From positions 125,682 through 189,681 of the forward strand of contig CAVSPA010000003.1 in assembly GCA_963729715.1 (NCBI GenBank): 64,000 nucleotides of DNA, read 5' to 3'. Below are positions 1 to 64,000 of the stretch, one piece after another. Each line of letters begins with the position of its first letter. Within the stretch, counting starts at the first letter, position 1. Both the position numbers and the translations under genes were made by a program. Under the pieces are notes generated by a model, which was given only the letters and a program-made list of their open reading frames with translations, did no database searches and was not told the origin of the DNA. Source of the DNA: an uncultured delta proteobacterium (GTDB lineage: Bacteria > Desulfobacterota > Syntrophia > Syntrophales > UBA2185).

Positions 1-181
1 ATGCGGTGAGCCGCTGTGGGATGCTCCTGAGTAAAGTTTCTTATTCCGGACAGTCGCCAAGAGGATTCCGGGAGCTCGAGCATCTTATCCCGTATTTAAC
101 TTTCAACGATCTTCCTAAAAATGATAAAAAAAATAGATTATCCAATAGTTAGATTCAATAAGGGTAAAATGGTCGTGAATT

Positions 182-225
182 GGTAGGAAATAGCTCCCAT
201 TCCTCTTCCATTTAATACTCATTGC
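182..225 (+). promoter_or_regulatory. 44-bp upstream motif, copy A (GGTAG-N7-CTCCC palindrome ending in a -35-like TTGC)
   Basis: Aligns without gaps to 867-910 and to the reverse complement of 16120-16163 (36/44 identical to the latter by hand count). Followed by TTGCTT-18-TACTTT. Confidence 0.65.
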
Positions 226-309
226 TTTCCCGCATGCACCGCGCTTACTTTATAGGGGACATATTGTATTTCCTATTCCTGAACGCAATCCTTGAAAATA
301 CGGAGGTCT

Positions 310-690
310 ATGATGAAGCGACAAGCTAGTCCCTCGATTCTTGCATGGAAGGCAGCCTTGATCTTGTTGACCCTTTACTGTCTGTATCCCCAGGTGTCTT
401 TTGCCACGTCGCCTTAGGACGTGAAACTTGCATACGACGCAGGCACGCAAATGCTGACAGTCACGATCACACACCCGTCTTCCTTTCCCAGTTATCACTA
501 TATAAAATATGTCGCAATCACGAAGAACGGAGCCGACGTGATGAAAAACACTTATGAAAGTCAGCCCGACACGGATACCTTTGCCTACACATTCAAAGTG
601 CCTGCCGCCGAAGGCGAAACGCTGGAGGTGACAGCCACGTGCAGTTTGTAAGGATACAAGACGGTGAATCTGACTGTCGGCAAAAAGTAG
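310..690 (+). pseudogene. Secreted desulfoferrodoxin/SOR-like beta-sandwich protein interrupted by TAG (415-417) and TAA (649-651)
   Basis: GGAGG RBS, ATG at 310, signal-peptide-like N-terminus ending VSFA, then HP...HYIK...CSL*G pattern. The frame continues past both stops to TAG at 688-690. Confidence 0.5.
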
Positions 691-866
691 CATACCGAGA
701 GCTTTCCGTCCAGAGATAAGGACGGACGTTATAAAGATCCCCTCTCTCCCCTTTGCAAAGTGGGATTTTCGGCGCGGCCCTTCTTCTGATTTCATTGAAG
801 ATGATATTTTCAAAATAACAGGCCGCAGCTATTTAATCCCAGGTCATTTTCCCATTCGTATCGACA

Positions 867-910
867 GGTAGCTTATACCTACCATTCTTCTTCTATTTTA
901 TCCTCATTGC
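867..910 (+). promoter_or_regulatory. 44-bp upstream motif, copy B
   Basis: GGTAG-CTTATAC-CTACC palindrome; 38/44 identical to copy C; followed by TTGCCT-17-TAGTTT. Confidence 0.65.
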
Positions 911-1025
911 CTTCCTTTGCTTGGCAAAGTAGTTTACAGAAATAAAATACTCATTCGCTCAATCCGGGCATGGATATACAGATCCGAGAGAAAAGGCCAG
1001 GTTATCCGCATTATATGTCTGACAA

Positions 1026-1223
1026 TTGAGGCGGGAATGCGAAGGGGGACTGCAAAAAGTCCGTGAGATAGTGAAGAAAAGGGGCATTGATATCAGGGTG
1101 GGCCGCAAGAAAGAGGACATGATCCGCGACTACCAGATGATCGAAGGCTATTCGCCGTGCTTCCATACGAAGGATTCATGCGCAGAGGATTGTATGTGGA
1201 AGGAAGACTGCCTTAACGTCTGA
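1026..1223 (+). CDS. Small SAP-like domain protein with C-terminal Cys cluster (start uncertain)
   Basis: KKEDMIRDYQMIEGYSPCF...C...CMWKEDCL pattern recalled from small deltaproteobacterial proteins. The RBS-preceded ATG at 1037 is out of frame by one base at a G run. Confidence 0.55.
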   Translation: MRRECEGGLQKVREIVKKRGIDIRVGRKKEDMIRDYQMIEGYSPCFHTKDSCAEDCMWKEDCLNV

Positions 1224-1313
1224 TGTGTCCGGATATCTTTTTCCGCCATTTGATATGACCGCTGCGCCGGCGGGAGTTGTATACACAAGGATGGATAAGG
1301 GGAGCCGGGATCG

Positions 1314-1472
1314 ATGGGCAATCTACACATTATATCAAGAAGTGGCCATCCCTTCTCCGATAGAAAAGAGGCGGGGGGCCTCCTCGGCGATGAACTGAAA
1401 AAACTGGGGCTCGAAAAAGCAAAACCGCTGGTGGTCGCGATTTTGCGCGGGGGAATGTTCAAGATTCCATAG
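1314..1472 (+). pseudogene. N-terminal fragment of a phosphoribosyltransferase-family gene
   Basis: Translates MGNLHIISRSGHPFSDRKEAGGLLGDEL...VVAILRGG then stops; same FxDRxEAG...RGG pattern as 4361-5005. Confidence 0.6.
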
Positions 1473-1979
1473 AGCGCTCAAGCAGAAGGATGAGAGAATC
1501 CTTTCGAGCTACGATCACGCAGCCATACGTATGCTATGCAAAAAGGCTGAGGGAAAACGCCCTGACTATGAAGAAGTTTTGAAAATGATGATAGGACAAT
1601 GTCTGTCGGAGGCGGAATTAAAGCAAAGTGATCCGGAGTCGTTCTGCTACAATCACTTTTATGCTTATAAATGCTGATCTCAACATATTTTAAAATAGAC
1701 CGTGGGCACGACTGAAGAGGCCTCTAACTCTTGAAATGACCGGGACGCCGCAGGGCACGCGGGCGGCACATAAGGGCCGGTCATATTTTGAGGTGCACGC
1801 GGAAAGAACAATCCTCTATCGCCAGTTCGTGTTGTTCTTCTCTCCTGTGGCGGAGGGTGCTGCCTCTTCACCCTCCGCCAGACACATTTCCCGGAGATTC
1901 TTTTCTGAATCGGAGAACTCTGATGGGCGCGGCCGGTTTGGAGATTACGAAGTGCGGCGCTCTTTGCGGAGGACCAGCC

Positions 1980-2216
1980 ATGAGATTTGTATTGATATTT
2001 TTTATTATTGCGCTTTTCTGTCAGGTCATCATTCATTTACCCGTCGAATCGCGGACAATATTCGGTCCGGTGCACTGGCAGTCGGAGCGTGAGAAGAAGG
2101 AATTTCATAGATTGCTCAAGAAACACGGGCAGCACAGACAGATATCCGTGATCTTTGATGACGGGTCAAAGACGTATTTCATCAACGACAAAGGCGAGAA
2201 GTGCCTCTTTAAGTAG
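1980..2216 (+). CDS. Small hypothetical exported protein (78 aa)
   Basis: GGAGG RBS before ATG 1980; hydrophobic N-terminal segment. Confidence 0.6.
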   Translation: MRFVLIFFIIALFCQVIIHLPVESRTIFGPVHWQSEREKKEFHRLLKKHGQHRQISVIFDDGSKTYFINDKGEKCLFK

Positions 2217-2300
2217 GATGGAAAAGGCTGGACAGAAAGCACGACCTTCTTATACATATTGGTATCTGACCTACATAGAAAGGCGAGAAGGATTGTGAAC

Positions 2301-2951
2301 ATGGCCAAGATGCGTCAAAAAGAAGTTCTCATCCCGGCAGGCAATCTGAACCTGGCGGGGATTTTCAGTCTTCCTCCCAAACCAACTGGCGTAATTGTCT
2401 TCGCCCATGGAAGCGGGAGCGGCCGTCTCAGCCCGCGCAATGCATTTGTTGCCGGGATATTGCAGGAGACCGGTTTCGCGACGCTTCTTTTTGATCTACT
2501 CGATCTCTCTGAAGAACTGGATCGCAGAAAGGTTTTTGACATCTCTCTTCTTGCCGAGCGCCTTCTTACGGGTGTGAGGTGGATGCAAACTGAAAGCGGA
2601 ATGCAGGGACTGAAGCTCGGCTACTTCGGAGCAAGCACCGGCGCGGCAGCCGCCCTCGAGGCCGCAGCTAAGGAGCCCAAAGGCATTGCCGCCATAGTGT
2701 CAAGGGGAGGGCGCCCCGACCTTGCCAGGGATTATCTTCCTAAGGTCAAGGTGCCGACCTTGCTAATCGTCGGAGGCAATGACAGGCCTGTCATTGCGAT
2801 GAACCGGGAAGCCTTTGAGAATCTCCAGTGCAAGAAAGACATCGTTGTCATACCGGGAGCGACCCATCTCTTTGAGGAGCCCGGCACCCTCGATGAGGTG
2901 GCCAAACTTGCTGCAAACTGGTTTCTCAAACACATGAGCCCCAAGAAATAG
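2301..2951 (+). CDS. Alpha/beta hydrolase (dienelactone hydrolase-like, type often linked to phosphoribosyltransferases)
   Basis: FAHGSGSGRLSPRN, GASTG nucleophile elbow, VSRGGRPDLA, GATHLFEE. Confidence 0.9.
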   Translation: MAKMRQKEVLIPAGNLNLAGIFSLPPKPTGVIVFAHGSGSGRLSPRNAFVAGILQETGFATLLFDLLDLSEELDRRKVFDISLLAERLLTGVRWMQTESGMQGLKLGYFGASTGAAAALEAAAKEPKGIAAIVSRGGRPDLARDYLPKVKVPTLLIVGGNDRPVIAMNREAFENLQCKKDIVVIPGATHLFEEPGTLDEVAKLAANWFLKHMSPKK

Positions 2952-2956
2952 TCCTC

Positions 2957-4198
2957 ATGCGTTTCCTTGCAGACCTTCACATCCATTCAAGATATTCCAT
3001 AGCGACGAGCACTGACCTGTCCCCCGAAACTATATGGAAATGGGCGCAGCTCAAAGGTATCACGGTCATCGGCACGGGGGATTTCACTCACCCGCTATGG
3101 CTGGCGGAATTAAGAAAGAAGCTGGAAAGAGCGGATAATGGACTATTCCGCCTGAAGAATAAATTCCACGGGCATGAAATTCCTGATGCATGTAAAGCCC
3201 CTGTATTCTTTCTTCTCTCCGCAGAGATAAGCTGCGTCTATAGAAAGGACGGGAAGACCAGGAAAGTACACTCCATCGTATTTGTCCGTGACTTTTCCGA
3301 TGCCGCAAAATTGACCAGGGTGCTGACAAAAATTGGGAGTCTCGCCTCGGACGGGAGACCCATCTTGAAGCTGTATGCAAAGGATCTCTTGAAAATAGTA
3401 CTGGATTCATCTGCTCATGCCATGCTTGTCCCTGCGCACGCGTGGACGCCGCATTTTTCCATATTCGGCGCGGCATCCGGATTTTCCTCTCTTGACGAAT
3501 GCTTTGAAGAATTGACGCCAAATATCTATGCTATTGAAACAGGACTCTCCTCAGACCCGGCCATGAATTGGCGGCTCTCATCCCTTACCAGGATAACCTT
3601 GATATCCAATTCCGATGCACATTCTCCATACACCATCGGCCGTGAAGCAAGCATATTTGACTGCGAAGTCTCATATGCGGCGATTACGGATGCCATAAAA
3701 TCTAAAAAAGGTCTTGTCGCTACAATCGAATTCTTCCCGCAGGAGGGGAAATATTATTACGACGGCCACCGCTCCTGCGCCGTAAGCATGAATCCGGCAG
3801 AAACGATCCGGCATAAGTATTTGTGTCCTGTGTGCGGCAGGAAATTAACCATGGGCGTCATGCATAGAATTGAACAGCTCGCGGACAGAAGGATGGGATT
3901 CAAGCCAAGAGGTGCACCGCCTTTTTATTCCGTAATCCCTCTCCGGGAGATTATTGCAGAAGTACTCCAGCGGGGCGTAAAAACGAAAACAGTCGATAAC
4001 GAATATATGAGATTGCTCAAGGAACTGGGCAACGAAATGAGCATCCTCATAACGGTACCTCTGAAAGATATAGGGCGTGCCGGTTCGCCCCGTCTTGCGG
4101 AGGCCGTCTCACGCATGCAGAGGGGAGATATCAATATCATGCCCGGTTTCGACGGCGAATACGGGAAGGTGAAAATCTTTGACAAAGCTGACAGGTGA
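2957..4198 (+). CDS. Endonuclease Q family protein (PHP domain plus zinc ribbon)
   Basis: ADLHIHSRYS, GTGDFTHP, PAHAWTP, ETGLSSD, SNSDAHS, CPVCG, PGFDGEYG. Confidence 0.9.
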   Translation: MRFLADLHIHSRYSIATSTDLSPETIWKWAQLKGITVIGTGDFTHPLWLAELRKKLERADNGLFRLKNKFHGHEIPDACKAPVFFLLSAEISCVYRKDGKTRKVHSIVFVRDFSDAAKLTRVLTKIGSLASDGRPILKLYAKDLLKIVLDSSAHAMLVPAHAWTPHFSIFGAASGFSSLDECFEELTPNIYAIETGLSSDPAMNWRLSSLTRITLISNSDAHSPYTIGREASIFDCEVSYAAITDAIKSKKGLVATIEFFPQEGKYYYDGHRSCAVSMNPAETIRHKYLCPVCGRKLTMGVMHRIEQLADRRMGFKPRGAPPFYSVIPLREIIAEVLQRGVKTKTVDNEYMRLLKELGNEMSILITVPLKDIGRAGSPRLAEAVSRMQRGDINIMPGFDGEYGKVKIFDKADR

Positions 4199-4213
4199 GC
4201 CGGGAAGCTATTG

Positions 4214-4281
4214 CTGGACTCCCGCCTATGAGGGAGTGACATAATCCTCTTTCTTGTCATTTCGAGTGGAATGAGAAATCT
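4214..4281. repeat. Two REP-like palindromic units
   Basis: CTGGACTCCCGCCTATGAGGGAGTGAC and GTCATTTCGAGTGGAATGAGAAATCT resemble common GTCA-type REP units; located just after a stop codon. Confidence 0.45.
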
Positions 4282-4360
4282 TGTTGATCATTCAATCAGA
4301 AAGGTTATTTTGTTGCTATAATATAGTGCATGAAGATGGGAGTCGTCAGAGGTATCCGCC

Positions 4361-5005
4361 ATGGTCCTATTTAAGAACAGATTAGATGCCGGGACGAAAC
4401 TTGCGGAAAAAATTCATCTCGGAAAGGACGATAAGAATCTCATTGTCCTCGGCATACCGAGAGGCGGGATCTCCGTCGGCTACCCTATGGCCCTCAAGTT
4501 GAATTGTCCTTTGGAGCCGATAACGCTCCGCAAGCTTCCCATACCGCAGAATGACCAGATGGGCTTCGGCGCCGTCACCCTGAACAGGAAGGTCATGCTG
4601 AATAAAAGATTGATTGACGTCGGCTACGTTTCGAAGAATGAAATCGAGGAAATTGTGGACGAGGTATACGAAGAGGTGCTGCGGAGAGACAGATTATACC
4701 GCGGTTCAAAGCCATTCCCCGACCTGCAAGGCCGAACCGTTATCATCGTTGACGACGGGCTTGCCACGGGATTTACCATGCTTGCCGCCATAAGCTTCGC
4801 AAAGGAAAACCATGCCCTTAAAATCATATGCGCAGTTCCTGTCGCCCATGACGATGCCTACAATCTGGTGAGTCAGGAGGCCGATTCCATCATATGCCTC
4901 CACATCTACAGGGGATACTCCTTTGCCGTCGCCTCTTTTTACCAGAGTTTCTCTGATATGGAGGATAGAGAGGTCATATCGCTATTGAAAAAGATTCACA
5001 CTTAA
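4361..5005 (+). CDS. Phosphoribosyltransferase family protein
   Basis: LGIPRGG and PRPP-binding VIIVDDGLATGFTM; AVPV and FAVASFY motifs. Confidence 0.9.
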   Translation: MVLFKNRLDAGTKLAEKIHLGKDDKNLIVLGIPRGGISVGYPMALKLNCPLEPITLRKLPIPQNDQMGFGAVTLNRKVMLNKRLIDVGYVSKNEIEEIVDEVYEEVLRRDRLYRGSKPFPDLQGRTVIIVDDGLATGFTMLAAISFAKENHALKIICAVPVAHDDAYNLVSQEADSIICLHIYRGYSFAVASFYQSFSDMEDREVISLLKKIHT

Positions 5006-5120
5006 ACCAAGCATCCACAATACGATTTTTACTTGACCTGCAAAAACCACATCTCTATACTTGGCGCGCCTCAAAGACTTGATCCGCGCGATGGCAAGGC
5101 ATATAAGAATTTCATGAGAA

Positions 5121-6146
5121 GTGGTTTGGAACATGTTTAAATCAAGAGGAACAAAAGAAGCCCTGATCTTAATTGCCCTTTCCGCGATTACCCTTTTCTT
5201 CCCGTGCTGCCAGAAAGGGAGCGGGGGAAAATATGCCGGGCCCGTCGAAAAGATCACCTTGGGTGCGGTGGCTGTAGAAAGCTCATCTCTTATGTACATC
5301 GCTGACGCACTTGGTATGTTCAAGGCCCACGGACTTGATGTGACGGTCATAGATTTCCCCGATGGCGTAAAGGCGTCAGACGATCTTCTGAAAGACAGGC
5401 TTGATGTAGCAGCGGTATCGGACTTTGTATTTGTCACCAAGAGTTTCATGCGGAATGATCTCAGGATATTTGGATCTATCTTCCGTGGGGACACGTTTGA
5501 AGTCATCGCGAGGAAAGACCACGGGATCACTAAACCCGCCCATTTAAAAGGCAGACGGATCGGACTCACGCGCGGTACCGTTCTGGATTTCTTCATGGAG
5601 ACGTTCCTTTCCCTGCATGGTATCGCCCCAGGAAGTGTCAGGCTCGTGGACCTGAAGCCTTCTGAAATCCCGGCTGCCATCTCTTCCGGCGCTGTGGATG
5701 CTGTTTATGCATGGGAGCCTTATGCCGGACAGATTAAGAAAAGTCTCGGCCCGAATGCAGTAAACTGGCCAGGACAAAGCGGTCAGAGTTATCAATTCGT
5801 GCTGATTGCCAAAGAGGAATTCATCAAAGAACGGCAGATTGCGGTTGAACACCTCCTCAATGCCCTGTTGGAGGCGGAAAAATATTCCTCGGAGCACACT
5901 GCGGATGCCCAAAACATCATTGCCTCGCGACGGGGCTACGATCGTGCCTTGTTGCAATCAGTATGGAAACGGAGTGATTTCCGGGTAAGACTCGACCAGG
6001 ATCTCGTGATCCTGATGGAAGACGAAGCAACGTGGGCCATGCGCCGCAGACTGACAGGAAAAATGGAAATGCCGAATTATCTTCGTTTCATACATTGGGA
6101 AAACCTTGCGCGGATAAAGCCGGAGGCAGTTAGAATCATCCATTGA
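5121..6146 (+). CDS. Substrate-binding protein, SsuA/NMT1-like
   Basis: N-terminal anchor; LKGRRIG...GT and GAVDAVYAWEPY motifs. Confidence 0.85.
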   Translation: MVWNMFKSRGTKEALILIALSAITLFFPCCQKGSGGKYAGPVEKITLGAVAVESSSLMYIADALGMFKAHGLDVTVIDFPDGVKASDDLLKDRLDVAAVSDFVFVTKSFMRNDLRIFGSIFRGDTFEVIARKDHGITKPAHLKGRRIGLTRGTVLDFFMETFLSLHGIAPGSVRLVDLKPSEIPAAISSGAVDAVYAWEPYAGQIKKSLGPNAVNWPGQSGQSYQFVLIAKEEFIKERQIAVEHLLNALLEAEKYSSEHTADAQNIIASRRGYDRALLQSVWKRSDFRVRLDQDLVILMEDEATWAMRRRLTGKMEMPNYLRFIHWENLARIKPEAVRIIH

Positions 6147-6153
6147 GGGTATC

Positions 6154-8787
6154 ATGTCTATAAGAACCAAACTTTTGATCAATGTTCTCCTGATGGTAGT
6201 TTCTTTTCTTGTCATTGCATTCGTCCTCAACATTGCGAGAAATGGAATAGCCGACTCTGTCAGGAGAGCCGACTTCGCCGACCAGGTCGCCATCGGCGTC
6301 TCCGACATGAACACCATCACATACGACTACTTGATGAGGCCGGGTGAACGCGCCCGGCAGCAATGGCAAATGAAGCATGCCTCGCTTGATGATCTCATGA
6401 AAGGCGCAAATTTCAAGAGAAAAGAGGTGATGGTGATCCTGCAGAGGATCATGAAGAGCCATGAAGAGACGGCCCTGTTTTTTAAACAGCTCGTTGAAAA
6501 CAGCGAGAAAAAGAAACACGCCTCCGCCTCCCTACGGGCTTTTCTCGATGAAAATGATAAAAGGAACGTGACGCAGCTCATGGCCAGGTCTCAGATCATG
6601 GCCAGTGAATCGCACTTGTTTGCCCGGGAAGGCGAAGTTACAATTCAAAAAGCGCTTACACGGTCTGTCTGGTTTATCACCGTTACGCTTATCATAATGA
6701 TAGTGATTTCAGGCGCCATATCCTATTTCCTGAGCGGGAATATAACGGCATCTATCAAGACCCTCAAAAACGGAACGGAGATAATTGCCCGGGGCGATCT
6801 CGAATGCAGGGTGCCCATAAGAGGCCGGGATGAGATTGCGTCACTGTCCCTTTCATTCAATGAGATGGCAGGGAAACTGAAGAACGCCAATGCAAGTCTG
6901 CGGGCGGAGATAGAGGAAAGGGAAAAGGCCAGGGAAGCGCTCCGCATCGCCAGTCTTTATATGCGCAGCCTCATTGAGGTGAGCCTGGACCCGCTGGTTA
7001 CGATCAGCGCCGAAGGCAGGGTGATGGATGTGAACAAAGCCACGGAGGATGTTACCGGCGTGCCTCGTGAGAAACTCATCGGCAGTGATTTCTCCGACTA
7101 TTTCACCGAGCCCGAGAAGGCGCGGGAAGGATACAATAGGGTTTTCTCTCAGGGGTTTGTTAAAGACTATCCCCTCGCCATCCGCCATATGTCGGGCCGA
7201 ATAACAGAGGTTCTTTACAACGCCGCAACTTATGCGGACTATAAGGGAGAAGTGCAGGGGGTTTTCGCGGCAGCCCGGGACGTAACGAAACTCAGGGCGG
7301 CACAAAAGGCATTACAGAAATCATACGATGAATTAGAACGGCGGGTCGAGGGAAGAACGGCCGAGCTTCGGGAAAGCGAGGAACGCCTGACGCATGCGCT
7401 CGAAGCAGGTGAGCTCGGCATATGGGGACTCGACACGAAAACAGGAAAGGCCTGGCGTTCGCTCCGCCACGATCAGATCTTCGGTTACGATACAATTCTC
7501 CCTGAGTGGACATATCAGATGTTCCCCGAACATGTGGTAGCGGAAGATCGCAATGAAGTAAACGAGAAGTTCGGGTATGCGATATCGAGAGGCGCGGAAT
7601 GGAATTTTGAGTGCCGCATCCGCAGGACCGATGGGGACGTCCGCTGGATATGGGCGCAGGGAATGCCCAGGCTGAACGAACGGAATGAAGTCGTTTCCAT
7701 GGTCGGCCTCGTGAGGGATATTACCGGCCGCAAGCAGGCGGAAGCGGAAACGGAACGCTTGGCAACGTTTCCCAGGCTGAACCCGAGTCCTATAGTAGAG
7801 ACGGATATGGCGGGCAGTATCCAGTTTCTCAATCCTGCCGCCGAACGATTGTTCCCCAATATCCGTGAGCGCGGGCTCGCACATCCGTGGCTTGCACATT
7901 GGGAGGCGCTGGTGCGCGCCTGCCGTGAGGGAGGAGTGGAATGCGGCGAGTGTGAAGTGACCGCAGAAGGAAGATGGTACCTGCAAACGATACATTTTGT
8001 AAAAGATGTTGAACGCATCCGCATATACGGACTGGACATTACCGAGCGCCGATTGGCAGAAATGGAACTCAAGGAACGGACAGTTCAGCTCGAAGCGGCC
8101 AACAAGGAACTGGAGGGTTTCAGCTACTCGGTCTCCCACGACCTTCGGGCGCCACTGCGGGCCATAGACGGCTTCTCCATAAGACTCATACGGGACTTTG
8201 AAGGCAAGCTTGAAGAAGACGGCGTGAGAAAGCTTCATGCCATAAGCAGGAACGTCCAGCAGATGGGCCAGCTCATTGATGATCTTCTTTCTTTTTCAAG
8301 ATTGAGCCGTAAGGAAATGCATATGTCCCGGGTAAATATGGAAGCAATGGCGCACGATGTATGGAGCGAGATCAAAGAATTAAACCCGAACCGCGAGCTT
8401 GACGTCAAGATCGTCAATATGATACCTGTCTTTGGCGACGCCTCCCTCATCAGACAGGTCGTAGTCAATCTTCTTTCCAATGCCGTCAAGTTTACAAGGG
8501 GCAGAAAACCTGCTGCGATTGAAATAGGCAGTCGCAACGAGGGGAGTGAAATAACTTATTACGTGAAGGATAACGGTGCGGGTTTCGACATGAGATATTC
8601 CGACAAGCTCTTTGGCGTCTTCGAACGGCTGCATCGGCCGGACGAGTTTGAGGGAACGGGTGTTGGGCTCGCCATCGTCCAGCGCATTATTCACCGCCAC
8701 GGCGGCCGGGTTTGGGCGGAAGGCAAAGTGAACGGGGGAGCAACAATTTATTTTACCATTGCCGGAAAGGAGAAAACAATTGCTTGA
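6154..8787 (+). CDS. Membrane sensor histidine kinase (HAMP, several PAS, HisKA, HATPase)
   Basis: Two TM segments, HAMP (DEIASL...FNEM), PAS repeats, SVSHDLRAPL H-box, NLLSNAVKF, DNGAGF, GTGVGL. Confidence 0.95.
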   Translation: MSIRTKLLINVLLMVVSFLVIAFVLNIARNGIADSVRRADFADQVAIGVSDMNTITYDYLMRPGERARQQWQMKHASLDDLMKGANFKRKEVMVILQRIMKSHEETALFFKQLVENSEKKKHASASLRAFLDENDKRNVTQLMARSQIMASESHLFAREGEVTIQKALTRSVWFITVTLIIMIVISGAISYFLSGNITASIKTLKNGTEIIARGDLECRVPIRGRDEIASLSLSFNEMAGKLKNANASLRAEIEEREKAREALRIASLYMRSLIEVSLDPLVTISAEGRVMDVNKATEDVTGVPREKLIGSDFSDYFTEPEKAREGYNRVFSQGFVKDYPLAIRHMSGRITEVLYNAATYADYKGEVQGVFAAARDVTKLRAAQKALQKSYDELERRVEGRTAELRESEERLTHALEAGELGIWGLDTKTGKAWRSLRHDQIFGYDTILPEWTYQMFPEHVVAEDRNEVNEKFGYAISRGAEWNFECRIRRTDGDVRWIWAQGMPRLNERNEVVSMVGLVRDITGRKQAEAETERLATFPRLNPSPIVETDMAGSIQFLNPAAERLFPNIRERGLAHPWLAHWEALVRACREGGVECGECEVTAEGRWYLQTIHFVKDVERIRIYGLDITERRLAEMELKERTVQLEAANKELEGFSYSVSHDLRAPLRAIDGFSIRLIRDFEGKLEEDGVRKLHAISRNVQQMGQLIDDLLSFSRLSRKEMHMSRVNMEAMAHDVWSEIKELNPNRELDVKIVNMIPVFGDASLIRQVVVNLLSNAVKFTRGRKPAAIEIGSRNEGSEITYYVKDNGAGFDMRYSDKLFGVFERLHRPDEFEGTGVGLAIVQRIIHRHGGRVWAEGKVNGGATIYFTIAGKEKTIA

Positions 8788-9220
8788 CGATATAATCGAT
8801 GTCTTACTCATAGAGGATAACTCTGACGATGTGGATCTGACCCTTGACGCGCTTAATGTGCATAAACTTGCCAACCGCGTTAAGGTATTGCGGGACGGTG
8901 CGGAGGCGCTTGATTATATATTCTGCACAGGGCAGTTTGCGGACCGGGACATTTGCGTCGGTCCGAAGGTGATTCTCCTTGACCTCAAGCTTCCGAAGGT
9001 CGACGGCATTGAGGTCTTGCGCAGAATCAGGTCTGATGAGCGGACAAAGACACTGCCCGTCGTCGTTCTCACTTCTTCTAACGAACAGAAGGACCGGGTC
9101 GACAGTTACGAACTCGGGGTGAACAGTTATATCGTGAAACCAGTTGAATTTGAAAATTTTGCACGTGCGGTGGCCGACATAGGATTCTACTGGGTCTTGC
9201 TGAACAAAGTGCCTTTCTGA
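8780..9220 (+). CDS. Single-domain response regulator (Rcp1-like)
   Basis: LLIEDN, ILLDLKLPKVDG, LTSS, YIVKP; TTG start after AGGAG, overlapping the kinase stop. Confidence 0.92.
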   Translation: MLDDIIDVLLIEDNSDDVDLTLDALNVHKLANRVKVLRDGAEALDYIFCTGQFADRDICVGPKVILLDLKLPKVDGIEVLRRIRSDERTKTLPVVVLTSSNEQKDRVDSYELGVNSYIVKPVEFENFARAVADIGFYWVLLNKVPF

Positions 9221-9279
9221 GCTTTATCGGAATTCCCATTGCGGGCGAAGAGAAGCAACCCCATGCGTCGCAAACAGTC

Positions 9280-9332
9280 GTAGTGCAGGACTTTAGCCCT
9301 GGCAATTGAGCAGACATGAATGTCTGCACTGC
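9280..9332. repeat. Inverted GTAG-type REP doublet
   Basis: GTAGTGCAGGACTTTAGCCCTG followed by GCAGACATGAATGTCTGCACTGC (hairpin GCAGAC/GTCTGC). Confidence 0.5.
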
Positions 9333-9499
9333 GTTTTTTCATCTTCGTTTCATCCTCCTTTTACCCGCTTCATTCTTTTTCTCGTTTCACATAAGACATT
9401 TCGCAGTCCACAATAATGGATCCTGCCTATGGCATCTGGCAATAATTTGTAATATCCTTTGGCCAGGAGTATCGTGTGAATAGAAAGGAGAAGGGCCAC

Positions 9500-9685
9500 A
9501 TGAAAAGGCTATCCTCGAGAGATACTATATTGTTCATGGCCGGCATGCTTTTGCTTCTGCTCCCGGTAGTGACACGCGCCCAATCCGGGGGTCCGCCGCC
9601 GACTGAAAGGAGAGTCTTCGGCCCGGCCGCTCACGAGGGAGAGACTATACATCCGTCCGCCAGCGGCGGAAGTATGAGAAGATAG
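9500..9685 (+). CDS. Small hypothetical protein with signal peptide (possibly a fragment)
   Basis: AAGGAG upstream; hydrophobic stretch ending VTRA. Confidence 0.4.
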   Translation: MKRLSSRDTILFMAGMLLLLLPVVTRAQSGGPPPTERRVFGPAAHEGETIHPSASGGSMRR

Positions 9686-9695
9686 ATGTCTGTCG

Positions 9696-10502
9696 CTATT
9701 TCCTGAAAATCTTGTGCAGGAATTTTTGCAGTTCCTCCCGGGATTTCATGTCCGCATCGCGGTTGTATGCAATGGGGATATTGTACTTCTTTCCTAATTC
9801 ATCAGCCTCAGGATTAGTGAAGCTGTGAACCGCACCCGGATAGGAGATGAACTTGAAATCAGCGCCCGCTGCTTTCATCTCGTTTTTGAAAGCCTCGACC
9901 TGGTCTCTTGTAACGAAGTTGTCGTCCGCGCCGTGAAGGACGAGTATCTTTGCCTTGATGGAGCTCGGCTGGGCGGGCCTGACTGCCGTCAGGTTTCCAT
10001 GAAAGCTCGCAACACCCTTTAGATCAACTCCCTGCCGCGCCATGTTGAGCACAATCCCGCCGCCGAAGCAATAGCCAGTGGCTGCGATCCGCGTGGGGTC
10101 GGCGGCGGGTTGGCCTTTGAGAAAATCCATTGCTGCCATGAAGCGCGCCTTCCCGACGTCGAAATTCTTCATGAGCGCTGAAGAGAATTTTCCCGCATCG
10201 TCAGGATGCTGTGCTACCTTGCCTTCGCCGTACATGTCCACTACGAGGGCGGTATATCCCAGCTATGCGAACATGCGCGCCCGCTTGCGGGCGTAGTCAT
10301 TGAGGCCCCACCACTCATGGACTACCAACACTCCCGGGCGTTTCCCCTTCATATTTTCATCATAGGCTAGGTAGCTTTTCATCATGACACCCTCTGCGCT
10401 ATAGGACGCTTGCTTCCCCAGGATCCTTGGATCCGCATGGGCGATACCCGCCATGCACAGAATCAATGCAAAGACAGAGAGCATTCCGAATAAATTTTTC
10501 AT
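9696..10502 (-). pseudogene. Exported dienelactone hydrolase family protein with one in-frame TAG (10263-10265)
   Basis: VHEWWGLN...RARMFA*LGYTALVVDMYG...GYCFGG...SFHG...GAVHSFTNP; both halves are in the same frame. Confidence 0.85.
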
Positions 10503-10584
10503 GACCTCCCCCTTTCGCATTTTTTGATTTGATCATTTGGATTCTGAAACTGCCGGCAACCTTATCAGCTTCAGAACTATGATT

Positions 10585-11802
10585 CTAAAACAAAACGTTC
10601 AACACCTTGTCCATTTCCTTGAGGGTGGAGAGGATATCCGCGGCCTCATCCGGTTTCAGGGCCTCCGGCTTGATCACCGTGAGAAGAGACTGCACGGCAT
10701 CGATGGCTTCTCCGACACGCAGGTCATTATCCATATGCCGGGCAAAGGCAAGCTTAAGGCGGACGCCCGCTTGAGAACGCTCGGGGGGCTTGCCGGACGC
10801 CCTTGCCGCGATGCCATGCATGAGGCTTCTTAACTCGAGAAGATTCTCTTTTGCGCGGCGCATATTCTTCTCCGTATAGTTGATCCGCTTCCGATAGTGA
10901 TTCGCTATCAGGAAGAACCTGATTTCCGCGGGACTGTATCCTTCGGCGAGTAATGTCTCAGTATAGTAGATATTTCCCTTGCTCTTGGACATCTTCTGTC
11001 CCTGTATAAACAGATGCTGGCAGTGGAGCCAGTATCGCGCCATGTCATAAGGCCGCACGGACTCGAGAATGGCGCGCGTGTAGTCGTGATGGCGGATCAG
11101 GTTGTCGATTCCTCCGCAGTAGATAGAGAGGCTCTCCTGGAAATACCGGTTTACCATGCTTGCGTCCTGAATGTTCCATGCGGGCCTGCCTTGTCCTATT
11201 GATGTCTTCCAGTAGTCCCTTTCTCCCACCTTGCGGCCGTGCCAGAGAATAAAGTCGCCGAGATTCCAGCGCATGCCCGGATAGGTGTCTTTACTGAAGC
11301 GCCTTTTCGTCTTCGGCCACCGCGACATATCGAGGCCGTAAATTTTTCCGAAACCTTTAAATTTCAACGGATCAAAATAGACGTCGCCCCGATGCCAGTA
11401 TGCTGCGCCGCACGCGACAAGGCCCTTGATGATCTTTACCGCCTCGTCGACCGAGCGGGAAGCGCGGGGAAGATAATCCGGTTTCTTGATCTTGAGGAGG
11501 AACATTTCATCGAGAAAGGATTTGATATTTTCTTCTGTCAGCCGCTTTACTGTTGTATGCCTTTTTTCCGCTTCGAGGACAGCCTTATCCTCGATATCGG
11601 TGAAGTTCATTCCCCGTCTCACCTTACAGCCGGAATATTCAAGATATCTGACGAGGACATCCTCGAACGTGAATGTCCTGAAATTGCCGATATGAGCCCG
11701 CTGGTAGACGGAAGGGCCGCAGGTAAATATATTCACGACTTCCGGGTTAACGGGGTGAAAAACCTGCAATTGCTTTCCCATTGAATTGTAGAGGTGCAGC
11801 AT
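10585..11802 (-). CDS. Cysteinyl-tRNA synthetase-like protein (divergent, C-terminally short paralog)
   Basis: CGPSVY, HIGN, NFTDIEDK, DFILW and KMSKSKGN retained; GRPAWNIQD and DNLIRHHDYT replace GRPGWHIEC and DLxFPHHENE. Confidence 0.85.
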   Translation of the reverse strand: MLHLYNSMGKQLQVFHPVNPEVVNIFTCGPSVYQRAHIGNFRTFTFEDVLVRYLEYSGCKVRRGMNFTDIEDKAVLEAEKRHTTVKRLTEENIKSFLDEMFLLKIKKPDYLPRASRSVDEAVKIIKGLVACGAAYWHRGDVYFDPLKFKGFGKIYGLDMSRWPKTKRRFSKDTYPGMRWNLGDFILWHGRKVGERDYWKTSIGQGRPAWNIQDASMVNRYFQESLSIYCGGIDNLIRHHDYTRAILESVRPYDMARYWLHCQHLFIQGQKMSKSKGNIYYTETLLAEGYSPAEIRFFLIANHYRKRINYTEKNMRRAKENLLELRSLMHGIAARASGKPPERSQAGVRLKLAFARHMDNDLRVGEAIDAVQSLLTVIKPEALKPDEAADILSTLKEMDKVLNVLF

Positions 11803-11864
11803 TTATCGCTGTCTCCTTTCGCTGGTCATATAATCACGAAGCCCGACGTTTTAGGATTTCTCAT

Positions 11865-13292
11865 TTATTTCAATTCCAGCCTCTTCCATTTCCCCCGGTG
11901 AAACCACCAGGCCATCATCAGCCCCTGGCAGGCCATAGAGACCACCATGGCAGACCAGACGCCCGGAGCCCCGAATCCCATATACAGCGCCAGGAATACG
12001 GCAAGGGGGAGCCGGATTAACCACATGGTAATAATGATGACCCACATGGTCCCCCGTGTATCACCCGCTCCTTGAAGGCCACCTCCCATCACCGTACTTA
12101 AGGCGAGGAAGGGTTCGGAAACCATGTTGAATCTGAGATACCGCGCCGTTTCCGCAAGGACGGCCGGCTCCGAAGTCAGTGTGGATGCGAAGCTCTCCGC
12201 CCAGATAAAGATGATAACGGCCATAATGCTGGTAACCACTATCCCCAAGCCGGCAAGCTTCCAGCCCATCTTTTCGGCCCTTTCCGGATCACCGGCGCCC
12301 ATGTTCTGGCCCACGATGACCGATGCAGCCATATTAAAGGCAAAGGCAGGAAGGAAAATGATCGCCTCAATCCGAAGCCCATTGGCAATAGACGCGAGGG
12401 CGGTGATGCTTGCCTCTTTCAATCTTGCGAGAACATTATACAGCAGTATGCTCGCCATATTCCAGGCGACTTGAAGAAATCCGGCGGGCCAGCCAATGTT
12501 GAAAATTGTTTTGATGGTATCAAGAGATACTGCCCAGAAATGTGAAAAAACCCGGCGCCACCTCTCACTGATCCACAAGAAGACCAGATTCATCAGGGTT
12601 CCCAACAGCGTCGAAATGGCCGTAGAAAAAGCAATTCCCGCGTAACCGAGTTTCGGAAAAGGGGGAATGCCGAACACAAGCAGGAAATCCAGGGCGATGT
12701 TTACGATACTGATAATAAACATTGTTACGAGGGGTTTTTTCACCTCCGCGCCGGCACGGAAAATAGTATTCGAAATGATTAGCAGGTAATTGGGTCCGAG
12801 AGCGAAGGCGAAGATCTGCAAGAAATTTTCGGCAATGTCCGTAATCTCCGGCGGGAAGCCGGCCGCTGATATGATGCCGCGATAAAATATGAAGCAAACC
12901 GCAGTGAGGGCGACGGAAATCAAGAGTCCCAGAAGGAGCGACTGCTTTGCAGCATCAATGGCCCGCTCCTCGTCTCTGGCGCCGATGGCCCTCGAAATCA
13001 CGGCCAATGAGCCTATGCTGATGGCATTTGCAACAATGATGACGAGGAAATAGATCTGGGTAATGAAGCCGACTGCCGCTTGAACATTCGCGCCGATAAG
13101 ACCGGCGACGTAGACATCGGTGAAGCCGACCAGGAAACCGAAGATCATCATGATGAGCATGGGCCAAGAAAGTTTCCAGATGCCGGTCCAGATATTTCCC
13201 GTGGTAACGTCGATGATCCGGTCTTTGAACATTGCCATAGAACCCGCGCGTGAGAACTTTTTCCGCAGAATGCAGAGTAGGGGGTATGTCAA
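11865..13292 (-). CDS. MATE family efflux transporter (start may be a downstream ATG)
   Basis: About 12 TM segments; LSWP, NIALDFLLVFG, VIVGQNMGAG, LQGAGDT motifs. Confidence 0.92.
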   Translation of the reverse strand: MTYPLLCILRKKFSRAGSMAMFKDRIIDVTTGNIWTGIWKLSWPMLIMMIFGFLVGFTDVYVAGLIGANVQAAVGFITQIYFLVIIVANAISIGSLAVISRAIGARDEERAIDAAKQSLLLGLLISVALTAVCFIFYRGIISAAGFPPEITDIAENFLQIFAFALGPNYLLIISNTIFRAGAEVKKPLVTMFIISIVNIALDFLLVFGIPPFPKLGYAGIAFSTAISTLLGTLMNLVFLWISERWRRVFSHFWAVSLDTIKTIFNIGWPAGFLQVAWNMASILLYNVLARLKEASITALASIANGLRIEAIIFLPAFAFNMAASVIVGQNMGAGDPERAEKMGWKLAGLGIVVTSIMAVIIFIWAESFASTLTSEPAVLAETARYLRFNMVSEPFLALSTVMGGGLQGAGDTRGTMWVIIITMWLIRLPLAVFLALYMGFGAPGVWSAMVVSMACQGLMMAWWFHRGKWKRLELK

Positions 13293-13302
13293 GCGATGTT
13301 AG

Positions 13303-14298
13303 CTATGCCGATATTGAGCTCATCAGATAGTTCTGAAGGGTTTGATACATCTCAACATCAGTGTCAACCAAAGAAGCGCCAATCTTGGTTCCTTGATCAG
13401 ACCGAAACACACGTTGGGGCACGCACTGGATGCTAAGGGGCTTCTTACTTTCAGGCAGTGCGAAGGTGATGGTCATCCTGGACGCATCCCCGTCTCCCTG
13501 CTTCTTGAATTTATAGGTGCTCGGGATCGATATCTGTAATCCGCCTAGAGAAATATCTACGACCAATGCGGTTTGTAACAGCGCCTTATCCTCCAATCCA
13601 CAGCCGCCCACCAAAGCGGGAAGAGAGACGGCCTTTCTCGGATGCCGGCGTTTTTCTCCCTCCACTTTCTTGTTCCGGGAAAATTCAGGATAGAGCTTCT
13701 TCACGCAATCGGGACAGATGCTGTGCGTAAAATCGAGAGCGGAATGGCTCTTCAGATAGGATTCAACTTGTATCCAGTAGCCGTCATCATTGCGTATATT
13801 CTTGCAGTTAGCGCAGATGGGGAGAAGTCCGCTCAATGTTTTTATATTATCGAGCGCCTCTTTCAGTTCCGTTATTAGTCTTTCCTTCTCCCTTATATTG
13901 TTGAAGCGTTCTATGGAATATTTTATGGAACGATGAAGCAGAGTGCTGTCCGTCCTGTTCTTATTTAGATAGTCCTGAACACTGTGCTGCAAAGCCTGTA
14001 TGGCTGTGGCTTCATCATCGAGGCCGGTGAGGACGATAATGGGTGCATTCTTTTCTCTCTCCCCCATTTTTTTTACGGTGTCAAGGCCCTTGCTGTCAGG
14101 GAGGGACAAGTCGAGGAGAATTACATCCACCACATTTTCAGCCAAATATTTTAAGGCGTCACGGAGCCGTTCTTTGTGGACCAATTCGTAATTGACATCT
14201 TTAGATCCGTTTACGTCGGCCTGATAGATCATATCTTGAATCAATACGGCATCCGTTATGTTATCCTCGACGAGCAGTATCCTTAGTGCATTTTCCAT
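13303..14298 (-). CDS. Response regulator with CxxC...CxxC module and C-terminal PilZ domain
   Basis: REC (VEDN, LLDLSLPD); LLPICANCKNIR...HSICPDC; RRHPR and DISLGG c-di-GMP-binding motifs. Confidence 0.85.
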   Translation of the reverse strand: MENALRILLVEDNITDAVLIQDMIYQADVNGSKDVNYELVHKERLRDALKYLAENVVDVILLDLSLPDSKGLDTVKKMGEREKNAPIIVLTGLDDEATAIQALQHSVQDYLNKNRTDSTLLHRSIKYSIERFNNIREKERLITELKEALDNIKTLSGLLPICANCKNIRNDDGYWIQVESYLKSHSALDFTHSICPDCVKKLYPEFSRNKKVEGEKRRHPRKAVSLPALVGGCGLEDKALLQTALVVDISLGGLQISIPSTYKFKKQGDGDASRMTITFALPESKKPLSIQCVPQRVFRSDQGTKIGASLVDTDVEMYQTLQNYLMSSISA

Positions 14299-14321
14299 TA
14301 TCCTGTCCTCTTGATTTGTAT

Positions 14322-15986
14322 TCAGGTTAGGGGTCTGCCGTTCAGCCTCTGGTAAACCTTCACGTACTCATCAACCATAGTGTCTAAACCGTATCTCTTT
14401 CTTGCCTCCCTCATGATCCTCTTTATCTGCTGCTCTCTTATCTCCAGAGGTTTCCTGTGGAACTGCACACTCATAGAGAGTCCGTGCCATAACCCGCCAG
14501 GGTCGTAATTACAGAAGAGGAATCCGTTTCCCTCGTCGCAAGAAGCGCCATCGCACCTCAATTGTAACTCCTCTATCTTATCGCTATAACCGCCGGTGTC
14601 ACGATTCGTCGCCGTGGCGCCGAAGAGATTGCCTATCTGGTCTATCTGACCGCAAGGCTCGTAGAGGGATGCACCGAATACATCGCTCGCCGCTGCGTAG
14701 CCGAGCATGGAGAGGGGTTCGCTGAATCGCTGGTACGTTATCTTGCCGCCCGAGGCGCAGGCGATCCTCCCCATAATCTCCTCGTGGGTCTGATCGCCCT
14801 CAACGCCATTACCGACAACGGCAATCTGAACGTCGCCGTTTTCTATGACAAATCTAAGAGCAATGTCTTCGAGAAGCTCACATCCTTTCTGCGTTTCATC
14901 GAGCCGCGATGGCCAGTAGAGAAGTATCGCATCCGGATTCACGACGAGTCCCGTCCTCTTCTGAAATTCCACCAGGTTTTCCCTCTTTGCCGTCATGACA
15001 TCGTCATCGGGACCGTACTTCCTTGCAAGGTGCTCACACCTTTCCGGATACATCCGAGGGGACGGCGCATTGATGATAGAGAATACCGCACCGTGATTGT
15101 ACTTTTCCTTGACTTCCTGTCTAACGCTCGGAGGGATGAATGATCTATCCAGAAAATAGTCTTCGATGATCTCCCTGAGGAACTTTTCCCCGACAAAATT
15201 GACCAGGGTGGCGCTCTTAATGGCTGTAGCCTGGGAGTCTATGCATATCCTTCCATTTTCTTTCGAGAAGTAGATGTTCCATGTGAGGCTGTCGATATCT
15301 ACGCCAAAAAGCATATCTAAAGGGACGTGGCCTGTGTGAACGTTGTGCACCGTGTGCAGTACGGGGCAGTCCCTCGATTTGGCGTAGGCCGTAACGGCGC
15401 CGCCTGCCATCCAGTCGTGGCTGTGCACGATCAGCCTCCCTCCGCACCTCGCCCGCACTGTCTTGATGGTGTTGTTTACCAGTTCCTTCTGAAATTCAGC
15501 GGCATTGGAAAGCGGATCCCCAGAATATGGGCTGAGAAGGTTCGCATAGATAGACGAGCTTACCAGGTGGATCTTGTCAGGATCAACCTTATCTCTTACC
15601 TGACGCCATGCATGTTCATCCATGCCGCTCTCCTCTTTGAAGCGTCTTCTCAGATTAATCGTCGCCAGGTGGCAGTTGATCCCCCGCGCCAGAAGCCCCT
15701 CGGAGAGCGCGGAAACTACCTCTCCCAAGCCCCCCGACTTGCCGGATATGTATCTCGCAAGACTTCCCATGTCTTCCGGCAGCCGGCCTGTCTCCGGAGC
15801 TACAAGGAGCACCGCCGTCTTTCCTGCCTTCTTCAGGATCGTAAATGTCTTTACATTCTTCATCCCCTTCACAGGACGGTTCCCTTGACGCCGGCGCGGC
15901 CGGTTTTTTACATACATACCCTGAGGGTTATCCGCCCTGTAGCCGGAAGCCATATTCATCTGGGGCTTATGAAGTTTTCTTGCCAT
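14322..15986 (-). CDS. glgA: Glycogen/starch synthase (divergent; start uncertain)
   Basis: KSGGLGEV, HSHDW, HTVHN, SRL...QKG, SLYEPCG, TGG motifs of GT5. Confidence 0.8.
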   Translation of the reverse strand: MARKLHKPQMNMASGYRADNPQGMYVKNRPRRRQGNRPVKGMKNVKTFTILKKAGKTAVLLVAPETGRLPEDMGSLARYISGKSGGLGEVVSALSEGLLARGINCHLATINLRRRFKEESGMDEHAWRQVRDKVDPDKIHLVSSSIYANLLSPYSGDPLSNAAEFQKELVNNTIKTVRARCGGRLIVHSHDWMAGGAVTAYAKSRDCPVLHTVHNVHTGHVPLDMLFGVDIDSLTWNIYFSKENGRICIDSQATAIKSATLVNFVGEKFLREIIEDYFLDRSFIPPSVRQEVKEKYNHGAVFSIINAPSPRMYPERCEHLARKYGPDDDVMTAKRENLVEFQKRTGLVVNPDAILLYWPSRLDETQKGCELLEDIALRFVIENGDVQIAVVGNGVEGDQTHEEIMGRIACASGGKITYQRFSEPLSMLGYAAASDVFGASLYEPCGQIDQIGNLFGATATNRDTGGYSDKIEELQLRCDGASCDEGNGFLFCNYDPGGLWHGLSMSVQFHRKPLEIREQQIKRIMREARKRYGLDTMVDEYVKVYQRLNGRPLT

Positions 15987-16119
15987 GGTAATCTTCACTG
16001 CACGCGTCCTTCGTGCGAAAACAGGGTGAATATCCTTTCGCCCCAAGATAGATCACTTGCTGCACTGCTCCGGGTGGAAGGCCAATTTATTAGTATTACA
16101 CTACCATTGGCAGCGCTAA

Positions 16120-16163
16120 GCAATGAGGATTAAATGGAAGAGTAATGGTAGTCATAAGCTACC
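16120..16163 (-). promoter_or_regulatory. 44-bp upstream motif, copy C, upstream of glgA
   Basis: Minus strand GGTAG-CTTATGA-CTACC-ATTACTCTTCCATTTAATCCTCATTGC, then TTGCTT-17-TGTAAT. Confidence 0.65.
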
Positions 16164-16222
16164 TAAGAGTTTGGAATATGTAGAGGAACCGCAATGGGGT
16201 AATAAGAGCTTAAGCAAATGTT

Positions 16223-17185
16223 TTATTTGGAATTTTTATCCTTCAGCACGACCTCCTGCTTTTTCAGAAACAGCTCCGTATCAGGCGGCACCGAGTCAGT
16301 AATCCAAACGTTACCGCCGATCACCGAACGGGCTCCGATGACGGTCTTCCCGCCCAGCACGGTGGCATTTGCATAGATGATAGCATCATCTTCAATGGTC
16401 GGATGGCGCTTCTTGTTTCGGAGGCTCTCCAGCTCTTCGCGGCCGAGCGACAGGGCGCCGAGTGTCACACCCTGATAGATCCTGACACGTTTGCCGATGT
16501 TGGTCGTCTCTCCGATTACTACACCCGTACCGTGATCGATGAAGAAACTCTCTCCGATATCGGCGCCGGGATGGATATCTATTCCTGTTCTGCTGTGGGC
16601 GTGTTCCGTCATGATGCGCGGGATAAGGGGAATGTCGCTCGTGTGCAGCTGATGAGCAATGCGATAGACGGTGATGGCGAAAAGCCCCGGATAACTGAAG
16701 ATGATTTCATCGAAGCTCTTGGCGGCGGGGTCTCCTTCATAGGCCGCCTTAATGTCCGTAGCAAGCAGGACACGCAATTTGGGCATGCCGCTGAGAAAGC
16801 CGACGGCGGCCTGCTGGCCGCGCTCTTCGCAGTTTGTGCAGACCTGATTGTGTCGGATGCAGTCATGCCGTATGGCGAGCATAATCTGTTCGGAGAGGGC
16901 TTCAAAAAGAGCTGTTAACTCCTGACCGAAATAGTATCCCACGTTGATCTCATCCACACGTGTGCGAATAAAATACCCGGGATAGAGAATGCGGCACGCC
17001 ATATGTACGGCGTCGATAATGGCCTCCCGCGAGGGAATGGGTTCGGGACCCACGTGGTCAAAGCAATCGTGGCGGGTGCAGGACGCCGTCAGCTCGTCAA
17101 CAATGGGCGGTATTTCGTCGCGAAATTTTTGGGCTATCCCAATATCCATTTTGCACTGATCCGTCTTAGCTTTGTCATCATCCAT
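16223..17185 (-). CDS. cysE: Serine O-acetyltransferase
   Basis: GDPAA, YPGLFAITVYRIAH, TGIDIHPGA, FFIDHGTGVVIGET, YQGVTLG, KRHPT. Confidence 0.93.
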   Translation of the reverse strand: MDDDKAKTDQCKMDIGIAQKFRDEIPPIVDELTASCTRHDCFDHVGPEPIPSREAIIDAVHMACRILYPGYFIRTRVDEINVGYYFGQELTALFEALSEQIMLAIRHDCIRHNQVCTNCEERGQQAAVGFLSGMPKLRVLLATDIKAAYEGDPAAKSFDEIIFSYPGLFAITVYRIAHQLHTSDIPLIPRIMTEHAHSRTGIDIHPGADIGESFFIDHGTGVVIGETTNIGKRVRIYQGVTLGALSLGREELESLRNKKRHPTIEDDAIIYANATVLGGKTVIGARSVIGGNVWITDSVPPDTELFLKKQEVVLKDKNSK

Positions 17186-17201
17186 GGTGATTTTCCCTCC
17201 T

Positions 17202-18383
17202 TTACTGGACCGAGCATACCTGGTCGGCTGCATTCCAGTATGGCGACATGCTGCGCAACCTTTCGATTATGGAAGGCAGCTTTTCTGCGACAAAGTCTAT
17301 TTCTTCTTCCCTATTATAGATTGAGAGGCTGAACCTGATGGAGCCGTGGGCCATGGTGAAAGGAACACCCATGGCGCGGAGCACATGGGATGGCTGCAAT
17401 GACCCGGACGTGCAGGCGGAACCGGACGATGCGCATATCCCATAGTCGTCCATAAGCAGCAGGATGGCCTCGCCCTCGACGAACTCAAAGCTGATGTTTG
17501 TCGTATTGGGGAGCCTGTGCAGTCTGGTTCCATTCACCCGGCTGTTGGGAATGCGGGAGAGAGTCTCGGCCTCCAGTTTGTCCCGGAGGTGCAGAACTAA
17601 TCTGTTCTCTGTATCCATGTTGCGTGCCGCCAATTCGCAGGCCTTCCCCAGTCCGATAATGCTGGGTGTGTTTTCCGTACCGCCCCGACGCCCATTCTCC
17701 TGATGCCCGCCAATAAGGAAAGGCGAGAACCGCGTTCCCCTGCGGACATAAAGGATGCCGATGCCCTTTGGCGCATGAAGCTTATGACCCGATATGGAGA
17801 GCATGTCGATGGCATTCGTCTTCATGTTTATGGGAATCTTTCCCACTGCCTGGACTGCATCTGTGTGAAACAGAATGCCTCTTTCCGCTGCAAGCTCTGC
17901 GGCCTTTTCCACGGGAAAGAGAACCCCCGTTTCGTTGTTGGCCCACATGAGGCTGACGATGGCCGTATCCGGCGTGAGAGCCCTTTCATACTGGGCCATG
18001 TCGAGAATGCCGTCCTTGTCAACAGGGAGCTCCGTGATGCGGTAGCCCTGTCTGGAAAGATGGGCACACAGAGACTTGACCGCGGGATGCTCGACGCGGC
18101 TTGTCAAAACGTGGCGCCTGTCGGGATGGGCCGCCAAGGCTGACCGGATGGCTGCATTGTCGCTTTCCGTACCGCAGCTCGTGAAGATGATTTCCTCCGG
18201 CCCTGCGCCGATCAGGGCTGCCGCTTGTTCGCGGGCCTCACGTATTTTTCGTCCGACCTGACCTCCGAAGGAATGCATGCTGGACGGGTTTCCGTAAAGG
18301 TCGCGGAAATACGGGAGCATGACATCGAGAACCTCTTCTGCAACCTGCGTTGTTGCATTGTTGTCAAGATAGATCGTCTTCAT
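17202..18383 (-). CDS. nifS: Cysteine desulfurase
   Basis: YLDNNATT, HTDAVQ, SGHKLH (PLP Lys), SSGSACTS. Confidence 0.95.
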   Translation of the reverse strand: MKTIYLDNNATTQVAEEVLDVMLPYFRDLYGNPSSMHSFGGQVGRKIREAREQAAALIGAGPEEIIFTSCGTESDNAAIRSALAAHPDRRHVLTSRVEHPAVKSLCAHLSRQGYRITELPVDKDGILDMAQYERALTPDTAIVSLMWANNETGVLFPVEKAAELAAERGILFHTDAVQAVGKIPINMKTNAIDMLSISGHKLHAPKGIGILYVRRGTRFSPFLIGGHQENGRRGGTENTPSIIGLGKACELAARNMDTENRLVLHLRDKLEAETLSRIPNSRVNGTRLHRLPNTTNISFEFVEGEAILLLMDDYGICASSGSACTSGSLQPSHVLRAMGVPFTMAHGSIRFSLSIYNREEEIDFVAEKLPSIIERLRSMSPYWNAADQVCSVQ

Positions 18384-19204
18384 GGGGTCACCTCTTCAAT
18401 AACAAGCTCCGGCGATACGAAATCACGGAGTTTTAATTCGACGAAATGTTTAAGCGTGATATCCGCCGCCTTGCAGGTTGCACAGGTTCCTCTTGTGGCA
18501 ACGAGGACGCGGTTGCCGATGACATCGACGAGTTCAATGTCGCCGCCGTCCTTCTTCAGGGAGGGCCGAATCTCGCGATCGATGGTCTCCTCGATCATCT
18601 TGATCTTCTGGACGTTGGAAAGCTTCGGCCTGGCTGCGGGCGCGGCCTCGGCCCGTACCCTCTCGATAATCTCCCTGATGGCGTCATGACATCCCCCGCA
18701 GCCGCCGCCGGCTTTGGTGTAGTTCGTTACCTCTTCAACGGTCGAGAGATTATTCTCCCTCACGGCCTGCTCGATTTCCCGTTCCGTTACGCCGAAGCAC
18801 TCGCAGATGATCTGCGCCGCTGGTTCCGTGGGGGGGGCGCCCTTGTAATTCTCAATAGCCTTCTCCATGGCCTGCTTTCCCATGACAGAGCAGTGCATTT
18901 TTTCCTGGGGCAGGCCCCCGAGATAGGCCGCGATATCCTGGTTTGTCACCTTCATGGCTTCATCGAGGGTCATCCCTTTGACCATCTCCGTCAATGCGGA
19001 CGATGTCGCAATCGCGCTGGCGCAGCCAAAGGTCTTGAACTTGATGTCCTTGATCCTCCTATTCTCATCCAATTTGAAGGAAAGTTTGAGGGCATCTCCG
19101 CAGGCGATGGAACCTACTTCGGCTACGCCATCGGGGTTCTCAACTTCTCCGACATTGCGGGGATTGAGGAAGTGCTCCTTGACCTTTTCCGTATATTCCC
19201 ACAT
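18380..19204 (-). CDS. nifU: Fe-S cluster scaffold NifU
   Basis: IscU-like N-domain (CGD, FGCASA, KMHC), central CEC...GCGGC, C-terminal DGGD...CATC. Confidence 0.95.
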   Translation of the reverse strand: MWEYTEKVKEHFLNPRNVGEVENPDGVAEVGSIACGDALKLSFKLDENRRIKDIKFKTFGCASAIATSSALTEMVKGMTLDEAMKVTNQDIAAYLGGLPQEKMHCSVMGKQAMEKAIENYKGAPPTEPAAQIICECFGVTEREIEQAVRENNLSTVEEVTNYTKAGGGCGGCHDAIREIIERVRAEAAPAARPKLSNVQKIKMIEETIDREIRPSLKKDGGDIELVDVIGNRVLVATRGTCATCKAADITLKHFVELKLRDFVSPELVIEEVTP

Positions 19205-19281
19205 AAGCTCACTCCTTTTCAGAATAGCAAATAATATTTATCCAGTTGTCTAAGATTAACCCTGCCTTGCAAGTGAACCAC

Positions 19282-19297
19282 AGCACCGGTAATGCCA
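19282..19297 (-). promoter_or_regulatory. Candidate sigma-54 -24/-12 promoter for nifU-nifS-cysE
   Basis: Minus strand TGGCATTACCGGTGCT has exact GG-N10-GC spacing, about 80 bp upstream of nifU. Confidence 0.5.
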
Positions 19298-19444
19298 CTT
19301 TCGGCTTACTATGTCCTTTTTCCGACGATTGCTTCAGGCCGCACCTCAAGCGTCAAGCCTTCCTACCTTAACAAGGAGTCTTTTCGCACAGAATGACAAG
19401 AAGGAAAATTGTGATACAGTCCAGGAGGAAAGGAAACGCCTTTC

Positions 19445-19783
19445 CTAATTCTTCAACACATGGGTCATATAATCAATTATGGCCTTAGTCTCTTCGGGCT
19501 TGAGATTTATAGCCGGCATCACGCCCTTGCCTTTCTTGATAACCTGTTCGATCTTCTGCCCGTCGAGTCCCTTCCATGCATCGGGGTCGGTGAAATCCTT
19601 CGGCCTGTATTGGCGATAATAAGCGGAAGGGTAATTATCATCACCCTTGAGGTTGTGGCAGAACTGACAGTTCTTCTTAAATAGTGTTTGCCCTGCACTG
19701 TAATCGTAACCGCCGGCATTTCCGAAAAGGAAGAGCATTCCCCCTAATGCCAATGTTATGGTAGAGATGAGAATCTTCTTCAT
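19445..19783 (-). CDS. Monoheme cytochrome c
   Basis: Signal peptide, CQFCH, distal Met in GVMPA. Confidence 0.9.
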   Translation of the reverse strand: MKKILISTITLALGGMLFLFGNAGGYDYSAGQTLFKKNCQFCHNLKGDDNYPSAYYRQYRPKDFTDPDAWKGLDGQKIEQVIKKGKGVMPAINLKPEETKAIIDYMTHVLKN

Positions 19784-19949
19784 AGTATGCCCCCTCTCAT
19801 TGTCGCATCAATGTCCCGACTCTTCTTACATTTTTAGTGTTAAATTATATTATGTCAAGACTTTAATAACTTACCGGCAGAAATAATAACCGGGAGGTCT
19901 GCGTGGTGGGTCTGATCCTAAGAATATGATTTTTCTTGTATGGAGGCGC

Positions 19950-22499
19950 TTAAAGATTAACTCTCTGATAAAATATCTTTTTTGCGAGCTCCGCCACAAG
20001 GATATAGAGGACCACAATTAAGCCCATCATCGTCAGAAAAGAAAGAGGAAGCGACACAAATCCGAAAAGCGTCCCGATGGGAGTAAGAGGAAAAACGAGT
20101 GTGGCTATGACGGCAGCGACCGTGGCAACGCACAGATACTTTCCCGGCCGGCTCTTGAAGAAAGGCCTGCGGCTGCGGATTACCAGCACAATGATGGCGG
20201 CAGAAATGACAGATTCCATGAACCATCCCGTTCTAAACTGCTCCGGTGTAGCGTGGAGTATAAGGAGCAGAACTGCGAAGGTGAGGTAATCAAAAATTGA
20301 ACTGACAAGGCCGAAGGTGAACATGAATTTCCGTATAAAAGAAATGTTCCAGCGCCGGGGCTGATTCAACATCTCTATGTCTACATGGTCCGCGGCAATG
20401 GTCATTTCCGGAAAATCCGTCATCAGATTAGTAAGCAGTATCTGCTTGGGAAGTAAGGGGAGAAAGGACAAGAAGAGAGATGCGCCGGCCATGCTGAACA
20501 TGTTTCCGAAATTAGCGCTCGTGGCCATAAAGACATACTTCAAGGTGTTGGCAAAGGTTGTTCTTCCTTCGCGCACGCCTTGCACAAGGACGGCCAGATT
20601 TTTTTCCATGAGGACGATATCCGCGGATTCTTTAGCTACGTCCACCGCTGTGTCCACCGAAATGCCGACATCCGCTGCATGCAGGGCGGAGGCGTCATTG
20701 ATCCCGTCGCCCATATATCCCACGACATGGCCGGCCTTCCTGAGTGCAAGGATAATCCGCTCCTTCTGGTTGGGCTCTACCTCCGCGAATATGTCCGTCT
20801 CTGTTACCCTTGATAAAAGAGCATCATTACTTGTTTCATGAAGCTCACTTCCTGTAACTATTCTTGCATCCCCCATTCCCACCTCCTCGCTGACCTTACG
20901 GGCGACGAGGCAGTTATCTCCGGTAATGATTTTCAGAGAAATGCCGAGTTGCCTGAGGCGGTTGATAGTCTCTGCTATCTCCGCTTTTGGCGGATCGAAA
21001 AAAACCAGGAATCCGAGGAAGGTCATATCCTTCTCGCAATCCTTATCAATGCGAGGTTCTGCCCCCATATCCCGAGAAGCAATTCCCAAGAGGCGAAAAC
21101 CCTGATTGCTGAGCGTCTCGAATTTCTGCTGGATCTCCTGTTTCACCGAAGCTATATCCATCTTATCTCCCGAGGGAGCCTCCGCCTTAGAACAGATGCC
21201 AATCACGTTGGGAAGGGGCCCCTTGGTCACCATCAAGGAAATACCGTCCTTTAGTACCAGGATACTCAAGCGCTTCCTGAAGAAGTCGTAAGGCACCTCG
21301 TCCGCCTTTTCATACCCGGAAACATCAGGCTGTTTGTAAGAGCGAATCGCTTCATCGATAGGATTTGAAAAGCCCTTTTCAAAAAATGAGTTCAAATAGG
21401 CGTGAAAAAAGACCCGCTCACTGGAATTACCTGCGAGATCTAATGCAGAATGTAGATGCACTGTTCCCTCGGTCAGGGTTCCCGTCTTGTCGGAGCAGAG
21501 GACATCCATGCTCCCGAAATTCTCTATGGCGGCGAGCCGCTTCACAATGACCTTTTGCTGTGCCATCTTCTTAGCGCCATGAGCCAGATTGATACTGATG
21601 ATAGCGGGCAGCAGTTGAGGCGTCAGCCCCACCGCAAGGGCGAGAGAAAAAAGGAACGATTCGAGGACGGGCCGGTGGAAATAGACATTGACGGCAAAAA
21701 TCAGGAAGACCAGGGCCAGCGTAACTTCGAGCAACAAATACCCGAATTGCCGGACGCCGCGCTCAAATTCGGTTTCCTGGGGTCTCAGCTTCAGCCTTTC
21801 CGATATTTTACCGAACTCCGCTTCCTTTCCCGTGAAAACAACAACGGCTTGGGCCGTGCCGCTGACGACATGGGTTCCCATGAAGAGGCAGTTGGCGCGC
21901 CCGTTCAAGGACGTCTGCGCCGGTAATTGACCGGCTTTCTTGTCGACGGGGTACGTTTCCCCTGTCAGGGTTGCCTCATCCACAAAGAGATCTGTTGATT
22001 CGAGAATCAAGCAGTCTGCGGGTATGGCATCACCTGCATTCAGGATAACGATGTCTCCCGGGACGACGTCTTCTATGGGGATGTCTATGGGGTTGCCGTC
22101 ACGGAGAACCGTCGTCTTGATTCTGACGATGGACAGGAGCTTTTCTACGGCATCAGCGGCGCCGCGTTCCTGCCAGAACCCGAGAAGGCCGCTCACCAGA
22201 ACAATGAAAAGAATAATAGCGCCGTCCACATGATCCTTCAGGAAGAAAGATAATCCGGCAGCAAAAACAAGGGTGAGGATAATGGGGCTCTTGAATTGGG
22301 AAAAAAGAAGCGCAGCAGCGTCGGATCGCTTAGGCGGCTTTAGTAGATTAGCCCCGCAATTAACCAGCCGCCGCCTCGCCTCACCGCTCTCCAACCCTTC
22401 CTGTCGGGCATCGAGCCCTGCCAGCACATCGGCCTGTGGGATGCTCCAGAAATCAGACGGCTGCTTAATCATTTGCTTACCTGTGGCGATTGGGCGCAT
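19950..22499 (-). CDS. mgtA: Magnesium-translocating P-type ATPase
   Basis: TGE, AVGLTPQLLP, DKTGTLT, TGDN, GDGIND, SANFGNMFS, FRTGWFMES. Confidence 0.92.
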   Translation of the reverse strand: MRPIATGKQMIKQPSDFWSIPQADVLAGLDARQEGLESGEARRRLVNCGANLLKPPKRSDAAALLFSQFKSPIILTLVFAAGLSFFLKDHVDGAIILFIVLVSGLLGFWQERGAADAVEKLLSIVRIKTTVLRDGNPIDIPIEDVVPGDIVILNAGDAIPADCLILESTDLFVDEATLTGETYPVDKKAGQLPAQTSLNGRANCLFMGTHVVSGTAQAVVVFTGKEAEFGKISERLKLRPQETEFERGVRQFGYLLLEVTLALVFLIFAVNVYFHRPVLESFLFSLALAVGLTPQLLPAIISINLAHGAKKMAQQKVIVKRLAAIENFGSMDVLCSDKTGTLTEGTVHLHSALDLAGNSSERVFFHAYLNSFFEKGFSNPIDEAIRSYKQPDVSGYEKADEVPYDFFRKRLSILVLKDGISLMVTKGPLPNVIGICSKAEAPSGDKMDIASVKQEIQQKFETLSNQGFRLLGIASRDMGAEPRIDKDCEKDMTFLGFLVFFDPPKAEIAETINRLRQLGISLKIITGDNCLVARKVSEEVGMGDARIVTGSELHETSNDALLSRVTETDIFAEVEPNQKERIILALRKAGHVVGYMGDGINDASALHAADVGISVDTAVDVAKESADIVLMEKNLAVLVQGVREGRTTFANTLKYVFMATSANFGNMFSMAGASLFLSFLPLLPKQILLTNLMTDFPEMTIAADHVDIEMLNQPRRWNISFIRKFMFTFGLVSSIFDYLTFAVLLLILHATPEQFRTGWFMESVISAAIIVLVIRSRRPFFKSRPGKYLCVATVAAVIATLVFPLTPIGTLFGFVSLPLSFLTMMGLIVVLYILVAELAKKIFYQRVNL

Positions 22500-22827
22500 G
22501 AATTGTCCGCAAATTTAGCCTTGATCACGACTATATGCAATATAAGGGAAGGCAGTTCCCCTGTCAAGTACACTGAGGCAACAGTCAATCGAAATCACAT
22601 CTCTCAAAGCCCCATCCCCATAGGGAGTGTCTTTCAGGAAATGCTTCAGCTGGATAAGGAACATCATCAGATCGCAAGGATGAATTCCGATAAATTGAGA
22701 CGCAATGTAACCGGAAGCAAGAGGCATAAAATAGCCGTAAAATGGGAGTATAGACCTACGTAGAAAGAGCGGGCAGACCAAGTTTGTCTCTGCTGCATCA
22801 CCTTGAGAAAGGGCAATGTCCGTCACA

Positions 22828-24015
22828 TCAAAGCGCGGCTATTGTTCTGGTCTTGCTGTCTTCCTGGTATCGTAGGAGGGCGCTGAGCAGGAATCCGGCC
22901 AACGGAAGGATCATGATGGACTTGAGGGCGACGGGCACGCCGAAATGATCGGCAATGACTCCGAGGAGCGTGACACAGACGCCGCCTGCCCCGATAGCAA
23001 AACCCACCATGAGGCCGGAGGCAACGCCGAGATTCTTCGGCAGCAACTGTTGTGCCATGACAATGGTGACAGTAAAGGTTGAAATCAAGGTCATGCCGAG
23101 AAATCCGAGTACAAGAAACAGCATGTAGCCGTCAACGACGAATATCAGGGGCAGAATAAGGGTGCTGAGAAACATGGACAGCAGCAGATAGCGTTTATGA
23201 CCCCACCTGTCAGCCAAAGGCGCTCCCCCCAAGGTGCCGATGACGCCTCCGAGAAGAAGAACAAAAACGAGTTTACCCGCATAAAGGGGATCTCCCTTGA
23301 GATGGTTTATGAAGTAAAAAGGGATGTAGCTCATAAGACCCATCTGCGTCCATGACCTCATAATCACGATTGCGATCACCATTGATAAAGATGTGTAAGC
23401 ACCCTTTCGCGGCTCGAGTGCCACCTCTCCATCCGCTACCCTCTCCCGTTTGATTTCGGTAATGGATATGTCCCGCCAATAGAAGATAATGATTGCAACA
23501 AAAGCGACCGAAGGGACAATTATAACGGGCAGTGAAGAAAATCCCATGTACTTGATTATGTAGATTGCGATTATCGGACCTAAGGCGAACCCCACATTTC
23601 CGCCGACCGAGAATATCGCCATCCCTGTTACCCGCCTCTCGCCTGTAAAAAAATGGGCGGTCTTGTATCCTTCGGGATGGTATGACGCGATGCCGAAGCC
23701 GCTCACTATGACAAGCACGAGGATAAGCGCATAACTTGAAGGGAAGGACAACAAAGAGAATCCGGCGCCGGCGCACAGGCACCCGAGAGGCAGAAGGAAG
23801 GCCTTTTCCTGTCTGTCCGAAAGATATCCGAAAAGAGGCTGGATCAGAGAGGATGTGAAATTCGCCGCCAACAGGATGATACCGGCCATAGTGTAAGAGA
23901 GGGAAAGGTTCTCTTTCAGAAAGGGGAGTATGGCAGGAAGCGCACTCTGGTATATATCTGTTACCAGATGCCCTAATGAAAGGACCATGAGAATTTTCAG
24001 GTTGAATTTGCTCAT
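22828..24015 (-). CDS. MFS transporter (Fsr-like)
   Basis: LGHLVTD, QPLFGYLSDR, YHPEG, FSVGGNVG, LADRWG. Confidence 0.9.
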   Translation of the reverse strand: MSKFNLKILMVLSLGHLVTDIYQSALPAILPFLKENLSLSYTMAGIILLAANFTSSLIQPLFGYLSDRQEKAFLLPLGCLCAGAGFSLLSFPSSYALILVLVIVSGFGIASYHPEGYKTAHFFTGERRVTGMAIFSVGGNVGFALGPIIAIYIIKYMGFSSLPVIIVPSVAFVAIIIFYWRDISITEIKRERVADGEVALEPRKGAYTSLSMVIAIVIMRSWTQMGLMSYIPFYFINHLKGDPLYAGKLVFVLLLGGVIGTLGGAPLADRWGHKRYLLLSMFLSTLILPLIFVVDGYMLFLVLGFLGMTLISTFTVTIVMAQQLLPKNLGVASGLMVGFAIGAGGVCVTLLGVIADHFGVPVALKSIMILPLAGFLLSALLRYQEDSKTRTIAAL

Positions 24016-24299
24016 CGCAAGTGCCCGGCAATAAGAATCAGGATGCAAGGTTTATAAGGGGAAAGCGCCTGCATGTCAATGAGATTAAACCGGGGATTTT
24101 TCTGACCGGACGAATAGATTCTCATGCAGCCCTGAATGCCTATTCTACCGGATAAACGATTGCTTTATTCACCTTCGAAGACCTCGGATCGTGTAGAAAA
24201 GGATTAGGATTTGTTTAATAAGCGATATGTCATTTGAGAAAAAGTTACATTGTCGCGGTGTCATTAATCGCCGTATCGGCTATTCGCGATGCGCTCTCA

Positions 24300-24734
24300 T
24301 TACGGGGGGGCATTTTGCAATGCCCAATAGGAACCTATTTCGGTGACAGTCTCAACAAATTTATCATACGCTATCGGTTTTATGATGAAGCTGTTTGCTC
24401 CCAGCCGGTAGCTGTCTATCCTGTCCTGGTCGTTGGTCGATGACGAGAAAACCACTACGGGGATCATCCTTGTCGTCTCATTAGTTCTTATCATTCGCAG
24501 AAGCTCAAGCCCGTCCACCTTCGGCAACCTCAGGTCCAGAAGAATCACGCTGGGTTGTTTAAGGGAATAGCGGTCCGCATACTCACATGCTGCAAAAAGA
24601 TAATCCAGGGCTTCCCCGCCGTCACGAAAAACCTTGACCCTATGGGCCAGGTTATGCTGACTCAGGGCTTCGAGTATAAACTCCACGTTGTATTTATTAT
24701 CTTCCACAAGTAGGATATCAAACATTTTTTCCAT
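24300..24734 (-). CDS. Single-domain response regulator (Rcp1-like), no adjacent kinase
   Basis: LLVEDN, ILLDLRLPKVDG, GANSFIIKP; clearly similar to 8780-9220. Confidence 0.9.
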   Translation of the reverse strand: MEKMFDILLVEDNKYNVEFILEALSQHNLAHRVKVFRDGGEALDYLFAACEYADRYSLKQPSVILLDLRLPKVDGLELLRMIRTNETTRMIPVVVFSSSTNDQDRIDSYRLGANSFIIKPIAYDKFVETVTEIGSYWALQNAPP

Positions 24735-25070
24735 CGTTAATCCACCTTTTCTTCCTGTATTGCAAAATGGCAGACCCGACTCGTTTATCGTCACACCGCC
24801 TTCGCGGGCGCCGCACCGAATCTACCTTTTCCAGTAAGCATAGCTTACGCGCGAATAAAGGCAATGCGTCAATGACTGATTTCAGGGCACTTTATACCTT
24901 AAGATGATATAGGTGATCGATGAGAAGTTTACAGGAATTGTTTCTCAAGGCAAGTGGATGACTTGGACTATCCGGACAATTGTTGTGCCTGCCGCTCTGA
25001 AGAAGTATTGACTAGTTTGTAAGCAACGCATAAAATGAAAAACGTTGATACTACGTAGACGGAGGCGATT

Positions 25071-27770
25071 GTGAAAAGAGCCCATACACGAATCTCAGAA
25101 ATCAGCTTCGTAATTCTGATCCTTGCGGTGGTCTTCATCTTCCTGCTGCCTGCTGCCGGGGCATCGCCTGAAGAAAGAACAGGCGATGAGAATATACTAA
25201 GAGCCACTCTGCAGAATGGATTGCGGGTGGTTATTGTCCGAAACACCCAGGCTCCGGTTGTCACGACAATGGTGAATTATCTTGTCGGTTCAAACGAGGC
25301 GCCGGCAGGTTTTCCCGGCATGGCCCACGCCCAGGAGCACATGATGTTCAGGGGCAGCCCGGGTCTTTCAGCGGACCAGCTCGCAGACATCATCGCCTTG
25401 CTGGGCGGAGATTTCAATGCGGATACGCAGCAGACAGTCACGCAATATTTCTTCACCTGCGCGGCGGAAGATCTGGACATAGCCCTGCACATAGAATCAA
25501 TCCGGATGAGGGGCGTATTCGACGCTGAGGAATCGTGGAAGGAGGAAAGGGGCGCTATCGAGCAGGAAGTGGCCCAGGACATCTCCGATCCCGACTACAT
25601 CTTTTACGCAAAGCTGCTCGAAATTATGTTCGACGATACCGCATATGCGCATACGCCTCTCGGAACGATTCCTTCCTTTGAGAAGACAACAGGGGCCATG
25701 CTCAAAACATTTCATGACACATGGTATGCACCCAACAATGCTATTCTCGTGATCGTGGGCCATGTCGAACCCCGGAACGCGCTTAAGGCCGTCGAGAAAT
25801 ATTTTTCTCCCATATCGCGGAAGAACGTTCCGCAACGTTCTGCCGTACGTCTTCGACCCGTGAAGCCGGAATCTTTCACGATGACGACGGACCAGTCGCA
25901 CGGGCTTGCGGCTATTTCTTTCCGCATGCCCGGTTATGGAAGCGGCGATTACGCGGCAAGTGAAGTCCTTGCGGACGTATTGAGCAGCCAGCGGGGAAGC
26001 CTATTCGAATTGGTGGTTCAAGGAAAAGCGCTCGACATTGACTTCAGTATGCTCACCCTCCCTGACGCAGGTCTGGCCTACGCAGCGGCGTCCTTCCCGA
26101 AGGGAACCGATCCTCAGCCTCTGATTAAGGAGGTCCGGAGGATTCTTGCGGACGATGTGAAGAAAGGGTTCTCAGCCGACCTTGTTGAGGCGGCCAAACG
26201 CAACAGGCTGACGAAGGCCGAACTTCAGAAAAATTCCGTTCCTGGTCTTGCCATGGCGTGGTCTCAGGCGCTGGCGGTGGAAGGGAGGCAATCACCGGAC
26301 GACACCTTAAGCGCCATCCAGAAGGTTTCTGTGGCCGACGTCAACAGGGTGGCTACGAGGTACCTGCAACTTCATCGATCCGTAGAAGCCATTCTCATCC
26401 CGGAAGCCGCTGGCAAGCCCGTCTCTGCAAGGCCGCGCGGGGGAATGGAGTCTTTTGCGCCGAAAGAGACGAAAAGCGTTAAGCTTCCCGGCTGGGCGGA
26501 CAAGGCATTGAAACGGCTTTTCATGCCGGCTTCCACGGTGAATCCTGAGGTTATAGTTCTTCCCAACGGACTCAAACTTATCATTCAGTATGCTTCTGTG
26601 AGCGACACTGCAAGTATATACGGCCATGTGAAAAACAATCCTTACCTTCAGACTCCGGAGGGAAAGGAAGGATTGGATCGTGTGTTGGAACCGCTTTTTT
26701 CTTTCGGTACTACTTCTCTGGACAGACTGGCTTTCCAGAAAGCTCAGGACGACATAGGGGCGGAAATATCCGTGAACACGGATTTCTCTCTACAGGCTCT
26801 CGCCAAACACTTTGATCGCGGCGTCGAGCTTCTTGCGGACAATTTGCTTCACCCGGCGCTGCCCGGGGAAGCATTCGAAACGTTGCGGAAACAGGTGGCG
26901 GATGAAGTGGCGGGCGAAGTTGAAAGTCCCGACTACCTGACAAAACGGACACTACGAGTTTCCCTCTTTCCTAAAAAAGACGCAGCGCTCCGCGAGGCCA
27001 CGCCGTCGACCATTTCTTCTCTTACCCTCGACGACGTGAAATCATATTACCAGAAGGTGTTCCGGCCGGACCTGACGACAATCGTCTTTATCGGCAAGGT
27101 GCCGCCGGACGTGGTCAGGAAGGTGATTGGGAAATACTTCGGATCATGGAAGGCCGAAGGGCCAAAGCCCGAGACACTCCTGCCTCCGGTTCCGCCGAAT
27201 AGATCATCCGCCACGGCCGTCCCGGATCTCAGCCGGTCTCAGACCAATGTGATTCTCGCCGAAACACTCGGCTTGACCAGATCTCACCCGGATTACTACG
27301 CCCTGGAATTAGGGAACCACGTGCTCGGCGGCGCTTTCTACTCAACCTGGCTATACCGGGATCTCAGAGAAAAGACGGGGCTCGTTTATCACGTTTCTTC
27401 ATCATTCGACGTGGGTAAAACGCGATCCCTTTATGAAGTCAGGTATTCCTGCGACCCTGACAATGTGTCTAAAGCGCGAGCCATCATCGAACATGATCTG
27501 ACAAAGATGCAGGAGGAACCCGTCACGCCGGATGAGCTCTCCAAAGCTCAATCTCTCGCCCTCCGGGAGATGCAGCTTGCCGAGGCCTCCGCCGACGGCA
27601 TAGCGCTGGGACTTATTTATAGGGCGACTCATGACCTGCCCCTTGATGAGCCTGTTATCGCTGCAGGAAGATTCTTGAAATTGACCCCTCAAGACATAAA
27701 GGCTGCCTTCTCGAAGTGGCTTCGCGTCGACAATATGGTTCAGGTTACTCAAGGGCCCTTTCCAAGGTAA
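25071..27770 (+). CDS. Exported M16 family zinc peptidase
   Basis: Signal peptide, LQNGLRV, HAQEH (HxxEH), WYAPNNAILVIVG, second M16 half with LREKTGLVY. Confidence 0.93.
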   Translation: MKRAHTRISEISFVILILAVVFIFLLPAAGASPEERTGDENILRATLQNGLRVVIVRNTQAPVVTTMVNYLVGSNEAPAGFPGMAHAQEHMMFRGSPGLSADQLADIIALLGGDFNADTQQTVTQYFFTCAAEDLDIALHIESIRMRGVFDAEESWKEERGAIEQEVAQDISDPDYIFYAKLLEIMFDDTAYAHTPLGTIPSFEKTTGAMLKTFHDTWYAPNNAILVIVGHVEPRNALKAVEKYFSPISRKNVPQRSAVRLRPVKPESFTMTTDQSHGLAAISFRMPGYGSGDYAASEVLADVLSSQRGSLFELVVQGKALDIDFSMLTLPDAGLAYAAASFPKGTDPQPLIKEVRRILADDVKKGFSADLVEAAKRNRLTKAELQKNSVPGLAMAWSQALAVEGRQSPDDTLSAIQKVSVADVNRVATRYLQLHRSVEAILIPEAAGKPVSARPRGGMESFAPKETKSVKLPGWADKALKRLFMPASTVNPEVIVLPNGLKLIIQYASVSDTASIYGHVKNNPYLQTPEGKEGLDRVLEPLFSFGTTSLDRLAFQKAQDDIGAEISVNTDFSLQALAKHFDRGVELLADNLLHPALPGEAFETLRKQVADEVAGEVESPDYLTKRTLRVSLFPKKDAALREATPSTISSLTLDDVKSYYQKVFRPDLTTIVFIGKVPPDVVRKVIGKYFGSWKAEGPKPETLLPPVPPNRSSATAVPDLSRSQTNVILAETLGLTRSHPDYYALELGNHVLGGAFYSTWLYRDLREKTGLVYHVSSSFDVGKTRSLYEVRYSCDPDNVSKARAIIEHDLTKMQEEPVTPDELSKAQSLALREMQLAEASADGIALGLIYRATHDLPLDEPVIAAGRFLKLTPQDIKAAFSKWLRVDNMVQVTQGPFPR

Positions 27771-27849
27771 CGGCAATTTTGATATTGCCACAAGAGGATG
27801 TCTTTCTTAAACCGGCACATTTACTCCGGGAAAGAAGCCCTGAGTATGC

Positions 27850-28311
27850 TTAAAAGCCCATGTTGTTTATTCCGCCTACCGCATGACGGGTTGACGCGTC
27901 ATATTCTTCTTTCATGCATAATCGCACAATCCTTCTCAACTGTTCCGCTGGCCCCGGCGGCAGGTGGATATGAGCCTTTTCACAGTGGCAATTTTTCTCA
28001 ATATTACGGCAGCGGATAGCGCCGGCCTTGATAATGGCATTCACTGCATCATCATTAGTCGCCGCATGAACCTTTATTTATCTGTCAAAACCACTGACAT
28101 TGTCAGTGGTGGGGTGTGGGGGCGGAGGCCCCACACCTTAAGTGAACCAACAATGTTGGTGAACAATATTTTAGAATAGCCGTTTCAACCCTTAGCAGGC
28201 AAGGCGAAGGACATTGTCCGTAGGCTTGCCGCATTTTGAAGGCCACCGACAAGGTCGGTGGTAGTTTACTTCATGATCACAGGGTACGGGACAGGCAAAT
28301 GAGTATGTCAT
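27850..28311 (-). pseudogene. Cys-rich 89-aa hypothetical protein interrupted by a 192-bp insertion
   Basis: GAGGAG RBS, MTYSFACPVPCDHE (28311-28270) joins in frame to IKVHAATNDDAVNAIIKAGAIRC... (28077-27850) when 28078-28269 is removed. Confidence 0.7.
28078..28269 (-). mobile_element. Non-autonomous IS200/IS605-type miniature element
   Basis: Minus strand starts GTAAACTACCACCGACCTTGTCGGTGG and ends CCACTGACAATGTCAGTGGTTTTGACAGATAA; subterminal hairpins, no target duplication, no transposase ORF. Confidence 0.72.
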
Positions 28312-28914
28312 AGCCCTTCGCTCCTCTCACAAAAAAATTCCCTTCGTTAAACCAAGTCTAAGAAGAGTGCGTTGGATAGCCATCTTGCTGTTTTCCCGAA
28401 AGGCAGAGATCATAAACATGATCCGACGTCGAGCGCTTTTCCGACTTGTCACGGCTCCCATCTTAATTATTCTCAACACAAATTTCTATCCTGCAATCCC
28501 TGATTATCTGCACCGATATTCTTGATTATCGACGCGCATCTGACTGATGTCATGTAGAGGAAAGGAGTAAGGAATAAGAAAATTGATATCCGCATGTCGG
28601 GGCAGGCGCCGGCTTTCCCGTGATACATTACCGCTCGTAGAATGCATACGCGCCGCGGCCTCTGCGAGTAGCCGCTCTTCTTGCCGAACAGCATTTGCCG
28701 TCTTTCCTGAATTTGATCCATCTAAGATATTTTCAGGTAATAAATGAGTGAATCCCTTATGGAACTATTCTGCATATCTAATATCATTCAAATTGTGGAC
28801 TGTTGCTCTGCTCGTTAGCGCAGCAAGGCCCCTACTAAACTGAAATGCATACAGGCGTACCTTGGGGAGCACAAGATGCAATATGACTTCCGGACGGGGA
28901 GTATGGATCGGGTA

Positions 28915-28945
28915 TTGACAGGCAAGTGAGCACTTGCTATATAAT
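28915..28945 (+). promoter_or_regulatory. Sigma-70 promoter with probable TetR operator in the spacer
   Basis: TTGACA (28915) ... TATATAAT (28938-28945); GCAAGTG-AG-CACTTGC palindrome at 28922-28937; ATG 5 nt after the -10. Confidence 0.8.
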
Positions 28946-28950
28946 TAAAC

Positions 28951-29631
28951 ATGAAGAGAGAGGGAAGAATATCGCGTGAAGAAAGGCGAAAACTTATACT
29001 GATAAGGGTTCGCGAACTCTTCGCCAAGAAAGGTCTCGATGGAGCGACTACGCGGGAGCTGGCGGAGTCGGCGGGCATTTCGGAGGGCCTGTTATTCAAA
29101 ATATTCCCCAATAAGGAGGCGCTCTATCATGCCATGCTTGCTTTGTTCTCGGACAACATTTCCGAGAAGACGAAGAAAATGATGTCTCTCAAGCCTTCTA
29201 CCGAGGCGCTCGTGCTGATAGTCCACTTACTGGTATCGGAACTCATATCTGTCAGGTTGGCTGAACGCGATGATTTTATCCGGCTCTACATCCGCAGTCT
29301 CGCAGGGGATGGAGAATTTGCGCATCACGTAATGGAAGAGGCTAAGAGCCAGCTGATCCCGATACTCCGGGCAAATATCAAAGCGGCCATCGCAGCTGGC
29401 GATGTCGTGGACAACCCGGTGCCGCACAATTTGCGCGCCTGGTTTACGGATCGCTTACCCTTCGTCATCATGATGGATTTTGTGCCGACGGCCCCCGTCT
29501 TGAATTACGGCGTTTCGGGGGGGGAACTCGTCAAGCATGTCGTCTGGTTTTTGCTGCGTGGCATAGGCCTGAAGGAAGAGTCTATACGCCGCCATTATAA
29601 CGCCAAGGGATTGGCCATTGTAAAACGCTGA
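28951..29631 (+). CDS. TetR/AcrR family transcriptional regulator
   Basis: ELFAKKGLDGATTRELAESAGISEGLLFKIFPNKEALY HTH. Confidence 0.92.
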   Translation: MKREGRISREERRKLILIRVRELFAKKGLDGATTRELAESAGISEGLLFKIFPNKEALYHAMLALFSDNISEKTKKMMSLKPSTEALVLIVHLLVSELISVRLAERDDFIRLYIRSLAGDGEFAHHVMEEAKSQLIPILRANIKAAIAAGDVVDNPVPHNLRAWFTDRLPFVIMMDFVPTAPVLNYGVSGGELVKHVVWFLLRGIGLKEESIRRHYNAKGLAIVKR

Positions 29632-31187
29632 TGTTTGAAATACTTCGTGAGGACATCAATATGTTTGTCGCTGCAGAAAGACCTTTGTTGTGCAAATGTG
29701 CGAAAGCCGTTTGGCGTTCTGTGACAGCAGTCTTGGCGATGAGCATCTGCGTCTTCTTGGGGTGCGCCGTGGGGCCAGACTTTCAGACGCCGAAGGCCCC
29801 GTCCACAAAAGCATATACTGCGGAGGCGCTGCCGGCGAAGACGGATGCGGCACCCGGAACTGCGGGAGCGTCACAGCGTTTTGCCTCGGGGAAAGATATT
29901 CCTCAAGAATGGTGGACTCTCCTGCAGTCGGCGGAATTGGATCAATTGATCCGGCAGGCGTTGGCAGAAAGCCCGACAATCGCGGCAGCTAAAGCAAGGC
30001 TGCGGGAGGCGGATGAAAACAGGCGGGCCCAATACGGATCCCTCTTCCCTGCCGTGGACGCCAACATCTCCGCTTCGCGTCAGAAGATCTCCGGCACCGG
30101 TTTTGGCCAGCCGGACACGGACATAAGCGTCTTCAACCTGTACAACGCCTCCGTGAATGTTTCGTATTCAGCCGATCTTTTCAGCGGCACCCGGCGTAAG
30201 CTCGAGGCACTTCAATCGCAGATAGACTACCAGCGGTTTCAGCTGGAGGGCGTGTATCTTACGCTTACAGCCAATATTGTCACTACGGCCGTGAAAGACG
30301 CGTCACTGCGCGCCCAGATAGGGGCGATGCGTGAAATCATAGAGGCGCAGGAAAAGCAGCTGGACGTAGTGGAAGAGCAGCTCCAACTTGGGGGGGCGTC
30401 GCGTTCCGACGTGCTCGCCCAGCGCGCGCAACTCGCACAGACGGAGGCCTTACTGCCGCCGCTGGAAAAGCAGCTTGCCCAGACCCGCCACCAACTTGCG
30501 GTGCTTGCAGGAAGGCTGCCCTCCGAAGCGGCGCTGCCTGAATTCGATTTGAACGATTTCCAACTGCCTGAGGAGCTGCCGGTAAGCCTGCCGTCATTGC
30601 TTCTGCGCCAGCGGCCTGACATAAGAGCTGCGGAAGAGACCCTCCACGCGGCGAGCGCGCAGGTTGGCGTGGCCACGGCAAACCTGTACCCGCAGATCAC
30701 ACTGACGGGCAGTTTCGGCCTGGAGGCCAGTACAGTCGGCGATCTTTTCAACAGCAGCGCGGCCATATGGAGTCTCAGCGCCGGTTTGCTGCAGCCCATA
30801 TTCCACGGCGGCGCACTGACCGCACAGCGGCGCGCCGCGATCGCCGTTTACGATCAGGCTGCGGCGCAGTATCGCGATACGGTCTTGCAGGCCTTTCAGG
30901 GTGTGGCTGACGTGCTCCGCGCCCTCGCGGATGATGCGAGGACGCTGAAGGCGCAGGCAGAAGCCGAAGCGGCCGCCAGCGACACTCTTGATCTCACGGA
31001 GAAACAGTTTCAGCTCGGTGCAGTAAGCTATCTGTCGCTGCTCAATGCGGAACGCCAGCATGAACAGGCGCGACTGGCTCTGGTTCAGGCGCAGGCCGCG
31101 CGCTTTGCGGATACTGCGGCGTTATATCAGGCGCTCGGCGGCGGCTGGTGGAACCGCAGTCCTCAAGCGGAGGCGGCTGCACGGTGA
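29631..31187 (+). CDS. RND efflux outer-membrane lipoprotein (NodT/OprM family; start uncertain)
   Basis: Lipobox FLGC-AVGPDF, WW...LDQLI, LLRQRPDIRAAE, LYQALGGGW. Confidence 0.93.
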   Translation: MFEILREDINMFVAAERPLLCKCAKAVWRSVTAVLAMSICVFLGCAVGPDFQTPKAPSTKAYTAEALPAKTDAAPGTAGASQRFASGKDIPQEWWTLLQSAELDQLIRQALAESPTIAAAKARLREADENRRAQYGSLFPAVDANISASRQKISGTGFGQPDTDISVFNLYNASVNVSYSADLFSGTRRKLEALQSQIDYQRFQLEGVYLTLTANIVTTAVKDASLRAQIGAMREIIEAQEKQLDVVEEQLQLGGASRSDVLAQRAQLAQTEALLPPLEKQLAQTRHQLAVLAGRLPSEAALPEFDLNDFQLPEELPVSLPSLLLRQRPDIRAAEETLHAASAQVGVATANLYPQITLTGSFGLEASTVGDLFNSSAAIWSLSAGLLQPIFHGGALTAQRRAAIAVYDQAAAQYRDTVLQAFQGVADVLRALADDARTLKAQAEAEAAASDTLDLTEKQFQLGAVSYLSLLNAERQHEQARLALVQAQAARFADTAALYQALGGGWWNRSPQAEAAAR

Positions 31188-31323
31188 GCTTAAATATATA
31201 TTGAATCGAGAAAACGGCTTATTCACGGGCGCGATGTGCAGCGGAAAAATGTACTCGAGGTGTGTCCGAGTCCATGCAGTTTATAACAGCAGCGACATAT
31301 ATGTGTAGAGGAAGGAGCTTCTG

Positions 31324-32454
31324 ATGGGAAGGCGAATGTTAATCATGCTGGCGGTGGTCGGCCTGCTGTTTGGCGGCATTTTCGGGTATCATGTCTTCAA
31401 GGCGCATATGCTCAAGAAATCCCTGGCCGGTATGCAGATGCCGCCCGCTACGGTAACCGCGATAAAAGCAGAACTGCATGGCTGGCAGCCGCAGCTCAAA
31501 GCCGTCGGCTCGCTCCGTGCCGTGCGGGGAGTCGACGTAACCAGCGAAATTTCAGGACTCGTACGGACCCTGCACTTCAAGTCGGGAGACGACGTCAAGG
31601 CTGGAAAAGTGCTGGTGCAGCTCAACGCCGACTCCGACATTGCCCAACTGCGGTCTCTTCAGGCCGCTGCCGAATTGGCGGGTACGGTTTACATGCGCGA
31701 CCGGAAGCAATTTGACGCGCAGGCCATAAGTCAGGCCGCCCTCGACGCGGACATCGCCGATCTTAAGAGCAAGCGCGCCCAGGTTGCGCAGCAGGTGGCC
31801 CTCGTGGATAAGAAGACCATTCGCGCCCCGTTCGCCGGGCGGCTCGGCATCAGCACCGTAAATCCCGGCCAGTATATAAATCCCGGGGACAAGATTGTCA
31901 CGCTGCAATCGCTCGACTCGACCTACTGCGACTTTTTACTGCCGCAGCAGGAACTTTCACGGGTATCGCTCGGACAGAAGGTCATCGTCACTTCCGACAC
32001 ATATCCGGGCCGCAGGTTCGATGGCCGTATAACCGCTATCAACCCCCAGGTGGATGCGGCCACACGGAATTTCCAAGCGGAGGCGACCCTTGCCAATCCG
32101 AAGCACGAGCTGCTGCCGGGGATGTATGCATCGGTCGAGGTTCAGGCGGGCGCTGTGGAGCGCCACCTGACGCTGCCGCAGACGGCAGTGACCTACAACC
32201 CCTATGGCGATACCGTGTTTATCGTGGAGGAGAGCGGGAAGGGGCCGGACGGTAAACCTCTTCTCACGGCGAGGCAGACTTTCGTAACAGTTGGGAGCAC
32301 CCGCGGCGACCAGGTTGCAGTCGCTCAAGGGATCAAGGAAGGCGACGTGGTAGTTACGAGCGGGCAGATCAAACTCAAGAACGGGAGCCAGGTGATCATC
32401 AATAACCAGGTGCAGCCCGCCAATGAAGCCGCCCCCCAGCCGGTGGACGAGTAG
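31324..32454 (+). CDS. RND efflux periplasmic adaptor
   Basis: N-terminal TM, IRAPFAGRLG, LLPGMY. Confidence 0.93.
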   Translation: MGRRMLIMLAVVGLLFGGIFGYHVFKAHMLKKSLAGMQMPPATVTAIKAELHGWQPQLKAVGSLRAVRGVDVTSEISGLVRTLHFKSGDDVKAGKVLVQLNADSDIAQLRSLQAAAELAGTVYMRDRKQFDAQAISQAALDADIADLKSKRAQVAQQVALVDKKTIRAPFAGRLGISTVNPGQYINPGDKIVTLQSLDSTYCDFLLPQQELSRVSLGQKVIVTSDTYPGRRFDGRITAINPQVDAATRNFQAEATLANPKHELLPGMYASVEVQAGAVERHLTLPQTAVTYNPYGDTVFIVEESGKGPDGKPLLTARQTFVTVGSTRGDQVAVAQGIKEGDVVVTSGQIKLKNGSQVIINNQVQPANEAAPQPVDE

Positions 32455-32470
32455 CACAAAGGGCAGACAC

Positions 32471-35400
32471 ATGCACTTCACGGATATCTTCATTCGCCGC
32501 CCCGTCCTTGCCACCGTGGTCAGCCTGCTGATCCTCGTTCTGGGACTGCGTTCTGTGGGGCTCTTGCAGGTGCGCCAGTATCCCTTCACCCAAAACGCCG
32601 TGGTGACCGTCGCAACCGTCTATACGGGCGCCGCCCCGGCGCTGGTTGCTGGTTTTATAACTACTCCGCTTGAAAACTCGATCGCTCAAGCGAACGGAAT
32701 AGACTATCTTACTTCGGCGAGCACGCAGAGTCTCAGCACCATCCAGGCCAACCTGCGCTTGAACTATGATCCGAACAAGGCTTTGACCGAGATCAACACC
32801 AAGGTTAACGCCGTGCTGAACCAGATCCCGAAAGATTCACAACTGCCGGTGATAACCGTCGCCATCGGCGAGACAATCGATTCGATGTACATCGGGTTCT
32901 ACAGCAAGGTGTTGCCCACGAATAAGATCACGGATTATCTGCTACGTGTGGTACAGCCAAAGCTGCAGGCAGTCGAAGGTGTACAGACGGCGGAGGTTCT
33001 CGGCAAACGCACGTTTGCCCTACGTGCATGGCTGGACCCGGGAAAAATGTCAGCATACGGCCTGACGGCCACGGATGTCAGCAATGCGCTCGCCAACAAT
33101 GACTTCATCTCGGCGGTCGGGCGGACCCAGGGGCAGATGGTTACAGTGAATCTCATCGCCTATACGGGTCTGCATTCGGTTGAGGAGTTCCGCAACTTGA
33201 TTCTAAAGTCGCAGAACGGGGCGATCATACGTCTCGGCGATGTCGCCAAGATTACGCTTGGCTCGGAAGATTATGACACGGCGGTCGCCTTCGACGGGGA
33301 GAGCGCCGTTTACATCGGCATCAAAGTGGCGCCGACTGCCAACCTGCTTACGGTAATTGACAGTGTGCGCAAGGCGTTCCCCCCTATCGAAGAGCAATTG
33401 CCGGAAGGGCTGCAAGGGAAAATTGTTTATGACGCCACCAAGTATGTAAACAGTTCCATCAAAGAGGTGATAAGCACGCTGATCAAGGCCCTGGTGATCG
33501 TGACGGCGGTGATCTTCCTTTTTCTGTGCTCGATACGATCGGTGATAATACCTACCGTCGCCATGCCGCTGTCGCTTGTCGGGGCGTTTTTCATCATGCT
33601 TGTCCTGGGCTATACGATCAACCTTTTGACGCTGCTGTCACTGGTGCTGGCGATCGGTCTGGTCGTTGATGACGCCATAATAGTCGTGGAAAATGCACAA
33701 CGACATATAGAGGGTGGTATGCCGCCCATGCAGGCGTCGATCGAGGGTGCGCGAGAACTGGCGGCGCCTATCATTGCGATATCGGTGGTTCTGGTAGCGG
33801 TATATGTACCGATAGGTTTCATGGGTGGCCTGACGGGCGCCCTTTTTACCGAGTTCGCCTACACTCTCGCGGGAACGGTGGGCGTATCGGCGATCATTGC
33901 ACTCACCCTTTCGCCCATGATGTGCTCGCGCCTTCTCAAATCAGCGGAAGACTGCGGCCGGCACCGCCTCCTGGGTTTTATCGACAATCAGTTCAGGCGA
34001 ATTCGCAACGGCTATGAAGTGCTTCTTCGCGGCGCGCTGCATTACCGGTTGGTGACCGCTGTATTTGCCGTAATCATCCTCTGCAGCAATTACTTCCTGT
34101 TCGTGAGCTCGAAGAGTGAACTCGCGCCTCTCGAGGATCAGGGGATTGTCATTGCTTTAATTACCGCAGCCCCCAACGCCTCCTTGGAGCAAACGCAATT
34201 GTATTCTCGGCAGTTGTACAAGATAGTCAGCAGTTACCCGGAGACGGACCATGTGTTTCAGCTCGACGGCATCAGCGGGCTGAACACGGGCATTGCGGGT
34301 ATGGTATTTAAACCATGGGACGAACGGAAGCGGACAACCATGGATCTGCAACCGGAGGTGCAGATGCGACTCGGGGAGATATCAGGGGTCCGCGCAGTGG
34401 CGTTCCAGCGGCCGCCGCTGCCCGGCACGAGCGGCCTGCCTATACAATTTGTTATCGGTACCACGGAGTCCTACGAACGCCTGAATGAGGTGTCGCTGGC
34501 TCTCATGGAAAAGGCATATGCAAGCGGAGTATTCGCGTTCGTGGACACGGATCTGAAGGTCGATAAGCCGCAGACAACCATAGATATAGATCGCGATAAG
34601 GCGGCGCAACTCGGTCTTACGATGCGGGATGTAGGTGATGCATTGGGATCTATGATGGGCGGGGGCTATGTCAACTACTTCAGCCTTGCCGGACGCTCTT
34701 ACAAGGTAATTCCGCAGGTGATGCAGCGCGACCGGCTCAATGCGGGGCAACTGCGGAACTATTATATCAATGCCGCCGGCGGGACATCCATTCCTGTTTC
34801 AACCTTCGTGCGCTTAAGAACAGAGGTAGTGCCGGAATCGCTCAACCATTTCCAGCAGCTCAATTCAGCTACGATCTCCGCCGTTCCCGCTCCCGGCGTG
34901 ACTCTCGGCGAAGCGCTGAATACGTTAAAAAGCCTGTCGAAAGACGTGCTGCCCCAGGGCTTCAGCATTGATTACAGCGGCCAGTCACGCCAGTTTGTAC
35001 AGGAGTCGAGCGCGCTGATAGTGACGTTCTTCTTTGCGCTGATTATCATTTTCCTGTCCCTGGCGGCGCTGTTTGAGAGCTTCCGTGATCCGTTCATCGT
35101 GCTCGTGAGCGTGCCCATGTCGGTCTGCGGAGCCATGATATTTATCAGCCTGGGCGTCGGCGGTGCAAGCCTCAACATCTATACGGAGGTGGGCCTGGTG
35201 ACGCTGATCGGCCTGATTAGCAAGCACGGCATCCTGATCGTACAGTTTGCCAACGACCTGCAGCGGGAAGGGAAGGGCAAACGTGAGGCGGTGGAAATGG
35301 CGGCAGTCATCCGCCTGCGGCCGATACTGATGACTACTGCGGCGATGGTGCTGGGCGTGCTGCCGCTCATTACCGCTTCCGGCGCCGGTGCGGTGGGCCG

Positions 35401-35554
35401 CTACAATATGGGGCTGGTGATCGCGGCGGGGATCGCGATCGGCACGCTCTTTACGCTGTTTGTGGTGCCGGCCGTGTATATGTTCCTCGCTGCGGAACAC
35501 ACCGGCAAGCGGGTGACTGAAGATGCGGCCGTCACAAAACCGGCCGGGGTATGA
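32471..35554 (+). CDS. RND efflux permease (MexW/MexI-like)
   Basis: FIRRPVLA, LAIGLVVDDAIIVVEN, RLRPILMT. Confidence 0.95.
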   Translation: MHFTDIFIRRPVLATVVSLLILVLGLRSVGLLQVRQYPFTQNAVVTVATVYTGAAPALVAGFITTPLENSIAQANGIDYLTSASTQSLSTIQANLRLNYDPNKALTEINTKVNAVLNQIPKDSQLPVITVAIGETIDSMYIGFYSKVLPTNKITDYLLRVVQPKLQAVEGVQTAEVLGKRTFALRAWLDPGKMSAYGLTATDVSNALANNDFISAVGRTQGQMVTVNLIAYTGLHSVEEFRNLILKSQNGAIIRLGDVAKITLGSEDYDTAVAFDGESAVYIGIKVAPTANLLTVIDSVRKAFPPIEEQLPEGLQGKIVYDATKYVNSSIKEVISTLIKALVIVTAVIFLFLCSIRSVIIPTVAMPLSLVGAFFIMLVLGYTINLLTLLSLVLAIGLVVDDAIIVVENAQRHIEGGMPPMQASIEGARELAAPIIAISVVLVAVYVPIGFMGGLTGALFTEFAYTLAGTVGVSAIIALTLSPMMCSRLLKSAEDCGRHRLLGFIDNQFRRIRNGYEVLLRGALHYRLVTAVFAVIILCSNYFLFVSSKSELAPLEDQGIVIALITAAPNASLEQTQLYSRQLYKIVSSYPETDHVFQLDGISGLNTGIAGMVFKPWDERKRTTMDLQPEVQMRLGEISGVRAVAFQRPPLPGTSGLPIQFVIGTTESYERLNEVSLALMEKAYASGVFAFVDTDLKVDKPQTTIDIDRDKAAQLGLTMRDVGDALGSMMGGGYVNYFSLAGRSYKVIPQVMQRDRLNAGQLRNYYINAAGGTSIPVSTFVRLRTEVVPESLNHFQQLNSATISAVPAPGVTLGEALNTLKSLSKDVLPQGFSIDYSGQSRQFVQESSALIVTFFFALIIIFLSLAALFESFRDPFIVLVSVPMSVCGAMIFISLGVGGASLNIYTEVGLVTLIGLISKHGILIVQFANDLQREGKGKREAVEMAAVIRLRPILMTTAAMVLGVLPLITASGAGAVGRYNMGLVIAAGIAIGTLFTLFVVPAVYMFLAAEHTGKRVTEDAAVTKPAGV

Positions 35555-35653
35555 TCGCGAGAGGAACCTGCCCGGAACCAACCGCCGTCCCATCTGCCCG
35601 GAAACCCGGATCAGGTCGAGATGGGGATGAGATCAAGAGCTCTCCCTATGCTA

Positions 35654-37129
35654 TCATCCCACCTTCTTGAAGTCGATGAATCCCGACTCCACGTCAGTAT
35701 GAATAAGCCGTACACGAATTCTGTGGCCTACATCTACGCCGTGAAAGCCCTCGAGGAGTTTTCCTTCAACGGGCGGCTGGGTAAGGCGCACCCATGTGCC
35801 TTTCGGGGCGGTGCCGGTAACGATAGCATTGAACTGTTCTCCGATTCTTGACTCGAGAAGAATTGCGGCAGCCGATTTGAATACCTGCCTTTCCACCTTA
35901 TTCGCGGCATTCTCTTTCTCCGTACAGTTTAGGGCCATGGTTCGAAGTTCGTCACCGCCGTATGGCACGGGCGTACCTCCCACGGCCGCCTTCAACAGAC
36001 GCTGCATGACGAGATCGACATAACGGCGATTGGGGGCCGTGGAGTGAGTGTAGGCGCCGGCAGCGAGACCAAAGTGTCCCGGGGCGTCAGTGTCCCCCGG
36101 AAGCGCCGCAATATATTCACCTGGTCCAATGAGCTTGATGATGGAGAGGGAGAGGTCGGGGAAGCGCTGCGGATCTGCTCCTTTCTCCTTGACAAGGAAT
36201 TCTTCCAGTGCCACAGGATCCGGCTTTTGCGGAAGCTCAAACCCGTGTTCCCCTGCTATCTCGACTATCCTTTCCCACCTCTTCGGCGTGCGGACCGCGC
36301 GCCTGAGGGAAGGGAATTTCCTTGCTGAGAGATAGCGGACCGCGCAAATGTTCGCAGCTATCATGAACTCTTCGATAATAGTTCTGGCGCGATTTTTCTT
36401 CACGACTTCGAGTTCGCGGATTTCGTCGCCGCGAAATACGGGTCTTGCCTCAACGGTTTCGAGACTCAGCGCCCCCTTAAGGCGGCGAAGATTACTCATG
36501 TTTTGTGCCGCCCTTTCCTGTAAGCGCAGATTTTCATCGAGACCTCTTACAGAGGTGAGAGCTTCGGGCGCATCTCCGATTCCTTCCAGCCAGGCCGCCA
36601 AGCTGTTATAGGCGAGCTTAGCGTGATTGCAGACACGGGCTCTGTAGATATCCGAGGTTTGCAGGGATCCGTCCCGTCCAACCAGAATTTCAGCGACAAT
36701 TGCCGTTCTCTCCTCGTTAAAGGTTAACGATGTGAGGTCTGTCGAAAGCTTTTCGGGGAGCATCGGGAATATTTCGGCGGCGGTATATACGGAGGTGGTG
36801 TTGCGCCGGGCATGGCCGTCAATGGCGGAACCGTTCCTCACCATGGAGTCCACATCGGCGACTGCGACAAGAATCTTTACGGCATCTCCGGGCATCGCTT
36901 GCGCGGCAGTGAGCTGATCAATGTCGCGCGTGTCATCATTGTCAATGGAGGTCCATAGACTATCCCTGAGGTCACGAATGTTTTCATCATCGACCGCTGC
37001 GGGCGTGTGTATGCCGGCAAGTTCGGCTATTACTTCAGTGGAGAAATCGGGTAGCAATCCTTTCTCAATCATTGCCCGCCTGGCTATTTTCATAAGAAGG
37101 GATCGGTGTTCTTTATCCGTCGGACCCAT
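35654..37129 (-). CDS. RNB-domain exoribonuclease (RNase II/R-like, short form)
   Basis: SIDNDDTRDIDQ, TSVY, EEFMIAAN, HFGLA...YTHSTAPNRRYVDL, C-terminal S1-like domain. Confidence 0.9.
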   Translation of the reverse strand: MGPTDKEHRSLLMKIARRAMIEKGLLPDFSTEVIAELAGIHTPAAVDDENIRDLRDSLWTSIDNDDTRDIDQLTAAQAMPGDAVKILVAVADVDSMVRNGSAIDGHARRNTTSVYTAAEIFPMLPEKLSTDLTSLTFNEERTAIVAEILVGRDGSLQTSDIYRARVCNHAKLAYNSLAAWLEGIGDAPEALTSVRGLDENLRLQERAAQNMSNLRRLKGALSLETVEARPVFRGDEIRELEVVKKNRARTIIEEFMIAANICAVRYLSARKFPSLRRAVRTPKRWERIVEIAGEHGFELPQKPDPVALEEFLVKEKGADPQRFPDLSLSIIKLIGPGEYIAALPGDTDAPGHFGLAAGAYTHSTAPNRRYVDLVMQRLLKAAVGGTPVPYGGDELRTMALNCTEKENAANKVERQVFKSAAAILLESRIGEQFNAIVTGTAPKGTWVRLTQPPVEGKLLEGFHGVDVGHRIRVRLIHTDVESGFIDFKKVG

Positions 37130-37224
37130 ACTCTATTACCTTTCATGCTTCCTATACATATATAATAGAATTAGAATATTGGGAAGGCAAAGATCAGAAG
37201 AGAAATCACCATCGTCCTGCGGTC

Positions 37225-37271
37225 AAAAAAAATGGGGCATATGGTTTCGCAAGGAAACCTGAGCCCCATTT
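37225..37271 (-). terminator. Rho-independent terminator downstream of the LysM gene
   Basis: AAATGGGGC...GCCCCATTT stem with inner GGTTTC/GAAACC; adjacent A run gives a U tail on the minus strand. Confidence 0.65.
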
Positions 37272-37369
37272 GATATCGATAATATATCAAGGCATGAACA
37301 GCCCCGCCAGGCGCAACACCGTGCGTTGCCTACGGAGCAAACTTCTGATTAATAAATGTTTGTCGGCAC

Positions 37370-37882
37370 CTAACCTTTCGGAACTACCGCGACCTTCGGG
37401 GGAAGATAAGGTTTCTTTGCACCGGCTTTTTTCCTTGCATCCTTGATGGCATCCATGGTTACGCCGCTGCGGGGAATCTTAAGTTTCTGACCCGGATAGA
37501 TTAGATTTGCGTTCTTGATCTTACCCTTGTTAGCCTCATAAATGACAGGCCAGAGGAAGGCATCGTTGTATATCTTCTTTTTCTTGGCTATTGTCCACAG
37601 GCAGTCGCCCTTTTTGACAACATAAGTCTCCATTTTGCCTGCCTTGGCCTTGCCCGTTGCCCCTGCTTTACTTTCTCCCATCGTGGCTTCGCCCGCAGGC
37701 GCGACTTTTTGGCTTTCCGGCATTGACTTCTGAACGCCGGCTGCTGATTCCTTCTGCGTCGCTGCCTGCTGGTCGGCGCCAGCGTCCTTCACAGTCGCCG
37801 ACTTTGTGCATGCGCCGGCAAAGATCAGCGTGAGGCCCATAATAAATACCATTAGCCCATAAAGTGCGTTTCGTTTTTTCAT
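37370..37882 (-). CDS. LysM-domain lipoprotein
   Basis: Lipobox FAGAC; YVVKKGDCLWTIA...WPVIYEAN...NLIYPGQKLKIP. Confidence 0.9.
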   Translation of the reverse strand: MKKRNALYGLMVFIMGLTLIFAGACTKSATVKDAGADQQAATQKESAAGVQKSMPESQKVAPAGEATMGESKAGATGKAKAGKMETYVVKKGDCLWTIAKKKKIYNDAFLWPVIYEANKGKIKNANLIYPGQKLKIPRSGVTMDAIKDARKKAGAKKPYLPPKVAVVPKG

Positions 37883-38026
37883 ACGAAATACTCCTTTCTA
37901 TGATTTTGGTGTACAATAATGCTCTCTTTTTACTACTTTTTAAAAAGAAGTCAATTGTTTTTTATAAAAATAATTTGTATATTAACTATCAGCATAGAAA
38001 TTATACGCAATTTATCAGCGAGGAGT

Positions 38027-38535
38027 ATGAACGTGCGAAAAAAACAAATGGCTATTGCAGACATCTTCGATAATCTGAGAAAGGTTTACCAGGTCATTAA
38101 TGAACAGTCCAAGAAGGCGAAGAAACAGACGGGCATTACCGGTCCGCAGCTCTGGGCAATCAAGATGATAGCCGCATCCTCACCTGTTCAGGTATCTGAG
38201 TTGGCCCGTAAGATGTATCTTCATCCGGCAACCGTTGTGTTGGAATACTGAATCGTCTGGAAGAGCAAAGCCTTGTCATACGGACGCGCACACGTGAGGA
38301 CCGGCGGATTGTTGATGTAAATCTTACGCCGGAGGGAAAAGCACTGGTTGCGAAGGCGCCCGAGGTGGCTCAGGGCCTTCTGGCTGCCGGTTTGGAAGTG
38401 CTGCCCGCCACACGACTTCTGGATATAGCTTCCTCCCTGGATCAACTTGTTCAGATCTTGGGAGCACAGGAAGTCCCGCCCCATTTGATCTTATCGCCTG
38501 AGGTGAACGTACCGAGAAAGCTCGAAAGAAGTTGA
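38027..38535 (+). pseudogene. MarR family regulator with a 2-bp frameshift
   Basis: GITGPQLWAI...ELARKMYLHPATVV continues as GILNRLEEQ...EDRRIV...LTPEG in another frame; extra GT at 38237-38240. Confidence 0.85.
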
Positions 38536-38578
38536 TTTGCAATAAATAAGAGCAGCAGGATGCCACTCCAAGATGCTC

Positions 38579-39451
38579 TCAGACGTTGACACCGAGGAAA
38601 GCGCGCAGGATATAGCCAATGAGGAAACTGAGCGCAGCCACAGCAAAAGTTACTCCCGCCGTCTCGAGAAAATGCCCTTTGAAAGGCACATCCTTTGCCA
38701 CTGAAATGTAGTACGTAAAAACTGCTATGATAATAGCCGCCCCGGCGAGTGCGCACATCAAACAGAGATAATAGTTTTTCAAGATCAGATAGGGTGTGAT
38801 CAGAACCACGGTGGTGATCAAATAAGCGCCGACGGTATAGAGCGAGGCTCGCAAAGGGTTCTTGAGGGTCTTTTCCGTCTTTGTAGCGAGGTACTCTGAG
38901 GCCCCCATAGACAAGGCCGCTGCAATGCCTGTGATTGAGCCGGCCAGGGCAATCAGCTTTGTGTCTCGCAAGGCTAAAGTGAGGCCGGCAAGCACCCCCG
39001 TCATCTCCATAAGTGCGTCGTTCAGGCCCAACACCATGGATCCCGTATAGCGGAGCCTCTCTTCATCAAGAACTCCCAAGATGGCCGTTTCGTGCTCGCT
39101 CTCATTTCGCGCGATGGCGTCGGCTTCCGGGATTGTCCCTCGCAGATGCCCGTAACTGTCCTGAGCGCTCTCTTCGCCTTTCTCCAGCAGCTTAAGGCCG
39201 AACGTGAACCCGAAGACGCGGCTGATTAAATAATATTTCCAGATTTTTAATCTGTCAGGTTCCACATGCTGCTGCGTATATTCCTGCCACTTTCGATAAT
39301 GACGCAGTTCGTCATCGGCTATATCTGAAAGTATTTTCCGGTTTTCAGATGATTTGACCTTTTGGGCGAGTTTGCTATAGATATGATGCTCGGTGATTTC
39401 GTTTCTCTGAAAACCGAGCAGTTTCTTGCGCATCGTCTCGGTGATATTCAT
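38579..39451 (-). CDS. Ferritin/rubrerythrin-like domain fused to a VIT1/CCC1 transporter
   Basis: ExxEH...DELRH...ESEHE in the N-half; VLGLNDAL...ALSMGASEYL in the TM half. Confidence 0.88.
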   Translation of the reverse strand: MNITETMRKKLLGFQRNEITEHHIYSKLAQKVKSSENRKILSDIADDELRHYRKWQEYTQQHVEPDRLKIWKYYLISRVFGFTFGLKLLEKGEESAQDSYGHLRGTIPEADAIARNESEHETAILGVLDEERLRYTGSMVLGLNDALMEMTGVLAGLTLALRDTKLIALAGSITGIAAALSMGASEYLATKTEKTLKNPLRASLYTVGAYLITTVVLITPYLILKNYYLCLMCALAGAAIIIAVFTYYISVAKDVPFKGHFLETAGVTFAVAALSFLIGYILRAFLGVNV

Positions 39452-39472
39452 CCTCGGCGCACCTTTTATATT

Positions 39473-40507
39473 CTATCTTCGTTCGAACTGACTCTTGGGA
39501 CCAACCTTATCTTTTAACAAATCCGCCCTTCGGCAGGCTTCCTTAGCCCCCAGCTTGCATGCTGTTAGAAGATCTGCCTGGGCCAGACGGGGCTTTCTCA
39601 TCTTCATGTAAACTCCACTCCTGATGCGATAAAGCCTCGGGCTGTTAGGCGCGATGTGCAGTGCTTTACTGACGAGGCCGAGTGCGACATCAACCTGATC
39701 CGGTCGGTCTTTTAGGATCAGCGCCTTGATTCCCATATTTCTCGGGGATAGAGAATCTATCTCCAATCCCTCATTCACGCACACAAGGGCTTCCTCCGGC
39801 TTTCTTAGCATATAGAGGGCAAAGGATTTCCCCGCATGGGCATCGACCGTGCCGGCATTGACGGCAATAGCCTGATTGAACGCATAGAGGGCATCTTTCC
39901 AGCGCTGAGTGGCGAGAGCTCCATTACCTTTCTCCACATATTCCAGTGACGACATTCTCTTGACAATGTTTTCGTGCTTTTCCTTAAGCTCCTTAGTGGG
40001 AGGTTCTTTAGCCCCCGTTGCAGTTTCCTTCTGCCTTTCGGCCTTCAGTTCCGAAAGCTCTTTCTTCAGGGTGGCCAACTGGCTTTGAATCTCCTTATAA
40101 TTCTCCGCGCTCTCGCCTTCCTGCATCCCGGATATTTTGTCTTTGAGGTTGGAAGTATCGATGGTCGCCCGGATCTGAATAGTGACCACCATGTTTTCTC
40201 CTGACAGTTTCCAGTCCTCCTTGAGAACCTCCACGGACATAATACCCGAGGCCAGTGTAATTATCTGATCTTCGGACAATTGGAAATTCTTCACTTCCGT
40301 GGAGCTTGCGATATAAGTGCCGGCCTGCTCGAGCGCGAGTCTTTTTGCTTCAATGAGGGCAAGGGCCTTGGCGTCCTTCTTGGAATCGAGGTCGCCCATC
40401 ACGTATTTGCCTTCAGAGACAACGACGGATGGTACTGCATAGGCCGCCTGACCGAACCATACACCGCCACATAACAGTATGACAAAAATCTGCATCAATC
40501 TTTTCAT
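39473..40507 (-). CDS. Exported TPR-repeat protein
   Basis: Signal peptide, AKRLALEQAGTYI domain, coiled coil, TPR-like repeats, AC.LG..AC ending. Confidence 0.75.
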   Translation of the reverse strand: MKRLMQIFVILLCGGVWFGQAAYAVPSVVVSEGKYVMGDLDSKKDAKALALIEAKRLALEQAGTYIASSTEVKNFQLSEDQIITLASGIMSVEVLKEDWKLSGENMVVTIQIRATIDTSNLKDKISGMQEGESAENYKEIQSQLATLKKELSELKAERQKETATGAKEPPTKELKEKHENIVKRMSSLEYVEKGNGALATQRWKDALYAFNQAIAVNAGTVDAHAGKSFALYMLRKPEEALVCVNEGLEIDSLSPRNMGIKALILKDRPDQVDVALGLVSKALHIAPNSPRLYRIRSGVYMKMRKPRLAQADLLTACKLGAKEACRRADLLKDKVGPKSQFERR

Positions 40508-40859
40508 CTGGATCTCCTTGCAAATAGCCATATATAAATTGTTACGGAAGAATACCCTTGTCCCTGTCGAAGACCAGATTCCTTCGCGAGTGCGCCGCTT
40601 TAAAACTTAGGATATATTTATATATCAAACCCGGACAAACCACAAGGGGAGTCATTTATTCACGCCCGGAACACCAGGCAGAGGAGAGCAACGCGGAATT
40701 GCCCTTCGTAGAGTGGAAAATCTCCTTGAATGTAATTCCAACTTGAGGTACCTTCCACGATACACTTCGTGAGACAGATGACCGGCAGACTGTTCAATTA
40801 CAGGTTCTGCCAAGCATCAAGCAACAATCTTTCATTCATAACCTACTGGGAGAATTGCC

Positions 40860-42677
40860 ATGGCATTACGCATAATGGGTAGTATGGAAGGACGGGAGTT
40901 AAGATACAGACTCTCCATCATAGAATTCCTGATTTTTGCCCTGCCATTCCTCGTCCTTTTGTTTATCATCTATCAAAGTGACATCACTCTCAATTATGTA
41001 CACGTTATTATAATCGCCGTAATCCTCTTCATTGTGTGCGCCGGGTTGATAATCCTCCGTCAGGTTTTTAACAGGTTCTTCGACGTTGCCATGTCCATGA
41101 AAAAGGCCGCATCCGGCGATCAAGTCTCCATGGAGATAAGAAACGATGTGGCGGAGTTGCGGGATATATCCGTCGCCTTCAACAGATTGATGGAGAAGTT
41201 TGAGCATACAACGGAAGAGCTCAGCCAGAAGACTTTTGAACTGGTTTCAATTAAGGAACTTACAGAGATTGCGAGCAAGATATTGGATATCGATGAGATG
41301 TTGGGCCTGCTTTTGGACAAGTCCATGACATTGACGGGTGCTCAAATAGGCTCTGTTTACCTGGTTGATGCGGCATCACAGCAGTTCCGTGTCGTGGGAA
41401 TGAAAGGTCTCGGCAAAGATCTTAAAAATTATCGCATCAATATAGCGGATTCCCCGGCAAAGTATGTCCTGACGGAGAAAAAGGCTCTTCTTGTGAAGGA
41501 CGCCGACAGCGACCCGAGGGTAATCAGGAAAGACTACCCGGAGTACGGATCGCCGTCATTTTTGAGCATGCCGATTTATATCAGAGATGAGGTTGCGGCC
41601 ATATTGAATCTTGCATCCAAGGGAAGTGACAAGCCCTTTGATACGAACGACGAGCAGATATTATCCATCATGATCCGAGAAATAGGCTTTGCTCTCGAAA
41701 ACGCCCAGCTCCACTCGAGGATTAAACTGCACATGGAAGATCTGAAAAAACACGCAACGACCCTCGAAAAAGAGATCACGGAACGCAACAGGGCGGAGCA
41801 GGCGCTCCGGGAATCCGAAGAGCGTTACCGTTCATTCCTGCAGAAGTTCCGCGGCATCGCCTTCCGGCGGACGATTGATTTTGCGCCCATCTTCTTTCAC
41901 GGCGCTGTTGAGGAGATAACGGGTTATACGGCGGAAGAGTTTGTTGCCGAGAATCCGGCGTGGGACCAGATCATTCATCCCGAAGACTTTCTGAAGGTTC
42001 ACCAAAGCAAGGAGAGTATCCGCTCTATTCCCGGCTATTCGACGGAGAGGGAATACCGCATAGTCTGCAAGGACGGCCAATCGCGCTGGGTTCACGAGCT
42101 GATCCAGAATGTCCGCGACGATGCGGGCAAGCCTATTTACATTCACGGCTCACTGTTTGACATCAGCGACCGCAAGCACATGGAAGAAGAGATAATGGCG
42201 CTCTCCATGACGGATCAGCTTACGGGACTGCACAACAGGAGAGGCTTCTTGACCCTCGCCGAACACCAGTTAAAAATATCAGACAGAACAAAAAAAGGGA
42301 TGCAGCTCTTTTTTGCCGACCTTGATGGGATGAAATGGATCAATGATAAGATGGGTCATAAAGAAGGGGACAACGCACTGATGGAAGTGGCTACAGTACT
42401 CAAAGACGCCTTCAGATCATCGGACATCATCGCGCGCATGGGAGGGGATGAATTCGCCGTGCTTGCCATCGACACATCTAAATTAAATCCGGAAATTCTT
42501 ACCAACCGGCTGCACAACCAGCTTGAAGCGCTCAATAACAGGGAAAACCGGAAATTCAGAATTTCAGTCAGCGTCGGCTGTGCCTACTATGACCCGGAGA
42601 AGCCGTCTGCTATCGACGAGCTTATGGCGCATGCGGACAAATTGATGTACGAAGAGAAGAAGAAAAAGAAATCCTGA
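40860..42677 (+). CDS. Membrane diguanylate cyclase (HAMP-like, GAF, PAS, GGDEF)
   Basis: TDQLTGLHNRR, DLDGMKWIND, RSSD I-site, GGDEF. Confidence 0.93.
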   Translation: MALRIMGSMEGRELRYRLSIIEFLIFALPFLVLLFIIYQSDITLNYVHVIIIAVILFIVCAGLIILRQVFNRFFDVAMSMKKAASGDQVSMEIRNDVAELRDISVAFNRLMEKFEHTTEELSQKTFELVSIKELTEIASKILDIDEMLGLLLDKSMTLTGAQIGSVYLVDAASQQFRVVGMKGLGKDLKNYRINIADSPAKYVLTEKKALLVKDADSDPRVIRKDYPEYGSPSFLSMPIYIRDEVAAILNLASKGSDKPFDTNDEQILSIMIREIGFALENAQLHSRIKLHMEDLKKHATTLEKEITERNRAEQALRESEERYRSFLQKFRGIAFRRTIDFAPIFFHGAVEEITGYTAEEFVAENPAWDQIIHPEDFLKVHQSKESIRSIPGYSTEREYRIVCKDGQSRWVHELIQNVRDDAGKPIYIHGSLFDISDRKHMEEEIMALSMTDQLTGLHNRRGFLTLAEHQLKISDRTKKGMQLFFADLDGMKWINDKMGHKEGDNALMEVATVLKDAFRSSDIIARMGGDEFAVLAIDTSKLNPEILTNRLHNQLEALNNRENRKFRISVSVGCAYYDPEKPSAIDELMAHADKLMYEEKKKKKS

Positions 42678-42760
42678 TACGCCAGGTAATGGGGCTCTAT
42701 ATTGCAGCAGAAAAGGGATCAAAGATAAGAGAGAAGGACAGACAGCCTTATTCAGGAAAA

Positions 42761-45628
42761 TCAAGTAACCTCTTTTCTGAGGGTGAAATAAAAACATGCG
42801 CCCTCATCAACCTTACCGTCAGCCCATACACGACCGCCATGCCTGTGTATGATGCGTTGAACGGTAGCCAGACCCACACCGGTCCCTTCGAAAGCATCGG
42901 CGCTGTGCAGGCGCTGGAAAACGCCGAACAACTTATCATAATATTCCATGTTGAAGCCGACGCCGTTGTCCCTGACAAAATACACGATCTCATTTTCGTC
43001 TGCGTAGCCCCCGGCTTCAATGTGGGCATCGTCCCGGTACTTAGTGAATTTGATGGCATTGGAAAGCAGGTTGATACACACCTGTTTGATGAGAGCCCTG
43101 TCTCCATAGCTCAAGGGAATATTCTTAACTGTAAGCATCAAATTCCTATCCGGGTTGATTACCTCCAGTTCTTTCCATGCGTCTCTCATCAGGGCGTCCA
43201 TGTCCAGCTCACTTACAGACATATGCTGCTTTCCGAGGCGAGAGAAGGTCAAGAGGTCGTCGATAAGCTGGCCCATCATCTGCGTGCTGTTTCTTATTAC
43301 ATTAAATTTGTTCAGCGTCTCTTCGTCGAATTTATCCCCCTGTTTCTTGAGGATCAGACGCGTATATCCGTCTATGGCGCGGAGCGGTGCGCGCAGGTCA
43401 TGTGAAACGGAGTAACTGAAACTCTCCAGTTCCCTGTTTAGTACTTCAAGCTGCGCGGTGCGCTTCTTTAATTCCTCTTCGGCATGCTTGCGCTCGCTGA
43501 TGTCTTGAAAGACAGTTGCAAACTGCCCTTTGGCCGGGGAAAAGGCAGAGATGGAAAAATGCTTTCTCATCGGCGGAAAGTAAGCTTCAAAGATTTCAGG
43601 TCTTCCCGAAAAGGCCACTCTTGCATAGACCTCCAGGAAAGGCGGTTCAGTTGTGCCATATACTTCCGTGGCTCTCTTGTCCGCAATCATTTCCTTTCTT
43701 AGCCCCATAATAGACTCATACGAAGGGTTAACGTCTGAGATGATGTAATCGACAGCTTCGCCGGATGCGGCATAGATAATTTTGTGGAGGGCCACTCCTT
43801 CGACCATCGTAGAGTATAAGCCGGCAAATTTATCCTCACTCTCCCGCAGCGCCTCCTCAGCCCGGCCCCGGAGCTGCTCATGGTCAAGGGCATCAAGGGC
43901 ATATGAAATATCTGCGCTCAGCGACTCGAGCAAGCCGACCTGCTCTGCATCAAAGACACCGGGCTCGAGGGCGTAAATTGTGAGTGAGGCTGCGGCTCTC
44001 CCGCGGCGGCGCAAGGGGAATGCAGCGGAGGCGCGGAACCCGTAACTCCGGGCCTTTTCGCGCCATGGCGAAGTGGCAGGATTGGTCGCAAAGTCGTCGT
44101 TAATCACCGCGCGGTTCTCCCGGATGCTGGTGCCCGTCGGACCCTGGCCCAACTCGCCGTTGATTTCCACTTTGATCTCTTTCACATAGTCGCCGGCCGG
44201 TCCGTACCAGGCTGCAGGAACAACCTGCTCTCCATTCACCTTCCCGATCCAGACCAGTGGGAAAGTACACTCTTCAGACACAATCCGGCAAACCTCATAG
44301 TACAATGACTCTATGTCCCGGGTCCGGACGATAGTCTCGTTGACACGGCTGAGCGCGGCATAGAGGCAGGTCAACTTGGCGATCCGCTCCTCCGTCTGTC
44401 TGCGCTCGGTGACGTCTATGCCCATCCCGATGAGATACTGTTTGTCCCCTATGACAGCGCGCGTTCCTGTCAAATAGAAAGGGATCTTATGCCCGCTTTT
44501 CGCCATTAAATGTACTTCCGCAGTCGCTGTGCCTTTGGCAAATCCCTCCTTGAACTCGTGGACAATCAGATCTCTGTCCGCTTCGGCAACGATGGTCATG
44601 ATGCCAATGGAAGAGAACTCCGCTCCCGAATAACCGGATATTCTTTCCGCATTTCTGTTCCAATTAATAAGGCGGCCTTTTTCGTCAATCATAAAGAAAA
44701 TACCCGGCAGGCTGTCTATGATTGCGTCGGAAAATAATTTCTCCTGTGCTAAAGCCTCCTCCACCCGCCTGCGCCCGGTAATGTCACGAATGATGATCTG
44801 GACGGCGCGTCTTCCCTGGTAGTATACCGTACCCCCGACGGTCTCGACCGGAACCACCTGTCCGTCGAGACGCAATAGTCTGGCTTCCCTGAGCGGCAAC
44901 CTTTCTCCGTCCTGTCCCTGCTTCATGCGCAACGCTGTAGAGGCGCGGTCATCCGGGTGCACCAGATCAAGGACGGTTTTACACTGGAGCTGTTCGATGG
45001 AATCCGCGCCATATATCCTTAGCGCAGCGGGGTTGGCGAAGAGGAACATGCCTTCGCGGTGCACGATTACGGCGTCTGGCGATGACTGGACGAGTTCGCG
45101 GTAGCGCTGCTCGCTCTCCCGCAGGGCCTCTTCCATCTTCTTCCGCCCCGCTATTTCGGCTTGCAGTTCGGCAGTCCTTTTCTCAACCTTCTTTTCCAGG
45201 GTTCGATGGGCTTTACGCAGTTTTTCTTCCGCATCCTTGCGCGCCTTGTGTTCTTCCGCTTCCGCGAGGGCTCTGTGGACGGCAGGCACAAGACGGTGAA
45301 GACGGCTCTTCATGACATAATCCTTTGCTCCATGCGTCAGGATTTCAATTGCCCGGTCTTCACCGATGGCGCCTGTCACAAGGATAAAAGGGACATCGGG
45401 GCATTTCGTTTTCGCCTCGGCAAGGGCCAGGAAGCCGGTGTACTGGGGAAGGTCGTAATCGGAAAGAATGAGATCGGGACAATATTCGTTAAGTTCATGT
45501 ATGAAGGCATCCTCCGTCATGACCCTTTTTGAGATAAAGGTGAGGCCTGCCTCTTTGAGCTCAAATTCCATCAGCTCTGCGTCGGTCGGCCTGTCTTCGA
45601 GGATCAGTATGCGGAGGGGTTTGTCCAT
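42761..45628 (-). CDS. Cytoplasmic hybrid histidine kinase (REC-PAS-PAS-GAF-PAS-HisKA-HATPase)
   Basis: N-terminal REC (ILEDRP, ILSDY), SVSHDLRAPL, NLLSNAIKF, GTGVGL. Confidence 0.94.
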   Translation of the reverse strand: MDKPLRILILEDRPTDAELMEFELKEAGLTFISKRVMTEDAFIHELNEYCPDLILSDYDLPQYTGFLALAEAKTKCPDVPFILVTGAIGEDRAIEILTHGAKDYVMKSRLHRLVPAVHRALAEAEEHKARKDAEEKLRKAHRTLEKKVEKRTAELQAEIAGRKKMEEALRESEQRYRELVQSSPDAVIVHREGMFLFANPAALRIYGADSIEQLQCKTVLDLVHPDDRASTALRMKQGQDGERLPLREARLLRLDGQVVPVETVGGTVYYQGRRAVQIIIRDITGRRRVEEALAQEKLFSDAIIDSLPGIFFMIDEKGRLINWNRNAERISGYSGAEFSSIGIMTIVAEADRDLIVHEFKEGFAKGTATAEVHLMAKSGHKIPFYLTGTRAVIGDKQYLIGMGIDVTERRQTEERIAKLTCLYAALSRVNETIVRTRDIESLYYEVCRIVSEECTFPLVWIGKVNGEQVVPAAWYGPAGDYVKEIKVEINGELGQGPTGTSIRENRAVINDDFATNPATSPWREKARSYGFRASAAFPLRRRGRAAASLTIYALEPGVFDAEQVGLLESLSADISYALDALDHEQLRGRAEEALRESEDKFAGLYSTMVEGVALHKIIYAASGEAVDYIISDVNPSYESIMGLRKEMIADKRATEVYGTTEPPFLEVYARVAFSGRPEIFEAYFPPMRKHFSISAFSPAKGQFATVFQDISERKHAEEELKKRTAQLEVLNRELESFSYSVSHDLRAPLRAIDGYTRLILKKQGDKFDEETLNKFNVIRNSTQMMGQLIDDLLTFSRLGKQHMSVSELDMDALMRDAWKELEVINPDRNLMLTVKNIPLSYGDRALIKQVCINLLSNAIKFTKYRDDAHIEAGGYADENEIVYFVRDNGVGFNMEYYDKLFGVFQRLHSADAFEGTGVGLATVQRIIHRHGGRVWADGKVDEGACFYFTLRKEVT

Positions 45629-46068
45629 GCTCTCATTCCTTGCAGGTTCTAAGCATTGCAATCGAATCCTTGCCCCTCCGGAATCCTGAAGACGCTGTCA
45701 GGTTACTCGGAGGTTGTCGTTACATTATTGCCTTGTCTTATAATCCTTTGACCCTTTTTCATACAATTTAGGATGATGAAATTATATAGGGCATTCTCTC
45801 ATTTTTGGCACAAAAAAACCTTAGGTCACTCTGAGAGAATCCAGCGTAAGGAAAATATAAAAGATAATCGATAGTTGTTAACCGCAATCCCCAAACCTGT
45901 AGATAAACTTGTTTATAACCATGTTGATAATTTTTGCTGTTGCTTGTCTGGTCTACATTCCTACCGGATTGCACAAAATATGGGCAACGATAACTGAAAT
46001 AATATAGATAGCTTATAATATAACCACCGATTCTTGCATCTCTTAAATGGTTCCGCACAAATTATGCC

Positions 46069-46228
46069 ATGGACGGCCGCATGAGAAAGAATTTTTTAAC
46101 GGGACAAATAAAAAAGAGCCGCCTTCCATCATAGCGAACATGCTTATTTATTTCCGATGGAGATACTGGGTGGGTGTGATGAGTACGGAAGGTGTTATTG
46201 CAGGAAGACAGGTTGCCGATGCCACCTT
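46069..46228 (-). ncRNA. Candidate structured RNA, copy A of a duplicated motif (boundaries approximate)
   Basis: Similar to 46663-46824; stem CCTTCCGT/ATGGAAGG on the minus strand. Confidence 0.35.
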
Positions 46229-46279
46229 GTGTTCTTATTGATTAATGACATTGATCTGCTCTGCAGGTATCGTCGTTGC

Positions 46280-46370
46280 CCGTCAAGATGGTTAATGCCG
46301 ACGCCGAGGGTAATGTAAATATCCCTGGTCAGGCGCGGTTCCCCGTAAAGAAGAACGGCCTGTCCGCGCC
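46280..46370 (-). pseudogene. Fragment of a nucleotidyltransferase-like gene
   Basis: GQAVLLYGEPRLTRDIYITLG resembles the GG.A...G.PR.T.DID NTase motif; no intact ORF around it. Confidence 0.5.
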
Positions 46371-46391
46371 CTCCTCGTATTTTCAAAAATA

Positions 46392-46490
46392 CTATTTATT
46401 CTTCTTGTCCCGTTTTTCCTGTCTTCTTTCCTTTGCTGATTTAGTTGGCTTCTTTTTAGTATTTTTCTGAGCGTCCCTTGATTTTGCCAT
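46392..46490 (-). CDS. 32-aa Lys/Arg-rich small protein
   Basis: GGAGG RBS 6 nt before ATG; MAKSRDAQKNTKKKPTKSAKERRQEKRDKKNK. Confidence 0.65.
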   Translation of the reverse strand: MAKSRDAQKNTKKKPTKSAKERRQEKRDKKNK

Positions 46491-46662
46491 TACAATCCTC
46501 CATCATTAATTGTCCGATGAGACTTAATATCTTCTTAAGAAACAAATATCACAGTGCTTGTGCCGGGTCAATCAGAGAGAGATCCGTTAGAATGCATAAG
46601 GATAGATTTGGATAGGAAGCCCCCAGTAGCATTAAAATTTGAAGAATAAGCGCTCGGAGCGG

Positions 46663-46824
46663 CATGGCCGCAGCGAGAAGAATTTCTCGACCGGACAAAC
46701 ATAAAGAAGAGCCGCCTTCTGTTATAGCGATCATAATTATTTATTTCCGCTGAGAGATACTGCATGGGTGTGCTAAGTACAGAAGTCATGATTGCAGTAA
46801 GAGGCCGATCAGTGGTGACACCTA
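46663..46824 (-). ncRNA. Candidate structured RNA, copy B (boundaries approximate)
   Basis: Stem CTTCTGT/ACAGAAG on the minus strand, covarying with copy A. Confidence 0.35.
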
Positions 46825-47020
46825 AAACTGCTCAGTAATGGATCCTCATCAGGACCGAGGATTACAGATCGTAATGTTTATTACTGCATTTCTATTTTCA
46901 CGAATATTAGTTTGAGAAAGATTGTCTTGATTTTGACGACGAATTCGGTCTCATACTGAGAGAGTAGTGCATCAAAAACAGGAAGTCAGGCTGGAGATGG
47001 ATTTCCAATATTACCAGGCT

Positions 47021-47073
47021 ATTGAATTTGATAGCGAGCGCATTCCCCGTAGCTTGCTGCGGAGAGCTTCAAT
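47021..47073 (+). repeat. Dispersed palindromic repeat, copy 1
   Basis: ATTGAA...GCGAGCGCATTCCCCGTAGCTTGCTGCGGAGAGCTTCAAT; related copies at 59403, 61556 and 62767. Confidence 0.8.
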
Positions 47074-47152
47074 TGCCTCTTGTATTTTTAAAGAAAACTG
47101 TCTAAGAAGGCTATGCGTATGTACAATGCATCTTAAACGAAGGAGGATCACC

Positions 47153-47728
47153 ATGAAGGTAGTAGCGTTGAACGGAAGTGCCCGTAAAGACGGCAATACG
47201 GCAATTCTAATCAACTTGGTTTTCGATGAGTTGAAAAAAGAAGGAATTGAGACGGAATTAATACAGCTGGCGGGAAATCCCATTGCTGGATGCGTCGCCT
47301 GCTATAAGTGTTTCAAGAATAAGAACCGCCGGTGCTCTGTTGACAAGGATATGCTCAATGACATTATCGAGAAGATGCTCAAGGCAGAAGGAATAATACT
47401 TGGATCGCCGACATACTTTTCCGACGTTTCGTCCGGTATGAGGGCGTTTATAGAAAGGTGCGGCTTCGTTGCGCGTGCGAATGACTACATGTTCAAGTAC
47501 AAGGTCGGGGCAGGCGTCGTTGCCGTCCGCAGGGCAGGCGCAATCCCGGCATTCAACTCCATGATGCTGTTTCTGCATTATATGCAGATGATGATTCCCG
47601 GCTCGAGCTATTGGAATATAGCCATAGGAAGGGATCCGGGCGAAGTCTTGAAGGATGAAGAAGGCGTTCAGACCATGAAGACCCTTGGGCAGAACATGGC
47701 ATGGCTCCTCAAAAAAGTCCGGGCATGA
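47153..47728 (+). CDS. Iron-sulfur flavoprotein (NADPH-dependent FMN reductase family)
   Basis: NGSARKDGNT, CVACYKC...C, LGSPTYF; AGGAGG RBS before ATG 47153. Confidence 0.9.
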   Translation: MKVVALNGSARKDGNTAILINLVFDELKKEGIETELIQLAGNPIAGCVACYKCFKNKNRRCSVDKDMLNDIIEKMLKAEGIILGSPTYFSDVSSGMRAFIERCGFVARANDYMFKYKVGAGVVAVRRAGAIPAFNSMMLFLHYMQMMIPGSSYWNIAIGRDPGEVLKDEEGVQTMKTLGQNMAWLLKKVRA

Positions 47729-47744
47729 AATGCCACTGTGCCAT

Positions 47745-48410
47745 TTAGGCGACCCACTGCACGTATTCGCTTATATCCACCCTTTTTCTTTCGAAGTTGT
47801 TGAGAGGAAAATCTTCATCTGGATATCCCATGACTACCCCTATGACGATTTTCCGATCTGCCGGGATGGATAGAATGTTGCGCAAGAGACCTGGGTTGCG
47901 GATAGACATGGCCATGATGCAGGTTCCGATACCCTTGTCATGGGCAAGAAGGCAGATGGTCTGTAATATGAGGCCTATGTCGAGCATGGCGTATTCGACA
48001 AGAATGTCTCCGGGAATGCAGGCTACAATCAGGCATGGCGCGCCGAAGAGCAGTGTCATGTCTTCATATAACTTATGACGGGCATCCTTGTCATCACGTT
48101 TGACATTCAGGGCGGCGAGCATGATCTTTCCCAATTCCCCGTACCTTGCTTTCAGGTGCTCGGGCCAGACCTCGTGCATGGGGACATCGAGGGGAAATGT
48201 TTGGCCATCGACGAACGACCGGTGATTCGCATCTCTGAATTCATCAAGCCTTTTTCCGGTCAGCACATAAAATTCCCATAGCTGGGTGTTTCCCCAGGAC
48301 GGCGCCCAGCGTGCCGTCTCCAGGATATCGCGAATTGTCTCTCGGGAAATCTCTTTTGCCGTGAATTTTCTTATGCTCCGCCTTCCTTCGATTGCAGCCC
48401 TTAATTCCAT
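47745..48410 (-). CDS. Nitroreductase family protein
   Basis: RRSIRKF, WAPSWGNTQLWEF, GIGTC. Confidence 0.92.
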   Translation of the reverse strand: MELRAAIEGRRSIRKFTAKEISRETIRDILETARWAPSWGNTQLWEFYVLTGKRLDEFRDANHRSFVDGQTFPLDVPMHEVWPEHLKARYGELGKIMLAALNVKRDDKDARHKLYEDMTLLFGAPCLIVACIPGDILVEYAMLDIGLILQTICLLAHDKGIGTCIMAMSIRNPGLLRNILSIPADRKIVIGVVMGYPDEDFPLNNFERKRVDISEYVQWVA

Positions 48411-48693
48411 TTTATAGCCTTTCTGAGATCATTTGATTAATGCCACTTTCCATCCGGCAGCCCGTCATTCTCAATTAGAATATAGCATGGGTCCCCGGGA
48501 AAGGAGGTAAAACCGGGGACCCTTAACCCGAGAGAATGAAGGGGAGAGGATGACAAACTCACGCTTCGGGTTTTTAAAAATAATCTACTTGCCGCCCGAT
48601 GTGTTCTCGGTAATGTCTCTTGCGCCTCAGGCAGGGCGATCTCTCAATCAATATCCGCTCACTATCAAAAATTGCGATCATCATGATGCCGCA

Positions 48694-49476
48694 TTATCTG
48701 CCTCTATCATTTGCTTCGGGTCCGAACGTCAGTTGGTAAGCTATGTAAAAGGAGTAGTAGTTAGGGCCGTAAACGTCCTGGCCTGCGGAAAGCAGCAGGT
48801 GGTGATTGTCAGTAAAGTTTATGATCGCGCCCACAGTGTAGCCTTTGCTTTCATCGATGTCGGCCTTACTCGACGTCATGTAGTAGAGTTCAGCACCCAA
48901 AGTCAGTTTCTTATTGATGTCCCGCTGCAAGAGCCAGCCGAGCTGCCAGTAGTCTCTGTTATCCGAGCCGGATGTAAACCAGTAGCCGCCGCCTCCATAG
49001 GTAGTCCACGGTCCCCAGCTCTTCTGCAGCCACAGTGGCAGGAAAAATTGTGTCTTCCCATTTCCCAGCCCTCTTGCAACATCGCCGGTCGGTATCTCGA
49101 TGAGAGGGAATGTCCCCACCTGAGGAACGTACTTCGATTCCTGCACGAAACGGTACTTCACGCCGAACTCCGTATCCCCGTAGCCGTACTGCGAACCCTG
49201 TTCTTCCGGCTTCACATATTGGAGGGGGGCGATTAAATGGACCTGGAGATTCGGCACGAGCCCATAGTTCACTTCAACATGGGGCAATGTGGCGGAGACT
49301 TGGTCCCGGTCTTTGGTGTATTGTGAAGCGAGATATAATTCCCAATGCTTGTACTCCACCGGTTCCGGATCATCCGTCTTAAACGGGGGACCGGCCAGGG
49401 GCGCCTTTGGCGCTAGCATAATCACAAGAGAAAGCACAGCGATAATGAATATTTTTATTCCTTCCATTCTCATCAT
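48694..49476 (-). CDS. Putative outer-membrane beta-barrel/transporter protein
   Basis: Signal peptide, GPPFKTDDP, GYGDTEFGVKYRF, alternating aromatic beta-strand pattern. Confidence 0.7.
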   Translation of the reverse strand: MMRMEGIKIFIIAVLSLVIMLAPKAPLAGPPFKTDDPEPVEYKHWELYLASQYTKDRDQVSATLPHVEVNYGLVPNLQVHLIAPLQYVKPEEQGSQYGYGDTEFGVKYRFVQESKYVPQVGTFPLIEIPTGDVARGLGNGKTQFFLPLWLQKSWGPWTTYGGGGYWFTSGSDNRDYWQLGWLLQRDINKKLTLGAELYYMTSSKADIDESKGYTVGAIINFTDNHHLLLSAGQDVYGPNYYSFYIAYQLTFGPEANDRGR

Positions 49477-49749
49477 ATAATAATATTTGCAGCCATTTTA
49501 ACGGAAAAGGTACAAGATACAATGGTAGTTAAAGGATTGTAAAATAATAGGTCAATGCTCTTATCCACATTTCGGCTGTTTTACTTTTATCTTGTTTTTA
49601 TGTAAGATAAAGCTATACGATGTCTTGCGCGGGTTGCATGCAATTGCACGGAGCCGCAAGACAGAAAATCTTCATTTCCATAAGAGGGACCGGAACGACA
49701 ACTGCTTCTACGTAAAGGTAGATTGCACCATTCGAAAAGGGGGAAAGTT

Positions 49750-50322
49750 ATGGATATCTTCACCGCCATGAAGGATAGGCGAAGCTGCAGGAATTTTATG
49801 CCTGATCCGGTGAGTAATGAGGTGCTTGATAAGATACTGGAGGCGGGCGCGTGGGCGCCGTCAGCGGCGAATAATCAGCCCTGGGAATTTATCGTTGTTA
49901 CAAATAATGAGATCAAGAAGAACATATTCACTGAATCTGAAAAATGCAGAAAAATCCTGTTCGAAAAAAGCGGGTGGAAGTGGGTTGACCGCTATAAGAT
50001 CGGGTTTATTAATGAGGCGCCGGTCATTATAGCTGTGATCGGAGATCCCAAGAAAACGGGAGCGGATATGTTCCTGGAGGGAGGAGGGCTCGCCTACCAG
50101 CACGGGTGTGCAGCTGCAATACAGAACATGCTTCTTGCGGCCCATGCCTTAGGGCTGGGGACCCTCTGGTTCACCCTCTTTGAGAAGGAAACTATAAGGA
50201 CGATCCTGAAAATCGATCGGGCGAAGGAACCCCTTGCGCTCATTTGCCTGGGCAAGTCTGCAGTTCTTTCTTCCCCTACTCCCCGCAAGGGCGTAAAGGA
50301 GATAACGGCTTACGTGCGCTGA
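49750..50322 (+). CDS. Nitroreductase family protein
   Basis: RRSCRNF, WAPSAANNQPWEFIVV, QNMLLAAHALGLGTLW. Confidence 0.92.
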   Translation: MDIFTAMKDRRSCRNFMPDPVSNEVLDKILEAGAWAPSAANNQPWEFIVVTNNEIKKNIFTESEKCRKILFEKSGWKWVDRYKIGFINEAPVIIAVIGDPKKTGADMFLEGGGLAYQHGCAAAIQNMLLAAHALGLGTLWFTLFEKETIRTILKIDRAKEPLALICLGKSAVLSSPTPRKGVKEITAYVR

Positions 50323-50350
50323 TTCATAGTCACTCGGGTAGAAATATATT

Positions 50351-50560
50351 ATGGAAGACGAAGTTCTCTGCAGCATCTGCGTGAAAGCAAAGGTTTTTGC
50401 ACAGTGTCTGGGTTGCTCTGTGTCTATGTGTGAAAAGTGCGCCTGCTTCGAATTGATAGGCTCCGGTTGCGGCTGCGTCTGGCCCGCTTATTACTGCTTT
50501 GCGTGTGCCCACGATCCTTTGATAAATCCAAATGCCGCATTTAGAGAGCCGGATAGATAG
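50351..50560 (+). CDS. Small Cys-rich probable zinc-finger protein (B-box-like spacing)
   Basis: CxxC...CxxC...CxxCxC...CGC...CxxC; 11 Cys in 69 aa. Confidence 0.65.
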   Translation: MEDEVLCSICVKAKVFAQCLGCSVSMCEKCACFELIGSGCGCVWPAYYCFACAHDPLINPNAAFREPDR

Positions 50561-50630
50561 ATAGCTTCAAACCTTCTTGAACAATCGGAGTGCAGGGCAG
50601 GCGTCTCATCCTTCTGATATAGGAGTCAGT

Positions 50631-50963
50631 ATGGAATTTATCGTAAAGATATTAATAAGCGTCGCCACCATCGTTGTCTGTACACAGATCGGCAGAAGCT
50701 TTCCCTCGCTGAGCGGCTTGATTGCGACAATGCCTATTGTCAGCGTCATCATTCTGGTCTGGATCTATTCAGATAATCCGGGAAATTTTGAACTGATGGA
50801 AGATTTTACGAAGGCCGCTATTTGGGGAATTATACCTAGTCTCCTTTTTTTTGTGGTTGCCTATATCTCGTTTATGAAGCACTATCCCATCGGTATTGTG
50901 CTGTGCGTAAGCTTCGGCACGTGGGTGGTGGGGGCTTTCGTCCACCAATGGCTCCTAAGATGA
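50631..50963 (+). CDS. Small four-TM membrane protein (DUF3147-like)
   Basis: AGGAG RBS; P.LSGLIATMPIVS motif. Confidence 0.75.
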   Translation: MEFIVKILISVATIVVCTQIGRSFPSLSGLIATMPIVSVIILVWIYSDNPGNFELMEDFTKAAIWGIIPSLLFFVVAYISFMKHYPIGIVLCVSFGTWVVGAFVHQWLLR

Positions 50964-50973
50964 GGTTGAGACA

Positions 50974-51675
50974 ATGGTACTCTCTCACAAATATAAAAGC
51001 ATCGTTTTTTTTACCGGTGCGGGGATGTCCGCCGAAAGCGGCGTCCCCACTTATCGCGGCAGAGGCGGTATCTGGAGCCAGTACAACTGGGAGGAATACG
51101 CCTGTCAGGAGGCATTTGACAGGGACCCGCGGAAGGTGCTCAAGTTTCATGAATTGAGGAGACGATCCGTATTGGCATGCCAACCGCACTCGGGACATTA
51201 TGTTATAGCAGAACTGGAAAAGACTAATCCCCAAGTGAGGGTAGTAACCCAGAATATCGACGGAATGCACCAGCGGGCGGGAAGCCGGAACGTCACGGAA
51301 TTGCACGGCAGTCTCTGGCGCGTGCGCTGCCCCTCTCACGGAATATTCGCGGATATCGGAGAAACATTCAAGAGCTGCAAGTGCAAACAATGCGGCAGTT
51401 GGCTCCGCCCCGATATAGTGTGGTTTGGGGACATGCTGAATCAGGATGTCATCAGCGAAGCTAATTTGATTGTCAGGCGAAGTGATCTTTTTATCAGCGT
51501 CGGCACGTCCGGTGTGGTTTGGCCGGCAGCTGGTTTTCCAAAAATGGCGCAGGAGAGCGGAGCTTACTGCATAGAAATCAACCCGGAACCAAATGAAATG
51601 TCATATTTGTATGATGAAGCCGTCCGGGAGAATGCCGGAAGAGCCTTACCGGCTCTTTTTGAAAAGGATAAATGA
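50974..51675 (+). CDS. cobB: NAD-dependent protein deacylase (sirtuin)
   Basis: TGAGMSAESG, TQNIDGMHQRAG, ELHGSL, LRPDIVWFG, VGTSG. Confidence 0.9.
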   Translation: MVLSHKYKSIVFFTGAGMSAESGVPTYRGRGGIWSQYNWEEYACQEAFDRDPRKVLKFHELRRRSVLACQPHSGHYVIAELEKTNPQVRVVTQNIDGMHQRAGSRNVTELHGSLWRVRCPSHGIFADIGETFKSCKCKQCGSWLRPDIVWFGDMLNQDVISEANLIVRRSDLFISVGTSGVVWPAAGFPKMAQESGAYCIEINPEPNEMSYLYDEAVRENAGRALPALFEKDK

Positions 51676-51973
51676 TGACTTACACAAGCCGTTAACGATT
51701 GTTCCTTCCACACGGAGATACCGTACACAACTGCCCGAAATGAGCGCTCGGATTCTCCGCTCACTTTGCACAATTCATTCAATGCCGTTTAATATTTCTT
51801 TAAATAACCCTCCTGTTTCAAGTCTCTGATAGCCGACAGTGAATTCATCTCAATTGAGAATAGTCCGGCATAATCAATATGTTATAATTTTTTATACAGA
51901 GACTCGCGAAGTTGGCATGGATATTTCATTTGTATAAGGCAAAACAAATCAGAAACAAAGGAGTAAACAGATC

Positions 51974-52249
51974 ATGAAAAAAATATTTAAGACATTAGTC
52001 CTCGCGGTATTTGTAGTTCTCTTGACGGCAACATTCGGCTTCGCCGAGTACACAGCTACAGGCGTAAGCGAATTCCCGTATTTTCAGCTTGGTTGTCTGA
52101 TTGTTGGCGGGATGACGATCATCTCTCTGAAGCAAAAATATCAGAAGATATATACCGGCGAATTGATGGGCGTGTTCACGATGTATACTATTCTCATCGC
52201 CCTCTTCACGGCGCCGGTTTTCAATGCCATCAAAACTTTGGTAAGCTAA
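51974..52249 (+). CDS. Small membrane protein with signal-peptide-like N-terminus
   Basis: AAGGAG RBS; three hydrophobic segments. Confidence 0.75.
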   Translation: MKKIFKTLVLAVFVVLLTATFGFAEYTATGVSEFPYFQLGCLIVGGMTIISLKQKYQKIYTGELMGVFTMYTILIALFTAPVFNAIKTLVS

Positions 52250-52316
52250 GGAAATTAACGAGCCCGGCGTTTAGGGCGGTTTGGCTATCGATCTTGGAGG
52301 AAAGGAGGTTAAGGCC

Positions 52317-52553
52317 ATGTTAATGACGAACAAGACACAACAAGACCGCAAGATGTACAGCGCGATTTTCATGCTGAGTTCGTGGGGGTTTGTCATCGTG
52401 ATTGCCTCATTCCTCTTTCTCTATATGGGACACAAACTGGACGAGCTTCTCGGTACCTCTCCCAACTTTATGCTCGGTTTGTTTTTCCTGGCCATATTTG
52501 CCTGCATCGGCAGGTTGTATCAGGATGCGTGGTTGAAGCGAAAGGATGTCTGA
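52317..52553 (+). CDS. AtpZ/AtpI-like (ATPase gene 1 family) small membrane protein
   Basis: AAGGAGG RBS; G..LD..LGTSP.FM...G pattern. Confidence 0.7.
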   Translation: MLMTNKTQQDRKMYSAIFMLSSWGFVIVIASFLFLYMGHKLDELLGTSPNFMLGLFFLAIFACIGRLYQDAWLKRKDV

Positions 52554-52613
52554 GATCATCCTCCCCCTGCGGAAAACATAAAAGATATTTTCACGATCTG
52601 TGATCCTCGTCAA

Positions 52614-52651
52614 AGCCCCTCTGCTACCGAATAGAGGGGCTCAATTTTTTT
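52614..52651 (+). terminator. Rho-independent terminator
   Basis: AGCCCCTCT/AGAGGGGCT stem followed by a T run. Confidence 0.7.
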
Positions 52652-52924
52652 GTCCCGGACCGGAAGCGCTTCCTTCATCCATTCCGCCTCTGCTCTCGCG
52701 TCTCCACAAAAATTGTCTTTCATTGCCCGTACTGACTCTGGTATATTTAATTCATGAGACGTGTCTTTTCCAGGCGACTAACTATTTCAAGATGATAATT
52801 GAAACAGACTAAAGCCGCAGCTGGGGCAATATCACATACAATCAGGGGGAAATGGCTACATGGCCAAATCATATCTGGCGATTATTACCCAAAGGGAAAT
52901 GGACCGGCGTCCGGGAGCGGCAGG

Positions 52925-55900
52925 ATGACAGCATCCAATGGATGTCCGATCCCGACACTTGATGCAGGAGTTCTGCTCTCTGGATTCCGTGTCCTCCGCG
53001 TTCTACAGATCCCGGAAATACGAATAACTGCATATGAACTGGAGCATTTAATAACAGGCGCGAAAGTCCTTCACCTTCACTGCGATGACCGCGAGAATCT
53101 CTATACCGTGGGTTTTCGCACACCGCCGGAAAATTCCACGGGCGTTCCCCATATTCTTGAACATTCTGTGCTTGCCGGTTCAGAGCGATATCCGCTGAGG
53201 GATGTCTTCAACGAACTGCACAGGGGGACGCTGCAGACATTCATCAACGCCTTTACGTATCCGGATAAGACCATCTATCCTGTAGCGAGTCAAGTGAGGG
53301 CCGATTTCTTCAATCTCGCCCGCGTATATACGGATCTGGTGCTGAGACCCCGACTGTTGAAGGAGACGTTCCGTCAGGAGGGGCACCACCTGGAATTCTC
53401 CAATCCGGAAGATTCGGCAAGCGAACTTATCATCTCGGGGATCGTCTTCAATGAAATGAAGGGCGCTTATTCCTCCCCCGAGGCCCTGATGTACAAGGCC
53501 ATTCAGCAGCATCTCTATCCAGACACCCCGTATTCTTTCGATTCGGGAGGAGACCCCGATGATATCCCGCTTCTCACCTACGAGCATTTCAAGGCATTCC
53601 ATCGCGCCTACTACTCGCCGACAAATGCACGCTTCCTTCTCTACGGCGATATTCCAACGGCGGACCATCTGGCTTTTTTGGAAGAGATGCTTGCAGGCTT
53701 CGATCGTGTGGAAGTGGACTCGACAATAAAGAGTCAATCAAGATGGCAGGAGCCGGCGTCCATCCACGGCTCCTATCCTATCGCTAAAGAAGACGACCCG
53801 AGAAAAAAAACAGCCGTCAACATTGGATGGATGATGGCGGAGAACGTCGAGTATGAAACAGCACTTCTCCTTCAGATAGTTTCGGGTATGCTGGTTGGAA
53901 GCGCTGCCGGCCCCCTGCGCAAGGCCCTCATCGATTCCGGGCTCGGTGAAGACCTGTCTCCGCTTACGGGAGTAGAGCCCGATCTCAAGCAGATAGCATT
54001 TATCGTAGGACTGCGGGGTACGGATCCTGATAAAGCGCGGCGCATCGAAGCATTGATCATCGTTACGCTAAAGGATATTGCAAAATCCGGCTTTGACCGT
54101 ACCCTCGTCGAAGGGACTCTTCACCAAGTGGAATTCAACGGCAAGGAGATTATACGCAGCACGTATCCGTACGGGATCAGACTCATGGGAAGGGCCTACC
54201 ACACCTGGCTGTATGATGGTGATCCCCTCGATGGCATGAATTTCCCGCGGGCCATCGAAAACATCCGCGGGAAATGGGAAGCGAACCCGGAGCTTTTTCA
54301 GGAGATCGTGAGGAAATGGTTTCTTGACAATCCTCACCGATTGCTATCCGTCATGGAGCCAAGTACGACCTACCAAGCGGAACAGGATGAAGCCTTCAAA
54401 AAAAAGATGGCTTTGCTTAAGGTATCACTTTCCAGCGACGATCTGAATAAGATCAGGAGGGACGCCCAAGCCTTGAAAAAATTCCAGGATGAGACGGATG
54501 CACCCGAGGCTGCGTCGGCCCTGCCAAGACTCAGCATCGGCGATATATCGCGTTCGATAGAAACGATTCCCACGACAAAGGCGGCAATGGAAAATGTCCC
54601 GGTCATGATGCATGACATTTTTGCCAATGGCATAGGATACCTCGACCTGGCGTTTGATGTATCTGACGTATCGGAAGACCTTCAGCCCTATCTACCCCTC
54701 ATGGCAAAGCTGATTGTCAATATGGGGGCGGCAGGCCTCGACTACGAAGAAATGGCAAAACGCATTATGTTGAAGACGGGGGGAATAGGTTATCATCTGT
54801 CTGCAGGCATGACCATGGACGGTAGGAATAGCTGGCAAAAGCTGATCTTTAGCGTTAAGGCCCTGCACAGAAATATCGCAGACGCAGTAGGCATAATCTC
54901 CGATATCCTTATAGCAGGGGATATGTCGAATGAAATCAGGATGCGTGAGCTGATTGCAGAAAGGAAAAATGACCTTCATGCTTCTGTTATTCCTTCGGGC
55001 CATACTTTTGCACGGAGGTCCGCAGGTCAGGCTTTATCCATAGCGGCATACAGGGACGAACAATGGTACGGCAGGACGCAGCTTAAGTTCGTCAATATGA
55101 TAGCTGATAAATTCGACGAAAGAAAAAAGGAACTTCTCGAGCGGGTGACTTTTCTGCAACACATGGTTTTCAGAAAAGACAGGCTGCACATTAATTTAAC
55201 AGCAGACGCAGAAGGACTTTCTCTTCTGACAGAAAGTGCGGCTGATTTCGTCGGGCGCTTATCCGCTGGCGGCGGTACAGGAAGCTCGAGTGTCCCGTCT
55301 TGCTCTACGGTTCATGCAGGCATTGCCATTCCAGCCCAGGTCTCGTACGTGGCAAAGGTTCTTCAGGCGCCTGCATACGCCGACCCGCTTTCCGCCCCCA
55401 TGTTTGTTCTGGCCCGGGAATTGTCGAGCGGGTATCTGTACAAGCATATCAGGGTTCAGGGGGGAGCCTATGGGGGCATGTCGCAGTATGACCCGACGAG
55501 CGGCATCTTCGCCTTGCTGTCATACAGGGACCCCAACATAATCAACACCCTGAATGTTTACCACAGGGCGGAGGAATTCATCTCGCACAACAGGATCTCC
55601 GCGGAGGAACTGGAGAAGACCATTATCGGAACAATAGGTTCTCTCGACAAACCCATGGATCCTTCGAGTAAGGGATATGTCGCAATGATTCGTGGCTTCA
55701 CAGGTCTCACAGATATAGATCGCCTGAAGTTCAGGCACATGATCCTTGACATGACTCCGGAACTGTTGTTGGAAGCAGCCTCGCGTTATTTCGCAAGGGC
55801 AGCGGAAACGGCGGTCATTGCCGTATATTCTTCGTTTGAAAACCTTCAAAGGGCCAATGAAATCTTGGAGCCGAAGCTTGAAATAGAGCCGCTGGTTTGA
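52925..55900 (+). CDS. M16C peptidase (presequence protease PreP-like; start uncertain)
   Basis: TGVPHILEHSVLAGS (HxxEH), FINAFTYPD, VFNEMKG, SGGDP, IRVQGGAYG, SYRDP. Confidence 0.93.
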   Translation: MTASNGCPIPTLDAGVLLSGFRVLRVLQIPEIRITAYELEHLITGAKVLHLHCDDRENLYTVGFRTPPENSTGVPHILEHSVLAGSERYPLRDVFNELHRGTLQTFINAFTYPDKTIYPVASQVRADFFNLARVYTDLVLRPRLLKETFRQEGHHLEFSNPEDSASELIISGIVFNEMKGAYSSPEALMYKAIQQHLYPDTPYSFDSGGDPDDIPLLTYEHFKAFHRAYYSPTNARFLLYGDIPTADHLAFLEEMLAGFDRVEVDSTIKSQSRWQEPASIHGSYPIAKEDDPRKKTAVNIGWMMAENVEYETALLLQIVSGMLVGSAAGPLRKALIDSGLGEDLSPLTGVEPDLKQIAFIVGLRGTDPDKARRIEALIIVTLKDIAKSGFDRTLVEGTLHQVEFNGKEIIRSTYPYGIRLMGRAYHTWLYDGDPLDGMNFPRAIENIRGKWEANPELFQEIVRKWFLDNPHRLLSVMEPSTTYQAEQDEAFKKKMALLKVSLSSDDLNKIRRDAQALKKFQDETDAPEAASALPRLSIGDISRSIETIPTTKAAMENVPVMMHDIFANGIGYLDLAFDVSDVSEDLQPYLPLMAKLIVNMGAAGLDYEEMAKRIMLKTGGIGYHLSAGMTMDGRNSWQKLIFSVKALHRNIADAVGIISDILIAGDMSNEIRMRELIAERKNDLHASVIPSGHTFARRSAGQALSIAAYRDEQWYGRTQLKFVNMIADKFDERKKELLERVTFLQHMVFRKDRLHINLTADAEGLSLLTESAADFVGRLSAGGGTGSSSVPSCSTVHAGIAIPAQVSYVAKVLQAPAYADPLSAPMFVLARELSSGYLYKHIRVQGGAYGGMSQYDPTSGIFALLSYRDPNIINTLNVYHRAEEFISHNRISAEELEKTIIGTIGSLDKPMDPSSKGYVAMIRGFTGLTDIDRLKFRHMILDMTPELLLEAASRYFARAAETAVIAVYSSFENLQRANEILEPKLEIEPLV

Positions 55901-55986
55901 TTTTCCATGGGATATCATAGCCGGCGCCAAAAACAAGAGCTGTATAGGAGCTTTGGAGAGCACCTAAGCAGCGCTCGCAAGTAAAG

Positions 55987-56751
55987 TTGACAGCGATGAA
56001 AAGGAACCGTGACTTCCTCAGAGATCTGAGCAGTGTCACACACAGGCCATGCACGTATTTTCCTGAAATCACGGCCCCTGTGGAAGAGGCCTTTTTGTGG
56101 GATGCAAATCTTTCTCCCCGGCAGACTGACGAATTTCTTGCGCGGGGTTGGCGTCATGTCTCGTCGTATTTCTATCGTAACAGCTGCAGCAATTGCCGCC
56201 GCTGCCTGCCCATCCGCGCGCCTGTGGAGAAGTTCGCACCTTCAAAGAGCCAGCGTCGCGTCCTTAGAAAAAACGCAGAGACTGAATTCAAGATGTTTGA
56301 GCCTGCGGAGTTTGCCGTCAAGCATATCAAGAAAAGCCTTTCGATCTATAACAGGTTTCTGCGTATCCGGTATCATAGACCTTCGTGTGATTTGGACGGA
56401 TACTTCAATGAATTTTTTGTGTCGCCAACGCGGCTTCTCGTCTCTGCATTGTTTATAGACGGCAGGCTTGCAGGGAACGGATTCCTTGATCTCGGAGAAA
56501 TATCCCTCTCCACCATCTACTTCTCTTTCGAGCCGCGGTTCAGTTCCTTCTCTCCCGGAACCTTTTCCATCATGAAGGAGATCGAGTGGGCCCGCGACAG
56601 GGGTCTTAAATATTACTACCTGGGGTATTGTATAAAGGAGATCAGCGCGATGCGATACAAGGGATTATTCCGGCCGGCAGAACTCCTCGACTTTGATAAG
56701 GGGGAATGGAAAGAAATGCATAGATTAATGGAAGAATATAAATCAGTTTGA
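55987..56751 (+). CDS. bpt: Bacterial ATE1-like aminoacyl-protein transferase (Bpt)
   Basis: CTY, GWR, CSNCRRC.PIR, PSKSQRRVLRKN, SPGTFSI, YYLGY, MRYK. Confidence 0.85.
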   Translation: MTAMKRNRDFLRDLSSVTHRPCTYFPEITAPVEEAFLWDANLSPRQTDEFLARGWRHVSSYFYRNSCSNCRRCLPIRAPVEKFAPSKSQRRVLRKNAETEFKMFEPAEFAVKHIKKSLSIYNRFLRIRYHRPSCDLDGYFNEFFVSPTRLLVSALFIDGRLAGNGFLDLGEISLSTIYFSFEPRFSSFSPGTFSIMKEIEWARDRGLKYYYLGYCIKEISAMRYKGLFRPAELLDFDKGEWKEMHRLMEEYKSV

Positions 56752-57483
56752 GTCAAGTATTTCTTTCAAGCTCGCCGCATTTTTCGGGGCGTAGCCGCCG
56801 AAGTCATTGTCGAAATAGACATAGGTATCTCTCTTCTACTGCCTTATTTTTCCCGCCCACGCCTTGAGTTCTTCTTCCGTGTAGTCGGATGCATAGAGTT
56901 TTCTGGCGCCGTGGAGGCGGATGTAGATGAAATCGGCCGTTACAAATTCGCCGTATGGATAGCGGCCGGCCGTATCGGATATGCAGAAGGCGATGCTGTG
57001 TTTTCCAAGCTTTGTCATAACCCTGTCGTTGAGCCAGCTTTTGTGGCGCACCTCGAGAGCGCTCAGGTGATTGTATATTTCGAGGTTCTTGCAGAATTCG
57101 TCAAATATGTCTTCGCGAAAGATGAGGCTAGGTGGAAGCCGAAAAAGGACGGGCCCGAGCTTTTCCTTAAGTGTCCTGGCGGCACTGAAGAATTTTTCTA
57201 AAGCTTCGCCCGTATCCCACAACCGCTTGACGTGCGTTATATACCGGTTGGCTTTGACGGCCCACAGGAACCCTTCAGGAGTTGTACGTCTCCAGTTCTT
57301 AAAGGTTTCCGGTTTGGGAAGACCATAGAATGTGGCGTTGACTTCGACAGTTGCGAAGTTTTGGGCGTAGAAACGAAGCCATGCCGATTTAGCAAGTGTG
57401 GCGGGATAAAAAACACCTCTCCAGTGCTCATAATTCCAGCCGGATGTGCCGATATAGATACAAGGGATCATTTTCTTTGACAT
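56743..57483 (-). pseudogene. DUF72 family protein with in-frame TAG (56836-56838)
   Basis: IGTSGW, VEVNATFY, YIRLHG; the frame continues after TAG as KRDTYVYFDNDFGGYAPKNA to TGA at 56743. Confidence 0.85.
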
Positions 57484-57600
57484 AAAATCCTATTTGTCCT
57501 ATAATCAACAGTAATATTGCACTATTTTTAACACACAGGTATAACTCTTATACAAAAATCGGATAAATTAAAAAAAACCACAATGAAGGGAGATGGGGCA

Positions 57601-57948
57601 ATGAGAAAGGTTCATTCATGTTTACTGTTGATTTTTCTACTTGCTGCAACGGGTTGCGCGTCGTTACAATCGCACTATGTCGGCATCAATCCCCAGAGCA
57701 GCGATGAGGCTATTGCCTATTACACGACTGGTCTAACCTTCGCCTCGCAGGGTCAGCACAGAGACGCAATTGGAGAGTTCAGAAAGGCCATCGCAGCCGA
57801 CCCTAATTTCGCCGAGGCTTACCTTGGTTTGAGCAAGTCCTACTATGCCACTAACAATTACGACTTTGCCCTCTATTACAACGTTAAGCATTATGAGACC
57901 GAGGTCTCTCGGGATTACACATACAGCTATCGCCTGGACGTAGACTGA
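57601..57948 (+). CDS. Small TPR lipoprotein
   Basis: Lipobox AATGC; FRKAIAADPNFAEAYLGL TPR pattern. Confidence 0.8.
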   Translation: MRKVHSCLLLIFLLAATGCASLQSHYVGINPQSSDEAIAYYTTGLTFASQGQHRDAIGEFRKAIAADPNFAEAYLGLSKSYYATNNYDFALYYNVKHYETEVSRDYTYSYRLDVD

Positions 57949-58501
57949 CAGCCGGAATCTGATAGAGATAGATGGGATCCGCATGGATGGGTGATTCGGG
58001 ATAAAGTAATTCTGTGTGACGCCATCCCGGAAGCGGGAAATTGCAGGAAATAACGCGGGTCCCCGGACGAAGTTCTTTCTCGAGTTTGTGAGCGAGCCTG
58101 CCCATGACGTCGGGGAAAAGATAACAGAAAACCACATCGGCATCTCGGACATTCACATTCCAGAAATTCTTGAACCTCACCTCAATCCCTTCCATCCCGA
58201 TAGTGCGCAGGCGCGCCAACGTATAAGCGAGAGGATTTACCTCGAACCCCAGCGCCCGGACACCATAGCGCTTCTTCGCTTCCCTGAGAACCCTCCCATC
58301 CCCGCACCCGACATCAACGAGAAGATCACCCACCTTCATCGGTACGTGATCGAGGAACGTCCTGACTCTGACCTGGGCAGAGGGGTGGAACATGGCTCCC
58401 TGCGTAATCGGAAATACGGAGACAAGGGAAAAGGCTAAGAGAAATTTGCAGACAATGAGAATCCCCATAGTCGTAAGAAGTATTATAATCCAGTATGGCA
58501 T
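57884..58501 (-). CDS. Membrane-anchored class I SAM-dependent methyltransferase
   Basis: VDVGCGDGR, GFEVNP, VVFCYLFP...RVISCNF. Confidence 0.88.
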   Translation of the reverse strand: MPYWIIILLTTMGILIVCKFLLAFSLVSVFPITQGAMFHPSAQVRVRTFLDHVPMKVGDLLVDVGCGDGRVLREAKKRYGVRALGFEVNPLAYTLARLRTIGMEGIEVRFKNFWNVNVRDADVVFCYLFPDVMGRLAHKLEKELRPGTRVISCNFPLPGWRHTELLYPESPIHADPIYLYQIPAVSLRPGDSCMCNPERPRSHNA

Positions 58502-58576
58502 ATTTTTCCCTATGTCATCGTGGCAGCGTCGGAGCTATGGTCATTGATTAGTGCAGCGTCCCCGAGATACATTTTT

Positions 58577-59377
58577 CTACTTCAGTATGCGCTCCAGTTC
58601 TTCACGATAGAGCGCGAAGTCGCTTAGATTGTTATGCCCGCCTCCGGGAATTGGAATTAACCGGCTTTGCGTTCTGATAAGCTTGAGGAGGCGCTCACTC
58701 GAATTGTAGGGGACAATATCATCTTCCGTTCCGTGAAATAAATAAACAGGGCAAGGGACATCAGCAATCCACGAGTCCGTGCGCATCGGATACTTAAGGA
58801 TCAAAGCTACAAGTACTCCCGGCATCAAAGGATAGTGATACTTGGCGAGGTCCCGCATGTTGAACATGGGCGACTCCAAAATGAGCATGCGAGGCCGGGT
58901 CTCTCTCGCCAGATGGACTGCAATCCCCGTCCCGATGGATCTGCCATAGACTATAATCTGATTTTCACGATAGCGTTCCTCAAGGTACGTGTAAGCAACT
59001 GCCGCATCCCGGTGCAGCATTGCCTCGCTCTGTATCTTTCCCGTACTTTTTCCATAGCCTCTGTAATCAGGTATGAGCACATCGTATCTCAGCCTCGTGA
59101 AATCAAGGGCAACTTCACCCCAGCCGCTTAGGTTTCCCGCGTTTCCGTGGAAATAGATAATGACCCCTTTGGGATTATCTGTTTTGAAATGCAAGGCGTT
59201 AATGGCAGCGCCGTCAACACTGAGAGTCACTTCATCAAGACGGGCGGGGAAACTGTATTGGAATTCCGGCGGGAGGACTTCCGGATAAAAGATCATGTTC
59301 TCCTGGCGGAAGTAAAAGACGCCGCAGCCTACGATGAAACCCAAAATAACTACCAATAAAAATTTCACGAGTATCAT
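58577..59377 (-). CDS. Alpha/beta hydrolase (Bem46/ABHD-like)
   Basis: YFHGNAG, DYRGYGKS, GRSIG, HGTEDDIVP, GGHN. Confidence 0.9.
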   Translation of the reverse strand: MILVKFLLVVILGFIVGCGVFYFRQENMIFYPEVLPPEFQYSFPARLDEVTLSVDGAAINALHFKTDNPKGVIIYFHGNAGNLSGWGEVALDFTRLRYDVLIPDYRGYGKSTGKIQSEAMLHRDAAVAYTYLEERYRENQIIVYGRSIGTGIAVHLARETRPRMLILESPMFNMRDLAKYHYPLMPGVLVALILKYPMRTDSWIADVPCPVYLFHGTEDDIVPYNSSERLLKLIRTQSRLIPIPGGGHNNLSDFALYREELERILK

Positions 59378-59402
59378 CTTAAATATCCTGAAAGCGGAGA
59401 AG

Positions 59403-59454
59403 ATAAATCCGGTTGCGAGCGAATTCCCCGCAGCAAGCTGCGGAGAGCTTCAAT
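59403..59454 (+). repeat. Dispersed palindromic repeat, copy 2
   Basis: GCGAGCGAATTCCCCGCAGCAAGCTGCGGAGAGCTTCAAT, a few nt past the lexA stop. Confidence 0.8.
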
Positions 59455-59458
59455 GAAC

Positions 59459-60049
59459 TTATTTATGGTATTTCCTTATCACTGCCACAACAACGCCGCC
59501 AAGGCGCAGCTGTGATTTCGGTCTGATGGTCTTATATTTCGGATTGGCTGCCTCGAGGACTATGTTTCTTCCTTCTTTCCGGAAATATTTTATCGCCCAT
59601 TCACCATCCACTTCCGCTATGACAATATCGCCGTTTCGCGGCTCCCGCCCCCTTTCTACAATGACGAGGTCGCCCTCCATGATGCCCGCTCCTGTCATGG
59701 AGTCGCCACTGACCGTAAGGAGAAAGGAAGAACCCGGCCGGGCAATAAGGTACTCATCGAAGGAAATGACATCACGGATTTCCTCTTCGGCAGGGGAGGG
59801 GAAGCCAGCGGCGATGTCTCCTACCATAGGTAGTGCCAGCGAGCGGCGCGTTGGCCTTAAATATCCCCGCGCATCCTTTTCCAGCAATCCTTTGGCGAGG
59901 AGTTTGTTTACCCAGAAATGGACAACGCTCTTAGACCTCACACCAAGGATATGGAGCATCTCGGAATAGGTCGGCATCCGCCTGTTCTCCCGGAAAAAGG
60001 CGGCGATTTTTTCCTCTACAGTTCCGATTGTTCTCTTTCCTTCTTCCAT
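59459..60049 (-). CDS. lexA: LexA-like repressor (HTH plus S24 peptidase)
   Basis: MPTYSEM...GVRSKSVV HTH, IAAGFPSPA cleavage site, GDSM Ser, WAIK Lys. Confidence 0.85.
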   Translation of the reverse strand: MEEGKRTIGTVEEKIAAFFRENRRMPTYSEMLHILGVRSKSVVHFWVNKLLAKGLLEKDARGYLRPTRRSLALPMVGDIAAGFPSPAEEEIRDVISFDEYLIARPGSSFLLTVSGDSMTGAGIMEGDLVIVERGREPRNGDIVIAEVDGEWAIKYFRKEGRNIVLEAANPKYKTIRPKSQLRLGGVVVAVIRKYHK

Positions 60050-60055
60050 GGCGGA

Positions 60056-60085
60056 ATTATATTAGAACTGGCGTTCTAATGTCAA
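60056..60085 (-). promoter_or_regulatory. lexA promoter with SOS-box-like palindrome
   Basis: TTGACA-18-TATAAT on the minus strand; ATTAGAAC-N4-GTTCTAAT at 60061-60080. Confidence 0.85.
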
Positions 60086-60240
60086 GAAAAATGTTCCTGC
60101 GAGTATTGCATTGCCTCCATGAGGAATGGCGTGATAAATAGTCATCTGCTCTTGGGAGAAAGATCTATTAATGATGGGTCCATCACTGAGGATCTTGATA
60201 CAAGATAAAATATCGGCAACAAATTGGGCGGCTATTCCTG

Positions 60241-61467
60241 GTGAAATATTTTAACAAAAGAGCGGTAATTAAGCCGATTGAAGGAATGTTTGACCGCAGC
60301 CGGAATTATCGGCGGGCAGTAGTGATCCCGTCATTGGCGGAAAGGGTGCACCTGCCCTTGACTATCAAATCGCTCTCGAACAGTATGCCGCGTGATATCC
60401 TCGACGATACCCTTGTTCTGGTGGTCGTGAACAATCGCCCGCCGGAATCGACCGACTCGGCAAATCAGACTGAACTCATGGAACAGATATATGATAACGC
60501 GCAGACGCTGAGGTGGCTGGAAGACATGAGTGCGAAGGGAGCGCTTCCGCTGGCTTGGATCGATACGTCTTCCCCAGGAAATGAACTTCCTCCCCGGGGG
60601 GGTGTCGGCCTTGCCCGGAAGATCGGATGCGACAGCGTGCTTGCTTTCTTATTGGAGCTGAGCAAACCGGATGCCCTTGATGATTTTGTTTTCTTCAGTC
60701 TTGATGCGGATGCTATCGTATCTCCCGACTACCTGGAGACTGCGGGGCGCGAGCTCATGAAGAGTGGATGCACGGGAGGGGTCATTTCTTTCAAACACCA
60801 GGAGGCGGACTCTCCTGAGAGTCAGGCTGCCATTGACGAGTACGAGGCATTTCTAAATTACTATGTTAAAGGTCTCCGCTGGGCCGGTTCGCCATATGCC
60901 TTTCACACCATCGGCTCCTGCCTCTGCTTTACCGCTTCCGGTTACATCCGCGCCGGCGGCTTCTCCGCCCGCAGGCAGGCGGGGGAAGACTTCTACTTCT
61001 GCATGGAACTCGCCAAAACGGGCGCTATCCGCGAAATACAAAAGACCATGGTCTTCCCTTCCGCGCGCATTTCCCGGCGCGTGCCGTTCGGCACGGGTAA
61101 GCGCATGGCGGAAGCAACCTTGGATGGCAGGAAGCCTCCTCTATCGTATGATTTTCGGGTGTTTGTCTGTCTGCGGGAACTCCTTACAGCGGTATCCACC
61201 TATACTGATGAAGGGGCTCCGCGAATATTCGCCGAACTTACGAATCACTCGACCAGGGAATTTCTGGAAAGTCGCGGATTTCCGAACATCTGGGGACGTT
61301 TCCGGAGACAATATAAAACCGAAGACGCAATGCTTACCGCCTTCCACCGCTGGTTCGATGGATTTGTCACGCTTAAGTATATCCACCGGCTCACGGAAAA
61401 AGAATGGCCCCGGCGGTCCCTAGAGGAAATTTATCAGACCGATTGTTACCGGAGCAGCATTACTTAA
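60241..61467 (+). CDS. GT-A fold (GT2-like) uncharacterised protein
   Basis: VVIP, LDADA (DxD), AGEDFYF, PSAR.S.RVPFGTG. Confidence 0.75.
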   Translation: MKYFNKRAVIKPIEGMFDRSRNYRRAVVIPSLAERVHLPLTIKSLSNSMPRDILDDTLVLVVVNNRPPESTDSANQTELMEQIYDNAQTLRWLEDMSAKGALPLAWIDTSSPGNELPPRGGVGLARKIGCDSVLAFLLELSKPDALDDFVFFSLDADAIVSPDYLETAGRELMKSGCTGGVISFKHQEADSPESQAAIDEYEAFLNYYVKGLRWAGSPYAFHTIGSCLCFTASGYIRAGGFSARRQAGEDFYFCMELAKTGAIREIQKTMVFPSARISRRVPFGTGKRMAEATLDGRKPPLSYDFRVFVCLRELLTAVSTYTDEGAPRIFAELTNHSTREFLESRGFPNIWGRFRRQYKTEDAMLTAFHRWFDGFVTLKYIHRLTEKEWPRRSLEEIYQTDCYRSSIT

Positions 61468-61555
61468 TTTGCATCCGCGCCTGCCGTACCGGTCATATAT
61501 TCTGTTTCCACGTTTGCGTCTGCATCGTAGGCTTTTGTCGCGATGGCACAGCGCG

Positions 61556-61606
61556 TTGAGGCTCTCTGCAGCAAGCTACGGGGAATACGCTCGCTACCGA
61601 ATTCAC
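61556..61606 (-). repeat. Dispersed palindromic repeat, copy 3 (inverted)
   Basis: Reverse complement GTGAATTCGGTAGCGAGCGTATTCCCCGTAGCTTGCTGCAGAGAGCCTCAA. Confidence 0.8.
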
Positions 61607-61608
61607 AA

Positions 61609-62109
61609 TCAATCGACCCGCCGGAACATTGATCCCTTGGTTCCGCAGACGGGACATATGGCCGGCGCTTCCTTCTCCGCCGTCATTCCGCAGACGGGAC
61701 AGATATAATAGGGATAGGACTCCTGAGGTTTCCCCAGGCTATCCAGGATAGCTTGATAAAGCTGAGCGTGAATTTTTTCCACGTCATTGGCATAGCTGAA
61801 TGACCTTAGACCCACCTTGTGTCCTTCCGCCTTAGCCGCTTCGATCATTTCCGGATACATCTTCGTAAACTCATGGGTTTCCCCGGCGATGGCCTCCAGT
61901 AGATTTTCCTTCGTGCTCCTTATGCCATTGAGCGCCCTAAGATGACTGTGAGCATGGATCGTCTCCGCCTCCGCTGCAGCCCGGAAGAGACGCGCAACCT
62001 GGGGATAGCCTTCCTGGTCGGCTTTGGTTGCAAAGGCCAGATATCTGCGATTTGCCTGAGACTCGCCTGCAAATGCTTCTTTTAGATACTGTTCTGTCTT
62101 CGACATCAT
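61609..62109 (-). CDS. rbr: Rubrerythrin
   Basis: AFAGESQANRRY, ETIH, GETHE, EKIH, CPVCG...CPVCG. Confidence 0.95.
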   Translation of the reverse strand: MMSKTEQYLKEAFAGESQANRRYLAFATKADQEGYPQVARLFRAAAEAETIHAHSHLRALNGIRSTKENLLEAIAGETHEFTKMYPEMIEAAKAEGHKVGLRSFSYANDVEKIHAQLYQAILDSLGKPQESYPYYICPVCGMTAEKEAPAICPVCGTKGSMFRRVD

Positions 62110-62124
62110 TCCACCTCCTGAAAA

Positions 62125-62535
62125 TTATATTTTGGACTTTCTCCCCCGGTTACACTTCGGACAAACTCCGTAAAAATCGACATGGTTTCCCGTTATTTCG
62201 TAGTCACACCTTTCGCCATCCGTTAAATCGAGCGCAAAATTCCGGTGAACATCAATAATCGCCCTGCATCCCATGCATATTAAATGATGGTGTGGTTTTG
62301 TATTCGAATCGAAGCGCTTTTTTTGGGGATCAATGGATAATTCACGAACATGCATTTTCTCCCTCAAGGTCTCGAGGGTATTGTATACCGTGGCGAAGGA
62401 CATCATCGGGTGTTTTTCCGATACAGCTTTAAATATATCGCTTGCGGACGGATGCGATTTATTGCCCTCAAGGTATTCGAGGATAGCGAGCCTCTGAGGG
62501 GTAAGTTTTATCGGATATTTCTTTTTGTGTGTCAT
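62125..62535 (-). CDS. perR: Fur-family regulator, PerR-like
   Basis: LTPQRLAIL, HPSA, SFATVYNTL, HHHLICMGC, CPKC; directly upstream of rbr. Confidence 0.8.
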   Translation of the reverse strand: MTHKKKYPIKLTPQRLAILEYLEGNKSHPSASDIFKAVSEKHPMMSFATVYNTLETLREKMHVRELSIDPQKKRFDSNTKPHHHLICMGCRAIIDVHRNFALDLTDGERCDYEITGNHVDFYGVCPKCNRGRKSKI

Positions 62536-62551
62536 CAGCGTTACTTCTAAT

Positions 62552-62566
62552 TTAGAATGATTATAA
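62552..62566. promoter_or_regulatory. Per-box-like operator
   Basis: TTAGAATGATTATAA, one mismatch to TTATAATnATTATAA, overlapping a minus-strand TATAAT. Confidence 0.7.
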
Positions 62567-62766
62567 CATAAGAATTATTCTTGTAAACAATTTTTTTCAG
62601 CGGTCGCGGCAGATGCGATGGTCGCAGATTCTGCACGTATTACTCGTGGTTATGTGTTTTCTGACATATTGACAAGCTTTGCTACATAGGTAGAATATAA
62701 ATGTTCGTGCGTCTCGTTTATCAGTTAATTTCTTCTTTTCATATATTCGTCGTTTGAATGTGGGTC

Positions 62767-62885
62767 GTGAATCCGGCAGCGAGCGCAAACGCCTTCGCTT
62801 GCTGCGGGGAATGCGAGCGAATGGGGTAGACTATTGTTCCTTAAGGATCGGAGATTTTCCGCAGTTTACTGCGGAGAGCTTCAAT
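62767..62885 (+). repeat. Dispersed palindromic repeat, long composite copy 4
   Basis: Same ends (GTGAATCCGGCAGCGAGCGCA...CTGCGGAGAGCTTCAAT) with an additional internal segment. Confidence 0.75.
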
Positions 62886-62976
62886 TTACTCTTTTGTTTA
62901 CCTACAACTCTTGCTAGGATTCAGGACGGGCAGTCCTTGAGTCTATGCGAGACCTCACCGGGAAAGGAGGTACTGT

Positions 62977-64000
62977 ATGAACATTCTCAGAATCGATATG
63001 GGGGCCAGCGATGGTCCAAAAGTAAGTGTCGTTCCATCGGGGGAATATGCCGGATTAGGAGGACGGGCGCTCACCTCTTCCGTTATCTCCAAGGAAGTAC
63101 CCCCGCTATGTCATCCATTGAGCGAGGACAATAAACTCGTTATCGCGCCGGGACTGTTGAGCGGAACCGCTGCCGCCCAATCGGGCCGCATTTCCGTGGG
63201 TTGCAAAAGCCCGCTGACGGGTGGCATCAAAGAGTCAAACTCAGGAGGGCAGGCCTCCCAGGTACTCGCGAGATTGGGCTATCAGGCGATCATCCTGGAA
63301 GGAAAACCCAAAGAGGGGAATCTCTATAAGATCTTCATCAATAAGGACGGTGTGAAGATAACGCCCGACAGCAGTCTCTGCATGCTCGGCAATTATGACC
63401 TGGTAGAAAAGATGAAGAAGGAGTATGGCGACAAGGTGGCCTGCATCTCCGTCGGGCCTGCGGGCGAGATGAAGATGTCCGCCGCCTCAGTGGCCTTTAC
63501 CGATATGGAACAGCGGCCTACACGCCATGCCGGGAGAGGAGGTCCCGGGGCAGTCATGGGCTCCAAGGGTGTGAAGGTAATAGTCCTCGACGACACGGGT
63601 TTGTCGAATCGCACTGCCAAAGACCCGGAGAAACTCAGAACGGCCAATAAAACATTCGTCGATGGTCTCAGGAAACATCCGGTTACCGGCGAGGGGCTTC
63701 CTGCTTTTGGGACCAACGTACTGGCCAACGTAATCAATGAAGCGGGCGCATATCCGACGCATAATTTCCAGTGGGGACGCTTTCTCGGTACTTCCAAGAT
63801 CAGCGGCGAAACGCAGGCCGAAACGGAGAAGGCACGCGGCGGCATTCCCACGCATGGCTGTCACCGGGGATGCGTGATCCAATGTTCGGGTATATACACG
63901 GATAAAGATGGTCATTACCTGACCAAACAACCGGAATATGAGACGGTCTGGGCCCATGGCGCAAACTGCGGGATCGACGACCTCGATGCGATTGCTAATC
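62977..64000 (+). CDS. aor: Aldehyde:ferredoxin oxidoreductase family protein (truncated by the window end)
   Basis: AAGGAGG RBS; GLGGR, KSPLTGGIKESNSGG, GPAGE, AGRGG.GAVMGSKGVK, C..GC.IQC, PEYET. Absent from the ORF track because it has no stop in the window. Confidence 0.92.
   Translation, partial: MNILRIDMGASDGPKVSVVPSGEYAGLGGRALTSSVISKEVPPLCHPLSEDNKLVIAPGLLSGTAAAQSGRISVGCKSPLTGGIKESNSGGQASQVLARLGYQAIILEGKPKEGNLYKIFINKDGVKITPDSSLCMLGNYDLVEKMKKEYGDKVACISVGPAGEMKMSAASVAFTDMEQRPTRHAGRGGPGAVMGSKGVKVIVLDDTGLSNRTAKDPEKLRTANKTFVDGLRKHPVTGEGLPAFGTNVLANVINEAGAYPTHNFQWGRFLGTSKISGETQAETEKARGGIPTHGCHRGCVIQCSGIYTDKDGHYLTKQPEYETVWAHGANCGIDDLDAIAN

Follow-up and report, generated by a model that had tools for sequence, protein, structure and literature searches.

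A family of predicted CysRS-derived ligases with a rebuilt metal and substrate pocket

The window, a 64-kb stretch of DNA that was analyzed as a whole, encodes a paralog of cysteinyl-tRNA synthetase (CysRS) in which the adenylation residues are preserved, the residues around the metal and side-chain site are replaced, and the anticodon-binding domain is missing. This protein, termed the ligase in the following, is an accessory CysRS paralog with a CysRS-like fold and not the housekeeping enzyme. We tentatively propose, as a reading that is plausible but somewhat short of probable, that it is an active adenylate-forming enzyme with changed amino-acid selectivity, the product of which leaves the cell via a MATE exporter. 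The changed substrate, a non-tRNA acceptor and the ligase activity itself are predictions.

New chemistry has been elucidated for only a few synthetase paralogs (MshC, GluQRS, CysRS* and the amino acid:carrier-protein ligases), and each of them opened a pathway. The C209-type ligand gives CysRS its cysteine selectivity without editing. The family described here occurs in at least two bacterial phyla and in archaeal metagenome-assembled genomes (MAGs), retains the adenylation core, has this selectivity ligand replaced and travels with a dedicated exporter. Knowledge of its substrate could point either to a novel metabolite exported by syntrophic and sulfur-cycling anaerobes of peat, soil and sediment or to a novel type of RNA aminoacylation. 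At minimum, the genes of this family should no longer be annotated as cysS by pipelines.

Domain architecture and pocket of the ligase

The gene and the motifs discussed below are located as follows:

10585..11802, minus strand: CysRS-derived ligase of 405 amino acids without anticodon-binding domain (open reading frame; PF01406, 242.8 bits; TIGR00435, 298.2 bits)
11683..11721, minus strand: C28-G29-P30 (first metal ligand and α-amino contact) through H37-I-G-N40 (class I HIGH motif) (translation)
11713–11721, minus strand: CGP (translated at window coordinates)
11683–11694, minus strand: HIGN (translated at window coordinates)
11275..11319, minus strand: basic, family-specific CP-domain motif WPKTKRRFSKDTYPG with a two-residue insertion (alignments, translation)
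11164..11178, minus strand: WNIQD replacing WHIEC, C209 becoming D213 (HMMER alignment, alignment of family rows, translation)
11080..11094, minus strand: RHHDY replacing PHHEN; H238 corresponds to the ligand H234, and the next residue, T242, replaces E238 (alignments, translation)
10981..10995, minus strand: KMSKS loop, with K270, M271, S272 and K273 invariant in the family (translation)

The open reading frame starts with ATG and is preceded by an AAAGGAG ribosome-binding site 8–9 nt upstream. Its product matches PF01406 (tRNA-synt_1e) over residues 15–318, above the gathering threshold of 27 bits. Against TIGR00435, the equivalog model for cysteine–tRNA ligase, the score (300.5 bits in the genome scan) does not reach the cut-off of 340, and against the MshC model TIGR03447 it amounts to 175.9 bits, far under the cut-off of 485.1. 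Because coverage stops early, at position 401 of the 466 of the cysS profile (from position 1) and at residue 392 of the 461 of the E. coli CysRS chain (residues 1–392, HMMER alignment), and because a Pfam search found no match to the anticodon-binding domain DALR_2 (PF09190), we conclude, in agreement with the earlier note, that the ligase ends after the helical bundle. A match to the SelB-wing domain PF09105 (18.9 bits, cut-off 25) was regarded as noise. In the AF2 model (pLDDT 94.6), the best fold matches are CysRS structures with TM scores of 0.88–0.89, while MshC reaches 0.83–0.84; the top sequence match is CysRS 8QHP (1e-66, 33% identity). With canonical CysRS (TIGR00435; PDB 1LI5/1U0B, 8QHP), the ligase has in common the Rossmann core, the CP domain, the SC fold and the helical bundle, but it differs in its score below the cut-off, the missing anticodon domain, the two remaining of four zinc ligands, a remodeled CP domain and a family median pI of 9.5 versus 6.0.

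The pocket residues were aligned by HMMER to solved CysRS chains, and the E. coli numbering was checked on the alignment. The ligase stretch GRPAWNIQD aligns with GRPGWHIEC, and IYCGGIDNLIRHHDYT with IHGGG(S/N)DL(M/I)FPHHENE. In E. coli CysRS, the zinc ligands are C28, C209, H234 and E238. In this numbering, the ligase retains C28 and the pair H234/H235, whereas C209 is replaced by Asp and E238 by Thr, leaving two of the four ligands. The exchanges of C209 and E238 that had been read from the sequence alone are thus borne out by the alignment to solved CysRS chains. We then compared 56 family rows with 62 rows of other CysRS (alignment A1). Every family row (100%) has N210, Q212, D213, R237, D240 and Y241, which occur in at most 3% of the other rows; at these positions, the latter carry H (97%), E (97%), C (97%), P (95%), E (84%) and N (79%). 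Since they are fixed across all 56 family rows, the pocket changes are not due to chance. Around the metal and side-chain site lie about a dozen changes that are specific to the family and invariant within it, including WHIEC to WNIQD, PHHENE to RHHDY(T/S/N), D222 to S and H224 to Y; H206, E208, E236 and N237 are likewise replaced in every family member.

The adenylation machinery, in contrast to the side-chain site, is preserved. Translation and alignment confirmed that HIGN, KMSKS, the CGP containing C28 and the HH pair are intact; HIGN is not a special feature, because many canonical CysRS also read HIGN. Among 36 family sequences covering 41–91% identity, HIGN, KMSKS and G230-G231-x-D233 are invariant, as are C28, G29, H37, G39 and N40 and the three residues C28, D213 and H238. 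The positions that are known from MshC to hold the α-amino group are also retained (the G29 backbone position, S31 replacing T, and T68). One could suspect a non-catalytic pseudo-enzyme serving as ligand-binding sensor, regulator or accessory subunit of the exporter, given that one canonical metal ligand and the anticodon domain have been lost and that the gene neighborhood is not constant beyond the core clade (members with at least 55% identity to the window ligase). Such uniform conservation of all adenylation residues would be unexpected without catalysis, and we regard this explanation as very unlikely.

The metal site is plausibly retained in the family. According to the description in PMC9736012, the zinc of MshC is coordinated by C43, C231 and H256 together with the substrate thiol, so that three protein ligands are enough. 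Because MshC needs just these three, metal binding by C28, the invariant Asp and H234 could persist in the ligase. The position matching MshC C231 is Asp in the ligase; hence, the C/C/H zinc site of MshC is absent.

Distribution of the family and its relation to CysRS

The family members form a single clade (17 of 17 rows, support 100, stem length 0.67). The pocket signature is invariant down to 41–47% identity and was also retained by all seven additional divergent members taken from whole genomes, in line with the 56 of 56 rows above. Carriers are MAGs labeled as Syntrophales, Desulfatiglandales, Nitrospirota, Thermoplasmata and Spirochaetales, and no record holding a related locus bears an Actinomycetota label. 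Public records name the members “class I tRNA ligase family protein” or, mistakenly, “cysteinyl-tRNA synthetase,” and our literature searches found no published description of the family.

The genome of the window encodes a canonical cysS elsewhere (563.9 bits), so the ligase is a non-housekeeping paralog; a cysteine-synthase-CysRS fusion is present as well. The earlier note had named two outcomes that would speak against a novel ligase, a sole CysRS that charges tRNA-Cys and unconserved substitutions. We observed neither, because a canonical cysS is present and the signature is conserved across a single clade.

Zinc-sparing paralogs of zinc enzymes occur in bacteria, and the ligase could in principle be a spare genuine CysRS for tRNA-Cys, for example, a metal-sparing back-up under zinc scarcity. 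Its CysRS descent and the retained catalytic core would agree with this, and the lack of an anticodon domain might be compensated by the basic surface. On the other hand, the family lies below the cysS cut-off, as seen not only for the window ligase but for all three representatives scored (P0121, 315.6; P0124, 270.1; P0129, 278.5 bits), and the roughly dozen pocket changes are invariant. Of the 151 genomes of the order that were sampled, only 23 gave family-level matches, in each case alongside other CysRS genes, and the annotated neighbors include no zinc-regulon gene. Moreover, the anticodon domain is absent, even though GCA is described as a major CysRS identity element (PMC5389517). A back-up CysRS therefore appears most improbable.

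As sister lineages, the family has CysRS forms that also lack the anticodon domain but in which the WHIEC/HHENE pocket is intact; these forms score above the cysS cut-off (352–393 bits) and group with the family at support 96–98. A metagenome scan with one of them (P0140), performed for the context of the sister forms, returned only loci of 36–53% identity; the 37 loci checked encode mostly full-length CysRS of ∼452–480 amino acids, with the PHHxxE motif in 34 of the 37. A phylum-wide genome search found no close relatives. Matches in the ESM Atlas comprised other unnamed anticodon-less CysRS-like clusters and MshC, and nothing else.

The MATE exporter and other neighboring genes

Two genes flank the ligase gene on the same strand, as the earlier note had pointed out:

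11865..13238, minus strand: MATE-family exporter, upstream partner (PF01554, 1.2e-49; TIGR00797, 244 bits, above cut-off)
9696..10520, minus strand: dienelactone-hydrolase-family gene with a signal-peptide-like N-terminus and an in-frame TAG at 10263–10265

The MATE open reading frame extends to 13292 if read from a TTG, but its homologues begin at the ATG at 13238, from which we inferred the start. Among members at least 55% identical to the window ligase, a MATE gene directly upstream is the usual arrangement. Of 45 related loci with at least 1.5 kb of upstream DNA, 26 have a co-oriented MATE homologue no more than 2.5 kb upstream, a count that is independent of the reading frame and becomes 25 of 44 because two of the loci (L039 and L051) represent one place. 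The pairs include MAGs labeled as Syntrophales and Nitrospirota, and the identity of the exporters to the window MATE tracks that of the ligases (r = 0.98, n = 24). At the genome level, a MATE ortholog occurs in 17 of the 23 family-bearing genomes versus 26 of all 151 genomes of the order. Nine genomes of the order harbor the MATE ortholog but not the ligase, and six the ligase but not the MATE ortholog. No MATE gene precedes the ligase in 19 of the 45 loci, among them all 10 members below 50% identity. The MATE link is thus not obligate. These locus and genome counts are inflated by kinship. A complex prediction for MATE and ligase gave a score of 0.00 and “no answer,” which speaks neither for nor against binding. 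An apparent MATE-ligase fusion in one genome (G037, 1113 amino acids) was rejected as merely an overlapping open frame in GC-rich DNA.

The dienelactone hydrolase gene is found behind the ligase gene only in closely related Syntrophales (10 loci) and carries a premature TAG in this genome; it was therefore rejected as a functional part. Hence, from the suggestion of a make-export-hydrolyse module, the link to the exporter stands, with support from two phyla and the parallel divergence of both proteins, while the hydrolase drops out.

On the basis of these observations, we propose the following mechanism. The ligase would be a working ATP-dependent enzyme that adenylates an α-amino acid or a close analogue. 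Its side-chain preference would no longer follow the pure zinc-thiolate selection seen in CysRS, and it would probably use a harder Cys/Asp/His metal site. The acyl group would then be passed to an acceptor that is not picked by its anticodon. In the core clade, the ligase and the MATE antiporter encoded upstream would work together as a unit of two genes, with the antiporter exporting the product. A soluble aminoacyl conjugate is conceivable as the product, as is a membrane-bound one in view of the positive charge of the ligase. No acceptor-making gene is conserved beside the ligase-MATE pair in the annotated related loci. A comparable arrangement is described for MetRS paralogs, likewise class I synthetase paralogs adjoining an efflux transporter, whose operons are predicted to make exported amino-acid-derived metabolites (Aravind et al. 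2010, PMC2922099). As presented in that work, these operons start from another parent synthetase and contain tailoring enzymes, whereas the exporter alone is conserved in the ligase family.

Rubrerythrin is encoded upstream in four related loci, and an OsmC-hydrolase, a rubredoxin reductase and a disulfide reductase of the dihydrolipoyl-dehydrogenase type are found beside some members. In the window and its near relatives, nifU-nifS and a serine O-acetyltransferase gene are located 4–7 kb upstream. These neighbors would suit a ligase of the MshC type, in which a Cys/Asp/His-bound zinc holds the thiolate and cysteine is joined to an amine-bearing small molecule, yielding a low-molecular-weight thiol or conjugate in anaerobes. 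MshC (TIGR03447; PDB 3C8Z, 8HFM) is a CysRS paralog that acts independently of tRNA, as the L-cysteine:GlcN-Ins ligase in mycothiol synthesis. It resembles the ligase in its length (∼410 amino acids), the absence of an anticodon-binding domain, the fold, the HIGH and KMSKS motifs and the α-amino contacts via G, T/S and T. The sufficiency of three protein ligands reported for MshC and the invariance of C28 and H238 in the family would also agree with this type of reaction. However, the score of 176 bits remains far from the MshC cut-off, and C209, which is common to CysRS and MshC, is Asp in every member (C/D/H instead of C/C/H). The additional replacement of H206, E208, E236 and N237 is more than an acceptor shift alone would need. 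The family also differs from MshC in its strongly basic character, its gene context and the absence of Actinomycetota-labeled records: in the annotated loci, no mshA/B/D-like set of glycosyltransferase, deacetylase and acetyltransferase is conserved beside it across lineages. Finally, no exporter would be required for a redox buffer in the cytoplasm. We consider an MshC-type cysteine ligase unlikely.

An Rfam scan of 10 related loci for riboswitches or leader RNAs yielded two tRNAs and nothing else. A promoter and terminator scan of positions 9200–14600 gave counts no higher than those of shuffled sequences, and we therefore report no operon boundary.

Charge, tRNA genes and the nature of the acceptor

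The family has a median pI of 9.47 and a net charge of +17, compared with 6.0 and –8.5 for other CysRS. For residues 158–182 of the CP domain, the median net charge is +5 among family members, compared with –2 among the other CysRS. The anticodon-less nearest relatives are basic too (pI 9.4–10.3). The basicity of family and sisters fits tRNA binding at least as well as membrane binding.

In view of this strongly basic character, the acceptor could also be a tRNA or another RNA. The ligase would then be an anticodon-blind synthetase-like enzyme, comparable to CysRS* and GluQRS, that binds the acceptor stem electrostatically and attaches cysteine or another amino acid, perhaps in response to stress or in the control of translation. 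We view this as a serious rival to the export hypothesis, possible though on the unlikely side. The basic CP segment is the one that faces the acceptor stem in CysRS, and the sister forms, still above the cysS cut-off, lack the anticodon domain while keeping the cysteine pocket. As reported for CysRS* of Desulfobacterales, changes in CP1 can enable a CysRS that lacks the anticodon domain to serve a dedicated tRNA (PMC5389517). In addition, genes related to translation dormancy lie near some loci: baeRF precedes the MATE gene in four (L019, L020, L036 and L048), and an HPF-CSD fusion is found in two (L053 and L056); several baeRF-1 families are described as associated with HPF genes (PMC6514570). 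But baeRF is confined to loci of Syntrophales-type MAGs and also precedes MATE in three loci without the ligase.

The tRNA genes themselves argue against a dedicated partner. ARAGORN detected no tRNA gene in the window and only three, all unrelated (Leu-CAA once and Arg-ACG twice), across 39 related loci; no SelB-like gene was found among the annotated neighbors. Of the 48 tRNAs of the genome, just one is a tRNA-Cys and one a tRNA-Sec. Contig C16 harbors an unusual tRNA-like gene of 72 nt, the anticodon of which is GCU. Among the 150 other genomes of the order, this gene has weak matches only, in three family-less genomes, and no match in the same-genus genomes that carry the family. It was rejected as a dedicated tRNA partner, since it does not co-occur with the family. 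Furthermore, an RNA acceptor would leave the conserved MATE partner without a role.

A more specific version, in which an RNA is loaded with a non-cysteine amino acid that is selected by the Cys/Asp/His metal site while the anticodon stays unread, appears quite improbable to us. If true, it would represent a natural, horizontally mobile route of non-canonical aminoacylation in anaerobic bacteria and archaea. We give nearly equal weight to the idea that the ligase aminoacylates a membrane lipid or envelope precursor independently of tRNA and that MATE, a member of the MOP superfamily, flips the product; the gene pair would then be a two-gene analogue of MprF.

Two known enzymes illustrate how a truncated synthetase paralog can act on RNA. 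GluQRS (YadB), a truncated GluRS that glutamylates queuosine in tRNA-Asp, is likewise a class I paralog with a lost anticodon domain and a new acceptor. It retains the amino-acid specificity of its parent, whereas in the ligase family the amino-acid site itself is altered. CysRS*, which we compare by description only, is a second CysRS without anticodon domain from anaerobes of the delta-proteobacterial type; as described, its gene lies downstream of selC*-selB*, and the enzyme is thought to cysteinylate a dedicated tRNA (Mukai et al. 2017, NAR, PMC5389517). The ligase gene differs in having a MATE gene instead of a tRNA or selB neighbor, and the protein in the replacement of C209. CysRS* carries changes in CP1, where, according to its description, PTVS replaces MSGA; in a roughly equivalent stretch, the ligase family reads WPK(T/K)KRRF.

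A cysteinyl-tRNA synthetase paralog with a rewritten pocket

The CysRS-like open reading frame (here the ligase) occupies positions 10585-11802 of the window on the minus strand, starts with an ATG a short way after the ribosome-binding site AAAGGAG and encodes 405 amino acids. A domain search matched residues 15-318 of this protein to the CysRS catalytic domain PF01406 (242.8 bits) and gave no match to the anticodon-binding DALR_2 domain. The NCBIfam cysS model aligns over its positions 1-401 of 466 with 298.2 bits, below the curated cut-off of 340, and the model of MshC, the CysRS paralog of mycothiol synthesis, reaches 175.9 bits (cut-off 485). AF2 predicts the structure with high confidence (pLDDT 94.6, pTM 0.93), and the model fits CysRS 8QHP best (TM 0.89), followed by the E. 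coli CysRS-tRNA complex (0.88) and, slightly less closely, MshC (0.83-0.84).

We aligned the ligase to solved CysRS chains and translated each motif at its window coordinates, which bears out the motif reading of the earlier note. C28-G-P and KMSKS are kept, GRPAWNIQD stands opposite the GRPGWHIEC of CysRS, and IYCGGIDNLIRHHDYT opposite IHGGGxDLxFPHHENE. H37-I-G-N is present as well; HIGN is common in ordinary CysRS and thus no peculiarity of the ligase. In E. coli numbering, checked on the alignment, C209 has become Asp and E238 Thr, with C28 and H234/H235 unchanged. We take C28, C209, H234 and E238 to be the zinc ligands of E. coli CysRS.

The cysS model matches three CysRS-like genes in the 3.76-Mb assembly that contains the window: a canonical cysS on contig 7 (563.9 bits), the ligase (300.5 bits, under the cut-off) and a second match on contig 7 (390.9 bits, over the cut-off), which is the C-terminal part of a larger protein. 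The ligase is a paralog and not the CysRS of the cell, and it is highly improbable that it serves as a spare true CysRS. The genome contains 48 tRNAs, including one tRNA-Cys (GCA) and one tRNA-Sec. The larger protein is encoded outside the window:

C7:56132-57517 of the window's assembly (G000; locus L002, ORF 1492..3801), minus strand: 769-aa fusion protein

Inspection of its translation by eye suggests that the N-terminal part resembles cysteine synthase; the CysRS part is full length, with the motifs HVGN, WHLEC, FPHCENV and KMSRS. Most of 151 order genomes sampled contain open frames of ~770-850 aa that match the CysRS profile, alongside a canonical ~490-aa cysS. In the literature searched, we found no description of a cysteine-synthase-CysRS-like fusion. 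A separate observation from the same assembly is a 72-nt tRNA-like gene (C16:17367-17439; L059:2368-2439; Rfam tRNA 54 bits) with a GCU anticodon, C33, two U-U mismatches in the anticodon stem and no long variable arm. Among the 150 other order genomes, it has weak look-alikes alone, in three.

The ligase family and its distribution

A word-indexed search returned mainly 405-aa proteins with 60-91% identity to the ligase, recorded only as "class I tRNA ligase family protein" or "cysteinyl-tRNA synthetase"; when cluster representatives were searched exhaustively, further members at 42-47% identity came to light. When 56 rows of this family, the homologs sharing the rewritten pocket, were aligned with 62 rows of other CysRS, N210, Q212, D213, R237, D240 and Y241 were found in 100% of the family rows, at positions where H (97%), E (97%), C (97%), P (95%), E (84%) and N (79%) predominate in the others. 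The same alignment shows further replacements (T by S31, D by S226, H by Y228, T by Y280), and a block of changes lies in the CP domain (W162, P163, K166, F169, T173, a P175-G176 insertion, W179, H188). The family-specific residues are essentially fixed in these rows, and seven of seven divergent members from whole genomes (44-57% identity) retain CGPS..H.GN, GRP[AS]WN[IV]QD, GG.DN..RHHDY and KMSKS.

FastTree, run on 81 rows, groups all 17 from the family in a single clade (support 100) whose stem is long (0.67). Closest to it are P0140, then P0138, P0148 and P0154, proteins of ~405-413 aa without an anticodon domain (support 96-98), three of which keep WHIEC with HHENE or HHDNE, P0148 being the exception. 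The cysS model gives family representatives 270-316 bits, P0138, P0140 and P0154 354-393 bits and P0148 278.5 bits. Judged by its sequences, the family is well defined. P0148 (405 aa), with WNVQC and NHHENT, appears to be an intermediate. Partly changed sites are also seen in the CysRS-like P0227 (409 aa; WHILD) and the full-length CysRS-like P0164 (462 aa; WHIED with HHECE).

We searched the 151 order genomes with the family profile A2. The scores are bimodal: 20 genomes fall at 628-738 bits, and everything outside the family at 318 bits or less. Three more genomes (G103, G007, G122) hold fragmentary or split copies. In a phylum sample of 401 genomes, 14 matched at E<=1e-100, one of them (G421) through a canonical CysRS. 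With family members in 23 of 151 order genomes, and on these phylum counts, the ligase gene is accessory and patchily distributed. Every family-bearing genome listed in the order search has further CysRS matches. The related loci come from MAGs labeled Syntrophales or Syntrophaceae, Desulfatiglandales, Desulfobacteraceae, Thermodesulfovibrionales, Nitrospirota, Ca. Sulfobium, Thermoplasmata, Spirochaetales and Leptospirales.

The MATE partner and the predicted reaction

The ligase is flanked by the following window features:

16223-19204, minus strand: nifU - nifS - serine O-acetyltransferase (EpsC type) cluster, upstream of the ligase
14322-16046: glycogen-synthase-like GT5 gene, after the nifU cluster, below the glgA cut-offs
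13303-14298: response regulator with PilZ domain, after the GT5 gene
11865-13238, minus strand: MATE-family transporter, directly upstream of the ligase
9696-10520, minus strand: dienelactone hydrolase, downstream of the ligase

The co-oriented MATE gene is the only neighbor conserved across phyla. Frame-independent tblastn, applied to loci whose upstream sequence extends for at least 1.5 kb, placed a MATE gene within 2.5 kb upstream of the ligase in 26 of 45 related loci, or 25 of 44 since L039 and L051 are one place. All ligases of the 26 loci are at least 57% identical to that of the window, and in this search all 10 members under 50% identity lack an upstream MATE. Identity to the window's MATE tracks ligase identity (r=0.98, n=24), and 21 MATE sequences are tightly conserved (mean column identity 65%); NCBIfam assigns a generic MATE, closest to EmmdR/YeeO. 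An ortholog occurs in 26 of the 151 order genomes and in 17 of the 23 family genomes, nine genomes having the MATE without the ligase and six the reverse. The pair is therefore strongly, not obligately, linked, on counts that are inflated by genome kinship. In the single-contig genome G007 of the same genus (L051, C1:1068000-1077000, the same place as L039), MATE and ligase are each split into two ORFs, either because the two decayed together or because long reads introduced frameshift errors.

The ligase combines a CysRS fold with an invariant adenylation apparatus and a rebuilt CP domain; that it is a pseudo-enzyme is very improbable. Its G29, S31 and T68 match the α-amino contacts G44, T46 and T83 of MshC in the extract of PMC9736012, and it would still form an aminoacyl-adenylate. 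Two canonical metal ligands and an invariant Asp are present in the family. Because three protein ligands suffice at the zinc site of MshC (same extract), the ligase probably still holds a metal, at what would be a harder site. The pocket surroundings are altered too, with N, Q, S, Y, R, D and Y for H, E, D, H, P, E and N. Given both changes, the amino-acid preference has probably moved away from selecting purely for a thiolate, as CysRS does; a thiol ligase of the MshC type that remains specific for cysteine seems improbable.

Since the anticodon domain is missing and the exporter is co-inherited, we tentatively favor an acceptor other than tRNA and export of the product. MshC is a precedent for such an acceptor in a CysRS paralog, and MetRS paralogs in operons with efflux transporters are one for the pairing (extract of PMC2922099). 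An acceptor that is tRNA or RNA, while rather unlikely, is a serious rival because of basic charge, anticodon-less kin and the precedent of CysRS*, the anticodon-less second CysRS of Desulfobacterales (extract of PMC5389517). The family has a median pI of 9.47 and a net charge of +17, compared with 6.0 and -8.5 for other CysRS rows, and CP-domain residues 158-182 carry +5 versus -2, which points to binding of a polyanion, either RNA or an anionic membrane surface. Other anticodon-less CysRS forms are as basic (pI 9.4-10.3).

The ligase differs from cysS in score, zinc-ligand set and anticodon domain, from MshC in score and C/C/H site, and from CysRS* in lacking the selC*-selB* context described for it; its sequence assigns it only to the broad tRNA-synt_1e domain family. 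Its predicted working resembles that of known repurposed class I paralogs. We found no published description of the family in the largely open-access literature that we searched, and the only CysRS paralogs named in the extract of a review (PMC9437257) are CysRS* and MshC. The ligase is a synthetase paralog with predicted altered chemistry, of a kind already known; what the earlier note observed holds, and its idea of a novel amino-acid ligase is supported in part.

The hydrolase and other neighbors

The same note proposed a make-export-hydrolyse module. Its export partner is upheld by the MATE gene, and its hydrolyse step is unsupported, because the dienelactone hydrolase appears only in near Syntrophales relatives (10 loci) and is cut in the window by an in-frame TAG (10263-10265). 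Nine relatives have Glu (seven) or Gly (two) at this site, and the TAG either arose by nonsense mutation or is an error in the assembly.

A baeRF gene (PF18845) lies 5′ of the MATE gene in four Syntrophales-type loci (L019, at 4575-6363, L020, L036 and L048) and also in three ligase-less loci (L061, L062, L063). A CxxCxxCC (PF03692) gene sits between the two in L019, L048 and the ligase-less L063; a CxxCxxCC protein with baeRF before the MATE is reported for four Syntrophales-type loci and one ligase-less locus. Rubrerythrin is found upstream in four loci, CNNM/CorC, an HPF-CSD fusion and an OsmC-hydrolase nearby in two, and Hsp20, redox enzymes and radical-SAM genes at others. The nifU, nifS and serine O-acetyltransferase genes lie 4-7 kb upstream of the ligase in the window and its close kin. 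No tRNA gene was found within the 64-kb window, and 39 related loci contain only three, unrelated ones. The G+C content is 0.57-0.60 at window positions 30001-36000 and ~0.50 elsewhere in the window.
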